Assembly (NCBI GenBank): GCA_017440085.1
Contig: JAFSHW010000012.1
Coordinates: forward strand, 16,931 to 80,930
From: Clostridia bacterium
GTDB lineage: Bacteria; Bacillota; Clostridia; Oscillospirales; UBA644
DNA length: 64,000 nt
Direction of reading: 5' to 3'
Shown: positions 1 through 64,000 of the stretch, piece by piece
How the letters are laid out: each line of letters opens with the position of its first letter
Numbering within the stretch: position 1 is the stretch's first letter
Notes under the pieces: generated by a model
What the model was told of the DNA's origin: nothing
Database searches by the model: none
Seen by the model: the letters and a program-made list of their open reading frames with translations, nothing else
Made by a program: the position numbers and the translations under genes

Positions 1-89
1 TCGTCAACACTTTTATATACAAGAGAAACAACAAGGAGTAAACACAGTAAAATAACAGCAAAAAAACCAATATTCTTGTATTTTTTCAA
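1..89 (-). CDS. ftsH: Partial CDS (N-terminus only, runs off the window): probable ATP-dependent metalloprotease FtsH
   Basis: The frame is open from TTG at 89 (GAGG 6 nt upstream) to the window edge. It translates as MKKYKNIGFFAVILLCLLLVVSLVYKSVD, a basic N-terminus followed by a TM helix. Its position downstream of tilS-hpt matches the conserved Firmicute tilS-hprT-ftsH order. The identity rests mainly on synteny. Confidence 0.4.
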   Translation of the reverse strand, partial: MKKYKNIGFFAVILLCLLLVVSLVYKSVD

Positions 90-193
90 TTATAGCCTCA
101 TTTCTCCGACGAAACCAATGGGACAAAAATATATTTAATCAAAGCAGCCAATCGTCGGTCTGACAGCTTTATAATTCACTAAGTGATTACGTG

Positions 194-727
194 TTATTCT
201 TCAAAATTAAGGATACCAACGTAAGGTAAATTTCTGTATTTTTCATCATAGTCAAGACCGTAGCCAACTACAAATTCATCAGGAATCTCGAAACCGCAAT
301 AGTCAAGGTCCACGTGAGCAACTCTTCTATCAGGTTTATTAAGGAAAGTGCACAGTTTAAGGGATTTAGGCTTTCTCGTTTTGAGAATTTCAATAAGTTT
401 TGAAAGAGTGTAGCCACTATCAAGAATATCTTCTACGATAAGAATATCATAGTCGGAAACGTTAATATCAAGGTCTTTGAGAATTTTCACGTTACCTCTG
501 GAAGAAGTTCCGGAACCGTAACTTGAAACAATCATAAAGTCAATGGAAAGAGGAAGGTCAATGGCTCTCATAAGGTCTGCCATAAAAACGACTGAACCTT
601 TAAGAACTGAAACAAGGAGAAGCTTTCCGTCTCTTCCTTTGTAATCTTCAGTGATTTTTTTGCCAATTTCCGCTACCTTGTTTTTAATATCTTCTTGGGA
701 AATATAAACTGATACGTTTTCTTTCAT
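194..727 (-). CDS. hpt: Hypoxanthine phosphoribosyltransferase
   Basis: The start is trimmed to MKENVSVYISQEDI (ATG at 727). The PRPP-binding motif ILIVEDILDSGYTL is present and the protein is about 177 aa. The longer 227-aa ORF extends into the tilS 3' end and is unlikely to be real. Confidence 0.9.
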   Translation of the reverse strand: MKENVSVYISQEDIKNKVAEIGKKITEDYKGRDGKLLLVSVLKGSVVFMADLMRAIDLPLSIDFMIVSSYGSGTSSRGNVKILKDLDINVSDYDILIVEDILDSGYTLSKLIEILKTRKPKSLKLCTFLNKPDRRVAHVDLDYCGFEIPDEFVVGYGLDYDEKYRNLPYVGILNFEE

Positions 728-776
728 TTTTCTGACTCCATTCATATTTATTCTACTGCAAAAGGTTGTTTTTATG

Positions 777-2105
777 CTAGCTTGGTTTAAATTCCAAATA
801 GATTGCTTTTTCTCCGACTTCAGGAAGAAAGTTTTCATCGGAACCGTAACCACTGACCCAAGCCACGTGATTTTCAACTGTGACTACGGGAATTAAAGGT
901 CTGATATTTTGCGGAATTTTATCATCAATAAAAAGTTTTTTCAAAGCTTTTTCAGGCCGCTTAGGCAATTTTATGCAATCACCCGTTTTTCTGCTTCTTA
1001 CAGCAAAAGAACGCCCTAGCGGAAGGCAATTTTTTCTATTTTCTTTAGTAACCGTTACCTCAGAAAGAATAATTCTGCCGATTTTGCCCAAACTATTCTC
1101 TCCCGAAGAAAGTTCCATTGGAGTTATTTCTGCTGATAAGTCAACAATGGGAATTATTTTTAATGAATCGTACTGACTCAGAATTTCAAAATTTTCTATA
1201 AAAATTTTTTTGGAAGTAGCTTGATTTTTTATAAGATAAATTATATCATTGGTTTGCTTATTCGTCAATACAATTTTCGGCGAATTTACAAAAAAGTACC
1301 TTCTTACAAGCCTATATAAAATACTTTTTGGAAGCTCTTGCAAATATGATAAAGGAAGTTCATTTCCCTGCGTATTTTGCAAAATTTCTTCTATATGCAA
1401 ATCAACGAGGCTTTCAAGATATTCGTCGTCAGCTTCAGCGGAAGAGGTTAACCTCAAAACTGAATCTCCAAAGGACGGATTTATTTTTTCAATAAGAGGA
1501 ATTATTTCATTTCTGATAATATTTCTGGTGTAAATATTTTCAAAATTTGTTTTATCCGTTGAAAATTCAATGCCATTTGCCTCACAGTAAGCATAAATTT
1601 CCTTTTTCGTGCAACGAATCAACGGTCGGATTATAGCATCATCACGCTTTACGGGGATACCGCGAAGTCCACCGATTCCGCAACCTCTAATTAAATTTAA
1701 AAGCAGCGTTTCGCTGTTATCATCTGCGTTATGGGCAGTAGCAATATGAGTATAACCGTATTTTTTGCGCACGTCGTTGAAAAATTCATAACGCACGTTT
1801 CTGGAATATTCCTCAGTAGAAAGACCTTTCGGTTTTGTTTCTGAAATTTTTGCGTGAAGTATTTCTATGGGAATACTTCTATCTATGCAATATTTTTTAA
1901 GCAGAGCTTCTTCTTCATCAGATTCCGCGCGCAATCCGTGATTTACGTGCGCAACCACGAAAGGGATACCATAAAGCCCTTTATTTTCAATAAAAAAATG
2001 TAGTAGGCTCATTGAATCGGAACCGCCGGAAATGCAAAGAACTAATCCATTACAGCCCTCAAGCAAGTTTTTTTCTCTGATAGTTTCGATAATTTTATCT
2101 TTCAT
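777..2105 (-). CDS. tilS: tRNA(Ile)-lysidine synthase
   Basis: PP-loop motif SGGSDSMSLL near the N-terminus; 442 aa; located upstream of hpt as in Bacillus. Confidence 0.9.
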   Translation of the reverse strand: MKDKIIETIREKNLLEGCNGLVLCISGGSDSMSLLHFFIENKGLYGIPFVVAHVNHGLRAESDEEEALLKKYCIDRSIPIEILHAKISETKPKGLSTEEYSRNVRYEFFNDVRKKYGYTHIATAHNADDNSETLLLNLIRGCGIGGLRGIPVKRDDAIIRPLIRCTKKEIYAYCEANGIEFSTDKTNFENIYTRNIIRNEIIPLIEKINPSFGDSVLRLTSSAEADDEYLESLVDLHIEEILQNTQGNELPLSYLQELPKSILYRLVRRYFFVNSPKIVLTNKQTNDIIYLIKNQATSKKIFIENFEILSQYDSLKIIPIVDLSAEITPMELSSGENSLGKIGRIILSEVTVTKENRKNCLPLGRSFAVRSRKTGDCIKLPKRPEKALKKLFIDDKIPQNIRPLIPVVTVENHVAWVSGYGSDENFLPEVGEKAIYLEFKPS

Positions 2106-2107
2106 AA

Positions 2108-3457
2108 TTAAAGTGCCTGAGGTTCTGAATTAGACAGCGTACGGAATGCAGTATGAGCACCGTCCCAATAAATGGGGACTTTACCGGGCGCACCGTGACG
2201 GTTTTTCTCTATAATAACTTCACAAATGTTCTTTTGGTCGGTTTCTTTATCGTAGTATTCAGGTCTGCTCAAGAAAATAACGATGTCTGCGTCCTGCTCG
2301 ATAGAACCGGAGTCTCTCAAGTCGGAAAGACGAGGAACTTTATTATCGTCTTTACGTTGCTCAATACTTCTTGAAAGCTGAGAGCAAAGAATTACGGGAA
2401 CATTAAGCTCTTTTGCCATAATTTTCAATGAACGTGTGATTTCACCAATTTCTTGAACTCTGTTATCGATTTTTTTACCTGAGCTCATAAGCTGAAGGTA
2501 ATCAATCATTACCATTCCAAGGTTTTTCACCCTGCGAAGCTTTGCTTTCATTTCAGCAACGGTAATCATTGAAGTATCGTCAAAAAGCAAATTCACGTCA
2601 TTCAAATCATCGTGCCAGAATTTATAAATATCATCCCATTCGTCTTCGCTTACTGCGCCGGTGAGCATTTTTTTACTGTCAATCAAAACGGTACTTGAAA
2701 TAATACGCCTTGCAAGCTGTTCTCTTGACATTTCCAAAGAGAAAAATACTACGCTGAGTTTGGGGTTATTCTGAGTTGAAGATGCAATATTATAAGCTAT
2801 ATTCAGCGCAAACGAGGTTTTACCCATACCGGGACGCCCTGCCAAGAGAACCAAGTCACTTCTGTTGAAGCCACCCATAAAGTTATCCAAAGCGGAAATA
2901 CCCATTTTAATCTGGCTGAACTTACCTGCGGTATCTAATTTTAATTCGTTAAGACGTTCAAGCTCGGATTTAACCAAATCCGAAAGTTTATGCAACGTCA
3001 TATTTTGGCGATTGCCTGAGATATTATTTAATCTGCGTTCTGCATATTCAAGAACTGAAGGAAGATTTTGATTTTCCAAACAAAGACTGTTCAGCTCGCG
3101 GCTGTAATCGATAACTTCGCGAAGCATTGCCTTTTCAGCAACAATTTTTGCATAGTAAGTCACATCGCCAATCATTGATGATGCTTCGGCGAGTTTTAAC
3201 AAATATTCTTTCTCTTCGCTTGTTTCAAATGAGCCGTTTTCTCTAAGCTTTTCAAGAAGCATTACGCCCTCTATAGTATGACCCAGATTTGAAAGCTCAA
3301 GCATTGCGGCAAAAATCTCTTTATGCTTTTCGGAATAAAAATATTCCGGTTTAAGCATCAAGGAAGCTTTGCCTATAAGCTCAGGGTCAAGAAGAATAGA
3401 ACCGAGAACCGCTTGCTCAGATTCAAGGCTGAACGGTACTTTTTGTTCAAAATCCAT
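2108..3457 (-). CDS. dnaB: Replicative DNA helicase (DnaB family; DnaC in Bacillus nomenclature)
   Basis: The N-terminus reads PFSLESEQAVLGSILLD and the Walker A motif is GRPGMGKTSFALN. The protein is 449 aa and lies downstream of rplI. Confidence 0.95.
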   Translation of the reverse strand: MDFEQKVPFSLESEQAVLGSILLDPELIGKASLMLKPEYFYSEKHKEIFAAMLELSNLGHTIEGVMLLEKLRENGSFETSEEKEYLLKLAEASSMIGDVTYYAKIVAEKAMLREVIDYSRELNSLCLENQNLPSVLEYAERRLNNISGNRQNMTLHKLSDLVKSELERLNELKLDTAGKFSQIKMGISALDNFMGGFNRSDLVLLAGRPGMGKTSFALNIAYNIASSTQNNPKLSVVFFSLEMSREQLARRIISSTVLIDSKKMLTGAVSEDEWDDIYKFWHDDLNDVNLLFDDTSMITVAEMKAKLRRVKNLGMVMIDYLQLMSSGKKIDNRVQEIGEITRSLKIMAKELNVPVILCSQLSRSIEQRKDDNKVPRLSDLRDSGSIEQDADIVIFLSRPEYYDKETDQKNICEVIIEKNRHGAPGKVPIYWDGAHTAFRTLSNSEPQAL

Positions 3458-3474
3458 ATTTTTATCCTCTCAGA

Positions 3475-3921
3475 TTATTCGATAGGAACTACTTTAAGCT
3501 GAACCTTTGCGGAAATTTCAGGGTAAAGCTTAATTTCAACAGTGTATTCTCCATAATTTTTAACGGAGTCGGGCATTGAGATTTTTTTCTTCTCAATTTC
3601 AAAACCCATCTGAGCTGAAAGAGCTTCTGCAACTTCTTTGCCAGTAACGGCGCCGAAAAGTTTTGCTTGGCTGCCCTTTGCTTTAATGGTAACCACAGTT
3701 TTTTCCAAAAGAGCTTTCTGTTCAAGAGCCTGCTGCTTTTCAACAGCTTTTCTGTGAGCTTCAGCCGCATTGTGTTGCTCAAGAACGTTTTTATTAACGG
3801 AGTTTGCTTCTACGGCAAGCTTCTTGGGGAACAAAAAGTTTTTAGCGTAACCATCGCTTACTTTTACCAGCTGGTTTTTCTTGCCGAGTGCTTTAACGTC
3901 ACTAAGTAAAATTACTTCCAT
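3475..3921 (-). CDS. rplI: 50S ribosomal protein L9
   Basis: MEVILLSDVKALGKKNQLVKVSDGYAKNFLFPKKLA is a typical L9 N-terminus; 148 aa. Confidence 0.95.
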   Translation of the reverse strand: MEVILLSDVKALGKKNQLVKVSDGYAKNFLFPKKLAVEANSVNKNVLEQHNAAEAHRKAVEKQQALEQKALLEKTVVTIKAKGSQAKLFGAVTGKEVAEALSAQMGFEIEKKKISMPDSVKNYGEYTVEIKLYPEISAKVQLKVVPIE

Positions 3922-3962
3922 TTTTCATTTTCCTTTCATTTATGAGTTAACAGCAGACCTTT

Positions 3963-5936
3963 TTATTTAGGCTGCTCATCGATATATGCATCAATAGCAT
4001 TTGTAAGTTTGATATATCCTTCTTTGATATTGGTATCCTTGAGCTGACAGCCTGCCATAGTTTGATGTCCGCCACCGCCCAATTTTTCCATAATAAGCTG
4101 TACGTTTACGCTTCCGTAAGAGCGAGCCGAAACGTATACGGAATCCTTAATAACGTAAAGGCAGAAAGCCGCCTGAACGTTTTCGATATTAAGCATTTCG
4201 TCCGCCGCCTGAGAAGCTGCAATTTTAAGATTTCCTACAGTTTCCATATCACAAAGAGATACCGCGTAAACCTTTTCGTAAATTTCAGCTTTACTGATAA
4301 GCTCAGCTTTAAGTTTGTAAGTATCAACGTCGGTCTGGAACATAAGCTTAACGTTCACGGTGCTAGCGCCTACGTTTCTCAAATATGCGGAAGCTTCAAA
4401 GGTGCAAGTGCCAGTTTTAAGAGAGAAGTTTTTGGTATCAAGGTAAATACCTGCCAGAAGTGCGTCTGCTTCAAGAGCTGAAAGTCTGCATTTTTCAAGG
4501 TATTCAATAAGCTCCGTAACCATTTCGCAAGCTGAAGAAGCATACGGTTCGTGGAAGAAAAAGTGAGTATCCTGAATAAAATCTGCAGATTTTCTATGGT
4601 GGTCAATTACGGCAATTTTGCCTGCATACTGTATAATTTCAGGCATTTCAGTATATGAAGCCCTGTGAGTATCAACGATAACCACGAGAGTATCAAGGTC
4701 CACCGTCATCATAGCGTCCTGCTTTGAAATAAACAAATCACTATGCAAATTCGAATCAACAAGCCTGTCGTAGAGAGATTCTGCAAGATTGGTTTCGGGA
4801 TTAAGAATTATATGAGTCTTCTTGCCAAAGCTTCTGCCAATGCAAGCAATACCTACACAAGCACCCAAACTGTCCATATCCGCGTACTGGTGGCCCATAA
4901 CGATAACGGTCTTTACACTGTTAAGAAGTTCTGCAAAGCTTGAAGCAAGAACTCTCGAAGTTATTTTTGCACGCCTGTCGTTTCCTCGTGCATAACCGCC
5001 AAAGAAATCGTAACCGGTTGCCTTGCTTACAACTGCTTGGTCGCCGCCTCGGCTGAGAGCCATATCAAGAGCATTTCTTGCAGCCTCATCACTTTCCGCA
5101 AATCCGTCTTTTTCAGAACCTACGCCTATTGAAAGCGTGGGGGGAATGCTTCCCAAAATAGGAAGATCACGAACTGTATCAAGAATACTGAATCGCTCTT
5201 TCATAAAATCGTTAAGGTATCTGTTTTCAAAAATCACGAAGTATCTATTCTTTTCGATTTTACGCAAAATACAGGAGGTTCCCTGGGTCCATTTGCTGAT
5301 GGTATCATCAATGGTCGCCATTGCAACGGATCTATCGCTTTCCTTTACGTTTTTGAAAAGCTCATCGTAATTATCTACAAGAATATGAGCAACTACGGGT
5401 TTTGAATCGTTATGTTCCTGCTGAAGAGTTACAAGGTCCGTTCTGTCAAAGAAATAAAGAACGTACATTTCCTTTTCGTGCTGAACGCTGCAATCTACGC
5501 AAACGTAATATGAACCTTCAGCAAGGTCTACGGAAAAAGTTTTATTTTTAAGAATATCCGGGTGAATTTTGTACACGGAATTAAGGCAAACAGCGTATTC
5601 CTCACCAAAAGTATCGCAGAAAGTTTCGCTATACCAAAGAACTTCTCCTGAGGAATTGCTGATAAGAATAGGTATAGGAAACTCTTCCAAACGCCTCAAG
5701 GAAGTAAGGTCAAGCATTGCTACGGTATTTTTCATAACCTTCTTAACGTTGCGGCGCAAAATATGCACGTAAACTTCAAAAAGGACTATATAACAGCCTG
5801 CACAAAGAAGAAAAGCGTTGCTTAAAGTCCCCGGACGCAGAAGCTGAAACAATATCACAAAAACAGCAAGAACTATGTAAGAGCTTCTTGCAGCAACTGC
5901 TGTTAAAAGCGTTTTTCCTTTCATAAAAATCTCCAT
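3963..5936 (-). CDS. gdpP: GdpP/YybT-like DHH/DHHA1 phosphodiesterase (probable c-di-AMP phosphodiesterase)
   Basis: It has two N-terminal TM helices, a central PAS/degenerate-GGDEF-like region, DHH motifs (IVDTHR, VIDHHR) and a C-terminal GGGH. The yybS-yybT-rplI-dnaB synteny supports the call. Confidence 0.8.
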   Translation of the reverse strand: MEIFMKGKTLLTAVAARSSYIVLAVFVILFQLLRPGTLSNAFLLCAGCYIVLFEVYVHILRRNVKKVMKNTVAMLDLTSLRRLEEFPIPILISNSSGEVLWYSETFCDTFGEEYAVCLNSVYKIHPDILKNKTFSVDLAEGSYYVCVDCSVQHEKEMYVLYFFDRTDLVTLQQEHNDSKPVVAHILVDNYDELFKNVKESDRSVAMATIDDTISKWTQGTSCILRKIEKNRYFVIFENRYLNDFMKERFSILDTVRDLPILGSIPPTLSIGVGSEKDGFAESDEAARNALDMALSRGGDQAVVSKATGYDFFGGYARGNDRRAKITSRVLASSFAELLNSVKTVIVMGHQYADMDSLGACVGIACIGRSFGKKTHIILNPETNLAESLYDRLVDSNLHSDLFISKQDAMMTVDLDTLVVIVDTHRASYTEMPEIIQYAGKIAVIDHHRKSADFIQDTHFFFHEPYASSACEMVTELIEYLEKCRLSALEADALLAGIYLDTKNFSLKTGTCTFEASAYLRNVGASTVNVKLMFQTDVDTYKLKAELISKAEIYEKVYAVSLCDMETVGNLKIAASQAADEMLNIENVQAAFCLYVIKDSVYVSARSYGSVNVQLIMEKLGGGGHQTMAGCQLKDTNIKEGYIKLTNAIDAYIDEQPK

Positions 5937-6004
5937 TCTGCCGCAAAATCGGCGGCAAGTGTATGCTTGGCAACAAAAGCCAAAACTAGGTTAATTATAT
6001 TTTA

Positions 6005-6982
6005 TTAAACGTCGCGACTGGCAAGTATGCGGCGAATATCCACAAAATTATCCAAAACGCCAACGATAGAAATCAGATTTGAAAAACCAGGAATCAAACA
6101 CGCAAAAATTGCTATGCCTACTAGAAGTTTCTTAACACCCTTAGGCACGTTTTTGTAACCCAAAAGGTATGAAATCAAAGAAAGACCGCTGTAAGTAAAT
6201 ACAAAAGTTATTGTGTTGTAGAAGTTTGAAAAAACTATTCCCAAAACAGAATCTCCCGTAATAAAATACAAGAGGTAGCAAGCAAAATAAACCCAAAGAA
6301 AAGTTCTGCTGATTGAAAAATCGTCAAAGCTTCCCATAAAGCTTACCGGCTCTTCAGTCCTAAGCATAATGCTTTTAGTTACCCAAAAGCAGACAACAGC
6401 AACAAGTAAAATCACGCCGATGTAAAACGTAGGAATAAGCATTATTCCAGACCTGAAAAATGTTTCTATATACTGCTCAGCGGATAAACCGTATTGTGAG
6501 AAAATCTCGTTAACGGCAGGATCATTCACTGCGAAAAAGCTTTTCAGTGCAAGCTCTGTTTCATCAAATAAAGGTTTGAGAACAGATTCAACGTCAAAAG
6601 TCCCGCCTGAAGCCTCTCCTATATAAACGAAAAACGTTAAGGTGCCTAAAACTACGGCACTTAAAACAACTACGCCAATAGCATCGTTAAACTTATTCTT
6701 ATTTCTTAATCCTATACCCAAAGAAATGCCGATTGAAAGGAAGAATATAAGAAAAACCATTGAGGCTGAAGCGGAACCGAGAGCAAGCCAACCACCCGTA
6801 AATGCAAGAAGGACGCCAACGCCTATTATAGGAAGCGACGGTGACAGCATTACCGAAAACGTACAGCAAAGGCAAGATGCCAAAAGTGAAATAGGTAATG
6901 CCAACGGTACGAAAAATGACCCCACGGCAAACAACACGGCTGCAATTAGCAAGCCTACTGATAATATTTGATTTTTAACCAT
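6005..6982 (-). CDS. YybS-like polytopic membrane protein (DUF2232-like)
   Basis: It is 325 aa and hydrophobic throughout, with many predicted TM helices. Its position immediately upstream of gdpP matches B. subtilis yybS. Confidence 0.6.
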   Translation of the reverse strand: MVKNQILSVGLLIAAVLFAVGSFFVPLALPISLLASCLCCTFSVMLSPSLPIIGVGVLLAFTGGWLALGSASASMVFLIFFLSIGISLGIGLRNKNKFNDAIGVVVLSAVVLGTLTFFVYIGEASGGTFDVESVLKPLFDETELALKSFFAVNDPAVNEIFSQYGLSAEQYIETFFRSGIMLIPTFYIGVILLVAVVCFWVTKSIMLRTEEPVSFMGSFDDFSISRTFLWVYFACYLLYFITGDSVLGIVFSNFYNTITFVFTYSGLSLISYLLGYKNVPKGVKKLLVGIAIFACLIPGFSNLISIVGVLDNFVDIRRILASRDV

Positions 6983-7099
6983 AGGTATCCACCTTTCAAA
7001 GCGTTTAATGCAAAAAAATGAATATTATAATCCATTTTATTCTATTATACCAAATTCCACGAAAAAATCAAGCACTTAAAGCATTTTCTCCATATTTTG

Positions 7100-7750
7100 T
7101 CAGAAATATTTTCTAGTATTTATGCTAATAGGAAGAGTTTCGATTTCAGAAAGCGGCAACAGAGCAGAAAACGAGCTCAAAGCACCGTTAAATTTAATGG
7201 GAAGCCCCGTTTTTGCAGAAACATCTTCAGCCTTTCCAAAGGTGGAAGTAAGAACATTTGAATCAGTTTCAGAGCCCAAATTGGAATTGTTTATCAATGC
7301 GGAGCATCTCAATCCGGAGCTTTTTTCAATTTCAAGCATAAGAGATGTCATATCCTCTGAATTATCTGTAAGAGGACGGTAAAAATTCAGAACGTAATAC
7401 ATTTCATAACCATCGCGAATAATTGATTCCGCATATCTGCCCAAAACGATCGCACCGCTGTCATCGCCTCCAATATCCCACACTGCATAGCAATCTGCCG
7501 CAAAGACCTTTTGAATATCAGCAGGAAGTGCGGGAATATCCAGATTTGTATTAGCATACATAGGTGCAATAAGTTCGACACCGTTATTTTCCAAAAGCTC
7601 TTTACTGTCGGCAGAACGGAAGTAAGGATTTACGATGTCACAGTCAATAAGAAAAACTTTTTTATCTTTTTTTGCGTATTCAAGGGCAAGAGTTATGGCA
7701 ATATTGCTTTTTCCGCTTCCGTAATGGCCGGTAATTATAATATGTTTCAT
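7100..7750 (-). CDS. P-loop NTPase of the MinD/ParA/CooC-like fold with an atypical Walker A
   Basis: The N-terminus is MKHIIITGHYGSGKSNIAITLA (GxxGSGKS P-loop), followed by VFLIDCDIVNP and WDIGGDD (Walker B-like). The protein is 216 aa. Confidence 0.7.
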   Translation of the reverse strand: MKHIIITGHYGSGKSNIAITLALEYAKKDKKVFLIDCDIVNPYFRSADSKELLENNGVELIAPMYANTNLDIPALPADIQKVFAADCYAVWDIGGDDSGAIVLGRYAESIIRDGYEMYYVLNFYRPLTDNSEDMTSLMLEIEKSSGLRCSALINNSNLGSETDSNVLTSTFGKAEDVSAKTGLPIKFNGALSSFSALLPLSEIETLPISINTRKYF

Positions 7751-7857
7751 GGTTAAAATTCCTTTCTTTCAGTTAAAAATTAAAAGGTATATCAAAAAAG
7801 TCGTAGGTAAGACTATAATTTGCAAACGTCAAAATAAAATTTGGGGAATTATAAAAA

Positions 7858-9078
7858 ATGCGTAATATAAATGAAAAAACAGGGCGAATTCGTTCGAAAA
7901 CCGGAAAAATTGTGCTGTATGCAATTCTTGCTGCAATGCTCCTTTGCGGTTTAGGCGTATATTTTGCCTCAACAATACCTAATAAATACTACGTCTTTGA
8001 ATCGGATACGGAAAATCTTGAAGAAATACTGAATCAAGAAAAATTTTCCCCCGTAACTTCAACGGTGAGCGTTTCAGACGGCAATTATTCCGTAGATTTT
8101 AAGTTGTGGGGAATAATGCCAATAAAGAGCTCCTCCGTAGAGGTTGTGGCTAGCCAATCGCTTATGGCAGGCGGTGAACCTTTTGGAATAAAATTCTACA
8201 CTGAGGGCGTCATTGTGGTCAGCTTGACCGACGTTGAAACTGAAAACGGAAAAGTCAATCCTGCCTATAATAGCGGAATTCGAGTAAAAGACATAATCAC
8301 CACTATAAACGGAAAAAAAATCAAAAGCAACGAATATCTCACCGAAACGGTGAAAAATTGCGGAGGCAAAGAGTTGACTCTCGGCGTTAAGCGAGAAAAC
8401 CTTATTTTTGAAATTAAAACTACTCCCGTTAAGGACTCAAAAGGAATTTACCGCTTGGGTTGCTGGGTAAGGGACAGTACAGCAGGAATAGGGACGGTAA
8501 CATTCTACGACCCTGTAAACAAGACTTTTGCAGGGTTGGGCCACGGAATTTGCGATAGCGACACAGGAGAACTTATGCCGATTTCTTATGGAAAAGCTTT
8601 GGAAGCTGAAATTTTTTCTGTTGTTAAAGGAATTGCAGGAACTCCCGGAGAACTTCGCGGTGCGTTCAATGAATTTTCAAACGTTGGAACCATAGTTAAG
8701 AATTGCGAAGAGGGCGTTTTCGGCACTTTGAAAGACGGATACGAACCTAAAGGCCCCCTCTACCCTGTTGCCTTCAAGCAAGATATACGGGAAGGAAGCG
8801 CGGAAATACTTTGCACTACGGACAGTAATGGAGTTCAAAAATATGAGATTGAAATTCTGCATATATATTCAAACTCAGTTAAAACTACTAAAAATATGGT
8901 GATTTCCATTACCGACGAAGCTCTTTTGGAAAAAACCGGCGGCATAGTTCAAGGGATGTCAGGTTCGCCTATAATACAAAACGGTAAAATTATTGGAGCA
9001 GTAACTCACGTTATGATTAACGACCCAACAAAGGGCTACGGAATTTTTATTGAAAATATGCTTAATGCGGCAGGCTGA
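7858..9078 (+). CDS. spoIVB: SpoIVB peptidase (S55), sporulation signalling protease
   Basis: It has an N-terminal TM helix, a PDZ-like region (IRVKDIITTINGKKI) and the catalytic-region motif GMSGSPIIQNGKIIGAVTHV; 406 aa. Confidence 0.9.
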   Translation: MRNINEKTGRIRSKTGKIVLYAILAAMLLCGLGVYFASTIPNKYYVFESDTENLEEILNQEKFSPVTSTVSVSDGNYSVDFKLWGIMPIKSSSVEVVASQSLMAGGEPFGIKFYTEGVIVVSLTDVETENGKVNPAYNSGIRVKDIITTINGKKIKSNEYLTETVKNCGGKELTLGVKRENLIFEIKTTPVKDSKGIYRLGCWVRDSTAGIGTVTFYDPVNKTFAGLGHGICDSDTGELMPISYGKALEAEIFSVVKGIAGTPGELRGAFNEFSNVGTIVKNCEEGVFGTLKDGYEPKGPLYPVAFKQDIREGSAEILCTTDSNGVQKYEIEILHIYSNSVKTTKNMVISITDEALLEKTGGIVQGMSGSPIIQNGKIIGAVTHVMINDPTKGYGIFIENMLNAAG

Positions 9079-9093
9079 AAGGCTTGCCGTTTT
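9068..9093 (+). terminator. Intrinsic terminator candidate after spoIVB
   Basis: The stem pairs CGGCAGGCT with GGCTTGCCG (with G-U pairs) around a GAAA loop and is followed by TTTT. The stop codon lies inside the stem-loop. Confidence 0.5.
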
Positions 9094-9184
9094 CAGACTT
9101 ATATTATAGCACAAATCAAAGACTTATACAAGCACTTAATTCCAACATTATTTTTTTTAAAAAAATGAAAACTTTTCCAGCAAA

Positions 9185-9212
9185 TGAAACCTTTATGAAA
9201 ACTTATCGTCTA
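9185..9212 (+). promoter_or_regulatory. ECF-sigma-type promoter candidate (TGAAAC-N16-CGTCTA)
   Basis: The -35 TGAAAC is at 9185-9190, the spacer is 16 nt, and the -10 CGTCTA is at 9207-9212. The site is 105 nt upstream of the lipoprotein ATG. It has the same -10 and spacing as the site upstream of the ECF sigma gene. Confidence 0.5.
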
Positions 9213-9238
9213 TATAAGTGAAAAGAAAGTTAAATACG

Positions 9239-9267
9239 TTGATTCAGCTCAAAAATTATGCTATAAT
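9239..9267 (+). promoter_or_regulatory. Sigma-A-type promoter candidate
   Basis: TTGATT (9239-9244), a 17-nt spacer, then TATAAT (9262-9267). Confidence 0.5.
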
Positions 9268-9316
9268 TATATTGTAAACTTAACAGTTTAATATTTAAAA
9301 AGAAAGGACGATCCCA

Positions 9317-10237
9317 ATGAAAAAACGCATTTTAATGTTGTTGCTTGCAGCTGCGATGATTTCCCTCACAGGTTGCCCAAACTCTGAAATCGAGCAGGGA
9401 GAAACAGACAGAGAAAATGAAAATTACGTAAATACTACGGATGAAGAACTCTCTGATGTTCCAAGCACGGAAAGAGACGAAGAAACGGAAAGCGTTGAAC
9501 CTTCAATTCCCGGCTCTGACGGACCGTCTAAACCGGTTGAAGATGACGAGAATCAAGAAGCTGAGGACCAAGGAGAACAAACGGTACCCTCAAATCCCGA
9601 CGTCATAACTCCCGAAGATGGGCCTTACGAATGGGAAGACCCCACGGAAGATCACGTCTGCGATGAGCCGCAAGAAAACCCCGACGTCGGAAGCTACGAT
9701 GCAAAACCCGTAATATACCTCTACCCCGAAGAAACTATGGAAATTTCCGTAGAATTGGATTATAACGGAACGTTTACAACGACTTATCCTGCGTATAACG
9801 ATGGCTGGAACGTGGTTGCAAATCCCGATGGAACCATAGAATACAACGGAAGAGAATACTACTGTTTATTCTGGGAAGGTATTTCAAACGTTTATTATCA
9901 AATTGACAAGGGCTTCTGTGTAAAAGGAGAAGATACTGAAAAATTCTTGGAAGAATCGCTGAAAAAGCTTGGTCTGACAGACAAAGAAGCTAACGAATTT
10001 ATTATTTATTGGCTTCCCAAAATGGAAAACAATGCGTATAATGTAATTTCTTTCCAGGAAGAGCTTTATACGGAAAACGCAGAGTTGATAATCTCCCCTA
10101 CACCCGATACTCTTATCCGAGTATTTATGGCGTGGAAAGGCGTTGACGAGTTCGTGAAAATCGAACCTCAAACCCTTACCGCACCTGAAAGAAACGGTTT
10201 CACCGTTATCGAGTGGGGCGGCTCAGAACTTAAATAA
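9317..10237 (+). CDS. Lipoprotein with an acidic linker and a conserved C-terminal domain of unknown function
   Basis: The signal peptide ends in the lipobox ISLTGC and is followed by a D/E/P-rich linker. The C-terminal 178 aa are nearly identical to the C-terminus of the next gene. Confidence 0.8.
   Translation: MKKRILMLLLAAAMISLTGCPNSEIEQGETDRENENYVNTTDEELSDVPSTERDEETESVEPSIPGSDGPSKPVEDDENQEAEDQGEQTVPSNPDVITPEDGPYEWEDPTEDHVCDEPQENPDVGSYDAKPVIYLYPEETMEISVELDYNGTFTTTYPAYNDGWNVVANPDGTIEYNGREYYCLFWEGISNVYYQIDKGFCVKGEDTEKFLEESLKKLGLTDKEANEFIIYWLPKMENNAYNVISFQEELYTENAELIISPTPDTLIRVFMAWKGVDEFVKIEPQTLTAPERNGFTVIEWGGSELK
9701..10237 (+). repeat. Copy 1 of a 537-bp duplicated gene module (C-terminal domain of the tandem lipoproteins)
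   Basis: It aligns collinearly with 11266-11802 at a constant offset of 1565 bp. The encoded 178 aa differ at 9 positions. Confidence 0.9.
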
Positions 10238-10248
10238 GGAGAATAATT

Positions 10249-11802
10249 ATGAAAAAAAGATTATTAACTATATTACTTGCAGCTACTATGATTTCAATGA
10301 CAGGTTGCTTAAACTCTGAAATTGAAAAACCAAATGAAGGCGAAATTTCAGTTAATCCTGCAGACCCAGGCTCCGACGGACCGTCTAAACCTGTTGAGGA
10401 AGAACCTGAATCTATGACAGTTTCTACCGTAATCATAGGAGATAACGCGATTTTAAACATAAGTCCTGTTGACGGTGCTTTAGGTTATGAAGTTTACGTT
10501 AACGGAACGCTTTTAGAAAAAATTTCCGAAACGACGTATACATTAAATAATACCCAAGTAAACGTCGGTTTAAATGAAATTTCTATCAAAGCATATAACG
10601 AATCCGGTTACATTGAAAGTGTTAATACGACCGTAGGAAAACTTTCAACACCAACAGTTTCGATTGAAGATAACATCTTAACTATTACTCAAGATGTAGA
10701 TAATGCAATTGGATATAAAATATACGATGAAGCAGGAGCTTACATAACGAATATCCGAGCTGGAAGCACTTACGACTTTAACAATATGTCACTTGAAAAA
10801 GGAGAACACTACCTAAGCATTCAATCTTATGGTTCACACTCTGTGGGTTGGCTGCCTTCCGAAAGGGAAACATTTATCATCTCTAATAAATCCGAGCCAA
10901 CGTGCGAAATTCCCCACCAAACACCAAAAATTTCATTTCATAATAAATACTTAACAATTTCATTAGATCCAACCGGAACATACCCGCAAGAAGAAACTTT
11001 AAGAATGTATATTAACGAAGAAATTGTTTGTCTCGGACGCGATATTTGGAAAGTTTTCTTCCCAGAAAACATTTATTCCCAAACATTTGATTTTGCTACA
11101 TTTGACTTAAAAGTCGGCGATGTTATAACAGTTAAAACCTCCTGCGCTTTTGAAGAAGATAATGAAGAGCTTGTTGCTTCAATTACATTAACCGAGGAGC
11201 ATTTTTGTTATGATGCCCCAATTGAAGACCCAGACTTCACTGAAGACCCTGAAAATCCGGGAACTGCAAAACCCGTAATCTACCTCTACCCCGAAGAAAC
11301 TATGGAAATTTCCGTGGAATTGGATTACAACGGAATGTTTACAACGACTTATCCTTCATACAACAATGGTTGGAAAGTGGTCGCAAATCCTGATGGAACG
11401 ATAAACTACAATGGCAGAGAATACTATTGCTTATTCTGGGAAGGTATTTCAAACGTCTATTATCAAATTGACAAGGGCTTCTGCGTAAAAGGCGAAGATA
11501 CGGAAAAATTCCTGGAAGAATCCCTTAAAAAGCTTGGTTTGACAGATAAAGAGGCTAATGAATTTATCATTTATTGGCTGCCCAAAATGGAAAACAATGC
11601 GTATAATGTAATTTCTTTCCAGGAAGAGCTTTATACGGAAAACGCAGAGTTGACAATCTCCCCTGCACCCGATACTCTTATCCGAGTATTTATGGCGTGG
11701 AAAGGCGTTGACGAGTTCGTGGAAATCGAACCTCAAACCCTTACATCACCCGAAAGAAACGGATTTACCGTTATCGAATGGGGCGGCTCTGAACTGAAAT
11801 AA
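10249..11802 (+). CDS. Lipoprotein paralog with inserted Ig/FN3-like middle region and the same C-terminal domain
   Basis: The signal peptide ends in the lipobox ISMTGC, and the PGSDGPSKPVE linker motif is shared with the upstream gene. The middle region of about 270 aa is beta-rich. The C-terminal 178 aa match 169/178 residues of the upstream gene by hand alignment. Confidence 0.8.
   Translation: MKKRLLTILLAATMISMTGCLNSEIEKPNEGEISVNPADPGSDGPSKPVEEEPESMTVSTVIIGDNAILNISPVDGALGYEVYVNGTLLEKISETTYTLNNTQVNVGLNEISIKAYNESGYIESVNTTVGKLSTPTVSIEDNILTITQDVDNAIGYKIYDEAGAYITNIRAGSTYDFNNMSLEKGEHYLSIQSYGSHSVGWLPSERETFIISNKSEPTCEIPHQTPKISFHNKYLTISLDPTGTYPQEETLRMYINEEIVCLGRDIWKVFFPENIYSQTFDFATFDLKVGDVITVKTSCAFEEDNEELVASITLTEEHFCYDAPIEDPDFTEDPENPGTAKPVIYLYPEETMEISVELDYNGMFTTTYPSYNNGWKVVANPDGTINYNGREYYCLFWEGISNVYYQIDKGFCVKGEDTEKFLEESLKKLGLTDKEANEFIIYWLPKMENNAYNVISFQEELYTENAELTISPAPDTLIRVFMAWKGVDEFVEIEPQTLTSPERNGFTVIEWGGSELK
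11266..11802 (+). repeat. Copy 2 of the 537-bp duplicated gene module
   Basis: See copy 1. The sub-block 11581-11721 differs from 10016-10156 at only 2 nt by hand alignment. Confidence 0.9.
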
Positions 11803-11815
11803 ACATATCTTTTTT

Positions 11816-11862
11816 GTGGAAAAAACTAATTTTACAAAAATGGTTTTTTCCACATTCTTTTT
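11816..11862 (+). terminator. Intrinsic terminator after the lipoprotein pair
   Basis: An 11-bp stem pairs GTGGAAAAAAC with GTTTTTTCCAC around a 16-nt loop, followed by ATTCTTTTT. Confidence 0.6.
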
Positions 11863-11908
11863 ATAAAACTATTGATATTCCCAAACCTGATTTTCTTGGG
11901 AGAGGTTT

Positions 11909-11946
11909 GGAGAGCCCTTCTTTTCACACGAAAAGAAGGGCTCTCC
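11909..11946. terminator. Perfect 16-bp stem-loop in the convergent intergenic gap (probable terminator for the PIG-L gene)
   Basis: GGAGAGCCCTTCTTTT, loop CACACG, then AAAGAAGGGCTCTCC-type complement. It lies 22 nt beyond the PIG-L stop. No clear U-tract is present on either strand. Confidence 0.45.
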
Positions 11947-11967
11947 TCAAATAATTATATTCAATTC

Positions 11968-12777
11968 TTAGTCAAAAATTTCGTTAAGTTCTTCTTTACT
12001 GATAACTGTGCCGTACTCGCAAATTTCAAAGAATTCAGCGTGTTTGATTGCATTGCCTTTTTCTTCACCGTATTTCCAAACAAGGAAATCTCTGTATTTG
12101 TTAGCATTGTTGAAATCTCTTATACCCCAATGCTTGTAAATCATATCAATCTGACCTTCGTGGTCTGCAGGAACTTCGTCAGCATAGCCGTCAATCCAAG
12201 GAAGCCATTCAATAAACTGAGATTCCTGCATTGAAAGCATTTCCATTTTTTCAGCCTGATAGTCAGTAGTATCAACTGCAACCGTGGGTTCAAAAGGATA
12301 GGGTTTTACAAAATTATCCTGCATATGGAGAATAACGGGAGTTTTCTTCATAGCGGGTGCTTCGGGGCAGAACAGAGGTACTGCGAGAAGATATGCGGAG
12401 TCAAGAACCAACTGAGCTGTATTTCTGTGGTCAACGTGGTAGTCGCAGGGGCGGTGCGTGAAAATAATATCGGGGCTGTAATTTCTGATAGCAGCGGTAA
12501 CTTTAACTCTGTTTTCAACCGTTGCTTCAATATGGCAATCGTGAATATCAAGAACTCTGTAATCAATACCGTATTTTTTACCTACTGCCTGGGTTTCGTT
12601 GAATCTTCTTGCTGCAAGCTCTTCGCAAGTATGTACTTGATGACCGTGGTCACCGTTTGAAACGGAAAGGAAGCAAACTTCTCCGCCGGCTTCAAGAACT
12701 TTCATAGCTGTGCCTCCTGCGCAAATATCGCAGTCATCGGGGTGCGCGCCGATTATCATAAGTTTAATTTTTTTCAT
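11968..12777 (-). CDS. PIG-L/LmbE family N-acetylglucosaminyl deacetylase
   Basis: The N-terminal motif IIGAHPDDCDICAGGT and a downstream HRDH-type His cluster (HRPCDYHVDHRN) are present; 269 aa. Confidence 0.8.
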   Translation of the reverse strand: MKKIKLMIIGAHPDDCDICAGGTAMKVLEAGGEVCFLSVSNGDHGHQVHTCEELAARRFNETQAVGKKYGIDYRVLDIHDCHIEATVENRVKVTAAIRNYSPDIIFTHRPCDYHVDHRNTAQLVLDSAYLLAVPLFCPEAPAMKKTPVILHMQDNFVKPYPFEPTVAVDTTDYQAEKMEMLSMQESQFIEWLPWIDGYADEVPADHEGQIDMIYKHWGIRDFNNANKYRDFLVWKYGEEKGNAIKHAEFFEICEYGTVISKEELNEIFD

Positions 12778-12821
12778 TATTTTTATTCCCTTCTTGAATA
12801 TCTTCTTTATTACAATGTCGA

Positions 12822-13304
12822 TTATTTACCCGACATAATTTCATCTGTAAGTTTTTCCTGAATTGCAAACATTTCCTCTTTTTCATCTTCTTCTGCGTGG
12901 TCGTAGCCCAAAAGATGAAGCACAGAGTGCGTAGTAAGCAACGTTACTTCTCTGAGAAGAGAAGCTTCAGCGCCATCTCTTTCCTCACATTGGCGTTTTG
13001 CAAATTCCAAAGAAAGAGCTATATCGCCTAAGAAACAAGGGAAGCCGTCTTCCTCGTCGTATTCGTCAAGCTCTCCTGAGGGGAAGGAAAGCACGTCCGT
13101 AGGAGCGTCAACCTCTCGGAAATCTCTGTTAAGCTCTCTGATACCTTTATCCGAAACCAATTTCACGTCGATTTCGCAAGGGAATTCTATTCCTTCGTGA
13201 TTCAAAACTGCCTCTGCAGACTTTTTGAACGATGCCTTAATAGCGTCGTCAACTTTTACTTTGCGCTGAGCGTTGATTAAATTGATTGTAACTCCCATTT
13301 TCAA
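12822..13304 (-). CDS. ybeY: rRNA maturation endoribonuclease YbeY
   Basis: Zinc-binding motif HSVLHLLGYDH; 160 aa; located downstream of phoH. Confidence 0.9.
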   Translation of the reverse strand: MKMGVTINLINAQRKVKVDDAIKASFKKSAEAVLNHEGIEFPCEIDVKLVSDKGIRELNRDFREVDAPTDVLSFPSGELDEYDEEDGFPCFLGDIALSLEFAKRQCEERDGAEASLLREVTLLTTHSVLHLLGYDHAEEDEKEEMFAIQEKLTDEIMSGK

Positions 13305-13315
13305 CGTCCTTTCCT

Positions 13316-14326
13316 TTATTGAGGTTTAAAATATTTTTTATAAGTTTTTTCGCCATTAAGTTTCTTTTCTTCAGCTCTTTTTATATCGTATTTTTCGTAC
13401 GCCTGAATAATTTTCTGAACCAGCTGATGTCTTACCACGTCTCTGAAAGTAAGCTGACAAATTGCAATATCGTCAATATCTTTCAGAATCTTCATCGCCT
13501 CTTTCAAGCCGCTTTTTTTATCGTTAGGTAAATCTATCTGAGTAATATCGCCCGTAATGATTGCCTTGGAATTAAAGCCGAGACGGGTAAGAAACATTTT
13601 CATCTGCTCACTTGTGGTGTTTTGCGCCTCGTCAAGAATAATAAAACTATCGTCAAGAGTTCTGCCTCGCATATACGCCAATGGAGCAATTTCAATAATG
13701 TTTTTCTCCACGTATCTGTGGTAAGTTTCAGTTCCCAGCATATCGAAGAGGGCATCGTTAAGGGGTCTGAGGTAAGGGTCAACCTTGTTTTGCAAATCGC
13801 CGGGAAGGAACCCCAGTTTCTCCCCAGCTTCAACGGCAGGTCTAGTGAGAATGATTCTGTTTATCTGCTTATTTCTCAATGCGGTAACCGCCATTGCTAC
13901 GGCAAGGTAAGTTTTACCGGTACCTGCAGGGCCAATACCTAAAGTGATAGTATTTGAAGCAATAGCTTTAACGTATTCTTTCTGACCCAAAGTTTTAGGC
14001 TTTATGGGTCTACCCTTTGCGGTAATGCAAATATTATCTGCGCCCAATTCTGCAAGAAATTGCTCGTTACCTTCATCAACCATTGAAATGACGTAGGTAA
14101 CCGTTTGGGCTGAAATATTTTCGTTGCGGCGAGCCATATCAGTGAGGACTCGCAAGACCCGCATTGCTTTTTCAACGGATTCGGAGCTGCCGCTGATTTT
14201 AACACCTGAATCGCGAGTAGTAATATCAACGCTGCATTCCTTTTCGATAATCTTTACGTTTTCATCAAAATTACCGAAAATATTCCCTGCAATTTCTATA
14301 TTCTCAAGCTGGAGAAATTCATCCAT
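13316..14326 (-). CDS. phoH: PhoH-like ATPase
   Basis: Walker A motif GPAGTGKTYLAVA and the FIILDEAQN box are present; 336 aa; conserved yqfD-phoH-ybeY order. Confidence 0.9.
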   Translation of the reverse strand: MDEFLQLENIEIAGNIFGNFDENVKIIEKECSVDITTRDSGVKISGSSESVEKAMRVLRVLTDMARRNENISAQTVTYVISMVDEGNEQFLAELGADNICITAKGRPIKPKTLGQKEYVKAIASNTITLGIGPAGTGKTYLAVAMAVTALRNKQINRIILTRPAVEAGEKLGFLPGDLQNKVDPYLRPLNDALFDMLGTETYHRYVEKNIIEIAPLAYMRGRTLDDSFIILDEAQNTTSEQMKMFLTRLGFNSKAIITGDITQIDLPNDKKSGLKEAMKILKDIDDIAICQLTFRDVVRHQLVQKIIQAYEKYDIKRAEEKKLNGEKTYKKYFKPQ

Positions 14327-14347
14327 TATTTTTTCCGTCCTTATATT

Positions 14348-15559
14348 TTAATCTTTAATTTCAACTTCAATTTCACGCCAATGGCAAATATCCTCAATAA
14401 CAGTGCAATCCAAAACTCCGCAAACGCCCTCATCTGTAACTGAAAACGCCGTTTCAGCTTCTTCAATTTCAAGCCCGTGGAGGTCTATACGAAGAGTTTC
14501 GTCAAAAACGGAAGATATATATTCCTTAGCCGACTCTTCATCATAAGAAACAGATTCAAGCTCCTGCTCATAAAGCACGGTAGTTACCAATGAAATGGGC
14601 AACACTATGTTTTCGCCGATGCAAAGCTCTTTTTCCTCTGAAACAGACTCAAAATACTCATAGTTCACTTTATTGAAAAACGAAAGATTTACGCTGATAC
14701 CGAAAATTTTAAGCGCATAAAATTTGTCGCTTTCGCCCGTAGCTATCGTTTCCGTTGATTCAAAGGGGCAAAATTCAGTGTATGTTCTTCTTGTTCTTGC
14801 CAATATTTTTGCATCTGAATGGACCAATCTGTAGCCTATAACCTTGCTGTTATAAACACCGCTGACAAGTAATTGCCCTTTACGCACCGCTTGAAAATTT
14901 TCCACTTGAGGAATTCCTTTATAAGCTTCAATCAGCAGAATTTGTCCGTCCCGTTTCGCAAAAATATTCCCAGGTGCAGAGCCGTCCTTTTCTGGGGGCA
15001 CGGTGCTTTCGTCAACCTCAACCTGAACCTTTGAACCTTTTACGTTTATGGTAATATAGGCAATTTTATCGTAATTATGCATAATGCTGTATCTTATCCG
15101 CGGTAAATCGTGGCCTGAGTTAAGAGCTCCAACGTAAATACCGTTTTCAGCCAGTGTTGACAATAAATTCTCTTCAGGATAAGAAACCAAACCGGAAATC
15201 TCAATCTTCCAAATAAAAGAAGACATTATTATAAACATAACCACGGAAAACACAGCTCCTGCAAGAATCCCGGAACGAAGCTTATATTTTAAAATATCTT
15301 CGATCAAGCCTTCTGTTTTCTTTACCGTAATTTCCATTTCACGCAAGCTTTGAGTTGAATCGGCAATTTCAAAAAGTTTCTCCGAAGAAAAGGAATGAAT
15401 TTTAAAGCTTATTCTGCACTGATTTATTTTTCGTATATCCCAAATTTCAATATTTTCATTTTTTACGGCGTTAAGCAGTTCTTCAGTATAAAATCCGCAA
15501 ACGTCTATCTCTTGCCAACCAACGAAGTAATCCCCGTAATCAGTAACCGTTTTTCGCAA
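14348..15559 (-). CDS. yqfD: Sporulation protein YqfD
   Basis: It is 403 aa with a single central TM helix. Its position between yqfC and phoH is typical of spore formers. Confidence 0.8.
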   Translation of the reverse strand: MRKTVTDYGDYFVGWQEIDVCGFYTEELLNAVKNENIEIWDIRKINQCRISFKIHSFSSEKLFEIADSTQSLREMEITVKKTEGLIEDILKYKLRSGILAGAVFSVVMFIIMSSFIWKIEISGLVSYPEENLLSTLAENGIYVGALNSGHDLPRIRYSIMHNYDKIAYITINVKGSKVQVEVDESTVPPEKDGSAPGNIFAKRDGQILLIEAYKGIPQVENFQAVRKGQLLVSGVYNSKVIGYRLVHSDAKILARTRRTYTEFCPFESTETIATGESDKFYALKIFGISVNLSFFNKVNYEYFESVSEEKELCIGENIVLPISLVTTVLYEQELESVSYDEESAKEYISSVFDETLRIDLHGLEIEEAETAFSVTDEGVCGVLDCTVIEDICHWREIEVEIKD

Positions 15560-15565
15560 AGGAAC

Positions 15566-15853
15566 TCACTCCTCAAACTCAAAAGAGGTAACTTTTCCGC
15601 AAATCATAACCGATTGTTTGGTAAGATTTTTCAGATTAAGCCCGCTTCCGTAGAATCTGATTTTTTGACTTCCCGCTAAAAGCTTTATAGTTTCCGTATC
15701 GTATTCAACGATTACTACCCCTTTATATTCCTCAACGGACACTTGATTCCTACCGTAAAACTCTATTTGAGGAAGCGAAGGGATAACTGATTTCCCATTT
15801 GAAATTGTTCTTCTGTTTTTCAAAATTTCCACGCTCCGATATAATCTATTCAA
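15566..15853 (-). CDS. yqfC: Sporulation protein YqfC (YabP family)
   Basis: It is 95 aa, with a YabP-like beta-rich sequence (IEFYGRNQVSVEEYKGVV...). It lies immediately upstream of yqfD. Confidence 0.75.
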   Translation of the reverse strand: MNRLYRSVEILKNRRTISNGKSVIPSLPQIEFYGRNQVSVEEYKGVVIVEYDTETIKLLAGSQKIRFYGSGLNLKNLTKQSVMICGKVTSFEFEE

Positions 15854-15892
15854 TATAGATTATTCGGAAAACACGCAGATAATGACCTTTGC

Positions 15893-16369
15893 TTATGAAA
15901 AGTACTTTATTCCCGTGAAGCTATCGTCTTCGGTCCATTCACCCAAAGCTTCAACGTATTTTTCCGAAAAGAAAACAGGCAAATATTCCGCGAAATTAGG
16001 GGACAACTGTCTTTCGTAAAGCTCCTTTTTGGGAATCCAAAAAATATCGCCCTCATCCGTACCTGCTGAAAGCTCTCCACAGAAAGAAGATGTTTTGTAT
16101 AAAAATTCAAGATAGCGACCGCTTCCGTCAGATTTGCACCAATCTATCATACCGCAAGGCTCAAGGTCCTTTACATCAAGCCCGGTTTCCTCTTTGACCT
16201 CACGAATTGCGCCTTGGAAAAAGCTTTCCCCAGCTTCAATATGACCTCCGGGAAAGCTTAAACCCGGATATTTTTTCAAACGGTTAATTACTAATACCTC
16301 GTCAGTATCTTTATTGAAAACCATTACCATCGTAGTCATTTCCGCAACTAAATTACGAGACACAATCAA
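15893..16369 (-). CDS. NUDIX hydrolase
   Basis: The Nudix box GGHIEAGESFFQGAIREVKEETGL is present. The start is uncertain: TTG at 16369 is only 3 nt from GAAGGA, and GTG at 16363 has better spacing. Confidence 0.8.
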   Translation of the reverse strand: MIVSRNLVAEMTTMVMVFNKDTDEVLVINRLKKYPGLSFPGGHIEAGESFFQGAIREVKEETGLDVKDLEPCGMIDWCKSDGSGRYLEFLYKTSSFCGELSAGTDEGDIFWIPKKELYERQLSPNFAEYLPVFFSEKYVEALGEWTEDDSFTGIKYFS

Positions 16370-16454
16370 CTATCCTTCACATTCCAATATTTCTAATATA
16401 ATTATACCACATAATTACAAAAAATCAAGCCCTAAAGAAAAATTTCCTTAAATA

Positions 16455-16512
16455 AACAAAAAAAGATTCCACAATAATGAAGAAATCAACTTCTCATTTA
16501 CTATGGAATCTT
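16455..16512 (-). terminator. Intrinsic terminator after pyrE
   Basis: A long imperfect hairpin has AGATTCCA/TGGAATCT as its outer stem. On the minus strand it is followed by a T-run (CTTTTTTTGTTT). Confidence 0.55.
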
Positions 16513-16610
16513 TTCATTTAATTTAAACCATTTTGAAACTTAAATTTTTCGTCTGTTTAGTACTGCGAGAGCGAAGAAACGACAAGGTACGGAAAATATC
16601 TCCGCAAAAA

Positions 16611-17267
16611 TTATTTTGTGCCGTATTGAGCTCTATACTCCAACATCGCAGGAACGTATTCTTTACCTTTAATAAGTCCGCTTTCTGCTGCGGCAATGAT
16701 ATCAAGGATGGTTACGATGGGATATACAGTTACACCGAAATCACGTTTAACTTCTTCAACTGCGGAAAGTTCGCTGGTGAGACCTCTTTCCATACGGTCA
16801 ACCTGAATTACCATAGAAGAAACGTCTACGTTTGCTTCAGCTTTGAGCTTGGGAAGAACTTCGCGGAGAGCTTTACCTGAAGTCATAACATCTTCGATGA
16901 TAACGATTTTTTCACCGTCTTTAAGCTGTTTACCAACTATGAGGCCACCTTCGCCGTGGTCTTTTGCTTCTTTCCTATCGAAAGCATAGTTAAGGTCAAT
17001 GCCGTATTTGTTAAAAAGAGAAGCAGCTGCAGTTGCGGCAAGAGGAATACCCTTGTAAGCAGGTCCAAAGAGAGTTTCAGCCTGAATGTTGTTTTCTTTG
17101 ATGCAATCAGCGTAAAATTCGCCGAGACGTGCAAGCTGAGCGCCTGTATTATAGTTTCCTGCGTTGATGAAATAGGGTGCCTGTCTGCCACTCTTTAATG
17201 TAAAGCTGCCGAATGTGAGAACACCGCATTCTTCCATAAATTTGATAAAACTTTCTTTATAAGTCAT
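16611..17267 (-). CDS. pyrE: Orotate phosphoribosyltransferase
   Basis: The N-terminal region reads FGSFTLKSGRQAPYFINAG and the PRPP motif is IVIIEDVMTSGKA; 218 aa. Confidence 0.9.
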   Translation of the reverse strand: MTYKESFIKFMEECGVLTFGSFTLKSGRQAPYFINAGNYNTGAQLARLGEFYADCIKENNIQAETLFGPAYKGIPLAATAAASLFNKYGIDLNYAFDRKEAKDHGEGGLIVGKQLKDGEKIVIIEDVMTSGKALREVLPKLKAEANVDVSSMVIQVDRMERGLTSELSAVEEVKRDFGVTVYPIVTILDIIAAAESGLIKGKEYVPAMLEYRAQYGTK

Positions 17268-17286
17268 TTTGATTATCCCCTTTATA

Positions 17287-17940
17287 TCAATTTTTTTTCT
17301 TTCCTAAATTAAATTTATTTTCAGTGCCGTTAATGAGTCTTTTAATATTTTCACGGTGTCTGATAATAAGCATAAGACTGTTTACTGCACATACTGCACA
17401 AAGCAACCACCAGTAATTTTTGCCGAAATTAAGAAGGGCGATAGCTACGGGAACGCAAGCAGATGCAATAATAGAAGAAATAGAAACTATCTTGCTAATG
17501 AAAAAGATTGCAAGGAAGAGAGCGAAAAGAACTATGAATACGCGCCAATCAACAACTATTGCCAAAGCACCGCAAGTTGTAACTCCTTTTCCTCCCTTAA
17601 AGCCGTGGAAGCAAGGATACATATTGCCGAACATAACGCCTATAACCGCTATTGCGCCTGTAATCTGAGGCCCAAGCTCGCCGAGAGCAAGAGGGTCAAC
17701 TGGCCAAGCATGGCGTGCTATAATGCCGAAAATTACACCTTTGAGAATTTCCATTGCCATAACGGAAATACCCCATTTTGCACCCATTACTCGGACAACG
17801 TTGGTACCGCCTGCATTTCCGCTTCCGTGGGCGCGAATATCCGTTTTTCCGATATATTTGGTAACGAGCACTGATAAATTTATACTGCCTAAAACGTATC
17901 CGATTGCAAGAAGAATTATAATTTGAATCATAGATGTCAA
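17287..17940 (-). CDS. plsY: Glycerol-3-phosphate acyltransferase PlsY
   Basis: The GSGNAGGTNVVR motif is present in a polytopic membrane protein of 217 aa. It lies downstream of der, as is common in Firmicutes. Confidence 0.9.
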   Translation of the reverse strand: MTSMIQIIILLAIGYVLGSINLSVLVTKYIGKTDIRAHGSGNAGGTNVVRVMGAKWGISVMAMEILKGVIFGIIARHAWPVDPLALGELGPQITGAIAVIGVMFGNMYPCFHGFKGGKGVTTCGALAIVVDWRVFIVLFALFLAIFFISKIVSISSIIASACVPVAIALLNFGKNYWWLLCAVCAVNSLMLIIRHRENIKRLINGTENKFNLGKKKN

Positions 17941-17959
17941 ATCCTTTCAAAATTGAATT

Positions 17960-19291
17960 TTAAAGCTCAAGGTTTTCGCCTTTTTCACGGGAAATAATGT
18001 GAATGGGAGTTCCCGTAAGGCCAAAGGTATTCCTTATGCAGTTTTCAATATATCTCTGGTATGAAAAATGGAAAAGCTCTTTATCGTTAACGAAAATAAC
18101 GAAGGTCGGTGGCTTGATAGAGGGCTGAGTCATATAAAGAAGTTTAAGTCTCTTACCCTTATCTGTGGGAGGCTGAACTTTAGAAGTTGCATCGTTGAGC
18201 ATATCGTTAAGAACGCCCGTAGAAATTCTTCTGGAATGCTGTTCAGCAACGAAATTTATCATTTCATAAAGCTTTTCTACGCGCTGACCTGTTTTAGCAG
18301 AAATAAACACAATGGGAGCGTAAGACATAAATTTAAGGTCTTCCGCAATTCTTTCGCGCATTTTATCCATCGTTTTATCGTCTTTTTCAACGGCATCCCA
18401 TTTATTTACAACGATAATGGAAGCTTTACCTTTTTCGTGTGCAAAGCCTGCAATTTTCGTATCCTGCTCTGTAACGCCTTCACTTGCGTCAATCATAATG
18501 AGAACAACGTCGGCTCTGTCAACAGCCATATAAGAACGAACAACGCTGTAACGTTCAATTATTTCAGTTACCTTATTTTTCTTACGAAGCCCTGCAGTAT
18601 CAATAAATACGTATTTGCCGTGTTCATTTTCCTTTAAGGAGTCTACTGCGTCGCGGGTAGTGCCGGGAATATCTGAAACTATAAGGCGGTTTTCACCGAG
18701 AATGCAGTTAACGAGTGAGCTTTTGCCCACGTTAGGCTTACCGATAAGCGCAACCTTAATTGCATCTTCGTATTCAGGTTCAAGCTCAACGTGCTGGATT
18801 TTATCGTAAACAGCATCAAGAAGTTCACCTAAGCCAAGACCGTGTGTGGAAGAAATTGGATAAGGGTCACCAAGACCGAGATTATAAAACTCATAAATTT
18901 CAGGTGGTGGGTCACCGGGTCTATCAACCTTATTTACGCAAAGAATTATTTCCTTATTTGCTTTAAGAAGCATCTGTGCAACTTCTGCATCTGTAGCAGT
19001 CATTCCCGTCTTGATGTCGGTCATCATAAGAACTACGTCTGCTTTTTCGATAGCGATTTCAGCTTGACGGCGCATTTGTGAAAGGACAACATCGTCAGAA
19101 TGGGGCTCAATACCGCCGGTATCAACCAGCGTGAACGCTTGACCTCGCCATTCCGTATCGTAATAAATTCTGTCTCTGGTAACGCCGGGGGTATCTTCAA
19201 CGATTGAAAGACGCTGACCGACTATTTTATTAAAAAGTGTACTTTTACCGACGTTAGGACGCCCCACGACGGCAACAACAGGCAGTGCCAT
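17960..19291 (-). CDS. der: Ribosome-associated GTPase Der (EngA)
   Basis: There are two tandem G domains (GRPNVGKST and GKPNVGKSS P-loops) plus a KH-like C-terminus; 443 aa. Confidence 0.95.
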   Translation of the reverse strand: MALPVVAVVGRPNVGKSTLFNKIVGQRLSIVEDTPGVTRDRIYYDTEWRGQAFTLVDTGGIEPHSDDVVLSQMRRQAEIAIEKADVVLMMTDIKTGMTATDAEVAQMLLKANKEIILCVNKVDRPGDPPPEIYEFYNLGLGDPYPISSTHGLGLGELLDAVYDKIQHVELEPEYEDAIKVALIGKPNVGKSSLVNCILGENRLIVSDIPGTTRDAVDSLKENEHGKYVFIDTAGLRKKNKVTEIIERYSVVRSYMAVDRADVVLIMIDASEGVTEQDTKIAGFAHEKGKASIIVVNKWDAVEKDDKTMDKMRERIAEDLKFMSYAPIVFISAKTGQRVEKLYEMINFVAEQHSRRISTGVLNDMLNDATSKVQPPTDKGKRLKLLYMTQPSIKPPTFVIFVNDKELFHFSYQRYIENCIRNTFGLTGTPIHIISREKGENLEL

Positions 19292-19344
19292 AAAATGTCA
19301 TCTCCTCTATAGGATAATTATATATAAATTAGTTATCTTCAAAT

Positions 19345-20628
19345 TTAAACAAGACTTTCAAAAAAGTCCACTATATCGCAAGGCTCTTCCAAAATAACTG
19401 CTTCAACATTTAAAGCTTTTTCCACGTCTGCAACGGAAACGTCATCAAGGAAAACGTCATCGCGAAGCATAACTTTGGGGATAATAAGCTTTTTGCCGAG
19501 AGGTTTGTCTTTGAGCTGAGAAATAATATCTCCGCCGGTAACAAGCCCCGTAACGGTAACAGTTTCTCCGAAAAATTTATTTGCGATGGGGTAAAGGTTA
19601 ATTTTAAGCTCAGGCAATTTTTCATTGACCTTATTTATAAGTGAAGGAATAATGTTTTCCATACTCTTGCCCGTAACCCAGGAAACTTCAGCAGAACCCG
19701 TTTTTTCGGGCAAATCCTCAATTGCGTAAAGGAAATCTTCAATAAAGAGCGCCGTTATTCCTACTCCGTTTTCAATCTGCTCAAATTCCTCGTAGTAGTC
19801 GCTTTCGGGCAATTCCCTTTCCGCTTTTACGTAAAATTCATCTGATTCGTAGAAAAGTCTCGTGCCGAATTTTTCAACGCATTTATCGCCGAAAGCGGAA
19901 ACGGTATCAATAACTTGTGAACACTCTTCCTTATTGAAAAGCTCCAATTTGCAAAGCCCTTCACGGTGCGCCGTCATACCGAGAGGTACGATTGAAACGC
20001 TTGAAACGTTGGGGTAAAGGGAGCTGAGGTCGTTCATTGTTTTTTCCAGTTCTTCGCCGTCATTCCACCCCTTGCAAAGAACTATTTGGCAGCGGAGATT
20101 TATTCCCGCATCGGTAAGCTTACGCAAAAGAGGCATAATCCCCCTTGCGTTGGGATTTTTCATCATTTTCACGCGAAGCTCGTCGTTTGTTGTATGTACT
20201 GAAACGTTTAGGGGTGAAATTTTCAGTCTGATAATTCTGTCAATGTCCTCTTCCGTTGCATTTGTCAGCGTAACGTAATTGCCGTAAAGCAAAGAAAGGC
20301 GGAAATCATCATCTTTATAATAAACCGTGCTTCTCATACCTTTGGGAAGCTGGTCAATAAAACAAAAAATGCACTTATTTTTGCAGGAACGCTCTTTATC
20401 CATAAGGTAAGTATCGAAATCCACTCCGGTATGACCGTTGCATTTTGAGGTATAAGAAACCGTCTCACCTTGGCGGTCAACCGTAAAGGTGAGCTTCTCA
20501 TCAGCTGCACAGTACATATAGTCCAAAATATCGTGGATTTTTATCCCGTTTATGGAAAGGAGATTGTCTCCAACCTGCAATTTTCCGTAAAAGGGGCTGT
20601 TCTTTTCTATGGAAGTTATAATTGCCAT
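19345..20628 (-). CDS. PDZ-domain radical SAM protein (DUF512 family)
   Basis: It has an N-terminal PDZ-like segment (GKLQVGDNLLSINGIKI) and a CxxxCxxC cluster (CKNKCIFC); 427 aa. Its position upstream of der is common in Clostridia. Confidence 0.8.
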   Translation of the reverse strand: MAIITSIEKNSPFYGKLQVGDNLLSINGIKIHDILDYMYCAADEKLTFTVDRQGETVSYTSKCNGHTGVDFDTYLMDKERSCKNKCIFCFIDQLPKGMRSTVYYKDDDFRLSLLYGNYVTLTNATEEDIDRIIRLKISPLNVSVHTTNDELRVKMMKNPNARGIMPLLRKLTDAGINLRCQIVLCKGWNDGEELEKTMNDLSSLYPNVSSVSIVPLGMTAHREGLCKLELFNKEECSQVIDTVSAFGDKCVEKFGTRLFYESDEFYVKAERELPESDYYEEFEQIENGVGITALFIEDFLYAIEDLPEKTGSAEVSWVTGKSMENIIPSLINKVNEKLPELKINLYPIANKFFGETVTVTGLVTGGDIISQLKDKPLGKKLIIPKVMLRDDVFLDDVSVADVEKALNVEAVILEEPCDIVDFFESLV

Positions 20629-20726
20629 AAGAACTCCAATTCGTAATACGCAGAATAGACGGGCGAACCGTGTATTTATTGAAAAATAAACGATTCTCCC
20701 ATCTCATAACCGTATTTTCATAAAGA

Positions 20727-20921
20727 TTAAGCGTTAGCTTCTGCCTCTACCTTTATCACTTCTTTGCCGTTGTAGTAACCGCAATGAGCGCAAACTCTGT
20801 GGGAAAGGTGGAATTCACCGCAGTGTGAGCACTTTACCATGCCGGGCATGTCAAGCTTCCACACGCTGGAACGTCTCTTATGTTTTCTCTGTTTAGAAAT
20901 TCTTCTCTTCGGAGCAATCAC
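20727..20921 (-). CDS. rpmF: 50S ribosomal protein L32
   Basis: The sequence contains [16 protein letters not shown] and two CxxC pairs (CSHCG, CAHCG). The track ORF starts at GTG 20930, which directly abuts GGAGG. The GTG at 20921 is 7 nt from GGAGG and gives the canonical (M)IAPKRR N-terminus. Confidence 0.85.
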
Positions 20922-20985
20922 CGTAAGCACCTCCTATATCATATATAGATAAATTAACTCTATTTCAATATATTATTGAACAAAA

Positions 20986-21420
20986 TTATTCTTCGCCCTT
21001 TTCACAACGGCAATCTTCATTATTAAGATTTACGCCGCAATCGGGGCAAATTCCCTTGCAATCCTCTTTGCAAAGTATAACCATCGGAACTTCAAGGGAT
21101 AGCGCATCGTATGCCGTTCTTATAAGGTCTATCTTTCCGTTTTCAAGGGTAAGACTATCGTCTTTAGCCTCATTCAAATCGAAAATAGTATCAAGCTTTG
21201 CCTCGAGGGGCATAGAAGCTTCTTCCATACAGCGGTCACAAATTGAAGTGAACGTGCAGGTAATTTTCGCCTTAATAGTAAGCACGCCTGCAATATTTTT
21301 AATCTTTCCCTCAACCTTAACGTCAGTAAACGCAGGGTCAAGTTCTGAAAGATCCAAAGCAGTATCTATAAGGAGTACATCCCCCTTACTGCCTTTAATT
21401 TTAGAAACATCAATAAGCAT
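20986..21420 (-). CDS. yceD: YceD/DUF177 family protein (large-subunit ribosomal accumulation protein)
   Basis: It is 144 aa with C-terminal Cys motifs (CKGICPDCG). Its position immediately upstream of rpmF is conserved. Confidence 0.8.
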   Translation of the reverse strand: MLIDVSKIKGSKGDVLLIDTALDLSELDPAFTDVKVEGKIKNIAGVLTIKAKITCTFTSICDRCMEEASMPLEAKLDTIFDLNEAKDDSLTLENGKIDLIRTAYDALSLEVPMVILCKEDCKGICPDCGVNLNNEDCRCEKGEE

Positions 21421-21568
21421 TTTTGTACCTATTCTGTAACAAACAACATTACAGCCTTTTAATTATACCACAAATAGACAAAATGTCAATAGGGTGACAG
21501 AAAATTTAACTCAAAAGACATTTTTATAACCTAAATTTTACCGAAATGCCTTTTATAGTTGGCAAAAT

Positions 21569-22756
21569 TTACTCTGCTGTGATTTCTCTGCCGCCATTTC
21601 CTGCTTCGGAAATGTAGAATTCGGGAACAATACCTGTTCTTTCAGTGTAATTTTTACCAACGGTAGAAATAAACTCGTCAACTGCAGACTCTTCTACGAT
21701 GCTTACAGTGCAACCGCCGAAGCCTGCACCTGTCATTCTGGAACCGATACAACCGTCAATCTTCAAGCTTTCCTCAACCATAACGTCAAGGTTAAGACCT
21801 GTAACTTCATAAAGGTCACGGAGAGAAATATGAGAAGCTGTCATCATTCTTCCAAAAGCCATAAGGTCTCCATCGTTAAGAGCTTTAACTGAATTAAGAA
21901 CTCTGTCGCATTCGTAAACTACGTGTTCAGCTCTCATACGGCAAATCTCATCTTGAATGAGCATTTTGCTGTCTTCAAACTGCTCAACAGTAATATCTCT
22001 GAGGCATTCAGCTTCAGGATATGCAATTTTAAGCTGTTCAAGAGCTTCTTCGCACTGAGCTCTGCGTTCGTTATATTTGGAATCAGCGAGAGATCTCTTT
22101 TTCTTGGTGTTGCCGATTACTATTTTATAACCTGTAAGGTTAAGAGGAACGTACTTAAAGCTAAGGTCTTTGCAATCAAGGAAAATAGCCTGGTTCTGTC
22201 TTCCCATTGCAGATGCAAACTGGTCCATAATACCGCAATTTACACCGCAGTATACGTTTTCAGCTTTCTGAGAAAGCTTCGCCATTTCAATCATATCAAC
22301 AGCTTTAGAAATTCCCTTTGCTTCGTTGGAGAAGGTTGCAAGAGTTGTTGCCATAACGACTTCAATAGCCGCAGAGCTTGAAAGACCTGCACCGAAAGGA
22401 ACTGTATCGTGGTAAAGAATATCACAAGATACGATTTCGTAGCCTTCCTGCTGAAGAACATAAGCAACCCCTGCCTGATAGTTTCCCCAATCAAGGTCTT
22501 TATAATCAGCAAGTTTGGTAATATCAAGTTCTACTCTGTTGGGAAGGTCTGTTGCTGCAATTCTTATTTTGCCGGAATCGGTTTTTCTCACAGCGATCGT
22601 AGACGCCTGCAAAAGAGCCGCAGGGAACACGAATCCACCGTTATAGTCTGTGTGTTCACCGATAAGATTTACACGTCCGGGTGAAGAAAAAAGGCGCACG
22701 TCGCTGCCGTCCCCACCATAGATTTCCGTAAACTTTTTAATCAATTCGCTTCTCAA
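21569..22756 (-). CDS. galK: Galactokinase
   Basis: The signature GRVNLIGEHTDYNGG and the GHMP motif GAGLSSSAA are present. The start is TTG, 7 nt after GGGAGGAG. Confidence 0.9.
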   Translation of the reverse strand: MRSELIKKFTEIYGGDGSDVRLFSSPGRVNLIGEHTDYNGGFVFPAALLQASTIAVRKTDSGKIRIAATDLPNRVELDITKLADYKDLDWGNYQAGVAYVLQQEGYEIVSCDILYHDTVPFGAGLSSSAAIEVVMATTLATFSNEAKGISKAVDMIEMAKLSQKAENVYCGVNCGIMDQFASAMGRQNQAIFLDCKDLSFKYVPLNLTGYKIVIGNTKKKRSLADSKYNERRAQCEEALEQLKIAYPEAECLRDITVEQFEDSKMLIQDEICRMRAEHVVYECDRVLNSVKALNDGDLMAFGRMMTASHISLRDLYEVTGLNLDVMVEESLKIDGCIGSRMTGAGFGGCTVSIVEESAVDEFISTVGKNYTERTGIVPEFYISEAGNGGREITAE

Positions 22757-22815
22757 AATGAAACTCCTCCCGATGTTCGGTTAAATAATACTGTAATTAA
22801 AACATACCTTTCTAT

Positions 22816-22844
22816 ATTATACAGCAAAAACGCAATAAAATCAA
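22816..22844 (-). promoter_or_regulatory. Sigma-A-type promoter candidate for galK
   Basis: On the minus strand: TTGATT, a 17-nt spacer, then TATAAT, about 60 nt upstream of the galK TTG start. Confidence 0.45.
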
Positions 22845-22888
22845 GAGTTTACATTAAAATGTTAAAACTTCTTTACTGAAATAAAGGT

Positions 22889-23743
22889 TTAAGGCTCTTT
22901 TTCAACATTTGTTCCGTAATTTCGTGCGTAATGGAAGAGGTATTGCTGTATTATACCTGCATTTTCGCCAAAGTTCGCCACATAGCAGTCATCACCGTAA
23001 ATATCTGAAATAACTCTTTTAATCCAAACGTCCTTGGGAAAGACCTCGTGCCTGCCGTATGCAAAAAGCAAAATGCAATCACTAACCTTTTGCCCAACGC
23101 CTTTTACAGACATAAGAGCTGCGCCGACATCGCAAGTAGACAAGTCGTTTAAAGAGTCAAGAACCAATTCTCCCCTGCGAACTTTCTCAATGGCATCCAT
23201 TATGTATTTTTGCCTGAACCCTGCTCTCAAAGGAGCAAGCCCCTCGAAAGTGATTTTCTCCAAATCCTCCGTATCGGGAAACGCGAAAAGTTCTTCGCCA
23301 AAAGGTGAACCCAAAGATTTTCCGTAACTTTGGCAAAAACGGTTAATAATTCCTCTGATTCTTTTGATATTATTATTTGAGGAAATAATAAAAGATATTA
23401 AAGTTTCCAAAGGCTCCTGGCGCAAAATCCGTATTCCCTTACCGAATTCCGCAGCGGCAGTAAGGTATTTATCATCTTCAAAATCTAAAGCAATTGAACC
23501 GTAATCTCTGTCAAGGTCAAAATATTTTCGCCAAAAACTTTCGACCTCATCCAAAGTGGTGTTTTCAATTATAAATCCATTTTCCTGCTGGATACATCTG
23601 ACTGCCTTTCTACCGACAACGCCGACCCAACCAACGCCGTCAAAAGTCCAACGAAAGCACTGACCGCAATCAAAGGTGTCTTTAAGGCTGATATTACAGT
23701 CATCAATTAAAATTTTCTTTGAACCTTTATCAGTAATTTTCAT
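22889..23743 (-). CDS. ogg: 8-oxoguanine DNA glycosylase / HhH-GPD family DNA glycosylase
   Basis: The HhH motif with a Lys, VKGVGQKVSDCILLF, is followed by a downstream Asp. The N-terminal region is OGG-like; 284 aa. Confidence 0.8.
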   Translation of the reverse strand: MKITDKGSKKILIDDCNISLKDTFDCGQCFRWTFDGVGWVGVVGRKAVRCIQQENGFIIENTTLDEVESFWRKYFDLDRDYGSIALDFEDDKYLTAAAEFGKGIRILRQEPLETLISFIISSNNNIKRIRGIINRFCQSYGKSLGSPFGEELFAFPDTEDLEKITFEGLAPLRAGFRQKYIMDAIEKVRRGELVLDSLNDLSTCDVGAALMSVKGVGQKVSDCILLFAYGRHEVFPKDVWIKRVISDIYGDDCYVANFGENAGIIQQYLFHYARNYGTNVEKEP

Positions 23744-23844
23744 TTATTTTCAAAAACCCCTTTTCAAAATGAAAAATTTAGTATATAATATAATGGTAAA
23801 GCATATAATATTACTTATACATTCCGATTTTTTGAGAGGAAATT

Positions 23845-24852
23845 ATGAGTAATATTTCTTATATGCTAAAAAGAATGCGCCATATGAATTATGATAAAAT
23901 GTTTGAAACTGCAAAGGAGATTCACGCCCATACAGGGAAAAGCACTGCGACTGTTCTCACCGATATGCTAAGCTGTGCAGTTAAGTACAATGCCGGATAT
24001 ATGGATTATAAAATCGCGCAAATGTACAAGCTTACTCCCGACCAAAGAGCAACTACAATTACAAGAGGAATTTCAAACAAAATCGTTGCTATGAATAACC
24101 CTAAAAGGTTTTGGCACTATTTTGATAATAAAGCGGAATTCAACACTCTTTTCGCAGAATACGTAAAACGAGGCTGGATAGATTTTACCATCTGCTCCGA
24201 AGAAGCCTTTAAAGAATGGCTCAAAGATAAAAAAGATATTATCGCCAAGCCCATTGACGGCTCCAGCGGAAGAGGAATAAAAAAGTATGTAAAAAATGAC
24301 TATGAAAACCTTTCCGATTTTTACAGCAAACTGAAGGCTGATGGGACAGGCATCGTTGAAGAGGTCGTCGTTCAACACAGCGAAATAAATAAAATCAACC
24401 CATCCTCTGTAAATACCATCAGAATAGTGACGCTAAACGGCACGAAAAAATACGGAATAGTTTACGCCGCCATAAGAATCGGTCAAAAAGGCACGGATAT
24501 GGATAACGTTGATTGCGGAGGAATGGCTTGCCCCATAGACCTTGAAACGGGTAAGATTTCAGCCTGCGGCGCTGATAAAAAAGGAAACGTTTATAAAAAG
24601 CACCCTGAAAGCGGTATCGAATTAGTTGGCTTTGAAATTCCGTTTTTTGATGAAGCGAAAAAAATCTGTATGGAAGCTTCTAAAAAGATTCCCGAAATGA
24701 AATATATCGCTTGGGACGTGGCAATAACGGAAAGCGGTCCAGTCTTCATTGAAGGAAATTCCTTCCCTTCTCACGCAATACCTCAATTTGCAGCACATTT
24801 TCCTGACGGAATAGGAATTTTACCAAGATACAGAGAATTCATAGATATATAA
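23845..24852 (+). CDS. ATP-grasp domain protein (resembles the sugar-transfer-associated ATP-grasp family)
   Basis: It is 335 aa. After the N-terminal helical region (LSCAVKYNAGYMDYKIAQMY) comes an ATP-grasp-like core (IAKPIDGSSGRGI ... VVQH ... IEGNSFP). Confidence 0.75.
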   Translation: MSNISYMLKRMRHMNYDKMFETAKEIHAHTGKSTATVLTDMLSCAVKYNAGYMDYKIAQMYKLTPDQRATTITRGISNKIVAMNNPKRFWHYFDNKAEFNTLFAEYVKRGWIDFTICSEEAFKEWLKDKKDIIAKPIDGSSGRGIKKYVKNDYENLSDFYSKLKADGTGIVEEVVVQHSEINKINPSSVNTIRIVTLNGTKKYGIVYAAIRIGQKGTDMDNVDCGGMACPIDLETGKISACGADKKGNVYKKHPESGIELVGFEIPFFDEAKKICMEASKKIPEMKYIAWDVAITESGPVFIEGNSFPSHAIPQFAAHFPDGIGILPRYREFIDI

Positions 24853-24868
24853 GAAAGGACTCGAAATA

Positions 24869-25555
24869 ATGAAAGAACACATTTACACAATACCTCTCAA
24901 CGAACATTTTGCAAAATTGGAATCCTGCCCACTGTGTTCACTTTTTGAGATGATGGAAAGAAACGAAGTTGAAACAATAACGGGAGCATCAATGATGGAG
25001 CCTTCCATAAGAATTCAAACCAACAAAGAAGGCTTTTGCGAAAAGCATCTGCACCAAATAACGCAAGTAGGGAAAAAGCTCCCCGTAGCGCTGATTTTTC
25101 AAAGTCATCTTGAAGAAATATTCAAAGATATTGACGGAAAAAGCGGAGACCACCAAATAAAGAAGCTTGATTCTCTCGAAAAATCCTGCTATATTTGCCG
25201 CAGAATAAAATCCAATATGGATAGCATTTACTCAAACTTTTTCCATATCTACAAAACTGATTCAAAATTCCACGATCTGTTTTTAAAGCAAAAGCTTTTC
25301 TGCCTGCCTCATTATAAAGAATTGCTTTATTACGGCTCCAAAAATCTTTCCAAAAAGGAATTCAAACTCTTCACAGAAGAAATTAACAATCTGGAAATGA
25401 GGTACCTCAACGAATTAAAAGGAGATATTGACTGGTTCTGCAAAAAATTCGATTACCGCTTCGCAAAAGAAGATTGGAAAAACAGTAAGGACGCTGTCGA
25501 AAGAACTGTCTATACTTTATGTGGAAATCTTCCAAAAAATAAAAGTGAGGCATAA
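24869..25555 (+). CDS. Cys/His-rich protein of unknown function (possibly DUF6062-like)
   Basis: It is 228 aa and starts 16 nt after the ATP-grasp stop. It has two CxxC motifs (CPLC, CYIC), each followed downstream by FCxxH (FCEKH, FCLPH). The family name is recalled from memory only. Confidence 0.7.
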   Translation: MKEHIYTIPLNEHFAKLESCPLCSLFEMMERNEVETITGASMMEPSIRIQTNKEGFCEKHLHQITQVGKKLPVALIFQSHLEEIFKDIDGKSGDHQIKKLDSLEKSCYICRRIKSNMDSIYSNFFHIYKTDSKFHDLFLKQKLFCLPHYKELLYYGSKNLSKKEFKLFTEEINNLEMRYLNELKGDIDWFCKKFDYRFAKEDWKNSKDAVERTVYTLCGNLPKNKSEA

Positions 25556-25601
25556 AAAAGACTTGATTTTACAAAAAAAATATTTTTTTTGGTTTTACAC
25601 C

Positions 25602-25630
25602 TTGACAAATACACATATTCATAATATAAT
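25602..25630 (+). promoter_or_regulatory. Consensus sigma-A promoter upstream of acpP
   Basis: TTGACA (25602-25607), a 17-nt spacer, then TATAAT (25625-25630). This implies a leader of about 120 nt before acpP. Confidence 0.55.
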
Positions 25631-25758
25631 ATAAATGTGTATATGTCTCGCCATAAATATATTGTACCACATTAAGGCGGAAAAATCAATACATATAAAA
25701 ATAAAAATACAATTTTAAATATTTTTTATGCCTCTATGAGGCAGGAGGGAGAATACTT

Positions 25759-25986
25759 ATGTATTTTGAAAAAATCGCTGAAATAATCGCAGAAAAATTC
25801 GATATGAACGTTGATGAAATTAAACTCACAACGAACATTTTCGAAGATTTGGGGGCTGACTCTCTTGACATCGTTGATATGTTAATGATGCTTGAAGACC
25901 AATATGAGATCACAATCCCCGACGAAGTTGCTCAAGAAATGAGAACTATCGGCGACGTTGTAAATTACATAGAAGAAAACGCCTAA
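25759..25986 (+). CDS. acpP: Acyl carrier protein
   Basis: It is 75 aa with the phosphopantetheine attachment motif LGADSLDIVDM. Confidence 0.9.
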   Translation: MYFEKIAEIIAEKFDMNVDEIKLTTNIFEDLGADSLDIVDMLMMLEDQYEITIPDEVAQEMRTIGDVVNYIEENA

Positions 25987-26103
25987 GCGGAATAAGGCAA
26001 TATGTAGCCGTTTGATTAAGGCTGATACCAAAGATATTTATGTGGGGAATACTTCTTTTGCGAGAGGGGTTTCCCACACATTATTTATAAGAAAGGTTCA
26101 AAA

Positions 26104-26526
26104 ATGCAATTAAAAGACAGAATTCTGGCAATAGACTACGGAACGAAGCGCACGGGAATAGCAATAAGCGACCCTCTGGGGCAAATTGCGACTCCCCTAC
26201 CCCATATTCCAATGAAAACAAACGAACATTTGTGCAAGGATATAATCAATCTGATTTCAGATTACAAAGTTAAAAAAATAATATTGGGGCTCCCGTTAAG
26301 AACTGACGGAAAAGTGGGAGACACTGAAATGAAGGTAAGAGAATTCCACTCGTTACTTTCTGAAAAAATCGAAATCCCTACAGAATTCGTCTGCGAAGCA
26401 TTCACAACAGTCATTGCGGCGCAAAAACTCCACGAAAAAGGAAAAAACGCAAAACAACAGAGGCAAATAATAGACTCTGCTGCTGCAGCGGTAATGCTTC
26501 AAGGGTATCTTGACAGCCATAATTGA
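26104..26526 (+). CDS. ruvX: Holliday-junction-resolvase-like nuclease YqgF/RuvX
   Basis: The N-terminus ILAIDYGTKRTGIAISD is characteristic; 140 aa. Confidence 0.9.
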   Translation: MQLKDRILAIDYGTKRTGIAISDPLGQIATPLPHIPMKTNEHLCKDIINLISDYKVKKIILGLPLRTDGKVGDTEMKVREFHSLLSEKIEIPTEFVCEAFTTVIAAQKLHEKGKNAKQQRQIIDSAAAAVMLQGYLDSHN

Positions 26527-26548
26527 GAAAGGATAAATTTTAATAAAA

Positions 26549-28078
26549 ATGAAGCCTAAAAAGCAACTAATAAAAAGAAGCCTTATTATGGCGCTGTTTT
26601 TTGCAGTTCAATTAGCATTTCTTTTTGTAACGGTTTGGTGGTTCAACAGTTATTTTGCGGCGTATTACGTTTTGGACGCAATACTGAGGGTTATTTTCGT
26701 TTTTAAGATAATAAATGACGACAGTAATCCCAGTTATAAAATCGCGTGGATAGTGCCCATAGCATTTTTGCCGGTATTCGGAAGTTTGATTTACGTTATT
26801 TTCGGAAACAGAACTCTGAAAAAGAAAACCTGCGCAAAAATGGCTAAAATTTCCGATTCAGCTTACGCAACTTTTAAAACAGAGAGAAACACTATTGCGG
26901 AAGAGCTGAAAAATGAAGACCCATTAGCGTTTACTCAGTCAAACTACATTTCCAAATATGCAAATTTCCCAATTTATAAAAATACTTATTCCGAATATCT
27001 ACCTTCAGGTGAAATAAAATACAAAAAGTTGATGGAAGAGCTTGAAAAAGCGAAAAAATTCATTTTCTTGGAGTACTTCATTATCGGAGAAGGAATTATG
27101 TGGAACTCCATTCTTGAAGTTTTGAAGAGAAAAGTCGCTGAAGGAGTTGACGTAAGGGTAATTTACGATGCCTTCGGAAGTCTTGAAGTGCTGCCTCTGC
27201 AATATAATAAAACCCTTGAATCAATGGGAATAAAATGTGCAATTTTCAATCCTTTCGTTCCGGCTCTTGACGTAAGACTAAACAACAGAGACCACCGAAA
27301 AATTTGCGTAATTGACGGGAACGTGGGCTTTACGGGAGGCATAAACCTTGCCGACGAATATATAAACGCTTATGAAAAACACGGCCATTGGAAAGACACG
27401 GCAATTCTTCTCAAAGGGGACGCAGTTTGGAGCCTTACGGTAATGTTTTTGACAATGTGGGACTATCTTAAAAACGTTCATACAGAAATAAACGATTTTA
27501 AAGGGCTTTCCCATGAAAAATACGAAGATTCAGGATACGTTCAGCCATATTCCGATAACCCAATGGATTCCGAGCCTGTGGGGGAAACCGTATATCTGAA
27601 TATAATCAATAAAATAGTGGATTACCTTTATATTACAACCCCCTATTTAATTATTGATAACACTATGGTGACAGCTCTTTGCACAGCGGCAAAATCAGGA
27701 ATTGACGTAAAAATTATTACTCCGCATATTCCCGATAAAAAATACGTGCATTCCGTAACTCGTTCCTATTACCAAAAGCTTATAGAAAGCGGAGTTGAAA
27801 TTTATGAATACACTCCCGGATTTATCCACGCAAAGGCATTCGTTGCAGATGATAAATACGGCGTTGTTGGAACAATAAATATGGATTACCGCAGCCTATT
27901 CTTGCATTTTGAATGCGCTACCTGGCTTTACAAGGCAAGATGCATAAGCGAAATAAAAGAGGATTTTATTAAAACCTTGGAATCCTGCGAAAAAATAACT
28001 CTTGAAGATTGCAAAAAAACACCTTGGTACAAACGATTGACAAGGGTATTCCTAAACCTTTTCGCACCGCTTATGTAA
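26549..28078 (+). CDS. cls: Cardiolipin synthase
   Basis: It has two N-terminal TM helices and two HKD motifs (HRKICVIDGNVGFTGGINL and IHAKAFVADDKYGVVGTINMD); 509 aa. Confidence 0.9.
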   Translation: MKPKKQLIKRSLIMALFFAVQLAFLFVTVWWFNSYFAAYYVLDAILRVIFVFKIINDDSNPSYKIAWIVPIAFLPVFGSLIYVIFGNRTLKKKTCAKMAKISDSAYATFKTERNTIAEELKNEDPLAFTQSNYISKYANFPIYKNTYSEYLPSGEIKYKKLMEELEKAKKFIFLEYFIIGEGIMWNSILEVLKRKVAEGVDVRVIYDAFGSLEVLPLQYNKTLESMGIKCAIFNPFVPALDVRLNNRDHRKICVIDGNVGFTGGINLADEYINAYEKHGHWKDTAILLKGDAVWSLTVMFLTMWDYLKNVHTEINDFKGLSHEKYEDSGYVQPYSDNPMDSEPVGETVYLNIINKIVDYLYITTPYLIIDNTMVTALCTAAKSGIDVKIITPHIPDKKYVHSVTRSYYQKLIESGVEIYEYTPGFIHAKAFVADDKYGVVGTINMDYRSLFLHFECATWLYKARCISEIKEDFIKTLESCEKITLEDCKKTPWYKRLTRVFLNLFAPLM

Positions 28079-28088
28079 TATAAACAAC

Positions 28089-28125
28089 AAAGGAGAAACT
28101 TTTATTCAAAAAGCTTCTCCTTTTT
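28089..28125. terminator. Bidirectional terminator between convergent cls and the hydrolase gene
   Basis: A 9-bp stem pairs AAAGGAGAA with TTCTCCTTT. The stem arms themselves begin with AAA and end with TTT, and TT follows on the plus strand. Confidence 0.5.
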
Positions 28126-28126
28126 A

Positions 28127-37733: not shown

Positions 37734-39914
37734 TTACTCCTTACAAAACCAGAACATTTTTGAATACTGCTCTTCAGTATCGCTTTCAACGACTATACCT
37801 GCGCGAAGCTCTGCCCCCGTAATTTTTTTATCGGAAAGTCTATCTATATAAACTGAATTTTTATCCGCAGCAGAAACTTTGAGCTTGAACTTTGTGCGCT
37901 TAGGGTCACCCTCGTTCTGGAGATAAGTCAGCAAAATTTGGCTCTTATCTTCATTTACGAAATAGTACGCGTATCTTGAGCCATTTTCAACAGGATTGAG
38001 AAGTCTGTAAAAATCTCCCCTTAAAATAAGGTTCTCATAGCATCTGAACTCAGCAACCTGCTTTTTCATAGTATTCTTGATTGAATCTTCAAGCTGAAGA
38101 ACATCCAACTCATAACCGATAGGTCCGTTCATAGCAACTCGGAATCTGTAATCAAGAAATCTTGGATTGCGGCAATCCTCAACGTGAGCCACGTGGCAAC
38201 TCATTGTAGCTGTGGGATAACCGAAGGTTGAACCGTGCTGAATATAGGTTCTGTATTTGGGGTCAGTATTATCACTTGTCCAAATCTGAGTACTGTATTT
38301 CATCATACCCAGGTCATATCTTCCGCCGCCACCGCTACAGTTTTCAATCATAGCGTTAGGATATTGTTCACGAAGCCATCTGAAAAGCTCGTAAACGCCG
38401 AGAATATGACGGTACGAAGCCTCGCCCTGTCTTTCGGGAGGAAGCGCATTTGAATATACAGTAGTCAAATGACGGTTCATATCCCATTTAAAATAATCTA
38501 TGGAAACGTCCTTGAAAACCTTAGCAAAGGAATCCTTCAAATACTGAACGACTTCCGGGTTAGCCATATCAAGAACGTACTGAGATCTCCACAGCAAAGG
38601 CTTGTAACCAGGTGTTTGCAAAATCCAATCGGGGTGGGCTCTGTAAAGGTAACTGTCGGGGTTGACCATTTCAGGCTCTATCCATATACCGAATTTCACA
38701 CCTTGAGCCTTAACCTCTTCAACGAAAGGTTTAAGACCTTCGGGAAATCTATCTTTGTTTTCGTACCAGTCCCCAAGTCCTGCGTTATCGGTGATTCTAG
38801 CTCCGAACCAGCCGTCATCCATAACCAGCATATCCATATCGTACTTAGCCGCTTCTTTTGCGAAAGCAACCATAAGTTTTGCATCAATATCAAAATAGAA
38901 TGCTTCCCAAGAATTCAGGACGATAGGCCTGTTTGCATACGGCTCTTTGGGCAAAATATGTTTTCTGATAAATCTGTGCATATTTCGGGAAACCTGCCCC
39001 ATACCTTTATCGCTGTAAGAAACGATTGCTTCCGGTGAAGCAAATTTCTCTCCCGGTTTAAGAAGCCATTTAAAGCATTCCTGACCAAGACCAACGAGAA
39101 CCCTGGTTCTTTCAACGCCCCCGTAATAGTATGAAACCTCAACCTCGTCAAGGAAGCTTCCGCTGTAACAGAAATTGAAGCCGTAGGCTTCGCCCTTTTC
39201 TTCCGTGGTTTTCTTATCAACCAGCATCATAAAGGGATTCAACTGATGACTTGAAGCACCTCTGCGGCTGTAAAGGCTTTGCATACCGCGGATAGTCGCC
39301 TGTCGTTGAAATTTTCTTTCACGGCAGTGCGCTCCGTAAAAGCTTACCATATCAAAATCGGCTTTGGGAATATCAAGAGATAAGCTCATACACTTTTCGA
39401 TGCTCATTTCAGAATCGCTATTATTTTCAAGGACAAAATAGCGTGAAATTACATCACTTTCAGGAAAAACGGTATAGTAGAGTTTTAATTCGCAATTTGA
39501 AAACTCATCAACCAAAGCAAGCTCAAGAGTTTCAGTATTCTCGTCAGCATCAGCACAGGGAACACCGGGAATATCCACTCTACCCTTAATTTTCTTCGCA
39601 TTTTTATAAGTAAAAAGGGTCGTATCGCCACCCGTTTTACCATTTCTTAATTTCAGAGCTACTGCACGGTAATCACCACTTCCGAAAAATGGAAACTCCA
39701 TAGTTTCGGAGTCCGGAATAAACTCTTCACCGTATTCCTCGTAATAGGCTTCAAAGCCACGACTTACGCTGTGGTAATCAACCGGGGGATTTTTCATTTT
39801 TTTACCATAGTACAAATGCACGGGGAATTTGCCGTAACGAACCCCTATAACATACATAGTGTTATCGGTTTTCAAAGTGAAACGAAGATCTTTTTTATTG
39901 ATGATAACGGACAT
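37734..39914 (-). CDS. aga: Alpha-galactosidase (GH36)
   Basis: The start is trimmed to MSVIINKKDL (ATG at 39914, preceded by GAGGAG). The GH36 motifs VMDDGWFGAR and CSGGGGRYD are present. The 143-codon 5' extension of the track ORF overlaps the divergent promoter and the HAD gene. Confidence 0.9.
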   Translation of the reverse strand: MSVIINKKDLRFTLKTDNTMYVIGVRYGKFPVHLYYGKKMKNPPVDYHSVSRGFEAYYEEYGEEFIPDSETMEFPFFGSGDYRAVALKLRNGKTGGDTTLFTYKNAKKIKGRVDIPGVPCADADENTETLELALVDEFSNCELKLYYTVFPESDVISRYFVLENNSDSEMSIEKCMSLSLDIPKADFDMVSFYGAHCRERKFQRQATIRGMQSLYSRRGASSHQLNPFMMLVDKKTTEEKGEAYGFNFCYSGSFLDEVEVSYYYGGVERTRVLVGLGQECFKWLLKPGEKFASPEAIVSYSDKGMGQVSRNMHRFIRKHILPKEPYANRPIVLNSWEAFYFDIDAKLMVAFAKEAAKYDMDMLVMDDGWFGARITDNAGLGDWYENKDRFPEGLKPFVEEVKAQGVKFGIWIEPEMVNPDSYLYRAHPDWILQTPGYKPLLWRSQYVLDMANPEVVQYLKDSFAKVFKDVSIDYFKWDMNRHLTTVYSNALPPERQGEASYRHILGVYELFRWLREQYPNAMIENCSGGGGRYDLGMMKYSTQIWTSDNTDPKYRTYIQHGSTFGYPTATMSCHVAHVEDCRNPRFLDYRFRVAMNGPIGYELDVLQLEDSIKNTMKKQVAEFRCYENLILRGDFYRLLNPVENGSRYAYYFVNEDKSQILLTYLQNEGDPKRTKFKLKVSAADKNSVYIDRLSDKKITGAELRAGIVVESDTEEQYSKMFWFCKE

Positions 39915-39956
39915 TTTCAAAGCTCCTCTTCTTAATGATACGCTGTATTTTTCATC

Positions 39957-39985
39957 ATTATAGCATATAGGTTGAGCTTTGTCAA
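39957..39985 (-). promoter_or_regulatory. Consensus sigma-A promoter for alpha-galactosidase
   Basis: On the minus strand: TTGACA, a 17-nt spacer (ending TGc), then TATAAT, about 40 nt upstream of ATG 39914. Confidence 0.55.
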
Positions 39986-40024
39986 GGAAAAGTTTTGACC
40001 TATTGGCAAAATTTAAAAAAGCTC

Positions 40025-40053
40025 TTGCATTACAGAGAAAAATGTGGTACAAT
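40025..40053 (+). promoter_or_regulatory. Sigma-A-type promoter candidate for the HAD hydrolase gene
   Basis: TTGCAT, a 17-nt spacer (ending TGg), then TACAAT. It is divergent from the aga promoter. Confidence 0.5.
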
Positions 40054-40079
40054 AAAGAAAAACCCCACGGAGAATCACT

Positions 40080-40736
40080 ATGAACAGAAAAACCTATGAT
40101 ATTATCCTTTTCGACCTTGACGGAACCATAATCGACCCCGGAGTTGGCATTGTAAACTCTGTGTCTTACGCCCTGAACCACTTTGGAATTGAAGTCGACA
40201 ATAAAAATGACCTTTATAAATTCATAGGCCCGCCGCTTATTGATTCTTTTATGGATTTCTACGGATTTGACCGCGAAAAAGCAGTTGAAGCAGTTAATAA
40301 ATACAGAGAATTTTACAAAGTTACGGGCATTAACCAAAACCACCTTTACGATGGATTCGAAGACCTTCTAAAAACTCTCACGGAAAGAGGAAAACGAATT
40401 TTAGTTGCAACCTCGAAGCCTGAGGAGTTTGCAAAAAATATTTTGGAAAGCCACGGAATTGCAAAGTATTTTGAATTTATCGCAGGGGCTGAAATGGATG
40501 AATCCCGTTCTAAAAAGGACGAGGTAATTTCTTATGCTTTGGAAACGTGCAGAATAACAGATATTTCAAAAATCGTTATGGTTGGAGACAGAAAATTTGA
40601 CGTTATTGGTGCAAAACAATTCGGAATGGATAGCATCGGAGTACTTTTTGGTTACGGAGACAAAGAAGAATTGGAAGCGGCAGGCGCAAATTATATTTGC
40701 AAAACAGTGGCAGAATTGAAAGATTTATTGATTTAA
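40080..40736 (+). CDS. HAD-IA family hydrolase (phosphoglycolate phosphatase/5'-nucleotidase-like)
   Basis: Motif I is ILFDLDGTIIDP, motif II is ATSKP and motif IV is VGDRKFD; 218 aa. Confidence 0.85.
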   Translation: MNRKTYDIILFDLDGTIIDPGVGIVNSVSYALNHFGIEVDNKNDLYKFIGPPLIDSFMDFYGFDREKAVEAVNKYREFYKVTGINQNHLYDGFEDLLKTLTERGKRILVATSKPEEFAKNILESHGIAKYFEFIAGAEMDESRSKKDEVISYALETCRITDISKIVMVGDRKFDVIGAKQFGMDSIGVLFGYGDKEELEAAGANYICKTVAELKDLLI

Positions 40737-40758
40737 ATTAAAAAATATTTACAACCTC

Positions 40759-40787
40759 TTGAAATCCTCATTAAAATATGATACAAT
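40759..40787 (+). promoter_or_regulatory. Sigma-A-type promoter candidate for the NPP-like gene
   Basis: TTGAAA, a 17-nt spacer (ending TGa), then TACAAT, 40 nt upstream of ATG 40827. Confidence 0.5.
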
Positions 40788-40826
40788 AAAATTGAGCTAA
40801 ATCACATTGCAAAGGAGATATATAAA

Positions 40827-42380
40827 ATGGCAAATTCATTTGGAGCATACAAACGAGTATTTTTGTTGGGCGTTGACGGTATGGGCGCTTTCAATAAAGT
40901 AACAGATACCCCCAATATGGATAGAATTTTTGCAAACGGAGCGACTACCTACACGGCTTTGGCTTCCAAACCAACGATCAGCGCTCAGTGCTGGACTTCA
41001 ATTCTTACAGGTGCAACCCCCGAAGTTCATAAACTGACAAACGGTGATATGCACCCAATTGACGAGCTTCCAACTATTTTTAAATTCATCAAAGATAAAT
41101 ATCCCGAAGCTGAAACTGCAGCGTTTACAGGTTGGCCCGCTATCGCAAAACAAATCATCACTCCCGAAAGAGGACTTTCAGCTTTCGACGTTGGTCACGA
41201 CGGCCCCCTTTGCGACAGACTTCTTGAATACCTTGACGAACACGACCCAAAAATGCTTTTCGTTCAGTTTGATAGCGTTGACGGTACGGGCCACGACGTA
41301 GGTTACGGTGCTGAAAAGTATTTGGAAGCTATCAGAAACGTTGACAATATGTTCGGCAAAATCATTGAAAAATACGAAAAATACGGCAGACTTGATGACA
41401 CTCTCGTTCTCGTAACTGCAGACCACGGTGGAACTCCAGGTCACGACGGACACGGTGGCGGACACGGTGGATGGACAGATGCCGAAAAATTGGTATTCTT
41501 GGGAATTGCAGGTAAAACAGTTAAAAACGGTCAAATCGGAGAAGTTTGCATCAGAGATATTCCCGAAATCGTTCTTTACGCTTTGGGTGTTGACGCCCCT
41601 GAATTTAACCCCAAAGGCTACGCCAGCCAAATGCCTGTCGGCGTTTTTGAAGAAGTTGGTGTAGTTGAAAGAAAGCAGATGTATCCCGCTCAAAGAATTT
41701 ACGATAATGAAGGAAGACCTCAACCCGAAAAAGATTCTTCGGAATACATCGGAAACTTTATTGATGAAAACAAGATTATTTTTTGGCAGGATTTCGAAAA
41801 TGGAATCGAGGACGCAACAGGAAAATGTAAAGTCACCCTTGAAAGAGGTACAGTTAAGACTTATAATAACGGCTTCGTAGGAAAAAGCGGCGAACTTGGA
41901 AACAGCGTTGTAAGAATTGAGGGGCTTAAAGCTTCAGAAGTTTTCTCCTTCGCGTTTTGGTATTTCCCCACAACCGATATGAGATGGCTTGATATTTTCT
42001 CCAACAAAGACGGAGACCTTAACAAATTCACAATCGCACCTTTCGATGAATTAGTCGGCATCTTCATTAAAAAGCCTGACGGTGACCACATCAAAACTAT
42101 GATGATAAACGCTTCTGAAACTGCACAGCAAAATACTTGGACTCACTACATTTTTGAAGTTGACACAGTTAAAAACGAAGTGAGAGGTTATGTAAACTTC
42201 CAGTACGAAAATACACTCAAGTTGGATTTCGATATTGCACCTTATTTCAGCCTTGAACCAATGCGTCAGGGGCTCAACCAAAGCGATAACGAAGTTTTCT
42301 ATAAGGTTTTTGACGACATTATGATCATTGACGGCCCCGCAGAACCTGAAAAATTAGAAAAATATTATACGAATAAATAA
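40827..42380 (+). CDS. Alkaline-phosphatase-superfamily phosphodiesterase (NPP-like) fused to a C-terminal beta-sandwich (LamG-like) region
   Basis: The metal/nucleophile motifs are GVDGMG, KPTISAQCWTSILTG and TADHGG(TPGHDGHGGGHG). The C-terminal 180 aa or so are beta-rich. No signal peptide is visible. Confidence 0.75.
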   Translation: MANSFGAYKRVFLLGVDGMGAFNKVTDTPNMDRIFANGATTYTALASKPTISAQCWTSILTGATPEVHKLTNGDMHPIDELPTIFKFIKDKYPEAETAAFTGWPAIAKQIITPERGLSAFDVGHDGPLCDRLLEYLDEHDPKMLFVQFDSVDGTGHDVGYGAEKYLEAIRNVDNMFGKIIEKYEKYGRLDDTLVLVTADHGGTPGHDGHGGGHGGWTDAEKLVFLGIAGKTVKNGQIGEVCIRDIPEIVLYALGVDAPEFNPKGYASQMPVGVFEEVGVVERKQMYPAQRIYDNEGRPQPEKDSSEYIGNFIDENKIIFWQDFENGIEDATGKCKVTLERGTVKTYNNGFVGKSGELGNSVVRIEGLKASEVFSFAFWYFPTTDMRWLDIFSNKDGDLNKFTIAPFDELVGIFIKKPDGDHIKTMMINASETAQQNTWTHYIFEVDTVKNEVRGYVNFQYENTLKLDFDIAPYFSLEPMRQGLNQSDNEVFYKVFDDIMIIDGPAEPEKLEKYYTNK

Positions 42381-42387
42381 AAAATCT

Positions 42388-42425
42388 TACTGGGAGAATC
42401 TTTAAGTTTCTCCCAGTATTTTTCT
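42388..42425. terminator. Bidirectional terminator between the convergent NPP-like and anti-sigma genes
   Basis: An 11-bp stem pairs TACTGGGAGAA with TTCTCCCAGTA, flanked by AAAAAA upstream and TTTTT downstream. Confidence 0.6.
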
Positions 42426-43289
42426 TTATTGATTAACTATTGCAGAAATAAAATGATAGAAATCACGCTGGTAAATATTTTCTGCGCTTACTCTGAAATT
42501 CACTCCGTTAACCTGAAAATCTGCTACAATAAAATCCCTTAAAAGGGGCTCGGATTCAATATTAATCTCCGAGGTTCCATAGAAAAGCACACCAACGTTC
42601 CCATATTCAGTCCCAATATATGTGGTTATTTTTTCGGAAGATGTGGTATAAAGACAATCATAAGGTAAGCCCAATTTACTTGCAGAAACGGAAATTTTTT
42701 CACCTTGGAGCTCACATTCAAAACTCATTATGTCTCGAACCAAAGTTCCGTCATTAGTAAAATAAACAGTGTGGCTATCAGATTCCAAAACGTCACATTT
42801 CGCTTTTAAATGCACTGAATCAACGGTAATAGTGTTTAAATCAATGCCTAAATAAGCAACCGCATCTTCATCACTCCACGTTTCAGTATAATGAAGTGCC
42901 GGGTCAAGGTATTTAGGCGCAGCACTTAATGTATCTTCAATTTTATTTACAAAGCATAAAAATTTAACCGCATCGTTATTTTTCACATCATCGGGAATTC
43001 CAATATTTAAATCGAGGTCGCCGTCATTTACCGTTTCACCGTCCAATCCAGTATTTTCAACAGTTGAAGGATTTTCGGGAAAGGGCAGTAAATCACCAAT
43101 TTTCCCTTCGTGAATTAAACCGAAGCTTATGCAGGCAATTAAACAAACGCCGCATACAGATACGGAAATTTTGGCAAATTTATTTATTTTGTTTTTTCTA
43201 TCTGTATTATAATTTTCTCTTCGTTCCAACAGTTCATTGGTTATTTCGCTACAACTCTTCATGTATAAAGTCCTCCTTGTTAAGTTCAT
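42426..43289 (-). CDS. Putative anti-sigma factor (single-pass membrane protein)
   Basis: It lies immediately downstream of the ECF sigma gene and overlaps it. It has a short cytoplasmic N-terminus, a TM helix (ISVSVCGVCLIACISFGLI) and an extracytoplasmic domain of about 220 aa. An alternative ATG at 43262 overlaps the sigma stop by 14 nt. Confidence 0.6.
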   Translation of the reverse strand: MNLTRRTLYMKSCSEITNELLERRENYNTDRKNKINKFAKISVSVCGVCLIACISFGLIHEGKIGDLLPFPENPSTVENTGLDGETVNDGDLDLNIGIPDDVKNNDAVKFLCFVNKIEDTLSAAPKYLDPALHYTETWSDEDAVAYLGIDLNTITVDSVHLKAKCDVLESDSHTVYFTNDGTLVRDIMSFECELQGEKISVSASKLGLPYDCLYTTSSEKITTYIGTEYGNVGVLFYGTSEINIESEPLLRDFIVADFQVNGVNFRVSAENIYQRDFYHFISAIVNQ

Positions 43290-43812
43290 TTTTCAAAGCG
43301 TTTTTCGCTCTGTACAAAAGATTTTTTACCTGACGCTTATTCTTCCTCATAACAGTTGAAATTTCAGAATTGGAAAAGTCTTCAAAATAAGCTAACCACA
43401 AAATTTGACGGTAATCGGGGTTTAAATTTTTCAAAACTTCATATATTACCCGATTGCGTTCGCCCGTTATATAGGAATTTTCAACATCCTGCTCATCGCT
43501 GAGATATGTTTGAACATCATCCATTGATAAATCTAACCGCTTTGAATTGCGACGGAGATAGTCAATAGCAATATTCCTACCTACTGCGTAAAGCCAAGTT
43601 TTAAAAGAACTTTCCTCCTTAAATTTCGGTTTTTTAATAATCAACTTTAAAAAGGTTTCTTCCATTAAATCCTCTGCGGCATAAATATTACCGACAAAGC
43701 CGTTAAGATAAAGAATCAACCCGTCCTTATAATCTCTTACTATTTCAGTTAATCCGTTGTCGTCACCCTCTAAGAAACGGCGGTAGCTACTTGCACCGTT
43801 ATCCATTGACAT
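43249..43812 (-). CDS. ECF (group IV) RNA polymerase sigma-70 family factor
   Basis: It is 187 aa with a region 2 (FKTWLYAVGRNIAIDYLRR) and a region 4 HTH (FSNSEISTVMRKNKRQVKNLLYRAKNALK). Confidence 0.85.
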   Translation of the reverse strand: MSMDNGASSYRRFLEGDDNGLTEIVRDYKDGLILYLNGFVGNIYAAEDLMEETFLKLIIKKPKFKEESSFKTWLYAVGRNIAIDYLRRNSKRLDLSMDDVQTYLSDEQDVENSYITGERNRVIYEVLKNLNPDYRQILWLAYFEDFSNSEISTVMRKNKRQVKNLLYRAKNALKNELNKEDFIHEEL

Positions 43813-43851
43813 TCCCCCTTTCCGAAAGGATTTTTACTTCCTTTCACCTAT

Positions 43852-43879
43852 TAGACGATAAAAACCACAAAAAGTCTCA
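43852..43879 (-). promoter_or_regulatory. ECF-sigma-type (probably autoregulatory) promoter candidate (TGAGAC-N16-CGTCTA)
   Basis: On the minus strand the -35 TGAGAC is at 43879-43874, the spacer is 16 nt, and the -10 CGTCTA is at 43857-43852. The site is 40 nt upstream of the sigma gene ATG (43812). Confidence 0.55.
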
Positions 43880-43895
43880 CTTCTCCAAAAAAGTT

Positions 43896-43925
43896 AAGAA
43901 CCATCGGAAATTTTCGATGGTTCTT
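43896..43925 (-). terminator. Terminator hairpin after the GH55-like gene (copy A of a 30-nt repeat)
   Basis: The sequence is AAGAACCATCGGAAATTTTCGATGGTTCTT. On the minus strand it is followed by AACTTTTTT. It lies 10 nt after the stop codon. Confidence 0.6.
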
Positions 43926-43935
43926 TTGTGTTGTT

Positions 43936-46803
43936 TTATTTTCCGTAATTTTCGAGATTCGAGCCTGAAAGTTTAATGTCGTCCAAATTATCAAATTCCA
44001 TTCCTTTTTCGAAATAATTTGCTGACAAATGCAACGATTCAGCCTTTTCACCTTTTTCAAAGTCCCGGTTATTTTGGCAAATCCACGTTCCAACTATTGA
44101 AACGTTACCGTTAAGTTTCAGCATTGTACTACCGGAATCTACAATTATGCCGCCGTATACGTTAAATGAACCTGTTCCGTTTAAATCAAAACTAACATTG
44201 GGAGAAACCCACATTATTGGGTTTACCATATTAAGAGTTCCTGTAAAATCTTCCGCAGTATAAACGTATCTGCCCCAATATTCTTTATTATTTTTTTCCA
44301 AGAAGTCCTCGAAATCAAATGCGGTAAATCTTGGGTTGACCATAGTAACTGTACAGTTTCCTGAAAGCGAAGCATCGATATTTCCGGCATCATGTCCGAG
44401 TGAATACGCATACACGTTTTCAGCCCCGTCCAAAACTTTAAGACTGGTAAGGTTTCCGAAAGTAATTGAATTCGAAATTATCTGATTTTTACTTTCACCT
44501 ATAATTATAAATTCACCGTTTGCAGCCTGCGCCGAATAAGCGTGCTCCACGTTAAATCCGGGGATATCGTAATTCACACCCCAGTTTGAAGGATTTGCGT
44601 GGTAATCTCTGATTATACCGTTTTCACTTCCGGCACCAACCTGGATACCTATATTTACAGCCAAGGTATGAATGTAATCAACGAAATGATTATCGCAGCG
44701 GTAAGTTGCAAAGTCTATACCGTTATAAGAGGTAGTCATATTAAGGTCAACCAAATAAATACCAGCGCCGTTACCTTGAATAGCAAAGGAATATGGAACG
44801 AGATCTGTAATATTTTGCTCGTTATACGTTATTGACAAGCCTCTCATACCGGCACCGTCATAAAGTGTAAACAGAGATTCTCCGTCAGGGTCGTTTTTAC
44901 CAAAGGATGTATTCAAATCCGTAGCAGGAGGTTTGAGCGAGAAATATGATTTTTCAGCCCACATAATTGCACCGCGAACTTCAATTCCAGCCCAAACGTC
45001 TATATGTTCGTTTACGTAATATTTTCCTGCAGGAATATAAACTGTGCCGCCCGTTTCTTTGAGAGAATCTATTGCAGATTGCAATTTTTCGGAAATATCC
45101 TCACCATTTTCAGCGTTATAAGGAGCTTGGGAAAGGTTTACAAATTCTTTGGAAGCAGGCTTAGTTTCAATATCAAAGCTTAGGTCTGTTTCGGGGATTG
45201 CAACAGTATTTTCATCGTAAATCACTTGGTATTTTCTGTTATCTGAACCTTCAAAGGAAGAATTTACCAACAAAGAATACGTATTTGCCAAATCAACAAA
45301 AGCCGTACCCTGAGACTTAACGGTACAATCAACCATAGAAAGTTTAACCTTACCGCAGTTTACAATAGCATTGGCACCGACGCTTTCAAAATTGCAATAC
45401 TGAACAGAAAAACCGTGGTCGCAATCAGGACCGATATATACTGCTGCCGCACCGTCGTTTCCAACTGCTCTGAAATTACAATCGGTCAGAGTAAAGTCGT
45501 AAGCGGAATCCATATAAAAGCAATAGTAGCAATCTACTATATTCATATCGCTGAGAAATGCGTGAGGAATACCTTTTTCCGAAGAGCTGACAAAAACTCC
45601 TATATGATAGCCGTCAATATTGATATTTCTGTAGAAAGTCCAGTCAACTCTACGCAACACCATACCCGTTGAATTGCGAAGCATCCAAGTTCTGAGAAGT
45701 TCCGCATTGGGAGTTCCCGGAAGTCCGCTTTCAATCCAAAAATCAGGGGATAAATTAAAAGTGTCAAATCTAGGAGTATCGTAGCAACCGTCTATTTTAA
45801 AGCCCATATAAAGGCAGGTTCCGGAAATATCTCTGTAATTTTGAAGAGAAGCTGTTGTGTTTGAAATTCCGATATATGAATTAATAAACGTTACGTTTTT
45901 AAGAGTAACACCCTGGTCTTGGCCTGCATAAAGGTCAGCGTTTTGGCATATGGTAGGTGGATAAGGAATAAAATCACCGTTTACGAGAGTCTGCTCAGGG
46001 TACCAAAAGGCAACATTCATAACTGCGGAATGAGAAGAAACTCTAATCGCAGATTTTTCATCTTCAATTTCACCTTTACCGCCGTAAATACACAATACTG
46101 TACCGTTAGCAGTTCCCTTTTCAAGTTCGCCCACGATACCTACGTTTTGCGGTATAATAAGTGTTTCTGTAAGGCAATAAAAACCTGCAGGAACAAAAAC
46201 TGTTCCACCACCCTTTGCCTCCGCAGCAGCAAGTGCTGATTTGAAAGCTTCTGTATCATCAGTAAGGCCGTCACCTTTGGCTCCGTGAAGAATTACGTTT
46301 TCTTCAGCAACTATGTGGTAAGGCATATCATAATCGGAATCAATAAGTCCGATTTGTTCGTTTAAATCTTTTGATTCAATCTGAGAACCGTACTCTGAAA
46401 GCATTTTTTCCTCAGAATATTTAATTTCATAATCAGATAAGGAAATATAATTCCAATCGCAAGAAAGAAGATTTTCAACGTCCACAACTTCTGCAGAAAC
46501 TTCAGGATGACCCGTTTGGTCAGGCAAGGAAGTGATTTTTTCTATATTGCCGTAATCTTTTTTAACTGGAACGGCAGTTTCGGAAGATTCTGCACCAATT
46601 ATAAAATCTTCGGGAATATCAAACTTTTCATAATCGGAAGCTCTTGCAGCTTCATTCGTCAAATTCGCTATCCATTCAAGATCTTCGTGATAGATATTGA
46701 CGTCGTTTCCACCTAAGAAAGACATCATTTCAATGGGAGATTTCGCACATGCAGTACTTAAAAGAACCGCTGTCAAAAGAAAAATCGCTATTATTTTTTT
46801 CAT
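43936..46803 (-). CDS. Secreted/lipid-anchored protein with two pectate-lyase-superfamily beta-helix modules (GH55-like architecture)
   Basis: The start is trimmed to MKKIIAIFLLTAVLLSTAC (ATG at 46803). The motif typical of the right-handed beta-helix glycosidase N-cap occurs twice (GAKGDGLTDDTEAFKSALAAAEAKGGGTVFVPAGFY and NGEDISEKLQSAIDSLKETGGTVYIPAGKYY). Confidence 0.8.
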   Translation of the reverse strand: MKKIIAIFLLTAVLLSTACAKSPIEMMSFLGGNDVNIYHEDLEWIANLTNEAARASDYEKFDIPEDFIIGAESSETAVPVKKDYGNIEKITSLPDQTGHPEVSAEVVDVENLLSCDWNYISLSDYEIKYSEEKMLSEYGSQIESKDLNEQIGLIDSDYDMPYHIVAEENVILHGAKGDGLTDDTEAFKSALAAAEAKGGGTVFVPAGFYCLTETLIIPQNVGIVGELEKGTANGTVLCIYGGKGEIEDEKSAIRVSSHSAVMNVAFWYPEQTLVNGDFIPYPPTICQNADLYAGQDQGVTLKNVTFINSYIGISNTTASLQNYRDISGTCLYMGFKIDGCYDTPRFDTFNLSPDFWIESGLPGTPNAELLRTWMLRNSTGMVLRRVDWTFYRNINIDGYHIGVFVSSSEKGIPHAFLSDMNIVDCYYCFYMDSAYDFTLTDCNFRAVGNDGAAAVYIGPDCDHGFSVQYCNFESVGANAIVNCGKVKLSMVDCTVKSQGTAFVDLANTYSLLVNSSFEGSDNRKYQVIYDENTVAIPETDLSFDIETKPASKEFVNLSQAPYNAENGEDISEKLQSAIDSLKETGGTVYIPAGKYYVNEHIDVWAGIEVRGAIMWAEKSYFSLKPPATDLNTSFGKNDPDGESLFTLYDGAGMRGLSITYNEQNITDLVPYSFAIQGNGAGIYLVDLNMTTSYNGIDFATYRCDNHFVDYIHTLAVNIGIQVGAGSENGIIRDYHANPSNWGVNYDIPGFNVEHAYSAQAANGEFIIIGESKNQIISNSITFGNLTSLKVLDGAENVYAYSLGHDAGNIDASLSGNCTVTMVNPRFTAFDFEDFLEKNNKEYWGRYVYTAEDFTGTLNMVNPIMWVSPNVSFDLNGTGSFNVYGGIIVDSGSTMLKLNGNVSIVGTWICQNNRDFEKGEKAESLHLSANYFEKGMEFDNLDDIKLSGSNLENYGK

Positions 46804-46848
46804 ACAGGCACTTCCTTTATAAAACTTTGTATTATAGCCTATAATTAT

Positions 46849-46877
46849 ATTATACCATATGTGAAATGTGTTGTCAA
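46849..46877 (-). promoter_or_regulatory. Consensus sigma-A promoter for the GH55-like gene
   Basis: On the minus strand: TTGACA, a 17-nt spacer (ending TGg), then TATAAT, about 45 nt upstream of ATG 46803. Confidence 0.55.
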
Positions 46878-46901
46878 GCAACTAAAATCAAAATAAGTGT
46901 A

Positions 46902-46931
46902 AAGAACCATCGGAAATTTCCGATGGTTCTT
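46902..46931 (-). terminator. Terminator hairpin after rdgB (copy B of the 30-nt repeat)
   Basis: The sequence is AAGAACCATCGGAAATTTCCGATGGTTCTT, with a perfect 12-bp stem. It lies 4 nt after the rdgB stop and is 29/30 identical to copy A. Confidence 0.55.
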
Positions 46932-46935
46932 CGTT

Positions 46936-47517
46936 TTATTCAAAATCTTTAATTTTTTCCCTGAATGCTTGAAGCGCGTGGGCTCTGTGGCTTATCTGAT
47001 TTTTGATTTCGCCGCTAAGTTCTGCAAAGGTTTTATCGTATTCCTCTACAAGGAAAAGCGGATCGTAGCCGAAGCCGTTGTTGCCTCTACCCTCGTAAAT
47101 CATAACTCCCGGGCATTCACCCTCTGCAGTTATTTCCCTGCCATCGGGGAAAACCATTGCAATAGCACTTTTAAAGCAAGCGCGTCGGTCTGTAATATCA
47201 GCCATATTTTTCAAAAGCAATTCGTTGTTTTTTTCATCAGTAGCACCTTCACCGGAATATCTTGCAGAGTAAACACCGGGGGCTCCGTTGAGGGCATCAA
47301 CGCAAAGTCCACTGTCGTCTGCAATGCAGGGCATTCCTGAAACTTCCATTCCTGCGCGAGCCTTTATCAAAGCGTTTTCCAGAAATGTTGAACCTGTTTC
47401 TTCGGGATCCGATTCAACTCCTGCTTCTGAAAGAGAAATCGGTTCAAAGATATCACCTAAAATCTGTTTTATCTCACGAATTTTATTTTTATTATTTGAT
47501 GCAACTAAAATCCTCAT
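46936..47517 (-). CDS. rdgB: Non-canonical purine NTP pyrophosphatase (RdgB/HAM1 family)
   Basis: The N-terminus is ILVASNNKNKIREI; the motifs DDSGLCVDALNGAPGVYSARY and GFGYDPLF are also present; 193 aa. Confidence 0.9.
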   Translation of the reverse strand: MRILVASNNKNKIREIKQILGDIFEPISLSEAGVESDPEETGSTFLENALIKARAGMEVSGMPCIADDSGLCVDALNGAPGVYSARYSGEGATDEKNNELLLKNMADITDRRACFKSAIAMVFPDGREITAEGECPGVMIYEGRGNNGFGYDPLFLVEEYDKTFAELSGEIKNQISHRAHALQAFREKIKDFE

Positions 47518-47529
47518 AAGTCACACTCC

Positions 47530-48435
47530 TTATTCAATAAGCGCTTTTGCAAAATCTGTAGGGTCAAAGATTTTAAGGTCGTCCATCTGTTCGCCCAAGC
47601 CAACCAATTTAACGGGAACACCCGTAACCTCTTTTACTGCAATGGTTACGCCGCCTTTTGCAGTACTGTCAAGTTTTGTAAGAACTACCCCTGTGATATC
47701 TGTTGCTTCTTTAAAGTTTTTAGCCTGTTCAACGGCATTTTGTCCTGTAGTTGCATCAACCACGAGAAGTGTTTCTCTGTCGCAACCGGGAAGCTCTCTA
47801 TCTGCAACTCTTGCTATTTTTGCAAGTTCGTCCATAAGATTCTTTTTATTGTGAAGACGGCCCGCTGTATCGCAGATAACAACGTCAGCCCCTCTTGCTT
47901 TTGCAGCTTGAACTGCGTCAAAAACGACTGCCGCAGGGTCTGAACCGTCACGGTGCTTAACAATATCAATATCGGAGCGCTGAGCCCAAATTTCAATCTG
48001 CTCAATAGCCGCAGCTCTGAAGGTATCGGCCGCAGCAATTATCACCTTTTTGCCTTCGGTTTTTAACATATTTGCAAGTTTGCCGATAGTAGTCGTTTTG
48101 CCAACGCCGTTTACGCCAACCACTATAATAACGGAAGGTTTCGTATTGATATTAAGCTCGTTTCCGCCTGACATCATTTCCGTAATGATTTCAACCAAAC
48201 GGTTTTTGAGAGCTTCTGCGTCTTCGATTTTTTCAAGCTTTGCCGCTTGACGAAGCTCGTCTATAATTTTTTCCGTAGTTTCAAAGCCAACGTCTGCAAG
48301 AATAAGAATTTCTTCAAGTTCTTCCAAAAATTCCTCGTCAACCTTGCGGAAGTTTGCGAAAAGCCCGTTAAGACTATCGCTTATATTCTGTTTTGTCTTA
48401 GAAAGACTTTCTTTAATTTTACTGAAAAATCCCAT
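47530..48435 (-). CDS. ftsY: Signal recognition particle receptor FtsY
   Basis: It has an SRP GTPase NG domain with GVNGVGKTTTIGKLA, DTAGRL and TKLD motifs; 301 aa. Confidence 0.95.
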   Translation of the reverse strand: MGFFSKIKESLSKTKQNISDSLNGLFANFRKVDEEFLEELEEILILADVGFETTEKIIDELRQAAKLEKIEDAEALKNRLVEIITEMMSGGNELNINTKPSVIIVVGVNGVGKTTTIGKLANMLKTEGKKVIIAAADTFRAAAIEQIEIWAQRSDIDIVKHRDGSDPAAVVFDAVQAAKARGADVVICDTAGRLHNKKNLMDELAKIARVADRELPGCDRETLLVVDATTGQNAVEQAKNFKEATDITGVVLTKLDSTAKGGVTIAVKEVTGVPVKLVGLGEQMDDLKIFDPTDFAKALIE

Positions 48436-48470
48436 TTTTAAAGTCCTTTCCTATTAAATAAGGGTAAAAA

Positions 48471-51400
48471 TTAACCCAACATATTATTTTCTATTTCGCT
48501 TACGTTAATGGTAATAATTCTTGAAACGCCCTTTTCGCGCATAGTTACGCCGTAAAGTCTATCTGCCGCTTCCATTGTGCCTCGTCTGTGAGTAATAACC
48601 AAGAACTGAGTCTTCTTCGTAAGATTACGCAGGTAGTTTGCATATCTGATTACGTTTACGTCGTCAAGAGCAGATTCAATTTCGTCAAGCAAACAAAATG
48701 GAGCAGGACGAATCTTCAAAAGCGCAAAGTAGAGAGCTATTGCAGTAAGGGACTGCTCACCGCCTGATAAAGATGAAAGATGCTTGATGATTTTTCCGGG
48801 AGGAGCAACGAAAATTTCAACGCCTGATTCAAGAACGTTTTCAGGGTCAGTAAGAGTAAGTTTTGCAGAACCACCGTTGAAAAGTTCTTTGAACACTTCT
48901 TCAAACGCTTCGTTTATGGTCTTGAATTTTTCCGAGAAAATCTGCGTCATTTCAGATTCAAGGTCTGTAATTATCTTTTCCAAAGAAGCTTTTGCTGATT
49001 CAAGGTCAGTAAGCTGTGCAGTAAGTTCTTCGTAGCGGTTGCTTACCTCTGCGAATTCCTCAATAGAATCCACATTTACAGCACCCAAGCCTCTGATGGA
49101 GTTTTTCAAAGAAGTAACGGTAGATTTTGCCTCTGCTTTATCTCCCAATTCCAAACCAAGCTCTGAGGCTTCCGATACTGAAAGCTCGTATTCGTCCCAA
49201 ATTTTGGAAACAAGGCTATCCTTTTCATTTTTCAAAGTGCCGCATTTAATTGAAGTTCGCTCAAGCTCTCTGCCCAATTTATCTTTCTGCTCAAAAACGT
49301 TTCTTTCGCTTTCATAAAGTTTGGTTTTCTTTGCTTCCGATTCTTCGCGGGCAATATTTTTCTTAGCGATAAGCTGAGTTCTGCCCTCGTTTTGTGTTTC
49401 AAGCTCTTTGATTTCCGTTTCAGCTTCTGCGGTGCGTTTTGCATAGGATTCAATTTTAAGCAAAATTTCATCAATCTGATGCTGAGAATCACTTCCTGCC
49501 TCTTCAGATTCGCGAATATTTCTTCTGAGAGCTTCAACCTCATTCAAAACGGCTTCTCTGTTTTTAATAAGCTCTGTTTTAATAATTTCAATATGATGGA
49601 GCTTTTCAATAATTTGCTCACGCTCTGCAGAAAGCGCTGCGGAAAGTTTTGAAACCTCTTCGCTTTCATCTTCAGCAATTTTCGCTTTTTCTTTAAGGGA
49701 AACAAGGTCTGAACCAACAGCTTTAAGAGCTTCGTCAAGCATTTTCTGCTTTTCATCTTCTGCAATTACTGAATTTTTCAAAGCTTCCATTTGAGCAGTA
49801 ACGTTGAAAATATAATTATCTCCGTTTTTCAGTTCTGCTTCTTTTTTAATATATTCTTCGTCAGCCACTTTAATTTCAGCATTCAAGCCCTCAAGAGAAG
49901 AGCTAACGGCTCGCAAATCGTTTGCGGCAACCTTTGCGGCTTCAGACGCAGCAGCCAACTTTTCTTCAATTACTTTAATTTCCGAGGAAAGAGCTTCAAC
50001 CTCGTTGGAACGGCTGAGGATACCAATACCCTTGCTTACAGAACCACCGGTAAGTGAACCACCGGGATTTACCACCTGACCATCAAGAGTAACGATTCTG
50101 AAGGAATACTTATTGCGGCGAGCCATCTGGGTTGCATTGTCAATAGTATCCGCTATTACGATTCGACCCAAAAGCTGCTGAATTATGCCGTTAAATTTAG
50201 GGTCGTATTCGAGCAAATCGGAAGCAATTCCAATGTATCCTGCACAAGTTGACGCCCCGTTGTTTTGGAGCTTAGAGCCTGAAACAGTATCAACGGGAAG
50301 AAACGTTGCTCTGCCGTAATTTCTTGACTTCAAATAATAAATGCAATCTTTTGCACTTTTTTCGTTTTCGGTAATAATATTCTGAATTGCGGAACCGAGG
50401 GCAGTTTCGATAGCAACTGCATATTGGTCGTCAGTTTTAATAACGGACGCAACCGTACCGATAACGCCTTTAAGAACGCCCTTATTAGCCTCGTTCATTA
50501 CGTTTCTTACGCTTCCGTTAAAGCCCTCGTAATGTTTTGCAAGGTCTTCAAGCATACGTTTTCTTGAGGTTTTCTCATCAAAAAGTCGCTTCAACTCGTT
50601 ATATTTTTCTGCAGTTTTTTCCGCTTGATTTCGCTTACTGCTGATTTTAAGAACGTAGCCTTCGTAAATATTTTTGCGGTTAATGCGCTCTTCATTTAAT
50701 TTATTAAGCTCTTCAAGGTACTGATTTCTGGCAGAATTAAGTGTTTGCAAACGGCTTTCGCCGTCGGAAATCTCTTCTTCTAACGTAATTTTGCGGTCTT
50801 CGGAAGCGGAGAGCTGTTCTTTAAGTCTTCCCTGCTCGATTTGAAGCTCCGTCAGCTTTGCCATAACGGAAGCAAGCTCGTCTCTAATTTCCCTTGCTTT
50901 TTCGGCAGAAGCCTCTTCTTGCTTCATTCGTACCTGAGACTCTGCAATTACAGAAGCTTGCTTTTTTTCGTTTTCAGTAATATCTGCCGTAAGTTTTTCC
51001 GTTTCGGAAATTTTTTCAGCAAGAAGTTTTTCCGTTTCAGCTCGGTGACCTGAAAGTAGTTTCTGCTGCTCTTCGATTCTTTCTATATCTTTTTTTGCGT
51101 GCTCCGTATCATTGCCCAAAATAAGAATCTCTGAATTCAATTCTCGGATTTTATCGTGAACGATTGCGTTTTCATTTCGGATTTCTTCTATTTCAACGGT
51201 AATTTGCCTTATATTTTCAGTTTCACGTTCAATTCTTTCTTCACAATCACGAAGCTCATTTTCGCATTTTTCAACACTTCTGTTAAGGGAAGCCAATGTT
51301 TCCTCCGCTTTTACAGATTCAGCTTCCGTAACTTTAATATCGTCAAGCCAAAGGGCAATTTCAAGGTCCTTTTTCTTTGCGTAAAGTTCCAGATATTTGC

Positions 51401-52037
51401 GTGCCTTTTTCGCTTGAGTTTCCAAAGGACCCAAGCGGCTTTCGATTTCTGCTTTAATATCGTTAAGTCTGATAAGATTTTCAGTGGTAAGCTTCAGCTT
51501 TCTTTCGCTTTCTTCTTTTTTGTATCTGAATTTAGAAATACCGGAAGCTTCTTCAAAAAGGTAACGTCTATCAGTACTTTTAGCGTTAATAATTTCAGTA
51601 GCGGAGCCCTGACCGATAATAGAATAGCCCGATTTGCCCAGTCCGGTGTCTCTGAGAAGCTCGTGAACGTCACGCATTCTTACTTGGCTTTTATTTATGT
51701 AATATTCACTTTCTCCGGATCTGTAATACCTTCTGGAAATTGCCACTTCGTCGAAATCTATATCCAGCTGCTTATCGGAATTATCCAAAGTCAAAGTAAC
51801 TTCTGCAAAACCCAAGGCCTTTCTGGATTGAGTACCGTCAAAAATAACGTCTTCCATCTTCGTGCCTCTGAGGCTTTTGGTGGAAGTTTCGCCCATTACC
51901 CAGCGAATAGCATCGGAAATATTACTTTTACCGCTTCCGTTAGGACCGATTATGGCAGTAATACCTTCACTGAAATTTATCAACGTCTTTTCGGGAAATG
52001 ATTTGAACCCCGTAAGTTCAAGACTTTTTAGCTGCAA
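48471..52037 (-). CDS. smc: Chromosome segregation protein SMC
   Basis: It is 1188 aa with Walker A GPNGSGKSNISDA, long coiled coils and a hinge. The signature LSGGEQSLTAIA and Walker B LLDEIESALD are also present. Confidence 0.95.
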   Translation of the reverse strand: MQLKSLELTGFKSFPEKTLINFSEGITAIIGPNGSGKSNISDAIRWVMGETSTKSLRGTKMEDVIFDGTQSRKALGFAEVTLTLDNSDKQLDIDFDEVAISRRYYRSGESEYYINKSQVRMRDVHELLRDTGLGKSGYSIIGQGSATEIINAKSTDRRYLFEEASGISKFRYKKEESERKLKLTTENLIRLNDIKAEIESRLGPLETQAKKARKYLELYAKKKDLEIALWLDDIKVTEAESVKAEETLASLNRSVEKCENELRDCEERIERETENIRQITVEIEEIRNENAIVHDKIRELNSEILILGNDTEHAKKDIERIEEQQKLLSGHRAETEKLLAEKISETEKLTADITENEKKQASVIAESQVRMKQEEASAEKAREIRDELASVMAKLTELQIEQGRLKEQLSASEDRKITLEEEISDGESRLQTLNSARNQYLEELNKLNEERINRKNIYEGYVLKISSKRNQAEKTAEKYNELKRLFDEKTSRKRMLEDLAKHYEGFNGSVRNVMNEANKGVLKGVIGTVASVIKTDDQYAVAIETALGSAIQNIITENEKSAKDCIYYLKSRNYGRATFLPVDTVSGSKLQNNGASTCAGYIGIASDLLEYDPKFNGIIQQLLGRIVIADTIDNATQMARRNKYSFRIVTLDGQVVNPGGSLTGGSVSKGIGILSRSNEVEALSSEIKVIEEKLAAASEAAKVAANDLRAVSSSLEGLNAEIKVADEEYIKKEAELKNGDNYIFNVTAQMEALKNSVIAEDEKQKMLDEALKAVGSDLVSLKEKAKIAEDESEEVSKLSAALSAEREQIIEKLHHIEIIKTELIKNREAVLNEVEALRRNIRESEEAGSDSQHQIDEILLKIESYAKRTAEAETEIKELETQNEGRTQLIAKKNIAREESEAKKTKLYESERNVFEQKDKLGRELERTSIKCGTLKNEKDSLVSKIWDEYELSVSEASELGLELGDKAEAKSTVTSLKNSIRGLGAVNVDSIEEFAEVSNRYEELTAQLTDLESAKASLEKIITDLESEMTQIFSEKFKTINEAFEEVFKELFNGGSAKLTLTDPENVLESGVEIFVAPPGKIIKHLSSLSGGEQSLTAIALYFALLKIRPAPFCLLDEIESALDDVNVIRYANYLRNLTKKTQFLVITHRRGTMEAADRLYGVTMREKGVSRIITINVSEIENNMLG

Positions 52038-52177
52038 TCGGCTTCCTCCGTTCTCATAATAGCATAATAAGGTACAATTACATTATATTTTACCATATTT
52101 TTATCCACAATGCAAGGAATAAAAACGAACATTTCGTCACTTTAAATGAAAGTCACTTTTTTTTCGTTGTTGTACTA

Positions 52178-52206
52178 TTGCTTTTTCAATAATTTTGTGA
52201 TATAAT
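52178..52206 (+). promoter_or_regulatory. Sigma-A-type promoter candidate for the transketolase genes
   Basis: TTGCTT, a 17-nt spacer (ending TGa), then TATAAT. Confidence 0.5.
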
Positions 52207-52295
52207 GTACCTGTATGTGAAAAAGTAAACATAAAGTGACGGTTTTTTTATAAAAAACACAGCACCAACAGTATTGAAAGGATTGATAAGCTGAA

Positions 52296-53105
52296 ATGGA
52301 AACAAAAGTATTCGCAAAAGAAATGCGTAAATTGATTCTTGAAGCTATTTACAACTCAAAAAGCGGACATCCCGGTGGCTCGCTTTCTTGCACGGACATT
52401 CTCGCAGTTCTCTACAATGAAGAGATGAGAAGAGACGTAAACGACCCGAAAAATCAGGATAGAGACAGATTCGTTCTTTCCAAGGGTCACGCTTGCCCCG
52501 CTATGTATTCTGCTCTCGCACTTAAGGGCTATTTCCCTGTTGAAGACATCAAAACCTTCAGAAAAATCGACAGCTACCTTGAAGGTCACCCTGATATGAA
52601 ACATATCCCCGGTGTTGATATGACTACCGGTTCTTTGGGCCAGGGTGTTTCTGCTGCTTGCGGTATGGCTATTTCCGCTAAAAAACAAAACAAAGACTTT
52701 AGAGTTTACACCATTCTCGGTGACGGCGAAATCGAAGAAGGTCAGTGCTGGGAAGCATTTATGTTCGCAGCTCACTATAAACTCAGCAATCTTTGCGTAT
52801 TTATTGACTCCAACGGTCTCCAGATTGACGGTGACGTAAATGAAGTTATGTCTTCTGCACCTCTTGCAGATAAAATGAAGGCTTTCGGATTCAACACTCT
52901 TGAAATCGACGGTCACGACCTTGATGCAATCAGAGGCGCTCTTAAAGCAGCTAAAGAATGCACAGACAAGCCCACGGCAGTTATTGCTAAAACAGTTAAA
53001 GGCAAAGGCGTTTCCTTTATGGAAAACCAGGCTGGCTGGCACGGCGTAGCTCCCAACAAAGAACAGTATGAACAAGCAATCCAGGAGGTTGAAGCAAATG
53101 GCTGA
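52296..53105 (+). CDS. tkt: Transketolase, N-terminal (TPP-binding) subunit
   Basis: The motifs GHPGGSLS and ILGDGEIEEGQCWEA are present. At 269 aa it is the N-terminal half of a split transketolase. Confidence 0.9.
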   Translation: METKVFAKEMRKLILEAIYNSKSGHPGGSLSCTDILAVLYNEEMRRDVNDPKNQDRDRFVLSKGHACPAMYSALALKGYFPVEDIKTFRKIDSYLEGHPDMKHIPGVDMTTGSLGQGVSAACGMAISAKKQNKDFRVYTILGDGEIEEGQCWEAFMFAAHYKLSNLCVFIDSNGLQIDGDVNEVMSSAPLADKMKAFGFNTLEIDGHDLDAIRGALKAAKECTDKPTAVIAKTVKGKGVSFMENQAGWHGVAPNKEQYEQAIQEVEANG

Positions 53106-54075
53106 GATGAAAGCTCAAAGAGACGCATACGGTGAAGTTCTTATTGAACTCGGTAAAAAATACGATAATCTTTTCGTACTTGATGCGGACTTAACTAAAT
53201 CCACAAAAACTGCAGATTTCAAAAAAGCTTTCCCTGAAAGACATATCAACTGCGGTATTGCTGAAGGAAATATGATGACTGTTGCTGCAGGTATTGCCTC
53301 CTGCGGAAATATAGCTTTCGCTTCCACATTCGCAATGTTTGCTGCAGGCAGAGCTTACGAACAGATCAGAAACAGTATTGCATATCCCCACAACAACGTT
53401 AAGGTAGTTGCAACACATGCAGGTCTTACAGTAGGTGAAGACGGTGCTACTCACCAGTGCCTTGAAGATATTGCTCTTATGAGAGCAGTTCCCGGTATGG
53501 TAGTTCTCGCCCCCTCCGACGCAGTTCAGACTAAAGAAGCTTGCCGCTTTGCAGCTGAATACGACGGTCCCGTTTACATTCGTGTTGGCAGACTTCCCAT
53601 CCCCGTTGTTTATACAGAAGGCGAATATAAATTTGAACTCGGTAAGAGCGAAAGACTTGCTGACGGTAAGGACGTAACTCTTATGTTCTGCGGTCCCTTC
53701 TACCAGTTGGCAATGGACGTTAAGGCTATTCTTGAAAAGAATGGCTTGACTGCAAGAATCGTTGATATGCCCTCTATTAAGCCTATCGACACAGTTGCAA
53801 TCAAAGACGCTATCACAGATACAGGTCTTATCGTTACTATTGAAGACCACAACGTATTCGGTGGCCTCGGTAGCGCAGTAAGCGACGCTCTCGCTGAACT
53901 TGACGTTTGCAGACACAACGGCAAAGAAATCATCAAAATCGGTGCACAGGATAAATTTGGTACATCCGGCACACCTGCAGAAATCCTTAAAGCTTACGGA
54001 TTTGACGCAGTAGAAATCGCAAAACAGATTATTGCAACAAAGTGCCCTGAATTTGCAGGCGAAATTCAGCTTTAA
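53098..54075 (+). CDS. tkt: Transketolase, C-terminal (pyrimidine-binding) subunit
   Basis: The start is set at ATG 53098 (AGGAGG lies 10 nt upstream). It overlaps the upstream stop in the sequence ATGGCTGA. The protein begins MAEMKAQRDAYGEVL, and the FAMFAAGRAYEQIRNS region is typical of the family. Confidence 0.9.
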   Translation: MAEMKAQRDAYGEVLIELGKKYDNLFVLDADLTKSTKTADFKKAFPERHINCGIAEGNMMTVAAGIASCGNIAFASTFAMFAAGRAYEQIRNSIAYPHNNVKVVATHAGLTVGEDGATHQCLEDIALMRAVPGMVVLAPSDAVQTKEACRFAAEYDGPVYIRVGRLPIPVVYTEGEYKFELGKSERLADGKDVTLMFCGPFYQLAMDVKAILEKNGLTARIVDMPSIKPIDTVAIKDAITDTGLIVTIEDHNVFGGLGSAVSDALAELDVCRHNGKEIIKIGAQDKFGTSGTPAEILKAYGFDAVEIAKQIIATKCPEFAGEIQL

Positions 54076-54101
54076 CAAACTGAATCAAACATAAAAAATC
54101 C

Positions 54102-54140
54102 GACCTTTCCCTTTTGATTAAGGGGAAAGGTCTTCTTCTT
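54102..54140 (+). terminator. Intrinsic terminator after the transketolase genes
   Basis: A 10-bp stem pairs GACCTTTCCC with GGGAAAGGTC, followed by TTCTTCTTGTT. Confidence 0.6.
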
Positions 54141-54186
54141 GTTGAAAAAGCACCGAATAAAGTTCCGCAAAACGGCACAAATTTCG

Positions 54187-54214
54187 TGGAACTTTTCCCG
54201 ATAAAACTCGTCTA
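54187..54214 (+). promoter_or_regulatory. ECF-sigma-type promoter candidate (TGGAAC-N16-CGTCTA)
   Basis: The -35 TGGAAC is at 54187-54192, the spacer is 16 nt, and the -10 CGTCTA is at 54209-54214. The site is 200 nt upstream of the Big_2-sortase-like gene. Confidence 0.45.
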
Positions 54215-54281
54215 AATGTCGAACAGAATCCATTCGAGGCTAGTTTCACGATATTGTTGGAAAATTACCGCATTTAAAGGC

Positions 54282-54310
54282 TTGATTTTTCAGCGATTTT
54301 ATGGTAAAAT
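54282..54310 (+). promoter_or_regulatory. Sigma-A-type promoter candidate
   Basis: TTGATT, a 17-nt spacer (ending TGg), then TAAAAT, about 105 nt upstream of ATG 54415. Confidence 0.45.
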
Positions 54311-54414
54311 TACGAGTGGTTTAATGATTTTGAACAGAAGACACGGTTTGTATCAAAAATATAAGACAAAACCGTGAATATTCATCTGAAATCCAAATTA
54401 CGGAGGCTATACCA

Positions 54415-55995
54415 ATGCAAAAATATTCAAAACGTGTAAGATTTATGGCTTTAATTCTTTGCCTTATAATGGCTTTAGGTTGCTTTACCGCTTGCGGAGA
54501 TAACGAGCCTGTGGAAGTAAGAGTTAAATCCATTACCCTCAACTTGAAGGAATACACGTTCACAAATTATGAAACAAGGGTTAAGCTTGAAGCATTTGCT
54601 TTACCTTCAGACGCAGTTAACGCTAACAATCTCGTTTGGGAAAGCGCTAACGTAAGCGTTGCAACAATTAATTCAGAAAATGAAGTTATACCTATGTCAA
54701 ACGGTAAAACGGTTATTACCGTTACCACCGAAGACGGTTCAGTTAAAGCTTTCTGTAATATCACGGTTGACGTTGAAGAAATCGTAGAAGTTCCTACGGT
54801 TCCCGTTGAAAGCGTAGTTCTCAGCTCTGAATCCTACACATTTGAAGAAATTGGAGCAACGGTAAGAATAGGCGAAGATATTATTCCATTCTCCGCTACC
54901 GACAAAGCTGTAACTTGGTCTTCTTCAGACGAATCAGTTGCAACCGTTGACCCTGTTACAGGTACTATCACAGCGGTTAAAAAAGGCACTGCAATTATTA
55001 CCGTAACCACAAACGACGGTGGATTTACAGACACCTGCGAAATTACTGTTAAACCTAAGCAGCAAACATCAGGTAACGAAGGTTCCGGAAATCAAGGAAG
55101 CCAGGGAAGTCAAGGCAACCAGAGTACTCAGGGCAACACGGGAACTTCCACAACGAAATTCAACACAAAAAACATTCCCGCGCCCAAGCTTGACGCGGCA
55201 GGATTCCTTGTAAGCGATAACCTTGAATATTTCAATAAATACAATAAAGACTGCGTTGCTTGGCTCTATATTCCAAACACAAAAGGTTCTGACGGTATGG
55301 GAGAAATCAACTTCCCCACAGCTCAGGGAACGGACAATGAGTTCTATTTGGGCGTAGACCTTGACAAGACCTGGAAAGACGAAGGCTCAGTAGTTCTTGA
55401 CTGCAGAAACACCTCAATCAGAGAAACAGGCGAAATTTCAGATAAGAATACCATTTTCTACGGTCACGCAAAAGGCAAAACCACCTTTGACAGACTTGAA
55501 TTTGCAACAAGAGACGCAGATTGGTTTGCAAAAGAAAGCAACAGATACGTATACCTCAACACACTTGAATACGAAACCGTTTGGAAAGTTTTCGCTTGCT
55601 ACTACACAGACTCCTCTCAGCATTATTACCTTAACACAAACTGGATGCTCGATACTGACACAATCAACGCTAAGCTTGCAGCACTCTCTTCAGCAGAAAA
55701 ATTGGAGCTTGTGCTTGACGAACAGAAAATGCACGATTTCTCCATCGATAAGGCATCTTTCGTTGAATTTGCAAACAACTGGCGTTCAAGAATCAGCGCA
55801 CCAGAAAACGACCACGAATACGAAACTACTTACAAACCCTATGCTTCCATCCTCAGAAACAGAGATTATGGCGTAACAGTTGGTCCTGACGACCAGATAC
55901 TTACACTTTCAACTTGTTCTTCTCACATTGGTGATATGAGATACGTTGTACACGCAGTGCTTGTACAATCCAGACCCCGAACAGACAGAGACTAA
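54415..55995 (+). CDS. Lipoprotein-type protein with two Big_2-like Ig domains, a G/S/Q/N linker and a C-terminal class-B-sortase-like domain
   Basis: The signal peptide carries a Cys lipobox candidate (LGCFTAC). There are two repeats of about 90 aa ending in (T)VTT(E/N)DG...C.ITV. The sortase-B-like motifs are DCVAWLYIPNT, IFYGHAKG, ILTLSTC and RYVVHAVL. Confidence 0.75.
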   Translation: MQKYSKRVRFMALILCLIMALGCFTACGDNEPVEVRVKSITLNLKEYTFTNYETRVKLEAFALPSDAVNANNLVWESANVSVATINSENEVIPMSNGKTVITVTTEDGSVKAFCNITVDVEEIVEVPTVPVESVVLSSESYTFEEIGATVRIGEDIIPFSATDKAVTWSSSDESVATVDPVTGTITAVKKGTAIITVTTNDGGFTDTCEITVKPKQQTSGNEGSGNQGSQGSQGNQSTQGNTGTSTTKFNTKNIPAPKLDAAGFLVSDNLEYFNKYNKDCVAWLYIPNTKGSDGMGEINFPTAQGTDNEFYLGVDLDKTWKDEGSVVLDCRNTSIRETGEISDKNTIFYGHAKGKTTFDRLEFATRDADWFAKESNRYVYLNTLEYETVWKVFACYYTDSSQHYYLNTNWMLDTDTINAKLAALSSAEKLELVLDEQKMHDFSIDKASFVEFANNWRSRISAPENDHEYETTYKPYASILRNRDYGVTVGPDDQILTLSTCSSHIGDMRYVVHAVLVQSRPRTDRD

Positions 55996-56015
55996 TCTAA
56001 GAACGGAGTGAAACA

Positions 56016-57137
56016 ATGGAAAATAACGAAAATAAAGACGTTCAAACAACTGAAAAAACCGCTAAAAAAGCTCCCGTAAAGAAAAAGAACGGAGCAAGCA
56101 ACGTTATCAGAATCGTAGTTCTCATACTTTGTATAGGTGTCTTCGCATTTTCCGTAATCAAAATCGGTTCAGATATTTTAGATGAATCAAGCACGCAGGA
56201 TGAAATTGACGGTTTAAAAGATTTAATAGACAGAGATGACCCTAGCGTTACTCCAGAAGATCCGGAAAATCCCGTAGTCCCCGACGACAAAACGGAAAAT
56301 CCAGACCAAACGGAAGATCCGAATACGGGAAGCGAAAACCCTGACGACAATCAGAATCCCGATGATAATCAGCAGGATTACTACGACGACCAGACGAAGG
56401 AAGAGGCTGAAAAGGATAAAACTCAGAATACTATCGTTTCAGTTACAAGACCCGGCTCTTCATTGGATAAAACGGACCTTTCCGTTATTCACCCAAACGA
56501 TATAGATTTGAACGATATTTCATATCTCAGCGGTCTTAATTTTGATAAGCTTATGGAAAGAAACGACGATACCGTGGCTTGGATCTGCATTCCAGGCAAC
56601 GACTCAATAACAGGTCTTCCAATTGATACTGCAGTAGTTCAAGCTGACAATAACGACTTCTACCTTTCCCACAGCTTTGACAAATCTTCAAACGTAAATG
56701 GTTGGATTTATGCGGACTACAGAAATAATATGTCAAGCATAACTTCAAACTATAACACTATTATTTACGGCCACGCAAGAAGCTATAAAATGTTCGGCGG
56801 CTTGAAGAATTTAAACGAAACTCCCGAATGGTATAAAAACGGCTACAACCACTTCATTAAAATCACAACTCCTAAAGACGAAACCATTTGGCAGATTTTC
56901 TCTTGGCACGAAACAAATGTTTACTACAATTACATTCAGACAAGATTTGAAAACCCTCAGGAATTTATTGATTTTGCAACAGAACTTCAGGATAAGAATC
57001 AGTTGAAAGGATACTTCTCAACTTTTGAATTCACAGAAAAAAGCAGAATCCTCACACTTTCAACATGCAAAGGCTCAAACCCTGCAAACAGAGTTGCAGT
57101 TCACGCTGTTTTGGTGGCAAGAAATCCTTTGGATTGA
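56016..57137 (+). CDS. Class B sortase-like protein with an N-terminal TM anchor and an acidic/Pro-rich linker
   Basis: It has a TM helix (IRIVVLILCIGVFAFSVI) and a PEDPENP-type low-complexity linker. The sortase motifs are DTVAWICIPGN, IIYGHARS, ILTLSTC and RVAVHAVL. It starts 20 nt after the upstream gene. Confidence 0.8.
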   Translation: MENNENKDVQTTEKTAKKAPVKKKNGASNVIRIVVLILCIGVFAFSVIKIGSDILDESSTQDEIDGLKDLIDRDDPSVTPEDPENPVVPDDKTENPDQTEDPNTGSENPDDNQNPDDNQQDYYDDQTKEEAEKDKTQNTIVSVTRPGSSLDKTDLSVIHPNDIDLNDISYLSGLNFDKLMERNDDTVAWICIPGNDSITGLPIDTAVVQADNNDFYLSHSFDKSSNVNGWIYADYRNNMSSITSNYNTIIYGHARSYKMFGGLKNLNETPEWYKNGYNHFIKITTPKDETIWQIFSWHETNVYYNYIQTRFENPQEFIDFATELQDKNQLKGYFSTFEFTEKSRILTLSTCKGSNPANRVAVHAVLVARNPLD

Positions 57138-57163
57138 TAAAATTGAATACAAATTCTGAAATT

Positions 57164-57197
57164 AGGGGAACCTTCAATAGAGGGTTCCCTTGTTTTT
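57164..57197 (+). terminator. Intrinsic terminator after the sortase-like pair
   Basis: The stem pairs AGGGGAACC with GGTTCCCTT (one G-U pair), followed by GTTTTTAT. Confidence 0.55.
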
Positions 57198-57250
57198 ATA
57201 TAAAATCTCGCAAGTATCGGTAAATTTTTCGTTTTTTTAATCTTTCCCTC

Positions 57251-57279
57251 TTGTTTTTTTCTTACGCTTGTGATATAAT
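57251..57279 (+). promoter_or_regulatory. Sigma-A-type promoter candidate for the AEC transporter gene
   Basis: TTGTTT, a 17-nt spacer (ending TGa), then TATAAT. Confidence 0.5.
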
Positions 57280-57310
57280 AATATTTGAAAATAAAAAAGG
57301 TATATAAATT

Positions 57311-58264
57311 ATGAATCAGATTTCAGCTATTATATCTTCCGTTTCCGTTTTGGGAATTTTTATGGCAATAGGATTTATCTCCGTTAAGTCAGGCTATGTA
57401 AAAAAGGAAGCAACTTCATTCCTTTCCCATATCGTAACACGGTTGGTTTTTCCCATATGGATAATGTCGAAATTGCTTTCAAACGAGGTCACGTTACAGC
57501 AACTTTTTGACAGATTACCGCTGTTTATTTCCGGTTTGGTTTTTACTCAGTCAACAATGCTTTTAGCGGTTCTTATTACCAAACTTCTTAAAATGGAAGA
57601 TAAACGAAAATACGTATTCGTAGCAATAACGTATTCCGTTAACAGTATTTTTATGGGTGTTCCCATTTGCCAAGAGCTTTTCGGAGATTCCGGAGCTTTA
57701 AGCTGTACAATTTTGGCATTAGGCTCAAACATTATTACGTGGACAACGGGAATTTCCTATATTTCAGCAGGAGCCTCAAAGATTTCGGGAATTAAAAAGG
57801 AAAAGGGGAAATTTTCCGTAAATCCCATTATGGTAACCTACGTTTTATGCCTGGTTTTGAAATTCTGCGGCGTGAATCTACCATCCCTTTTAATTGGCCC
57901 CTTTACAAAATTGGGAAGCGCACTTTCCTACCTTGCAATGATGTATTTGGGAATGTCTTTGACCAATTTAAAGCTTAAAAATATTTTCAAGCACAAGCTT
58001 ATTTACCTTTATATTCCGCTGAAATTATTCATTATACCACTAATAGTGAACGTAATAGCAAAGATTTCGGGATTTTTCTCTCCTGAATATTTGGGGGTTC
58101 TTACAGTAGTTTACGCTGCTTCTCCAAGCATTTCACTTACTATGTTTTATAAAGAATACAACCTCGACTATGACTTCGGTAATTTGATGACCTTTATATG
58201 CGTACTGCTGAATATCGTTACGATACCCTTTATGTACTGGATATGCGGACGCATCAACTTCTAG
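57311..58264 (+). CDS. AEC (auxin efflux carrier) family transporter
   Basis: It is 317 aa with about 10 TM helices and has the layout of AEC-family permeases. Confidence 0.8.
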   Translation: MNQISAIISSVSVLGIFMAIGFISVKSGYVKKEATSFLSHIVTRLVFPIWIMSKLLSNEVTLQQLFDRLPLFISGLVFTQSTMLLAVLITKLLKMEDKRKYVFVAITYSVNSIFMGVPICQELFGDSGALSCTILALGSNIITWTTGISYISAGASKISGIKKEKGKFSVNPIMVTYVLCLVLKFCGVNLPSLLIGPFTKLGSALSYLAMMYLGMSLTNLKLKNIFKHKLIYLYIPLKLFIIPLIVNVIAKISGFFSPEYLGVLTVVYAASPSISLTMFYKEYNLDYDFGNLMTFICVLLNIVTIPFMYWICGRINF

Positions 58265-58282
58265 CCGGAGAAAGGAAAAACT

Positions 58283-58690
58283 ATGATATACACAACACAT
58301 ACTCCCGAAGAAACGGCTGAATTGGGCAAAAAATTCGCCTTGCAGCTGAAAAAAGGAGATACCATTTGCCTTGACGGTGAAATGGGCGCGGGTAAGACTG
58401 TTTTCGTGCAGGGCTGCGCAAAAGCCTTGGGATTTAATGAACCCGTTACAAGCCCCACATTCACTCTTTGCAACGAATATATAACAAAAGAACTTAAAAT
58501 ATTGCACTACGACCTTTATAGAATTATGGATGAGGACGACCTTTTTTCCGTTGGTTTTTATGATAATGACGGTGACATTGTTTTCGTCGAATGGGCAGGA
58601 AATGCAGATATTACCGACAGAAAATGCATTCATCTGAAATTCAGCTACGGTAGCGGCAATAATGAAAGAAATATTGAAATCCCCGACTAA
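58283..58690 (+). CDS. tsaE: tRNA t6A37 biosynthesis ATPase TsaE
   Basis: The P-loop is GEMGAGKT and the SPTFTL motif is present; 135 aa. Confidence 0.9.
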   Translation: MIYTTHTPEETAELGKKFALQLKKGDTICLDGEMGAGKTVFVQGCAKALGFNEPVTSPTFTLCNEYITKELKILHYDLYRIMDEDDLFSVGFYDNDGDIVFVEWAGNADITDRKCIHLKFSYGSGNNERNIEIPD

Positions 58691-58705
58691 GGAAGTATAA
58701 ACGAA

Positions 58706-59398
58706 ATGAACACACTTTGCATAGATACTTCGTCCGTAACCTGCGCTTGCGCCGTTTTCAAAGACGGCAAAATGATTGCAGACATTCTACTTAACAACGG
58801 ACTCAATCACAGTAAAACACTGTTACCCTCAATAAAAAAAGTCCTTGAAGAAAGCGGAATTTCCGCAAAAGAAATTGAAAATATTTCAGTTACCGTAGGT
58901 CCGGGTTCGTTTACCGGTGTAAAAATTGCAGCGGCAACGGTGAAGGGCTTGGCTTTTGAAAGAAATATTCCCTGCACGGCAGTTTCAACGTTGGAAGCAT
59001 TAGCTTATAACAGACAGTCTGACGGTTTGGTCTGCGCTGTAATGGACGCAAGAAGAGGTATGCTTTACAACGGAATTTTCAGAATAGAAAAGGGTAAAGC
59101 AATAAGGCTCACTGAAGACAGACAAATAAGCTGCGACGAACTTTTTGCAGAGATTAACGGAAAAGACATATTCATCACAGGTGACGGCACGGAGCTTTTC
59201 AAAAACTTCTGCAATGAAAGAGGTTTTAATCCTCAAGTAGCGGAAGGTGATTTTAAATTCGTCAGAGGCGAAGGTGTTTACAAAGCAGCAGAAAATTGCG
59301 GCTTCATAATAACGGAATCTGAAAAATTGGTTCCCGAATATCTGAGATTACCACAAGCTGAAAGAGAAAGATTGGAAAAAGAGAAAGGCGGAAAATAA
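58706..59398 (+). CDS. tsaB: tRNA t6A37 biosynthesis protein TsaB
   Basis: It has an ASKHA-fold N-terminus (LCIDTSS) and a GPGSFTGVKI motif; 230 aa; located downstream of tsaE. Confidence 0.85.
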   Translation: MNTLCIDTSSVTCACAVFKDGKMIADILLNNGLNHSKTLLPSIKKVLEESGISAKEIENISVTVGPGSFTGVKIAAATVKGLAFERNIPCTAVSTLEALAYNRQSDGLVCAVMDARRGMLYNGIFRIEKGKAIRLTEDRQISCDELFAEINGKDIFITGDGTELFKNFCNERGFNPQVAEGDFKFVRGEGVYKAAENCGFIITESEKLVPEYLRLPQAERERLEKEKGGK

Positions 59399-59399
59399 A

Positions 59400-59834
59400 A
59401 TGGACAACAAAAAAATCGTAATTGCTTCAGACCACGCAGGATTTGAACTGAAAGAGAAAATGAAGAAATATCTTACAGAAAACGGCTATGAAGTAACTGA
59501 CTGCGGCACAAATTCCACAGACAGCTGTGATTACCCCGAATTCGCAAACGCTCTTTGCCTTGCAATTAAAGAAAACCCCGAAATGAAGGGCATTCTCATT
59601 TGCGGCACCGGTATCGGTATGAGTATGGCGGCTAACAGACACAGCCACATCAGAGCAGCTCTCTGCCACAACGAATTTACTGCAAGACTTACTCGCCAGC
59701 ACAATAACGCAAACGTTCTCTGTATGGGCGCAAGAACCATTGGCGAAGAACTTGCATTTGAAACAATGAAGGTATTCCTTAATACTGAATTTATGGGCGG
59801 CAAGCACGAGCGCAGAATCAATATGTATTCATAA
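59400..59834 (+). CDS. rpiB: Ribose-5-phosphate isomerase B
   Basis: The motifs IASDHAGFELK and ICGTGIGMSMAANR are present; 144 aa. Confidence 0.9.
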   Translation: MDNKKIVIASDHAGFELKEKMKKYLTENGYEVTDCGTNSTDSCDYPEFANALCLAIKENPEMKGILICGTGIGMSMAANRHSHIRAALCHNEFTARLTRQHNNANVLCMGARTIGEELAFETMKVFLNTEFMGGKHERRINMYS

Positions 59835-59874
59835 GTAAAACAAATTTAATTTTAATAGAAATGAGGCAACGAAA

Positions 59875-60501
59875 ATGAAGGTCAACGTAACAAACCACCC
59901 ACTTATCCAGCACAAAATCAGCATTATGAGAAACGTAGACACAGGCTCTAAGGAATTCAGAGAGCTTGCAAGCGAGATTTCAATGCTTATGTGCTACGAA
60001 GTAACAAGAGAACTTCCCCTTAAAGAGGTAGATATTCAGACCCCCGTGGCTATGACTAAGGGAAAAATGCTTGCAGGTAAGAAAATGGCAGTTATTCCTA
60101 TTCTCAGAGCAGGCCTTGGAATGGTAGACGGTATTGTAAACTTGATTCCCGCAATCAAAATCGGTCATATTGGTCTTTACAGAGACCCTGAAACTCTCAA
60201 CCCCGTTGAATACTACTGCAAGCTCCCATCTGACATCAGCGAAAGAGACGTTCTCCTCGTTGACCCAATGCTTGCAACAGGCGGAAGCGCTTCTGCGGCT
60301 ATTCAGTTCCTTAAAAACTATGGTGTAAAAAACATTAAGAGCGTTCACCTTATTGCCGCACCTGAAGGCGTTGAAAGACTTAACGAAGACCATCCCGACG
60401 TTGAAGTTTACTGCGCAGCCTTGGACGAAAAGCTTAACGACCACGGATACATAGTTCCCGGTCTGGGTGACGCAGGCGACAGAATTTTCGGAACAAAATA
60501 A
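59875..60501 (+). CDS. upp: Uracil phosphoribosyltransferase
   Basis: The N-terminus includes HPLIQHK, the PRPP motif is [12 protein letters not shown], and the C-terminus reads [17 protein letters not shown]. Confidence 0.95.
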
Positions 60502-60510
60502 ATAAAGAAT

Positions 60511-60555
60511 AGAGACGGCTTTAAAATGAAGCCGTCTCTTATATTATCTTTTTTA
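60511..60555 (+). terminator. Intrinsic terminator after upp
   Basis: A 10-bp stem pairs AGAGACGGCT with AGCCGTCTCT, followed by a T-rich tail (TATATTATCTTTTTT). Confidence 0.6.
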
Positions 60556-60739
60556 TAAATTATAACAGGAATTTGACTTTGGGTCAAGCCGTTTCGGGCA
60601 TAATTTTGAAAAATAGCTGAAAAAATCAAATTATGCGTTAAATTATATTGCTTTTTTTTCGATTTTGTGTTATTATAAAGGAGATTGTAAAGTCGTCTTC
60701 CACACAATACAAATATTCACATAAAAAAGGAGTAACATT

Positions 60740-61090
60740 ATGGAGAACGTATACACAGTAAGAATCGGTGGATTTGACCTTTCCCTCTATTCTTCAGAAT
60801 CAGCTGAATACACAAATATGATTGCAACAGAAGTTGACAGAAGAGTTAAAGAAATCACCTCTGTTAACCCCAGCATCTCCCTTACAAATGCAGCACTCCT
60901 CGTTGCAATGGACCTTGCGGACGAGCTTTTCAAGCTTGAAACAGGTACAGACAATATGAGAGCTCAGTTGAAAGACTACCTTGACGACACAACTAAGGCT
61001 CTTGCAGAAAGAGACGAGGCTCGCCGTATGGCTGAAAGACTCAAGGACGAACTTCTTACACTTAAAATCGAACTCTCCGGCAAAAAATAA
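60740..61090 (+). CDS. zapA: Cell division protein ZapA
   Basis: It is 116 aa with an N-terminal beta region (YTVRIGGFDLSLYSSE) and a C-terminal coiled coil. Confidence 0.85.
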   Translation: MENVYTVRIGGFDLSLYSSESAEYTNMIATEVDRRVKEITSVNPSISLTNAALLVAMDLADELFKLETGTDNMRAQLKDYLDDTTKALAERDEARRMAERLKDELLTLKIELSGKK

Positions 61091-61099
61091 AAGGAATTT

Positions 61100-63109
61100 A
61101 TGGAAATACTTTCTCCGGCAGGCTCCTATGCCGCTTTGAAAGCAGCTGTAGAAAACGGCGCTGACGCAGTGTATATGGGCGCGCCTCAATTCAATGCGCG
61201 AGTAAACGCTCAGAATTTTACCGACGAAGAATTTAAAAACGGCATAGAACTGTGCAAAAAAAACGGTGTTAAAGTCTATGCCGTCCTTAACACGCTCATT
61301 TTTGATAATGAGTTTAAGCAAGTGCTTACATTAGGCGAAAAGCTGACGGAACTTGGGGTTGATGCTTTTATAGTTCAAGATTTGGGCTTAGCGGAAGCGT
61401 TGAAAAAATGTACTGCAGGTTCCGTGCCTCTCCACGCAAGCACACAGATGTCAATCGGAAATCTTGACGGAGTTATGAAAGCGACAGAATTGGGATTCAC
61501 CAGAGCCGTTCTTGCCAGAGAACTTTCAAAAAAAGATATTGAATACATCGCAAAAAATTCACCCATTGAGCTTGAAATTTTCGTTCACGGAGCTCTTTGC
61601 GTATGTTATAGCGGTCAATGCAGAATGAGTTCCGTTATCGGCAACAGAAGCGGAAACAGAGGTGCTTGCGCTCAGCCTTGCAGACTCCCTTATGAAAGAG
61701 GATATTCACTTAGCCTCAAGGATAACTGCCTGTTGGAATACGTAAGAGATTTCGAAGATATGGGAATCGCCTCACTTAAAATTGAGGGCAGAATGAAAGG
61801 CCCTGCTTACGTTGGAGCAGTAACAGCAGCTTATGCAAATGCTAAAAGAGGCGAAACCTACACCGAAAGCAAAAAAGATGAACTTGCGAAAATTTTCAGC
61901 AGAGACGGATTTACCGACGGATATTACCTTAACAAGATGGGGAAACCAATGTTCGGCGTGCGAAAAGAAACGGAAACCATTCCCCCATACGTACAGCCCG
62001 AAAAGGAATACAAAAGGTTTGCAGTTGATTTCAACGTAATATCTGACGAAAACAGAAACATAATTTTCTCTGCAACCGATAGCGAAAACCACTCTGCTGA
62101 GGTTTCAATCATAGGAGAAAAAGCCGCAAACGCTCCCACAGGAGAAGAACAGTTGAAGAAAAATTTGGGAAGACTTGGCGGAACACCTTACGAACTGAGA
62201 AATTTACATTGCGATACCAAAGATAATTTTATTCCTGCCTCAAAAATAAACGATGCCCGCAGGCAAATAATAAACTGCCTGGACTCGATGAAAAATATAA
62301 AAAGAGGCTCGTTTACAGTAAAGCTCCCACAAAAAAATAATTACGATAAAGCTGAAAAAACTGAAATAGAAGCTCAATTTACAGTACTGAAAAACGTAAT
62401 TTGCGACAACAGAATTTCAAGAATTTGGTTGCCGCTGACGGCAGTAAAGGAAAAACGCTTTACAGAGCTTTTTGAATTTTACAAAGAAAAAACAGGATTA
62501 GTTCTCCCAATGATTATCCGAGACGAAAACCGCCGCGAAATAAAAAACCTCATTGAAACGGCACTGAATTCAGGGGTAAAGGATTTTCTTTGCGGAAATA
62601 TCGGTCATATTTACGCTCTCAGCGGATATGATGCAAATCTCTACGGAGATACGGGTCTTAACGTTACGAACGCTTTTTCAAAAGACGCATATTTGAATAT
62701 GGGCATAAAAAACGTAACCCTTTCATTCGAGCTTAATATGAGGAAAATTCAAGACCTGGCAGATGAAAAATCGGGGATTATCGCTTACGGAAGACTACCA
62801 TTTATGACTATGAGAAACTGCATCAAAGGAAACGGTCACGGATGCGAAAACAAAAATAAACCATACTATTTAAAAGATAGAATGAATAAGACTTTCTTGG
62901 TAACTTGCGGCTACGATTGCGCAAACGATGTATGGAATTCAGATAAATTATGGCTGGCAGATAAAGATTTGCCCCAGCTTTCATTTAAAAGACTTCTTTT
63001 CACCGACGAAACCTCCGGTGAGGTAAAAGAAGTTGTTGACGCATATGCAGAGAAAATCAACGCCGAAAGAGAAATGAAAAATCTTACGAGAGGACTGTAT
63101 TACAGATGA
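61100..63109 (+). CDS. Peptidase U32 family protein
   Basis: The N-terminus is MEILSPAGSYAALKAAVENGADAVYMG, and the U32 signature region EIFVHGALCVCYSGQCRMSS is present; 669 aa. Confidence 0.85.
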   Translation: MEILSPAGSYAALKAAVENGADAVYMGAPQFNARVNAQNFTDEEFKNGIELCKKNGVKVYAVLNTLIFDNEFKQVLTLGEKLTELGVDAFIVQDLGLAEALKKCTAGSVPLHASTQMSIGNLDGVMKATELGFTRAVLARELSKKDIEYIAKNSPIELEIFVHGALCVCYSGQCRMSSVIGNRSGNRGACAQPCRLPYERGYSLSLKDNCLLEYVRDFEDMGIASLKIEGRMKGPAYVGAVTAAYANAKRGETYTESKKDELAKIFSRDGFTDGYYLNKMGKPMFGVRKETETIPPYVQPEKEYKRFAVDFNVISDENRNIIFSATDSENHSAEVSIIGEKAANAPTGEEQLKKNLGRLGGTPYELRNLHCDTKDNFIPASKINDARRQIINCLDSMKNIKRGSFTVKLPQKNNYDKAEKTEIEAQFTVLKNVICDNRISRIWLPLTAVKEKRFTELFEFYKEKTGLVLPMIIRDENRREIKNLIETALNSGVKDFLCGNIGHIYALSGYDANLYGDTGLNVTNAFSKDAYLNMGIKNVTLSFELNMRKIQDLADEKSGIIAYGRLPFMTMRNCIKGNGHGCENKNKPYYLKDRMNKTFLVTCGYDCANDVWNSDKLWLADKDLPQLSFKRLLFTDETSGEVKEVVDAYAEKINAEREMKNLTRGLYYR

Positions 63110-63558
63110 CGGCCCCAAAACTTAAAATTAAAAGACTTGAGCGAAACGGTGAAAAGCCGCCTATGCCTTTCTACGCCACTGAAGGTGCTGCAGGTCTTGA
63201 CCTGACCTACTTCGGAGAAGATGAAAAAACAATTATCCCCGGTGAGTTGGAAAAATTGAATACGGGAATCTGCGTTGAAATCCCCAAAGGATACGTGGGG
63301 CTTATATATATTCGCTCTTCACTTGGTGCAAAGCACGGTATAACACTTGCAAACAGCGTTGGAGTTATCGACTGCGACTACCGAGGCGAGCTTATGGTAT
63401 TCGTCACCAATACGTCATCTATGAAATACACTGTCAGACCCGGTGACAGGTTTGCACAGCTTGTTATTACTAAGTACGAGCAATTCCCCATTGAAGAATG
63501 CGAAGAGCTTTCAACAACGGACAGAGGCTCAGGAGGCTTCGGCTCCACCAATAAATAA
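63106..63558 (+). CDS. dut: dUTP diphosphatase
   Basis: The motifs GAAGLDL, GVIDCDYRGEL and the C-terminal RGSGGFGSTN are present. The start overlaps the upstream stop by 4 nt. Confidence 0.9.
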   Translation: MTAPKLKIKRLERNGEKPPMPFYATEGAAGLDLTYFGEDEKTIIPGELEKLNTGICVEIPKGYVGLIYIRSSLGAKHGITLANSVGVIDCDYRGELMVFVTNTSSMKYTVRPGDRFAQLVITKYEQFPIEECEELSTTDRGSGGFGSTNK

Positions 63559-63608
63559 GAATATTTACCATTTAATATAGAGAAAATGAAAAAAGGAATG
63601 AAGATTCA

Positions 63609-64000
63609 ATGGAATCAATTATAAAACATCTTACAAACAAAGTTTCAGACGCTTTTGAAAAATGCGGTTACGAACGCCGTCTCGGGCAAGTTTCCGTTTC
63701 CGACAGATTTGACCTTTGCCAATTCCAGTGCAACGGCTCTTTCGAGGGTGCGAAGCTTTACAAAAAAGCTCCCCTTATGATTGCGGAACAGATTGCGGAA
63801 ATTCTCCGACAGGATAGCGAATTCAAATCTGTTGACGCAGTTCGTCCGGGATTTATCAATATCACACTAACTGACGAATTTCTCACAAAAGCAGCAAATG
63901 AAGTTCTTTTAGACGAAAATCTCGGCATTTCCGTAATTGGCGAAGGCAAAACCATCGTGGTAGACTACGGCGGCGCAAACGTTGCAAAACCCCTCCACAT
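63609..64000 (+). CDS. argS: Arginine--tRNA ligase (partial, continues beyond the window)
   Basis: The frame is open from ATG 63609 to the window end. The N-terminal Arg-tRNA-synthetase add-1-like domain runs into VDYGGANVAKPLH, the lead-in to the HIGH region. Confidence 0.85.
   Translation, partial: MESIIKHLTNKVSDAFEKCGYERRLGQVSVSDRFDLCQFQCNGSFEGAKLYKKAPLMIAEQIAEILRQDSEFKSVDAVRPGFINITLTDEFLTKAANEVLLDENLGISVIGEGKTIVVDYGGANVAKPLH

Follow-up and report, generated by a model that had tools for sequence, protein, structure and literature searches.

The window, by which we mean the whole 64,000-nucleotide stretch of DNA that was analysed, carries a gene for an ECF sigma factor and three copies of an ECF-like promoter motif, and the question is whether this sigma reads all three. 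A sequence-only reading had claimed that it does, and had joined the sigma locus, a tandem lipoprotein operon and a Big_2/sortase gene pair into one local regulon. The three copies that it reported were recovered at the same positions and on the same strands when the sequence was re-read (Table 1), and sites 1, 2 and 3 are all intergenic and oriented toward the next gene, as it had said. They have in common the -10 hexamer CGTCTA, the 16-nt spacing, C at position -31 and a T-tract right behind the -35 box (TGrrACyTTT).

Table 1. Positions of the promoter sites, genes and RNA elements in the 64-kb window
Feature	Position	Strand	Description
Site 1	43879-43852	minus	TGAGAC (-35, 43879-43874)-N16-CGTCTA(A) (-10, 43857-43852); upstream of ECF sigma gene
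Site 2	9185-9212	plus	TGAAAC-N16-CGTCTA; upstream of tandem lipoprotein genes
Site 3	54187-54214	plus	TGGAAC-N16-CGTCTA(A); upstream of Big_2/sortase pair
Sigma-A-like promoter	9239-9267	plus	TTGATT-17-TGcTATAAT, extended -10, 10/12 matches; proximal to lipoprotein operon
Sigma-A-like promoter	54282-54310	plus	TTGATT-17-TGgTAAAAT, extended -10; proximal to Big_2/sortase gene
Tandem lipoprotein genes	9317-11802	plus	Two genes, 306 and 517 aa, lipobox signal peptides
Big_2/sortase gene pair	54415-57137	plus	526 aa (two Big_2 and a sortase-B-like domain), then 373-aa sortase-B-like membrane protein
ECF (group IV) sigma factor	43249-43806	minus	185 aa; Pfam Sigma70_r2 5e-16 (23-89), Sigma70_r4_2 2e-12 (120-171)
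Putative membrane anti-sigma factor	42426-43262	minus	Position after sigma gene; one hydrophobic segment
Intrinsic terminator of upstream pectate-lyase-like gene	43896-43925	minus	11-13 bp stem, then T-run
Leader stem-loop	43824-43845	minus	GAAAGGA ... TCCTTTC; 5' end of sigma leader

The pattern TGRRAC-N16-CGTCTA, which had been defined post hoc, after the sites were noticed, matched three times on the two strands of the whole window, at sites 1-3, as compared to 0.01 matches expected from shuffles; at least three matches were reached in 0 of 100 shuffles of the window. A looser pattern (TGNNAC-N15-18-CGTC) had four matches in the window, three of them being the same sites. The hexamer CGTCTA alone was counted 20 times, with 17 expected. 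The earlier figure of roughly ten further hexamers was too low, as 17 are found besides sites 1-3, and none of these 17 has TGNNAC at N16, in agreement with what had been noted. We also scored the window with a weight matrix trained on 11 target promoters, all from outside the window (target matrix). Site 3 (28.6 bits), site 2 (23.3 bits) and site 1 (19.8 bits) were the top three matches and the next one reached 16.2 bits. The best scores of this matrix in 200 random 64-kb sequences had a mean of 13.7 bits (sd 2.4) and a maximum of 22.1 bits. Judged by sequence and conservation, sites 1-3 are real, conserved ECF-type promoters.

The sigma gene itself was correctly recognised: the Pfam search of the ORF found domains of regions 2 and 4 and no region 3 domain, and its length falls within the about 170-220 aa of ECF sigmas, which have regions 2 and 4 only and lack regions 3 and 1.1. 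The protein scored 102.7 bits (cut-off 42.9) against TIGR02937, an NCBIfam model that assigns at superfamily level only, and did not reach the NCBIfam cut-offs for SigW, SigM, SigX, SigV and SigY (72-104 bits vs 148-260). The text of PMC7826278 contained no motif usable for assignment to the Staron or Casas-Pastor ECF groups (e.g. ECF30). In total 4792 homologues were found, the closest outside the own species with 71% identity; P0241 is 99% identical to the sigma. The gene behind it most likely starts at ATG 43262, 8 nt after AAGGAGG and with a 14-nt overlap with the sigma stop; the longest ORF begins at 43289. Its product had no match in Pfam or NCBIfam and no anti-sigma domain. The N-terminal ~60-80 aa with the hydrophobic segment are kept directly behind the sigma gene in 26 orthologous loci, and the C-terminal part is variable among them. 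Of the proposed membrane anti-sigma factor, what stands is that the gene overlaps that of the sigma and encodes a membrane protein with a single pass, whose N-terminus is conserved beside orthologous sigmas; an anti-sigma role is suggested by its position. No sigma-70-type promoter was found near site 1, and the intrinsic terminator preceding it is predicted to insulate the sigma operon from the pectate-lyase-like gene.

Next, the upstream regions of orthologous sigma genes were compared in 80 loci, in which the motif carriers have 47-67% identity, and in six further loci (L169-L174, 70-71% identity). The bipartite motif TGAG[AG]N-N15/16-CGT[CTG]TAA was detected 21-68 nt before the start codon in 73 of the 80 and in all six further loci, in support of the autoregulatory promoter proposed for the sigma. 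A at -34 and G at -33 (TGAG) are fixed in these 73+6 promoters. An "AAC"-containing -35, as had been assumed for this sigma, was not found, since the family's own promoters carry the invariant TGAG instead. A matrix derived from the orthologous promoters (sigma-promoter matrix) gave 38.5 bits for site 1, far above the rest of the window. The 1.2 Mb of sequence surrounding the orthologous sigmas yielded no TGAG-type promoter ahead of any non-sigma gene. One TGAG-like candidate in the window (42079-42052, minus strand, 20.9 bits) was treated as unproven, because it lies antisense within a gene and is without TGAG.

Promoter bases were found to co-vary with sigma residues. The residue equivalent to R171 of E. 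coli RpoE tracks the sixth base of the -35 box (-31): of 19 TGAGAC promoters, 18 combine C with K or R, all 18 TGAGAG promoters combine G with E, and T occurs with N, T or A. How the -10 begins follows the residue equivalent to RpoE N84, with D for CGT, T for AGAC (4/5) and N for TGT (3/3). The same residue/base pairs have been demonstrated experimentally by Todor et al. 2020 (PMC7776599) and for Tt-RpoE1 (PMC3397946). The window sigma has K and N at the positions equivalent to 171 and 172, and its DXXR motif reads AIDYLR. Only about a quarter of the family members are of this K171/TGAGAC type. All 14 TGAGAC-class orthologues (61-67% identity) and the six loci with 70-71% identity have CGTTTAA, not CGTCTAA; the window's own sigma promoter has CGTCTAA, the same as sites 2 and 3. 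In L021 and L027 there are tandem paralogous sigma/anti-sigma pairs, each pair with its own variant promoter.

On this comparison site 1 is predicted to be the autoregulatory promoter of the operon of the sigma and the putative anti-sigma, and the sigma appears to be a member of a large, uncharacterised Oscillospirales family with a -35 of TGAG[AG]N instead of the usual GGAAC. More tentatively, with the odds somewhat against it, this may be a large undescribed ECF family of gut and rumen Oscillospirales, in which G at -33 replaces the near-universal A of "AAC", which has a conserved 5' leader stem-loop and which is diversifying into orthogonal sigma/promoter pairs via the R171 and N84 equivalents, tandem paralogues of the same genome included. 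Were the window member, in addition, to recognise G[GA]AAC as well as TGAGAC promoters, its -35 specificity would be dual.

Between the end of the -10 of site 1 and the sigma ATG (43806) lie 45 nt; with an alternative ATG (43812) the distance would be 39 nt. The leader stem-loop directly precedes the Shine-Dalgarno sequence GGAAAGGGGG (43823-43814). Compensatory variants of it were seen in the orthologues L033, L013, L022 and L052. RNAalifold found no consensus structure on the orthologous sigma leaders, and the modest support comes only from the pair count for the named structure, with 78% of cells paired among the orthologues as compared to 73% in shuffles (0/500), and with changes on both sides in five of seven pairs. 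A search with Rfam over the whole window gave no family at the gathering threshold, so the sigma leader and the long Big_2 leader correspond to no known RNA families.

The tandem lipoproteins behind site 2 have a C-terminal domain of ~180 aa in common, to which no function was assigned. They had no match in Pfam, and none of 5434 homologues has a Pfam domain. The AlphaFold2 model had a pLDDT of 93.3, and Foldseek found no solved relative. For the Big_2/sortase pair behind site 3, Pfam gave Big_2 (2.2e-22) and Sortase (2.3e-08 and 2.5e-07), and the match to the NCBIfam class B sortase was below the family cut-off. The Big_2 protein is 100% identical to P0001. The two genes are conserved as a pair in L161-L164. 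A strong sigma-A-like promoter with an extended -10 follows downstream of site 2 and another downstream of site 3, and the one of the Big_2/sortase gene is conserved in L161-L163.

Both sites were found to be kept in other species. The syntenic lipoprotein orthologues L165, L167 and L168 carry ATG[GA]AAC-N16/17-CGTC[TA]A upstream, and distant, non-syntenic lipoprotein homologues of high-GC species carry GGAAC-N16-CGTCTA. In L166 the -10 of site 2 has decayed to AGTCCA and the sigma-A promoter is retained. GGAAC and CGTCTAA of site 3 are invariant in five orthologous Big_2 intergenic regions (43-71% protein identity) and the spacers have diverged. At both sites the hexamers and their spacing are conserved in orthologues of other species while the spacer is not, as is expected of a functional promoter. 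The assignment of sites 2 and 3 as ECF promoters was in this way upheld, and they are predicted to function as promoters of the canonical ECF type, TG[GA]AAC-N16-CGTC[TA]A, which have been kept in evolution.

Their -35 boxes are of another class than that of site 1, from which site 2 differs only at -33 and site 3 at -34 and -33. All of their about 15-20 orthologous target promoters have A at -33, like the two sites themselves, and in most of them G stands at -34. The target motif G[GA]AAC...CGTC[TA]A stays constant across species, and it is in the sigma family's own promoters that the -35 and -10 diversify; the sigma promoters (L001-L080, L169-L174) and target promoters (L161-L168) in this comparison are from different MAGs and samples. 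With the sigma-promoter matrix site 3 scored 0.5 bits and site 2 -1.2 bits, which is background, as the maxima in shuffled sequences were 8-15. A core-only version of the matrix gave 10.4 bits for site 3 and below 9 for site 2, with a background of ~45 comparable non-sigma matches in 1.2 Mb. A single regulon of the window sigma across the three loci, as had been put forward, finds no support in these scores or in the -35 classes, and the inference is weak. Only site 1 clearly belongs to the window sigma, and another ECF sigma is probably responsible for sites 2 and 3. With a probability of about 0.55, the window holds two related, distinct classes of ECF promoters, an autoregulatory one at site 1 and a canonical one at sites 2 and 3, for which the reader would be a different ECF sigma with its gene outside the window.

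The genomic neighbourhood bears on this reading in both directions. Of 80 lipoprotein loci, 79 had no sigma of this family within 6-10 kb of their target genes, and none was found there in L161-L168 either; linkage of target-type features to the sigma was seen in L051, L034 and L137 only. A search with phmmer found no other ECF sigma in the window or near targets except in L137, and Pfam found none among the window's remaining mid-size ORFs. Against a different sigma speaks that the window sigma has two canonical ECF promoters no further than 34 kb away, which is more than a small dispersed regulon of another sigma would predict. A sigma with RpoE-like R171/S172 behind GGAAC-N16-CGTCTAA (L199) served as positive control. 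A scan of viral contigs for GGAACNTTT-N12-CGTCTAA gave 69 stretches, which is about chance by a rough estimate, and only L199 and a few multi-copy contigs look meaningful.

That the window sigma would nevertheless read all three promoters, tolerating both TGAG and G[GA]AAC, so that the lipoprotein operon and the Big_2/sortase pair would form its local envelope regulon, is in our view rather unlikely. The window has no further site with the features common to these three, and site 1 is the best non-target match of the target matrix. In L051 a gene with the lipoprotein C-terminal domain lies inside the sigma/anti-sigma operon, and in L034 a GGAAC-N16-CGTCTA promoter, which drives lipoprotein genes, follows 2 nt after the anti-sigma stop codon. 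For Bacillus subtilis it is established that ECF sigmas overlap in the promoters that they recognise. Furthermore, in the sigma-E/DNA structure, as it is cited in PMC3397946, recognition of the central AA of the -35 goes by DNA shape and not by base contacts, which leaves room for tolerance at -33. However, -33 is fixed as G, next to a fixed A at -34, in the sigma promoters and as A in the ~20 target promoters, and ECF sigmas have been described as "exquisitely sensitive" to single-base promoter changes (PMC7776599). The sigma family has N at the -34-reading position (S172 equivalent) and always A at -34 in its own promoters, whereas G is found there in site 3 and in the majority of target orthologues. 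No covariation of the target promoters with the sigma class was found between promoter sets that come from different MAGs and samples. Moreover, the own sigma promoter of L034 (TGAGAT-N16-TGTTTAA) differs from the neighbouring GGAAC...CGTCTA at four specificity positions, so adjacency in that locus is no sign of recognition.

An explanation of sites 2 and 3 by chance or as inactive relics, with their genes expressed only from the downstream sigma-A-like promoters, is improbable. Those promoters are strong and stand between each site and its gene, L166 has lost the -10 and kept the sigma-A promoter, and the search pattern followed from the sites. However, the excess of matches over the shuffles, the invariance of both hexamers across orthologous intergenic regions with diverging spacers, and scores of 23-29 bits that exceed the best score in all 200 random sequences argue against chance. 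Still less credible is that TGAG in site 1 is an overlapping operator of another regulator, in which case the true preference of the sigma could be GGAAC-like. A few orthologous promoters, such as those of L004, L017 and L018 with TGAGA...TCTCA, do have an inverted repeat over the -35 and spacer. However, repeats of at least 5 bp occurred in 5 of 70 promoters as compared to 3.6 +/- 1.8 in shuffles, which is no enrichment, and a residue of sigma-4 co-varies with the base that adjoins TGAG, which points to recognition by the sigma.

Under the two-class reading, the membrane protein of the overlapping second gene would presumably hold the sigma inactive. Once released, the sigma would direct RNA polymerase to TGAGAC-N16-CGTCTAA and raise its own synthesis, from a transcript that would start a few bases past the -10 and open with the conserved stem-loop just ahead of the ribosome-binding site. 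Family members may have diversified their promoter specificity via the R171 equivalent, reading -31, and the N84 equivalent, the D of DXXR, reading the start of the -10. Sites 2 and 3 would add stress-inducible transcription of envelope proteins on top of the housekeeping sigma-A promoters, most likely through a different ECF sigma that recognises the canonical -35 and whose gene lies outside the window; some cross-recognition by the window sigma is possible.

A shared -10 and spacing, a common shortcut, do not suffice to attribute a promoter to the ECF sigma closest to it; in this case two promoter classes are told apart by the -35 box and the sigma-4 residues. The family-wide covariation independently confirms the published ECF specificity code in uncultured gut Firmicutes, and the family offers natural orthogonal sigma/promoter pairs. 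The conserved ECF promoters would also mark a very widespread Pfam-less lipoprotein domain and the Big_2/sortase-B-like pair as stress-inducible, which is a lead to their function.

The system is of a known kind, ordinary biology with corrected wiring and nothing surprising to a specialist. Promoters of the Bacillus subtilis sigma-W/M/X/V type have the consensus TGAAAC/TGCAAC/TGTAAC-N16-17-CGTA/CGTC/CGAC, and these sigmas are encoded in autoregulated sigma/anti-sigma operons. The window resembles them in the two-gene operon of sigma and (here putative) membrane anti-sigma behind its own promoter, in the 16-nt spacer, the CGT-containing -10 and the T-tract after the -35, and in envelope-protein targets, often with an extra sigma-A promoter. 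The consensus is matched directly by sites 2 and 3, whereas the own -35 of the window sigma is TGAGAC, with G at -33, and not xxAAC. Sites 2 and 3 also resemble the promoter of E. coli sigma-E, GGAACTT-N16-(G)TCTAA. Unlike E. coli RpoE, the window sigma is a Firmicute protein with K171/N172, a GAGAC -35 and an unrelated putative anti-sigma. The covariation of R171 with -31 and of N84 with -12/-13 is the same as in the code of Todor et al. 2020 (PMC7776599).

Tt-RpoE1 of Thermoanaerobacter tengcongensis is a clostridial autoregulated ECF sigma with an experimentally determined promoter, tGTTAC-N16-CGTC followed by TATAAAGGTG, which is close to CGTCTAATAGGTG in the window, and the D of its DXXR motif reads -12G (PMC3397946). 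The window sigma shares the DXXR motif, and changes of D to T or N in its family track the -10 changes. The two differ in the -35 (GTTAC there, GAGAC here), in the anti-sigma, which is TolB-like in Tt-RpoE1, and in that experiments back the Tt-RpoE1 promoter, whereas the window sigma family is known from sequence. As in the lysozyme-responsive SigV-RsiV of Enterococcus faecalis and B. subtilis, the putative anti-sigma combines a short cytoplasmic N-terminus with one transmembrane segment; unlike in that pair, no match to an RsiV-type domain was found in it, and the window sigma reached 72 bits against a SigV NCBIfam cut-off of 190. The literature on SigV and on C. difficile ECF consensus sequences gave no usable -35/-10 sequences. 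A primer for the upstream region of E. faecalis sigV begins with CGTCTATATAAGT (PMC2836378), the same 13-mer as in the -10 region of site 2, a match that we take only as a lead.

Re-reading of the sequence located the three motif copies of the sequence-only reading, before the ECF sigma gene (site 1), the tandem lipoproteins (site 2) and the Big_2/sortase-B-like pair (site 3), and all three were intergenic and oriented toward the next gene, as it had claimed. On both strands of the window TGRRAC-N16-CGTCTA matched only these three sites (0.01 expected from dinucleotide-preserving shuffles), with the pattern being defined post hoc, from sites already seen. Therefore a relaxed version, TGNNAC-N15-18-CGTC, was also scanned, and it gave four matches in the window with sites 1-3 among them. 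The CGTCTA hexamer by itself occurred at chance frequency (20 observed vs 17 expected in the window). A T-tract directly after the -35 box was common to the three sites. Site 1 is preceded by an intrinsic terminator and no sigma-70-type promoter was found near it, and a strong sigma-A-like extended -10 promoter lies downstream of each of sites 2 and 3.

Positions of the promoter sites, genes and domains in the window and in compared loci
Feature	Sequence	Position	Strand	Description
Site 1	window	43879-43852	minus	TGAGAC-N16-CGTCTA
Site 2	window	9185-9212	plus	TGAAAC-N16-CGTCTA
Site 3	window	54187-54214	plus	TGGAAC-N16-CGTCTA
ECF sigma	window	43249-43806	minus	regions 2 and 4 only
Stem-loop, start of sigma leader	window	43845-43824	minus	GAAAGG...CCTTTC, directly before Shine-Dalgarno sequence
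Lipoprotein C-terminal domain	window	9689-10234 and 11260-11799		KPV[IL]YLYPEE...GFTVVEWGG
Canonical promoter	L034	11587-11614		AGGAAC-N16-CGTCTAT, ahead of three lipoprotein genes
Sigma operon	L051	10001-13173		sigma, anti-sigma, 369-aa membrane protein, 315-aa protein
ECF sigma	L199 (viral contig)	8554-9183	minus	179 aa, RpoE-like (GTVRSRLSRAK)

The window ECF sigma matched NCBIfam at a superfamily-level model only, and no further sigma was found among the window ORFs. The ORF after the sigma gene overlaps its stop codon and has a short N-terminus followed by a single hydrophobic segment, with no family match in Pfam or NCBIfam. Directly after orthologous sigmas its N-terminal 60-80 residues are conserved and the remainder is variable. 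These sequence features fit a membrane anti-sigma factor, but do not prove it.

We scanned orthologues with one genome per species, which gave 80 loci from Oscillospiraceae, Acutalibacteraceae and other Clostridia MAGs, with sigmas 47-67% identical to the window sigma. The motif TGAG[AG]N-N15/16-CGT[CTG]TAA(T)A(A)GT was present in 73 of these, 21-68 nt ahead of the start codon, and in six further loci with sigmas 70-71% identical. With a weight matrix from these sigma promoters, site 1 scored 38.5 bits, the next different window site 10.4 bits and shuffled sequences 8-15 bits. At the position equivalent to RpoE R171, K or R was paired with C as the sixth -35 base (TGAGAC, 18/19), E with G (TGAGAG, 18/18), and N, T or A with T (TGAGAT). 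Similarly, at the equivalent of RpoE N84 (the D of the DXXR motif), D was paired with CGT at the -10 start, T with AGAC (4/5) and N with TGT (3/3). These same residue/base pairs have been shown experimentally to set ECF specificity (Todor et al., PMC7776599), and the D/-12G contact has been shown for a clostridial ECF sigma (Liu et al., PMC3397946). The covariation argues strongly that the promoter before each sigma gene is read by that sigma. The autoregulation proposed from the sequence alone is upheld, and we consider site 1 the autoregulatory promoter with a probability of about 0.93.

Two loci (L021 and L027) carried tandem paralogous sigma/anti-sigma pairs, every pair with its own variant promoter. 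Across the orthologous and the six closer loci (L001-L080, L169-L174), the covarying sigmas and promoters look like natural orthogonal pairs. The leader stem-loop was kept just upstream of the sigma starts in orthologues (L001-L080), sometimes with wholly different paired sequences (ATGAGAA/TTCTCAT in L033, AAGGGCA/TGCCCTT in L013, AAAGAA/TTCTTT in L052), and its role may be to stabilise the mRNA at its 5' end or to leave the ribosome-binding site accessible. The 3' arm is similar to an anti-Shine-Dalgarno sequence. Some 350 nt past the stop codon of the anti-sigma gene, GTCAGGCTTTTT-N-CGACTAA (42052-42079, minus) scored 20.9 bits with the core sigma-promoter matrix; it lies antisense within the 3' part of a phosphodiesterase/sulfatase-like gene (40827-42380) and could be an antisense promoter or due to chance (~0.07 expected per window).

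The two tandem lipoproteins downstream of site 2 share a C-terminal domain of ~180 residues, which matched no Pfam family. This domain has 5434 homologues with 60-80% identity across genera, and its genes are often tandemly duplicated (L081-L160, L165-L168). Its AlphaFold2 model was confident (pLDDT 93), and Foldseek found no solved structural relative. Downstream of site 3 (54415-57137) the architecture is unusual: a lipoprotein-like protein combines two Big_2 domains with a sortase-B-like domain in one chain, and the next gene encodes another sortase-B-like protein, a membrane protein. Neither sortase match reaches its family cut-off.

Upstream of Big_2/sortase orthologues, [TC]GGAAC-N16-CGTCTAA was kept in four loci (43-71% identity, three syntenic), with GGAAC and CGTCTAA invariant and the spacer variable. 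Four syntenic lipoprotein loci (SpoIVB-type peptidase upstream, YbeY/PhoH/YqfD downstream) had ATG[GA]AAC-N16/17-CGTC[TA]A, with a decayed -10 in one, and many distant lipoprotein homologues of high-GC gut species had GGAAC-N16-CGTCTA 30-60 nt ahead of the start codon. A target matrix trained on 11 target promoters, all outside the window, ranked site 3 (28.6 bits), site 2 (23.3) and site 1 (19.8) highest in the window. The best scores in 200 random 64-kb sequences had a mean of 13.7 and never exceeded 22.1, which excludes chance for sites 2 and 3. Both are very probably functional ECF-type promoters. Between the ECF-type and sigma-A-like promoters of the Big_2 gene a conserved block, GTTTCACGATATTGTTGGAAAATTCCC (54243-54269), was observed in L161-L163, as were a conserved hairpin (CACGG...CCGTG) and ATTCATCTGAAA in the leader of ~100 nt (54311-54414). 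Neither block nor leader matched an Rfam family; together they could represent a binding site for a regulator and a leader RNA.

The single regulon that the sequence-only reading drew from sites 1-3 is made less likely by the -35 mismatch, near-zero matrix scores and rare linkage. It is rather likely that sites 2 and 3 are read mainly by another, canonical ECF sigma encoded elsewhere, and we find it doubtful that the window sigma is their main sigma. Promoters of its family always have T-G-A-G at -36 to -33, whereas in ~20 independent target promoters -33 is always A and -34 mostly G (GGAAC). Sites 2 and 3 scored ~0 bits with the sigma-promoter matrix; with core hexamers only, site 3 reached 10.4 bits and site 2 less than 9, against ~45 comparable non-sigma matches in 1.2 Mb. 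The residue equivalent to S172, which reads -34, is N in the family, whose own promoters carry A at -34. The viral-contig sigma L199, with RpoE-like R171/S172 and located 65 nt behind GGAAC-N16-CGTCTAA, is a positive control for this code. Moreover, a high sensitivity of ECF sigmas to single-base promoter changes is reported (PMC7776599), which also counts against a single regulon.

The target motif was unchanged across species of ~40% to 60% G+C, whereas the -35 and -10 of the family's own promoters have diverged, the TGAGAC type making up about a quarter of members. All 14 TGAGAC-class orthologues (61-67% identity) and the six 70-71% loci had CGTTTAA, not CGTCTAA. The window sigma is, however, the sole TGAGAC-class member in the sample with a CGTCTAA -10, and it has two canonical sites no more than 34 kb away. 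ECF regulons overlap in Bacillus, which likewise counts toward a link. A sigma of the family was found near target genes in 1/80 lipoprotein loci and 0/8 syntenic loci. In L051 a lipoprotein-domain gene lies within the sigma operon, and the last 177 residues of its 369-aa product share 60% identity with the window domain; no other physical link between this sigma family and the domain was found. In L034 a GGAAC-N16-CGTCTA promoter 2 nt past the anti-sigma stop codon drives lipoprotein genes, but the sigma promoter of this locus (TGAGAT-N16-TGTTTAA) differs from it at four specificity positions.

In the mechanism we consider most likely, the membrane protein would keep the sigma inactive, and released sigma would transcribe its own operon from TGAGAC-N16-CGTCTAA, thus giving positive feedback, with the mRNA starting with the stem-loop just ahead of the ribosome-binding site. 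Sites 2 and 3 would provide an extra ECF-dependent, stress-inducible start above constitutive sigma-A promoters for envelope proteins. The architecture is standard for ECF systems, and its nearest characterised counterparts are the B. subtilis sigma-W/M/X/V promoters, Tt-RpoE1 (tGTTAC-N16-CGTC then TATAAAGGTG) and E. coli sigma-E. The window's family differs from these in its TGAG -35 and is without any named family assignment. We regard the original observation as sound, the biology as ordinary and the regulon inference as in need of correction. Among the side observations, covariation of sigma and promoter, the stem-loop of the leader, the widespread lipoprotein domain without a Pfam family and the conserved Big_2 upstream block may deserve study of their own.

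GGAAC-N16-CGTCTAA was also seen in two or three copies directly before ORFs in a few viral contigs (L194, L202/L207, L209, L196/L197), which points to phage promoters that an ECF-type sigma would read. Within the window, a weak ECF-like match inside ruvA (TGAAACTTTT-N-CGTGAA, 30615-30642, minus) scored 16.2 bits with the target matrix and is probably due to chance.

Follow-up and report, generated by a model that had tools for sequence, protein, structure and literature searches.

The 64,000-nt stretch of DNA analysed here (the window, to which all coordinates refer) encodes two adjacent proteins with the fold of class B sortases, which we call A and B. In the overall explanation that we favor, with a probability of roughly 60%, they would form a co-transcribed pair of membrane-tethered sortases, B being the workhorse and A a specialised enzyme, expressed from an ECF-type promoter. 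To our knowledge, almost everything known about sortases derives from pathogens; this pair comes from abundant yet uncultured gut/rumen Clostridia. Three of its features have no prior description for sortases in the literature that we searched: the lipoprotein-type Ig-stalked architecture of A, a helical expansion by the substrate-recognition loop and the ECF-type promoter. Should the two enzymes be active, they would suggest that this clade uses a sorting signal or acceptor not yet recognised; they would also tie the anchoring of surface proteins to signalling in the envelope, and might offer protein engineering new ligation specificities.

Architecture of the two proteins

The features of the two genes are as follows.

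54415..55995, + strand: gene A, class-B-fold sortase of lipoprotein type on an Ig stalk (526 aa; GGAGG RBS at 54403-54407)
54415..54495, + strand: A, predicted signal peptide and lipobox, aa 1-27 (...CFTA-C27), from C27 invariance, the KRVR n-region and the model helix
54520..55050, + strand: A, two Big_2 Ig-like domains, aa ~36-118 and ~131-212 (Pfam PF02368 and model)
55054..55176, + strand: A, disordered G/Q/T/S/N-rich linker, aa 214-254 (low pLDDT, composition)
55177..55992, + strand: A, SrtB-fold catalytic domain, aa 255-526, with H351/C501/R509 (PDB phmmer, Foldseek)
55654..55857, + strand: A, helical expansion specific to the family, aa ~414-481, between beta6 and beta7, where helix H5 lies in SrtB (model, alignment gaps)
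56016..57137, + strand: gene B, class-B-fold sortase with TM anchor and acidic spacer (373 aa; GGAG RBS at 56005-56008)
56100..56225, + strand: B, TM helix and juxtamembrane helix, aa ~29-70 (continuous model helix 28-70, pLDDT ~90)
56226..56495, + strand: B, disordered acidic D/P/E/N-rich linker, aa ~71-160 (low pLDDT, composition)
56493..57134, + strand: B, SrtB-fold catalytic domain with H253/C351/R359 (PDB phmmer; triad conservation; pLDDT 85-98)

As for A, Pfam, TIGR03064 and the structural model strengthen the reading of the initial annotation, which had placed two adjacent open reading frames at exactly these coordinates (54415-57137) and described the first protein as a lipobox, two Big_2 domains, a linker and a C-terminal sortase domain. 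Big_2 (PF02368) matches A over two stretches with an E-value of 2.2e-22, and AlphaFold models the Ig region as two all-beta domains with a pLDDT of ~90. The N-terminus combines a KRVR n-region with a hydrophobic helix at residues 6-24 of the model, and ends in ...LGCFTA-C27GD, which we take to conform to the PROSITE-type lipobox rule. The lipobox residue C27 is invariant in the family members aligned (15/15). A is a predicted lipoprotein on the strength of this signal peptide with its invariant +1 Cys, and a plain TM anchor replaces the lipobox in four A-type representatives (P0244, P0245, P0246 and P0250). In the model the Ig domains separate the catalytic domain from the anchor, which is consistent with a stalk; the initial annotation had suggested a spacer or an adhesion module. 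The linker that follows them has a pLDDT below 50 over residues 218-246. Within the catalytic domain, residues 414-481 fold into six helices in the model, in contrast to the one helix of B (314-326) and the single helix found at the H5 position in Clostridioides difficile SrtB (PMC5118464). When A is aligned with B or with the PDB sequences, the gaps coincide with this expansion of ~70 aa, and D445, W456, R459 and R483 are invariant in the A-family alignment.

Gene B starts 20 nt past the A stop codon. Its juxtamembrane helix (28-70) is separated from the catalytic core by a disordered linker of ~80 aa, with a pLDDT below 50 over residues 76-154 and a composition rich in Asp (20%) and Pro (12%). 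Since B homologs range from 265 to 642 aa and align to the query mainly over the catalytic part, this linker region is variable in length. The TM anchor of B is a normal sortase anchor, and the long acidic spacer is its only unusual part. This qualifies the initial annotation, which had called the anchors of both proteins unusual. Class B sortases combine an eight-stranded barrel, a helix (H5) between beta6 and beta7 and an N-terminal bundle of H1, H2 and a loop that packs onto the barrel right behind the membrane anchor. In both proteins the similarity to SrtB begins past H1, at residue 46 of C. difficile SrtB and at positions 56 and 61 of the 235 in TIGR03064, and the helix before the first strand is short in the models (270-276 in A and 176-182 in B).

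Catalytic core and family

Both proteins score above the Pfam cut-off of 26.6 bits for Sortase (PF04203, MEROPS C60), with 34.3 bits for A and 30.9 bits for B. Against TIGR03064, the class B sortase model, they reach 83.9 and 110.7 bits, below the equivalog cut-off of 153.75. The SrtB-like motif series noticed at first reading is present in both, i.e., YGHA (H351 in A, H253 in B), LTLSTC (C501, C351) and R..VHAVLV (R509, R359), and in phmmer searches of the PDB these residues align with the conserved YGH His and the catalytic Cys and Arg of SrtB from Bacillus anthracis, Staphylococcus aureus and C. difficile, so that the triad is in place in A and in B. The best match is C. difficile SrtB for A (5gyj, 5e-14) and B. 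anthracis SrtB for B (1rz2/2oqw, 3.6e-19, in an alignment spanning H, C and R). Judged by HMM and PDB E-values down to this last figure, the similarity to SrtB is far beyond chance. The AlphaFold models of A and B have pLDDT values of 80.7 and 77.2, and the best 17 PDB matches of the A model in Foldseek are class B sortases without exception (17/17), with TM-scores on the target of 0.61-0.80. A B homolog at 66% identity (P0130) carries the NCBI name "class B sortase." Overall, we regard A and B as real and probably active sortases.

A-type enzymes are a small, sharply bounded family characterized by Ig domain(s) and the ~70-aa helical expansion. End-to-end matches to A (E<=1e-30) form 14 representative clusters at 50% identity among 1.84 billion, and the next matches (E>=1e-20) fall in two stretches and include B-type proteins (P0152, P0156, P0222 and P0150). 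Big_2 is present in 9 of 10 further A-type representatives. Even if the enzymes were ordinary, these 14 clusters would make a clean small subfamily. The catalytic domains of A and B are merely 25% identical, for which reason we rejected a recent tandem duplication as the origin of the pair.

The A-B bicistronic unit is conserved, at 34-67% identity, in ~19 species-level genomes (GTDB), all of them uncultured Oscillospiraceae/Clostridia gut MAGs, and usually sits directly downstream of tktN-tktC. The loci were retrieved via the fusion protein A, and each one that carries the Ig-sortase fusion has B immediately downstream. In sister clades without A, the order is tktN-tktC-B, with a gap of 24-35 nt and no terminator between. 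As neighbors, the pair has tktN-tktC, tsaE, smc and a gene for an AEC-family transporter. We propose that A-B is a vertically inherited, core-genome unit of uncultured gut/rumen Oscillospiraceae-like Clostridia, in which A would be an ancient lineage-specific paralog, lipid- or TM-anchored, with one or two Ig domains and a flexible linker.

Conservation of the triad bears on the respective roles of the two proteins. In B it is invariant across 38 homologs, and the earlier idea of a repurposed sortase-fold protein finds no support there; that idea could apply to A-type proteins only, on account of their Arg/Lys variation. In several A-type subfamilies (P0009, P0024, P0030, P0033, P0241, P0243 and P0247) the triad Arg is replaced by Lys, so that at least some of these enzymes might have reduced activity or a different chemistry. 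A could then be a weakened or non-catalytic partner of B, i.e., an adaptor, substrate receptor or regulator that uses its Ig stalk and helical bundle to bind substrates or parts of the wall, leaving the transpeptidation to B. That A never occurs without B after it in the fusion-retrieved loci, while B stands alone in sister clades, would fit such a division of labor, as would the extra binding-type modules of A (Ig domains and helical insertion). However, H351 and C501, which a pseudo-enzyme would be expected to lose, do not vary among the 15 A-type sequences aligned, and all 25 that were inspected retain the TL(S/x)TC context; moreover, Arg to Lys is a conservative change, and the A protein of the window itself keeps R509. 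We regard such a partner role of A, weakened or non-catalytic, as decidedly unlikely. In the preferred reading of two working enzymes, B would be the conserved workhorse of C. difficile SrtB type, given its invariant His-Cys-Arg, its canonical core and its presence alone in sister clades.

Promoters and the ECF sigma factor

Four signals delimit the operon.

54102..54132, + strand: intrinsic terminator of tktN-tktC, separating them from the sortase operon (13-bp stem with 6 GC pairs, T-rich tail)
54188..54215, + strand: candidate ECF-sigma-type promoter, GGAAC-N16-CGTCTAA, 227 nt 5' of the A ATG (conservation)
54282..54310, + strand: candidate sigmaA-type promoter with extended -10, TTGATT-N17-TGgTAAAAT (conserved in relatives)
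57163..57192, + strand: intrinsic terminator at the end of the A-B operon (13-bp stem, then TTTTT)

In 13 orthologous loci, the ECF-type promoter 5' of A keeps its hexamer cores and 16-nt spacing while the spacer sequence diverges, and the -35 element reads GGAAC in 12 of the 13. When 671 kb were searched on both strands, 15 of 17 exact matches to GGAAC-N16-CGTCTAA fell within 400 nt upstream of A. Both -35 GGAACTT and -10 CGTC are published ECF elements (PMC3397946) with which the sortase promoter agrees, and its GGAAC(TT)-N16-CGTC(TAA) arrangement matches ECF promoters with an AAC -35 and a CGTC -10, such as those of Escherichia coli sigmaE (GGAACTT), Bacillus subtilis sigmaW/X/M and T. tengcongensis RpoE1 (PMC3397946). 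With an AAC core in the -35, a CGT(C) in the -10 and a constant spacing within the 16-17 nt expected of such promoters, GGAAC-N16-CGTCTAA is a candidate ECF-sigma-dependent promoter. A limited literature search found no published sortase operon under a promoter of this type. A second instance of the element, found in relatives as well as in the window, precedes a lipoprotein operon unrelated to A-B. The sigmaA-type promoter is conserved in the subclade of the window (L001, L007, L008 and L018), and also in L002 and L014. We propose that the operon is read from the ECF-type promoter and, in this subclade, from the sigmaA-type promoter as well; expression would then probably be boosted by an envelope-related signal.

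The initial annotation had suggested induction by the ECF sigma factor of the window. While the conserved ECF-type promoter supports regulation of this kind, the sigma factor in question is probably not the cognate one. Its gene (43249-43812, minus strand) encodes a genuine ECF sigma, with Sigma70_r2 and r4_2 domains and 102.7 bits against a cut-off of 42.9 for TIGR02937, and its own upstream promoter has in common with that of the sortases the -10 CGTCTAA and the 16-nt spacing. In contrast to the GGAAC of the sortase loci, the -35 in front of most of its ~17 profiled orthologs is GTGAGAC/GAGAG, the arrangement being GTGAGAC-N16-CGTCTAAT with no AAC-type -35 upstream of them. This suggests that the factor autoregulates from a putative, conserved promoter with -35 GTGAGAC. 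The difference affects -34G, a base that is contacted specifically when E. coli sigmaE binds its -35 element, and the CGTC -10 is common to many ECF groups (PMC3397946). Furthermore, the sigma gene lies 10.6 kb from the pair on the opposite strand, and the five annotated A-B loci have no ECF-sigma-type gene among their called genes. We thus judged control of the A-B operon by this factor to be unlikely.

Substrates and relation to known sortases

As the initial annotation had noted, the window contains no open reading frame with a C-terminal LPXTG/NPQTN-type signal and hydrophobic tail by a strict LPXTG-like regular expression, and a looser scan of the window for a C-terminal TM segment with a basic tail agrees, returning spurious antisense frames only. 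Signals of LPXTG, (S/P)PXTG or NPQTN type were likewise absent from 28 related loci and from all loci (~840 kb), and no substrate gene lies near A-B in the loci of ~19 related genomes. These scans cover the window plus ~840 kb of related loci, which is a fraction of any one genome. We rejected the lipoproteins encoded at 9317-11802 as substrates through their NPQTN-like C-terminal "EPQTL," since family members differ at the Thr position (T/E/N/A/V). In locus L014, four genes in tandem just upstream of tkt-A-B encode secreted proteins, each with a P/T-rich stalk and, at the C-terminus, a TM segment and a K-rich tail; they have no motif in common and were not accepted as substrates.

The initial annotation took class B sortases to be encoded, as a rule, beside their substrates. 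A published exception is C. difficile SrtB, the single housekeeping sortase of the cell, for which seven or eight substrates of diverse kinds are predicted (PMC4155245). Like A and B, it is not encoded beside them (PMC4155245), so the missing neighbor is not by itself anomalous. Of the two options first put forward, divergent sortases with distant substrates is the better one, none being found nearby in ~19 genomes. C. difficile SrtB (CD2718; PDB 4ux7, 5gyj) has the same class B fold and Cys-His-Arg triad, with a Cys-Arg spacing of 8 residues in all three proteins (C209-R217, as compared to C501-R509 in A and C351-R359 in B), although identity to it is merely ~23%. It is short, with the catalytic domain right after the N-terminal anchor, and its active constructs lack the first 26 residues only (PMC5118464), whereas the stalks of A and B measure 230 and 130 aa. 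A further differs from it by the lipobox, the two Ig domains and the ~70-aa expansion at H5, and, unlike in C. difficile, two paralogs are found here in one operon behind an ECF-type promoter. Literature searches for Ig-sortase fusions, lipobox sortases and ECF-regulated sortases found nothing relevant.

Isd-type SrtB proteins of S. aureus and B. anthracis (1ng5, 1qwz, 4lfd, 1rz2, 2oqw) provide the best PDB sequence match of B and are among the top structural matches of A, and the TLSTC and YGH motifs are common to them and to A/B. They are encoded in the iron-regulated isd operon adjoining the NPQTN substrate IsdC (PMC4155245). In contrast, A-B has no isd context (no NEAT or Isd gene was found among its neighbors in the window and annotated related loci) and no adjoining substrate, and it scores below the TIGR03064 cut-off.

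Class B enzymes are also used outside heme uptake, as illustrated by the pilus sortases Spy0129 of Streptococcus pyogenes (3psq) and SrtB of the Streptococcus pneumoniae type II pilus (4y4q), which share the fold of A with TM-scores of 0.73-0.80. By analogy with these streptococcal enzymes, A-B could be a pilus-assembly set, one enzyme polymerising pilins and the other attaching the fiber to the wall. The presence of both among the structural matches speaks for this, and the helical insertion of A might work like the "lid" seen in sortases specific for pilins. The genes of pilus sortases, these two included, normally lie inside clusters of pilin genes, but no pilin-like gene (LPXTG signal, Ig-like domains plus pilin motif) adjoins the pair in ~19 genomes. 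Since the sequences of A and B moreover match best with SrtBs that do not serve pili, namely those of B. anthracis, S. aureus and C. difficile, a role in pilus assembly is hardly to be expected.

In the explanation that we prefer, A and B would both be membrane-tethered class-B-fold cysteine transpeptidases. B would most likely cleave C-terminal sorting signals and move surface proteins encoded elsewhere to the cell wall. The bundle in the H5 region of A, beside the substrate-binding beta6/beta7 loop, would most likely confer a different substrate or nucleophile specificity, or act as a regulated "lid," and the long spacers may let both enzymes reach out from the membrane and act inside a thick wall. 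A much bolder version, which we consider quite improbable, would make A and B envelope-signal-induced "long-reach" sortases, holding their catalytic domains tens of nanometres from the membrane on Ig and disordered stalks and using a non-LPXTG signal and/or a protein acceptor site other than membrane-bound lipid II (mature wall peptide stems, S-layer or another surface polymer); the bundle of A would then mark a new specificity class, and the pair a seventh functional sortase type specific to gut Oscillospirales.

The long stalks on both proteins, the ECF-type promoter upstream of the pair and the absence of canonical substrates from ~840 kb of related DNA could also be read as signs that A and B are not classical sorting enzymes but mainly cleave proteins or other bonds in the envelope as proteases or hydrolases, or transpeptidate onto an acceptor that is not a protein or not lipid II, deployed far from the membrane in envelope stress. 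However, the characterized relatives are all sorting or pilin transpeptidases, flexible tethers still permit action at the membrane, and the negative substrate scan spans only part of any one genome, which makes this reading highly improbable.

A recurrent cluster neighbors A-B in related loci, comprising a giant SBP_bac_1 protein, two permeases, NHL, Yip1 and DUF5696. Scans of its proteins in L003 and L029-L034 found no C-terminal anchor. A functional link to this cluster was not retained, as the window lacks the cluster and a gene order inherited from a common ancestor explains the association equally well. Nor did we retain a link to sporulation, since gene order with sporulation genes is not conserved; spoIVB and yqfC/D are found in the window, and spoIIAA-AB-sigF in L004.

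Class, layout and predicted structure of the two sortases

The initial annotation had proposed two adjacent class-B-sortase-like genes, and both ORFs were found exactly where it placed them, with Pfam, NCBIfam and PDB matches in agreement. We refer to these genes and their products as A and B, with B directly downstream of A.

54415-55995 (+): A, ORF for a sortase-domain protein of 526 aa
56016-57137 (+): B, ORF for a sortase-domain protein of 373 aa
54102-54132: strong terminator 5' of A, ending the transketolase gene pair tktN-tktC
57163-57192: second terminator of the region, after B

The first ATG of A has a strong GGAGG 8 nt upstream. The flanking terminators, the gap of only 20 nt between the two genes and the GGAG that precedes B argue that A and B form a bicistronic unit of their own, served by a promoter region of 280 nt.

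Both proteins exceed the gathering threshold of the Pfam Sortase domain (26.6 bits), A with 34.3 bits and B with 30.9 bits. The best NCBIfam model for both is TIGR03064, the class B sortase (SrtB) equivalog, with 83.9 bits for A and 110.7 bits for B, both under the strict cut-off of 153.75, the matches beginning at profile positions 56 and 61. Among PDB sequences, B is nearest to SrtB from Bacillus anthracis and Staphylococcus aureus (3.6e-19), and A to Clostridioides difficile SrtB (5e-14). The His/Cys/Arg triad, on which the sortase assignment had been made to depend, aligns with that of solved SrtB in both proteins, the catalytic residues being matched by YGH, LSTC and an Arg 8 residues past the Cys. 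The aligned triads are H351/C501/R509 in A and H253/C351/R359 in B, the triad of C. difficile SrtB being C209/H116/R217 (PMC5118464).

The AlphaFold2 model of A, built on a 15-sequence family alignment (pLDDT 80.7, pTM 0.73), consists of an N-terminal signal helix, two Ig domains at about residues 39-118 and 133-212, a disordered G/Q/T/S/N linker (residues 218-246) and a sortase barrel. The Ig domains correspond to two matches to the Ig-like Big_2 family in Pfam (E 2.2e-22), and the lipobox Cys27 is unchanged in 15 homologs. When the model was compared to the PDB with Foldseek, the top 17/17 matches were class B sortases, with a TM on target of 0.61-0.80. Between β6 and β7, where the canonical SrtB fold has just helix H5 (PMC5118464), A has six helices, all inside residues 414-481. 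The catalytic domains of A and B share an identity of only 25%, and the gaps in their alignment coincide exactly with this helical expansion.

In the model of B (38-sequence alignment, pLDDT 77.2), residues 28-70 form a TM plus juxtamembrane helix, an acidic linker (20% D and 12% P) has a pLDDT <50 over residues 76-154, and residues 160-373 fold with high confidence into a canonical SrtB core with one H5-type helix. The catalytic triad is unchanged in 38 homologs, whose sizes range from 265 to 642 aa, so that the linker is conserved in its presence but not in its length or sequence. The modeled stalks thus comprise two Ig domains and about 30 disordered residues in A, and about 80 disordered acidic residues in B. 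They could keep both active sites at a good distance from the membrane, for a purpose that we can only infer.

A-type enzymes as a subfamily and their relation to B

Homology searches repeatedly found the Big_2-sortase fusion, at identities down to 34%. When each GTDB species was represented by one genome, the scan yielded 19 full-length fusion loci, all in uncultured Oscillospiraceae, Clostridia or Eubacteriales MAGs, from animal gut (goat, water deer) where a source is named. A B-type sortase lies immediately 3' of A in every one of these loci, most of which contain the entire tktN-tktC-A-B block within variable outer flanks. In sister clades, B occurs without A and starts 24-35 nt past tktC; in one lineage, A has a single Ig domain and is followed by B. 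At locus L024 (2695-5785, CIM:MAG 1312), the A-type gene is shorter (408 aa) and two tandem B-type sortase genes come after it, so that the module there has been remodelled by further duplication.

With the A catalytic domain as the query, 1.84 billion representatives were searched exhaustively by HMMER. There were 14 clusters matching it end to end in a single stretch (E<=1e-30), while all other matches, with E from about 1e-20, fell into two stretches, i.e., they are without the insertion. P0152, P0156 and other B-type proteins are among the first of these weaker matches. Among further A-type representatives, a Big_2 domain is detectable in 9/10, and the anchor is a lipobox in some and a plain TM helix in others. 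A-type enzymes therefore form a small subfamily with sharp limits, set by this break, which seems not to have been described before; the literature that we searched gave nothing on either the subfamily or the fusion.

From its intact, invariant triad, its canonical core, its core-genome site beside transketolase and its occurrence alone in sister clades, B looks like the housekeeping sortase of this clade. A is an old paralog that has become specialised by gaining three features, namely a stalk, a different kind of anchor and a helical bundle. In several A-type subfamilies the triad Arg is replaced by Lys, and this alternation is the basis for another reading, in which A would be a partner of B with weakened activity; against it, the TL(S)TC context is strictly conserved, as are His and Cys, both kept in all A-type representatives examined. 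The bundle takes the place of H5, which adjoins the β6/β7 loop that contacts the sorting signal (PMC5118464). The most economical reading is that A would be a second sortase, either differing in specificity or having an active site that is gated. The enzyme class, class-B-fold sortases, is known, and what is new is the architecture and regulation, not the kind of system. Of note to sortase specialists would be the lipoprotein form on an Ig stalk, the insertion conserved in A and the ECF-type promoter.

Predicted promoters and candidate regulators

54188-54215: ECF-type element GGAAC-N16-CGTCTAA, upstream of A
54282-54310: sigmaA-type extended -10 promoter TTGATT-N17-TGnTAnAAT, conserved in the window's subclade
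43249-43812 (-): ECF sigma gene, candidate regulator of A-B
43851-43880 (-): predicted autoregulatory promoter of the ECF sigma, GTGAGAC-N16-CGTCTAAT
9186-9212 (+): relaxed ECF-type element GAAAC-N16-CGTCTA, 131 nt 5' of lipoprotein genes

Thirteen orthologous loci, which represent three subclades, have the GGAAC and CGTCTAA elements upstream of A, at a spacing of exactly 16 nt and with a divergent spacer sequence. Over both strands of 671 kb (window plus loci), exact GGAAC-N16-CGTC has 17 matches, 15/17 of which are <=400 nt upstream of A. According to PMC3397946, the -35 element of sigmaE is GGAACTT, in which the bases -35G, -34G and -31C are specifically contacted, and the -10 element CGTC is shared by many ECF sigma factors. 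Two lineages have only the sigmaA-type promoter upstream of A. In locus L014, GGAAC-N16-CGTC lies about 200 nt upstream of tktN, not upstream of A.

Induction by an ECF sigma is consistent with this conserved element, but the window's own factor, which had been suggested, fits poorly. We fetched 45 loci with its orthologs from metagenomes and profiled roughly 17 upstream regions, most of which have the autoregulatory promoter (consensus gTGAGAc-N16-CGtCTAAT). It has the same -10 and spacing as the sortase promoter but a consistently different -35, including the -34 position contacted specifically in sigmaE (PMC3397946), which makes it unlikely that this factor regulates A-B. The gene for the cognate ECF sigma probably lies elsewhere.

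The leader between the ECF sigma promoter and start codon contains a conserved stem-loop-like GAAAGG...CCTTTCGGAAAGGAG. The ORF at 42426-43289, downstream of the sigma gene and overlapping it, matches no known family and probably encodes the corresponding anti-sigma factor. Directly upstream of the sigma gene, also on the - strand and separated by a terminator-like hairpin, is a gene (43936-46881) for a predicted 981-aa lipoprotein with a pectate-lyase-like (Pect-lyase_RHGA_epim) domain.

The element at 9186 is the only further occurrence in the window. At the same site, relatives have an exact copy (L082) or a one-mismatch copy (L080), a recurrence that suggests one small ECF regulon comprising the sortase operon and the lipoprotein genes at 9317-11802. 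These genes (9317-10237 and 10249-11802, both +) encode tandem paralogs with acidic/Pro-rich linkers and a common C-terminal domain of about 190 aa, for which Pfam and NCBIfam gave no match. The domain represents a very large unannotated family (5,434 matches), many of the matching proteins being about 210 aa long, like one from Flavonifractor named "hypothetical protein."

Candidate substrates and gene neighborhood

No canonical sorting signal was found in about 840 kb of related DNA scanned, a weak negative. That no recognisable substrate lies near the pair thus stands as first noted; that its absence is unusual for class B sortases does not. In C. difficile, the single class B sortase is predicted to have seven or eight (S/P)PXTG substrates, which are diverse and encoded away from it; the authors of that study place it with the other known cases in which SrtB, against the rule, is not encoded together with a substrate (PMC4155245). 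On this precedent, the missing neighboring substrates of A-B are not anomalous.

Just 5' of tktN-tktC-A-B, L014 encodes four tandem secreted proteins with Pro/Thr-rich stalks (588-6069, +). Each ends in a sorting-signal-like hydrophobic segment followed by a Lys/Arg-rich tail; the four have no common LPXTG-like motif. These are the only substrate-like tails near any A-B pair examined.

Several related lineages have a conserved cluster beside the sortase gene(s) (L003 13091-21585; L029/L030 11988-21032; L031 12157-21602; L033/L034 1-6841), encoding a giant (~1000 aa) SBP_bac_1 protein, two ABC permeases, an NHL-repeat protein, a Yip1-family membrane protein and DUF5696. This cluster is missing from the window; either an ancestral gene order or a link in function might explain it. 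The window also contains sporulation genes at 7858-9078 (+) and 14348-15853 (-), encoding a SpoIVB peptidase S55 and YqfD/YqfC-like proteins, which makes the source organism a probable spore-former. The spoIVB-lipoprotein gene order is kept in relatives (L080-L083).
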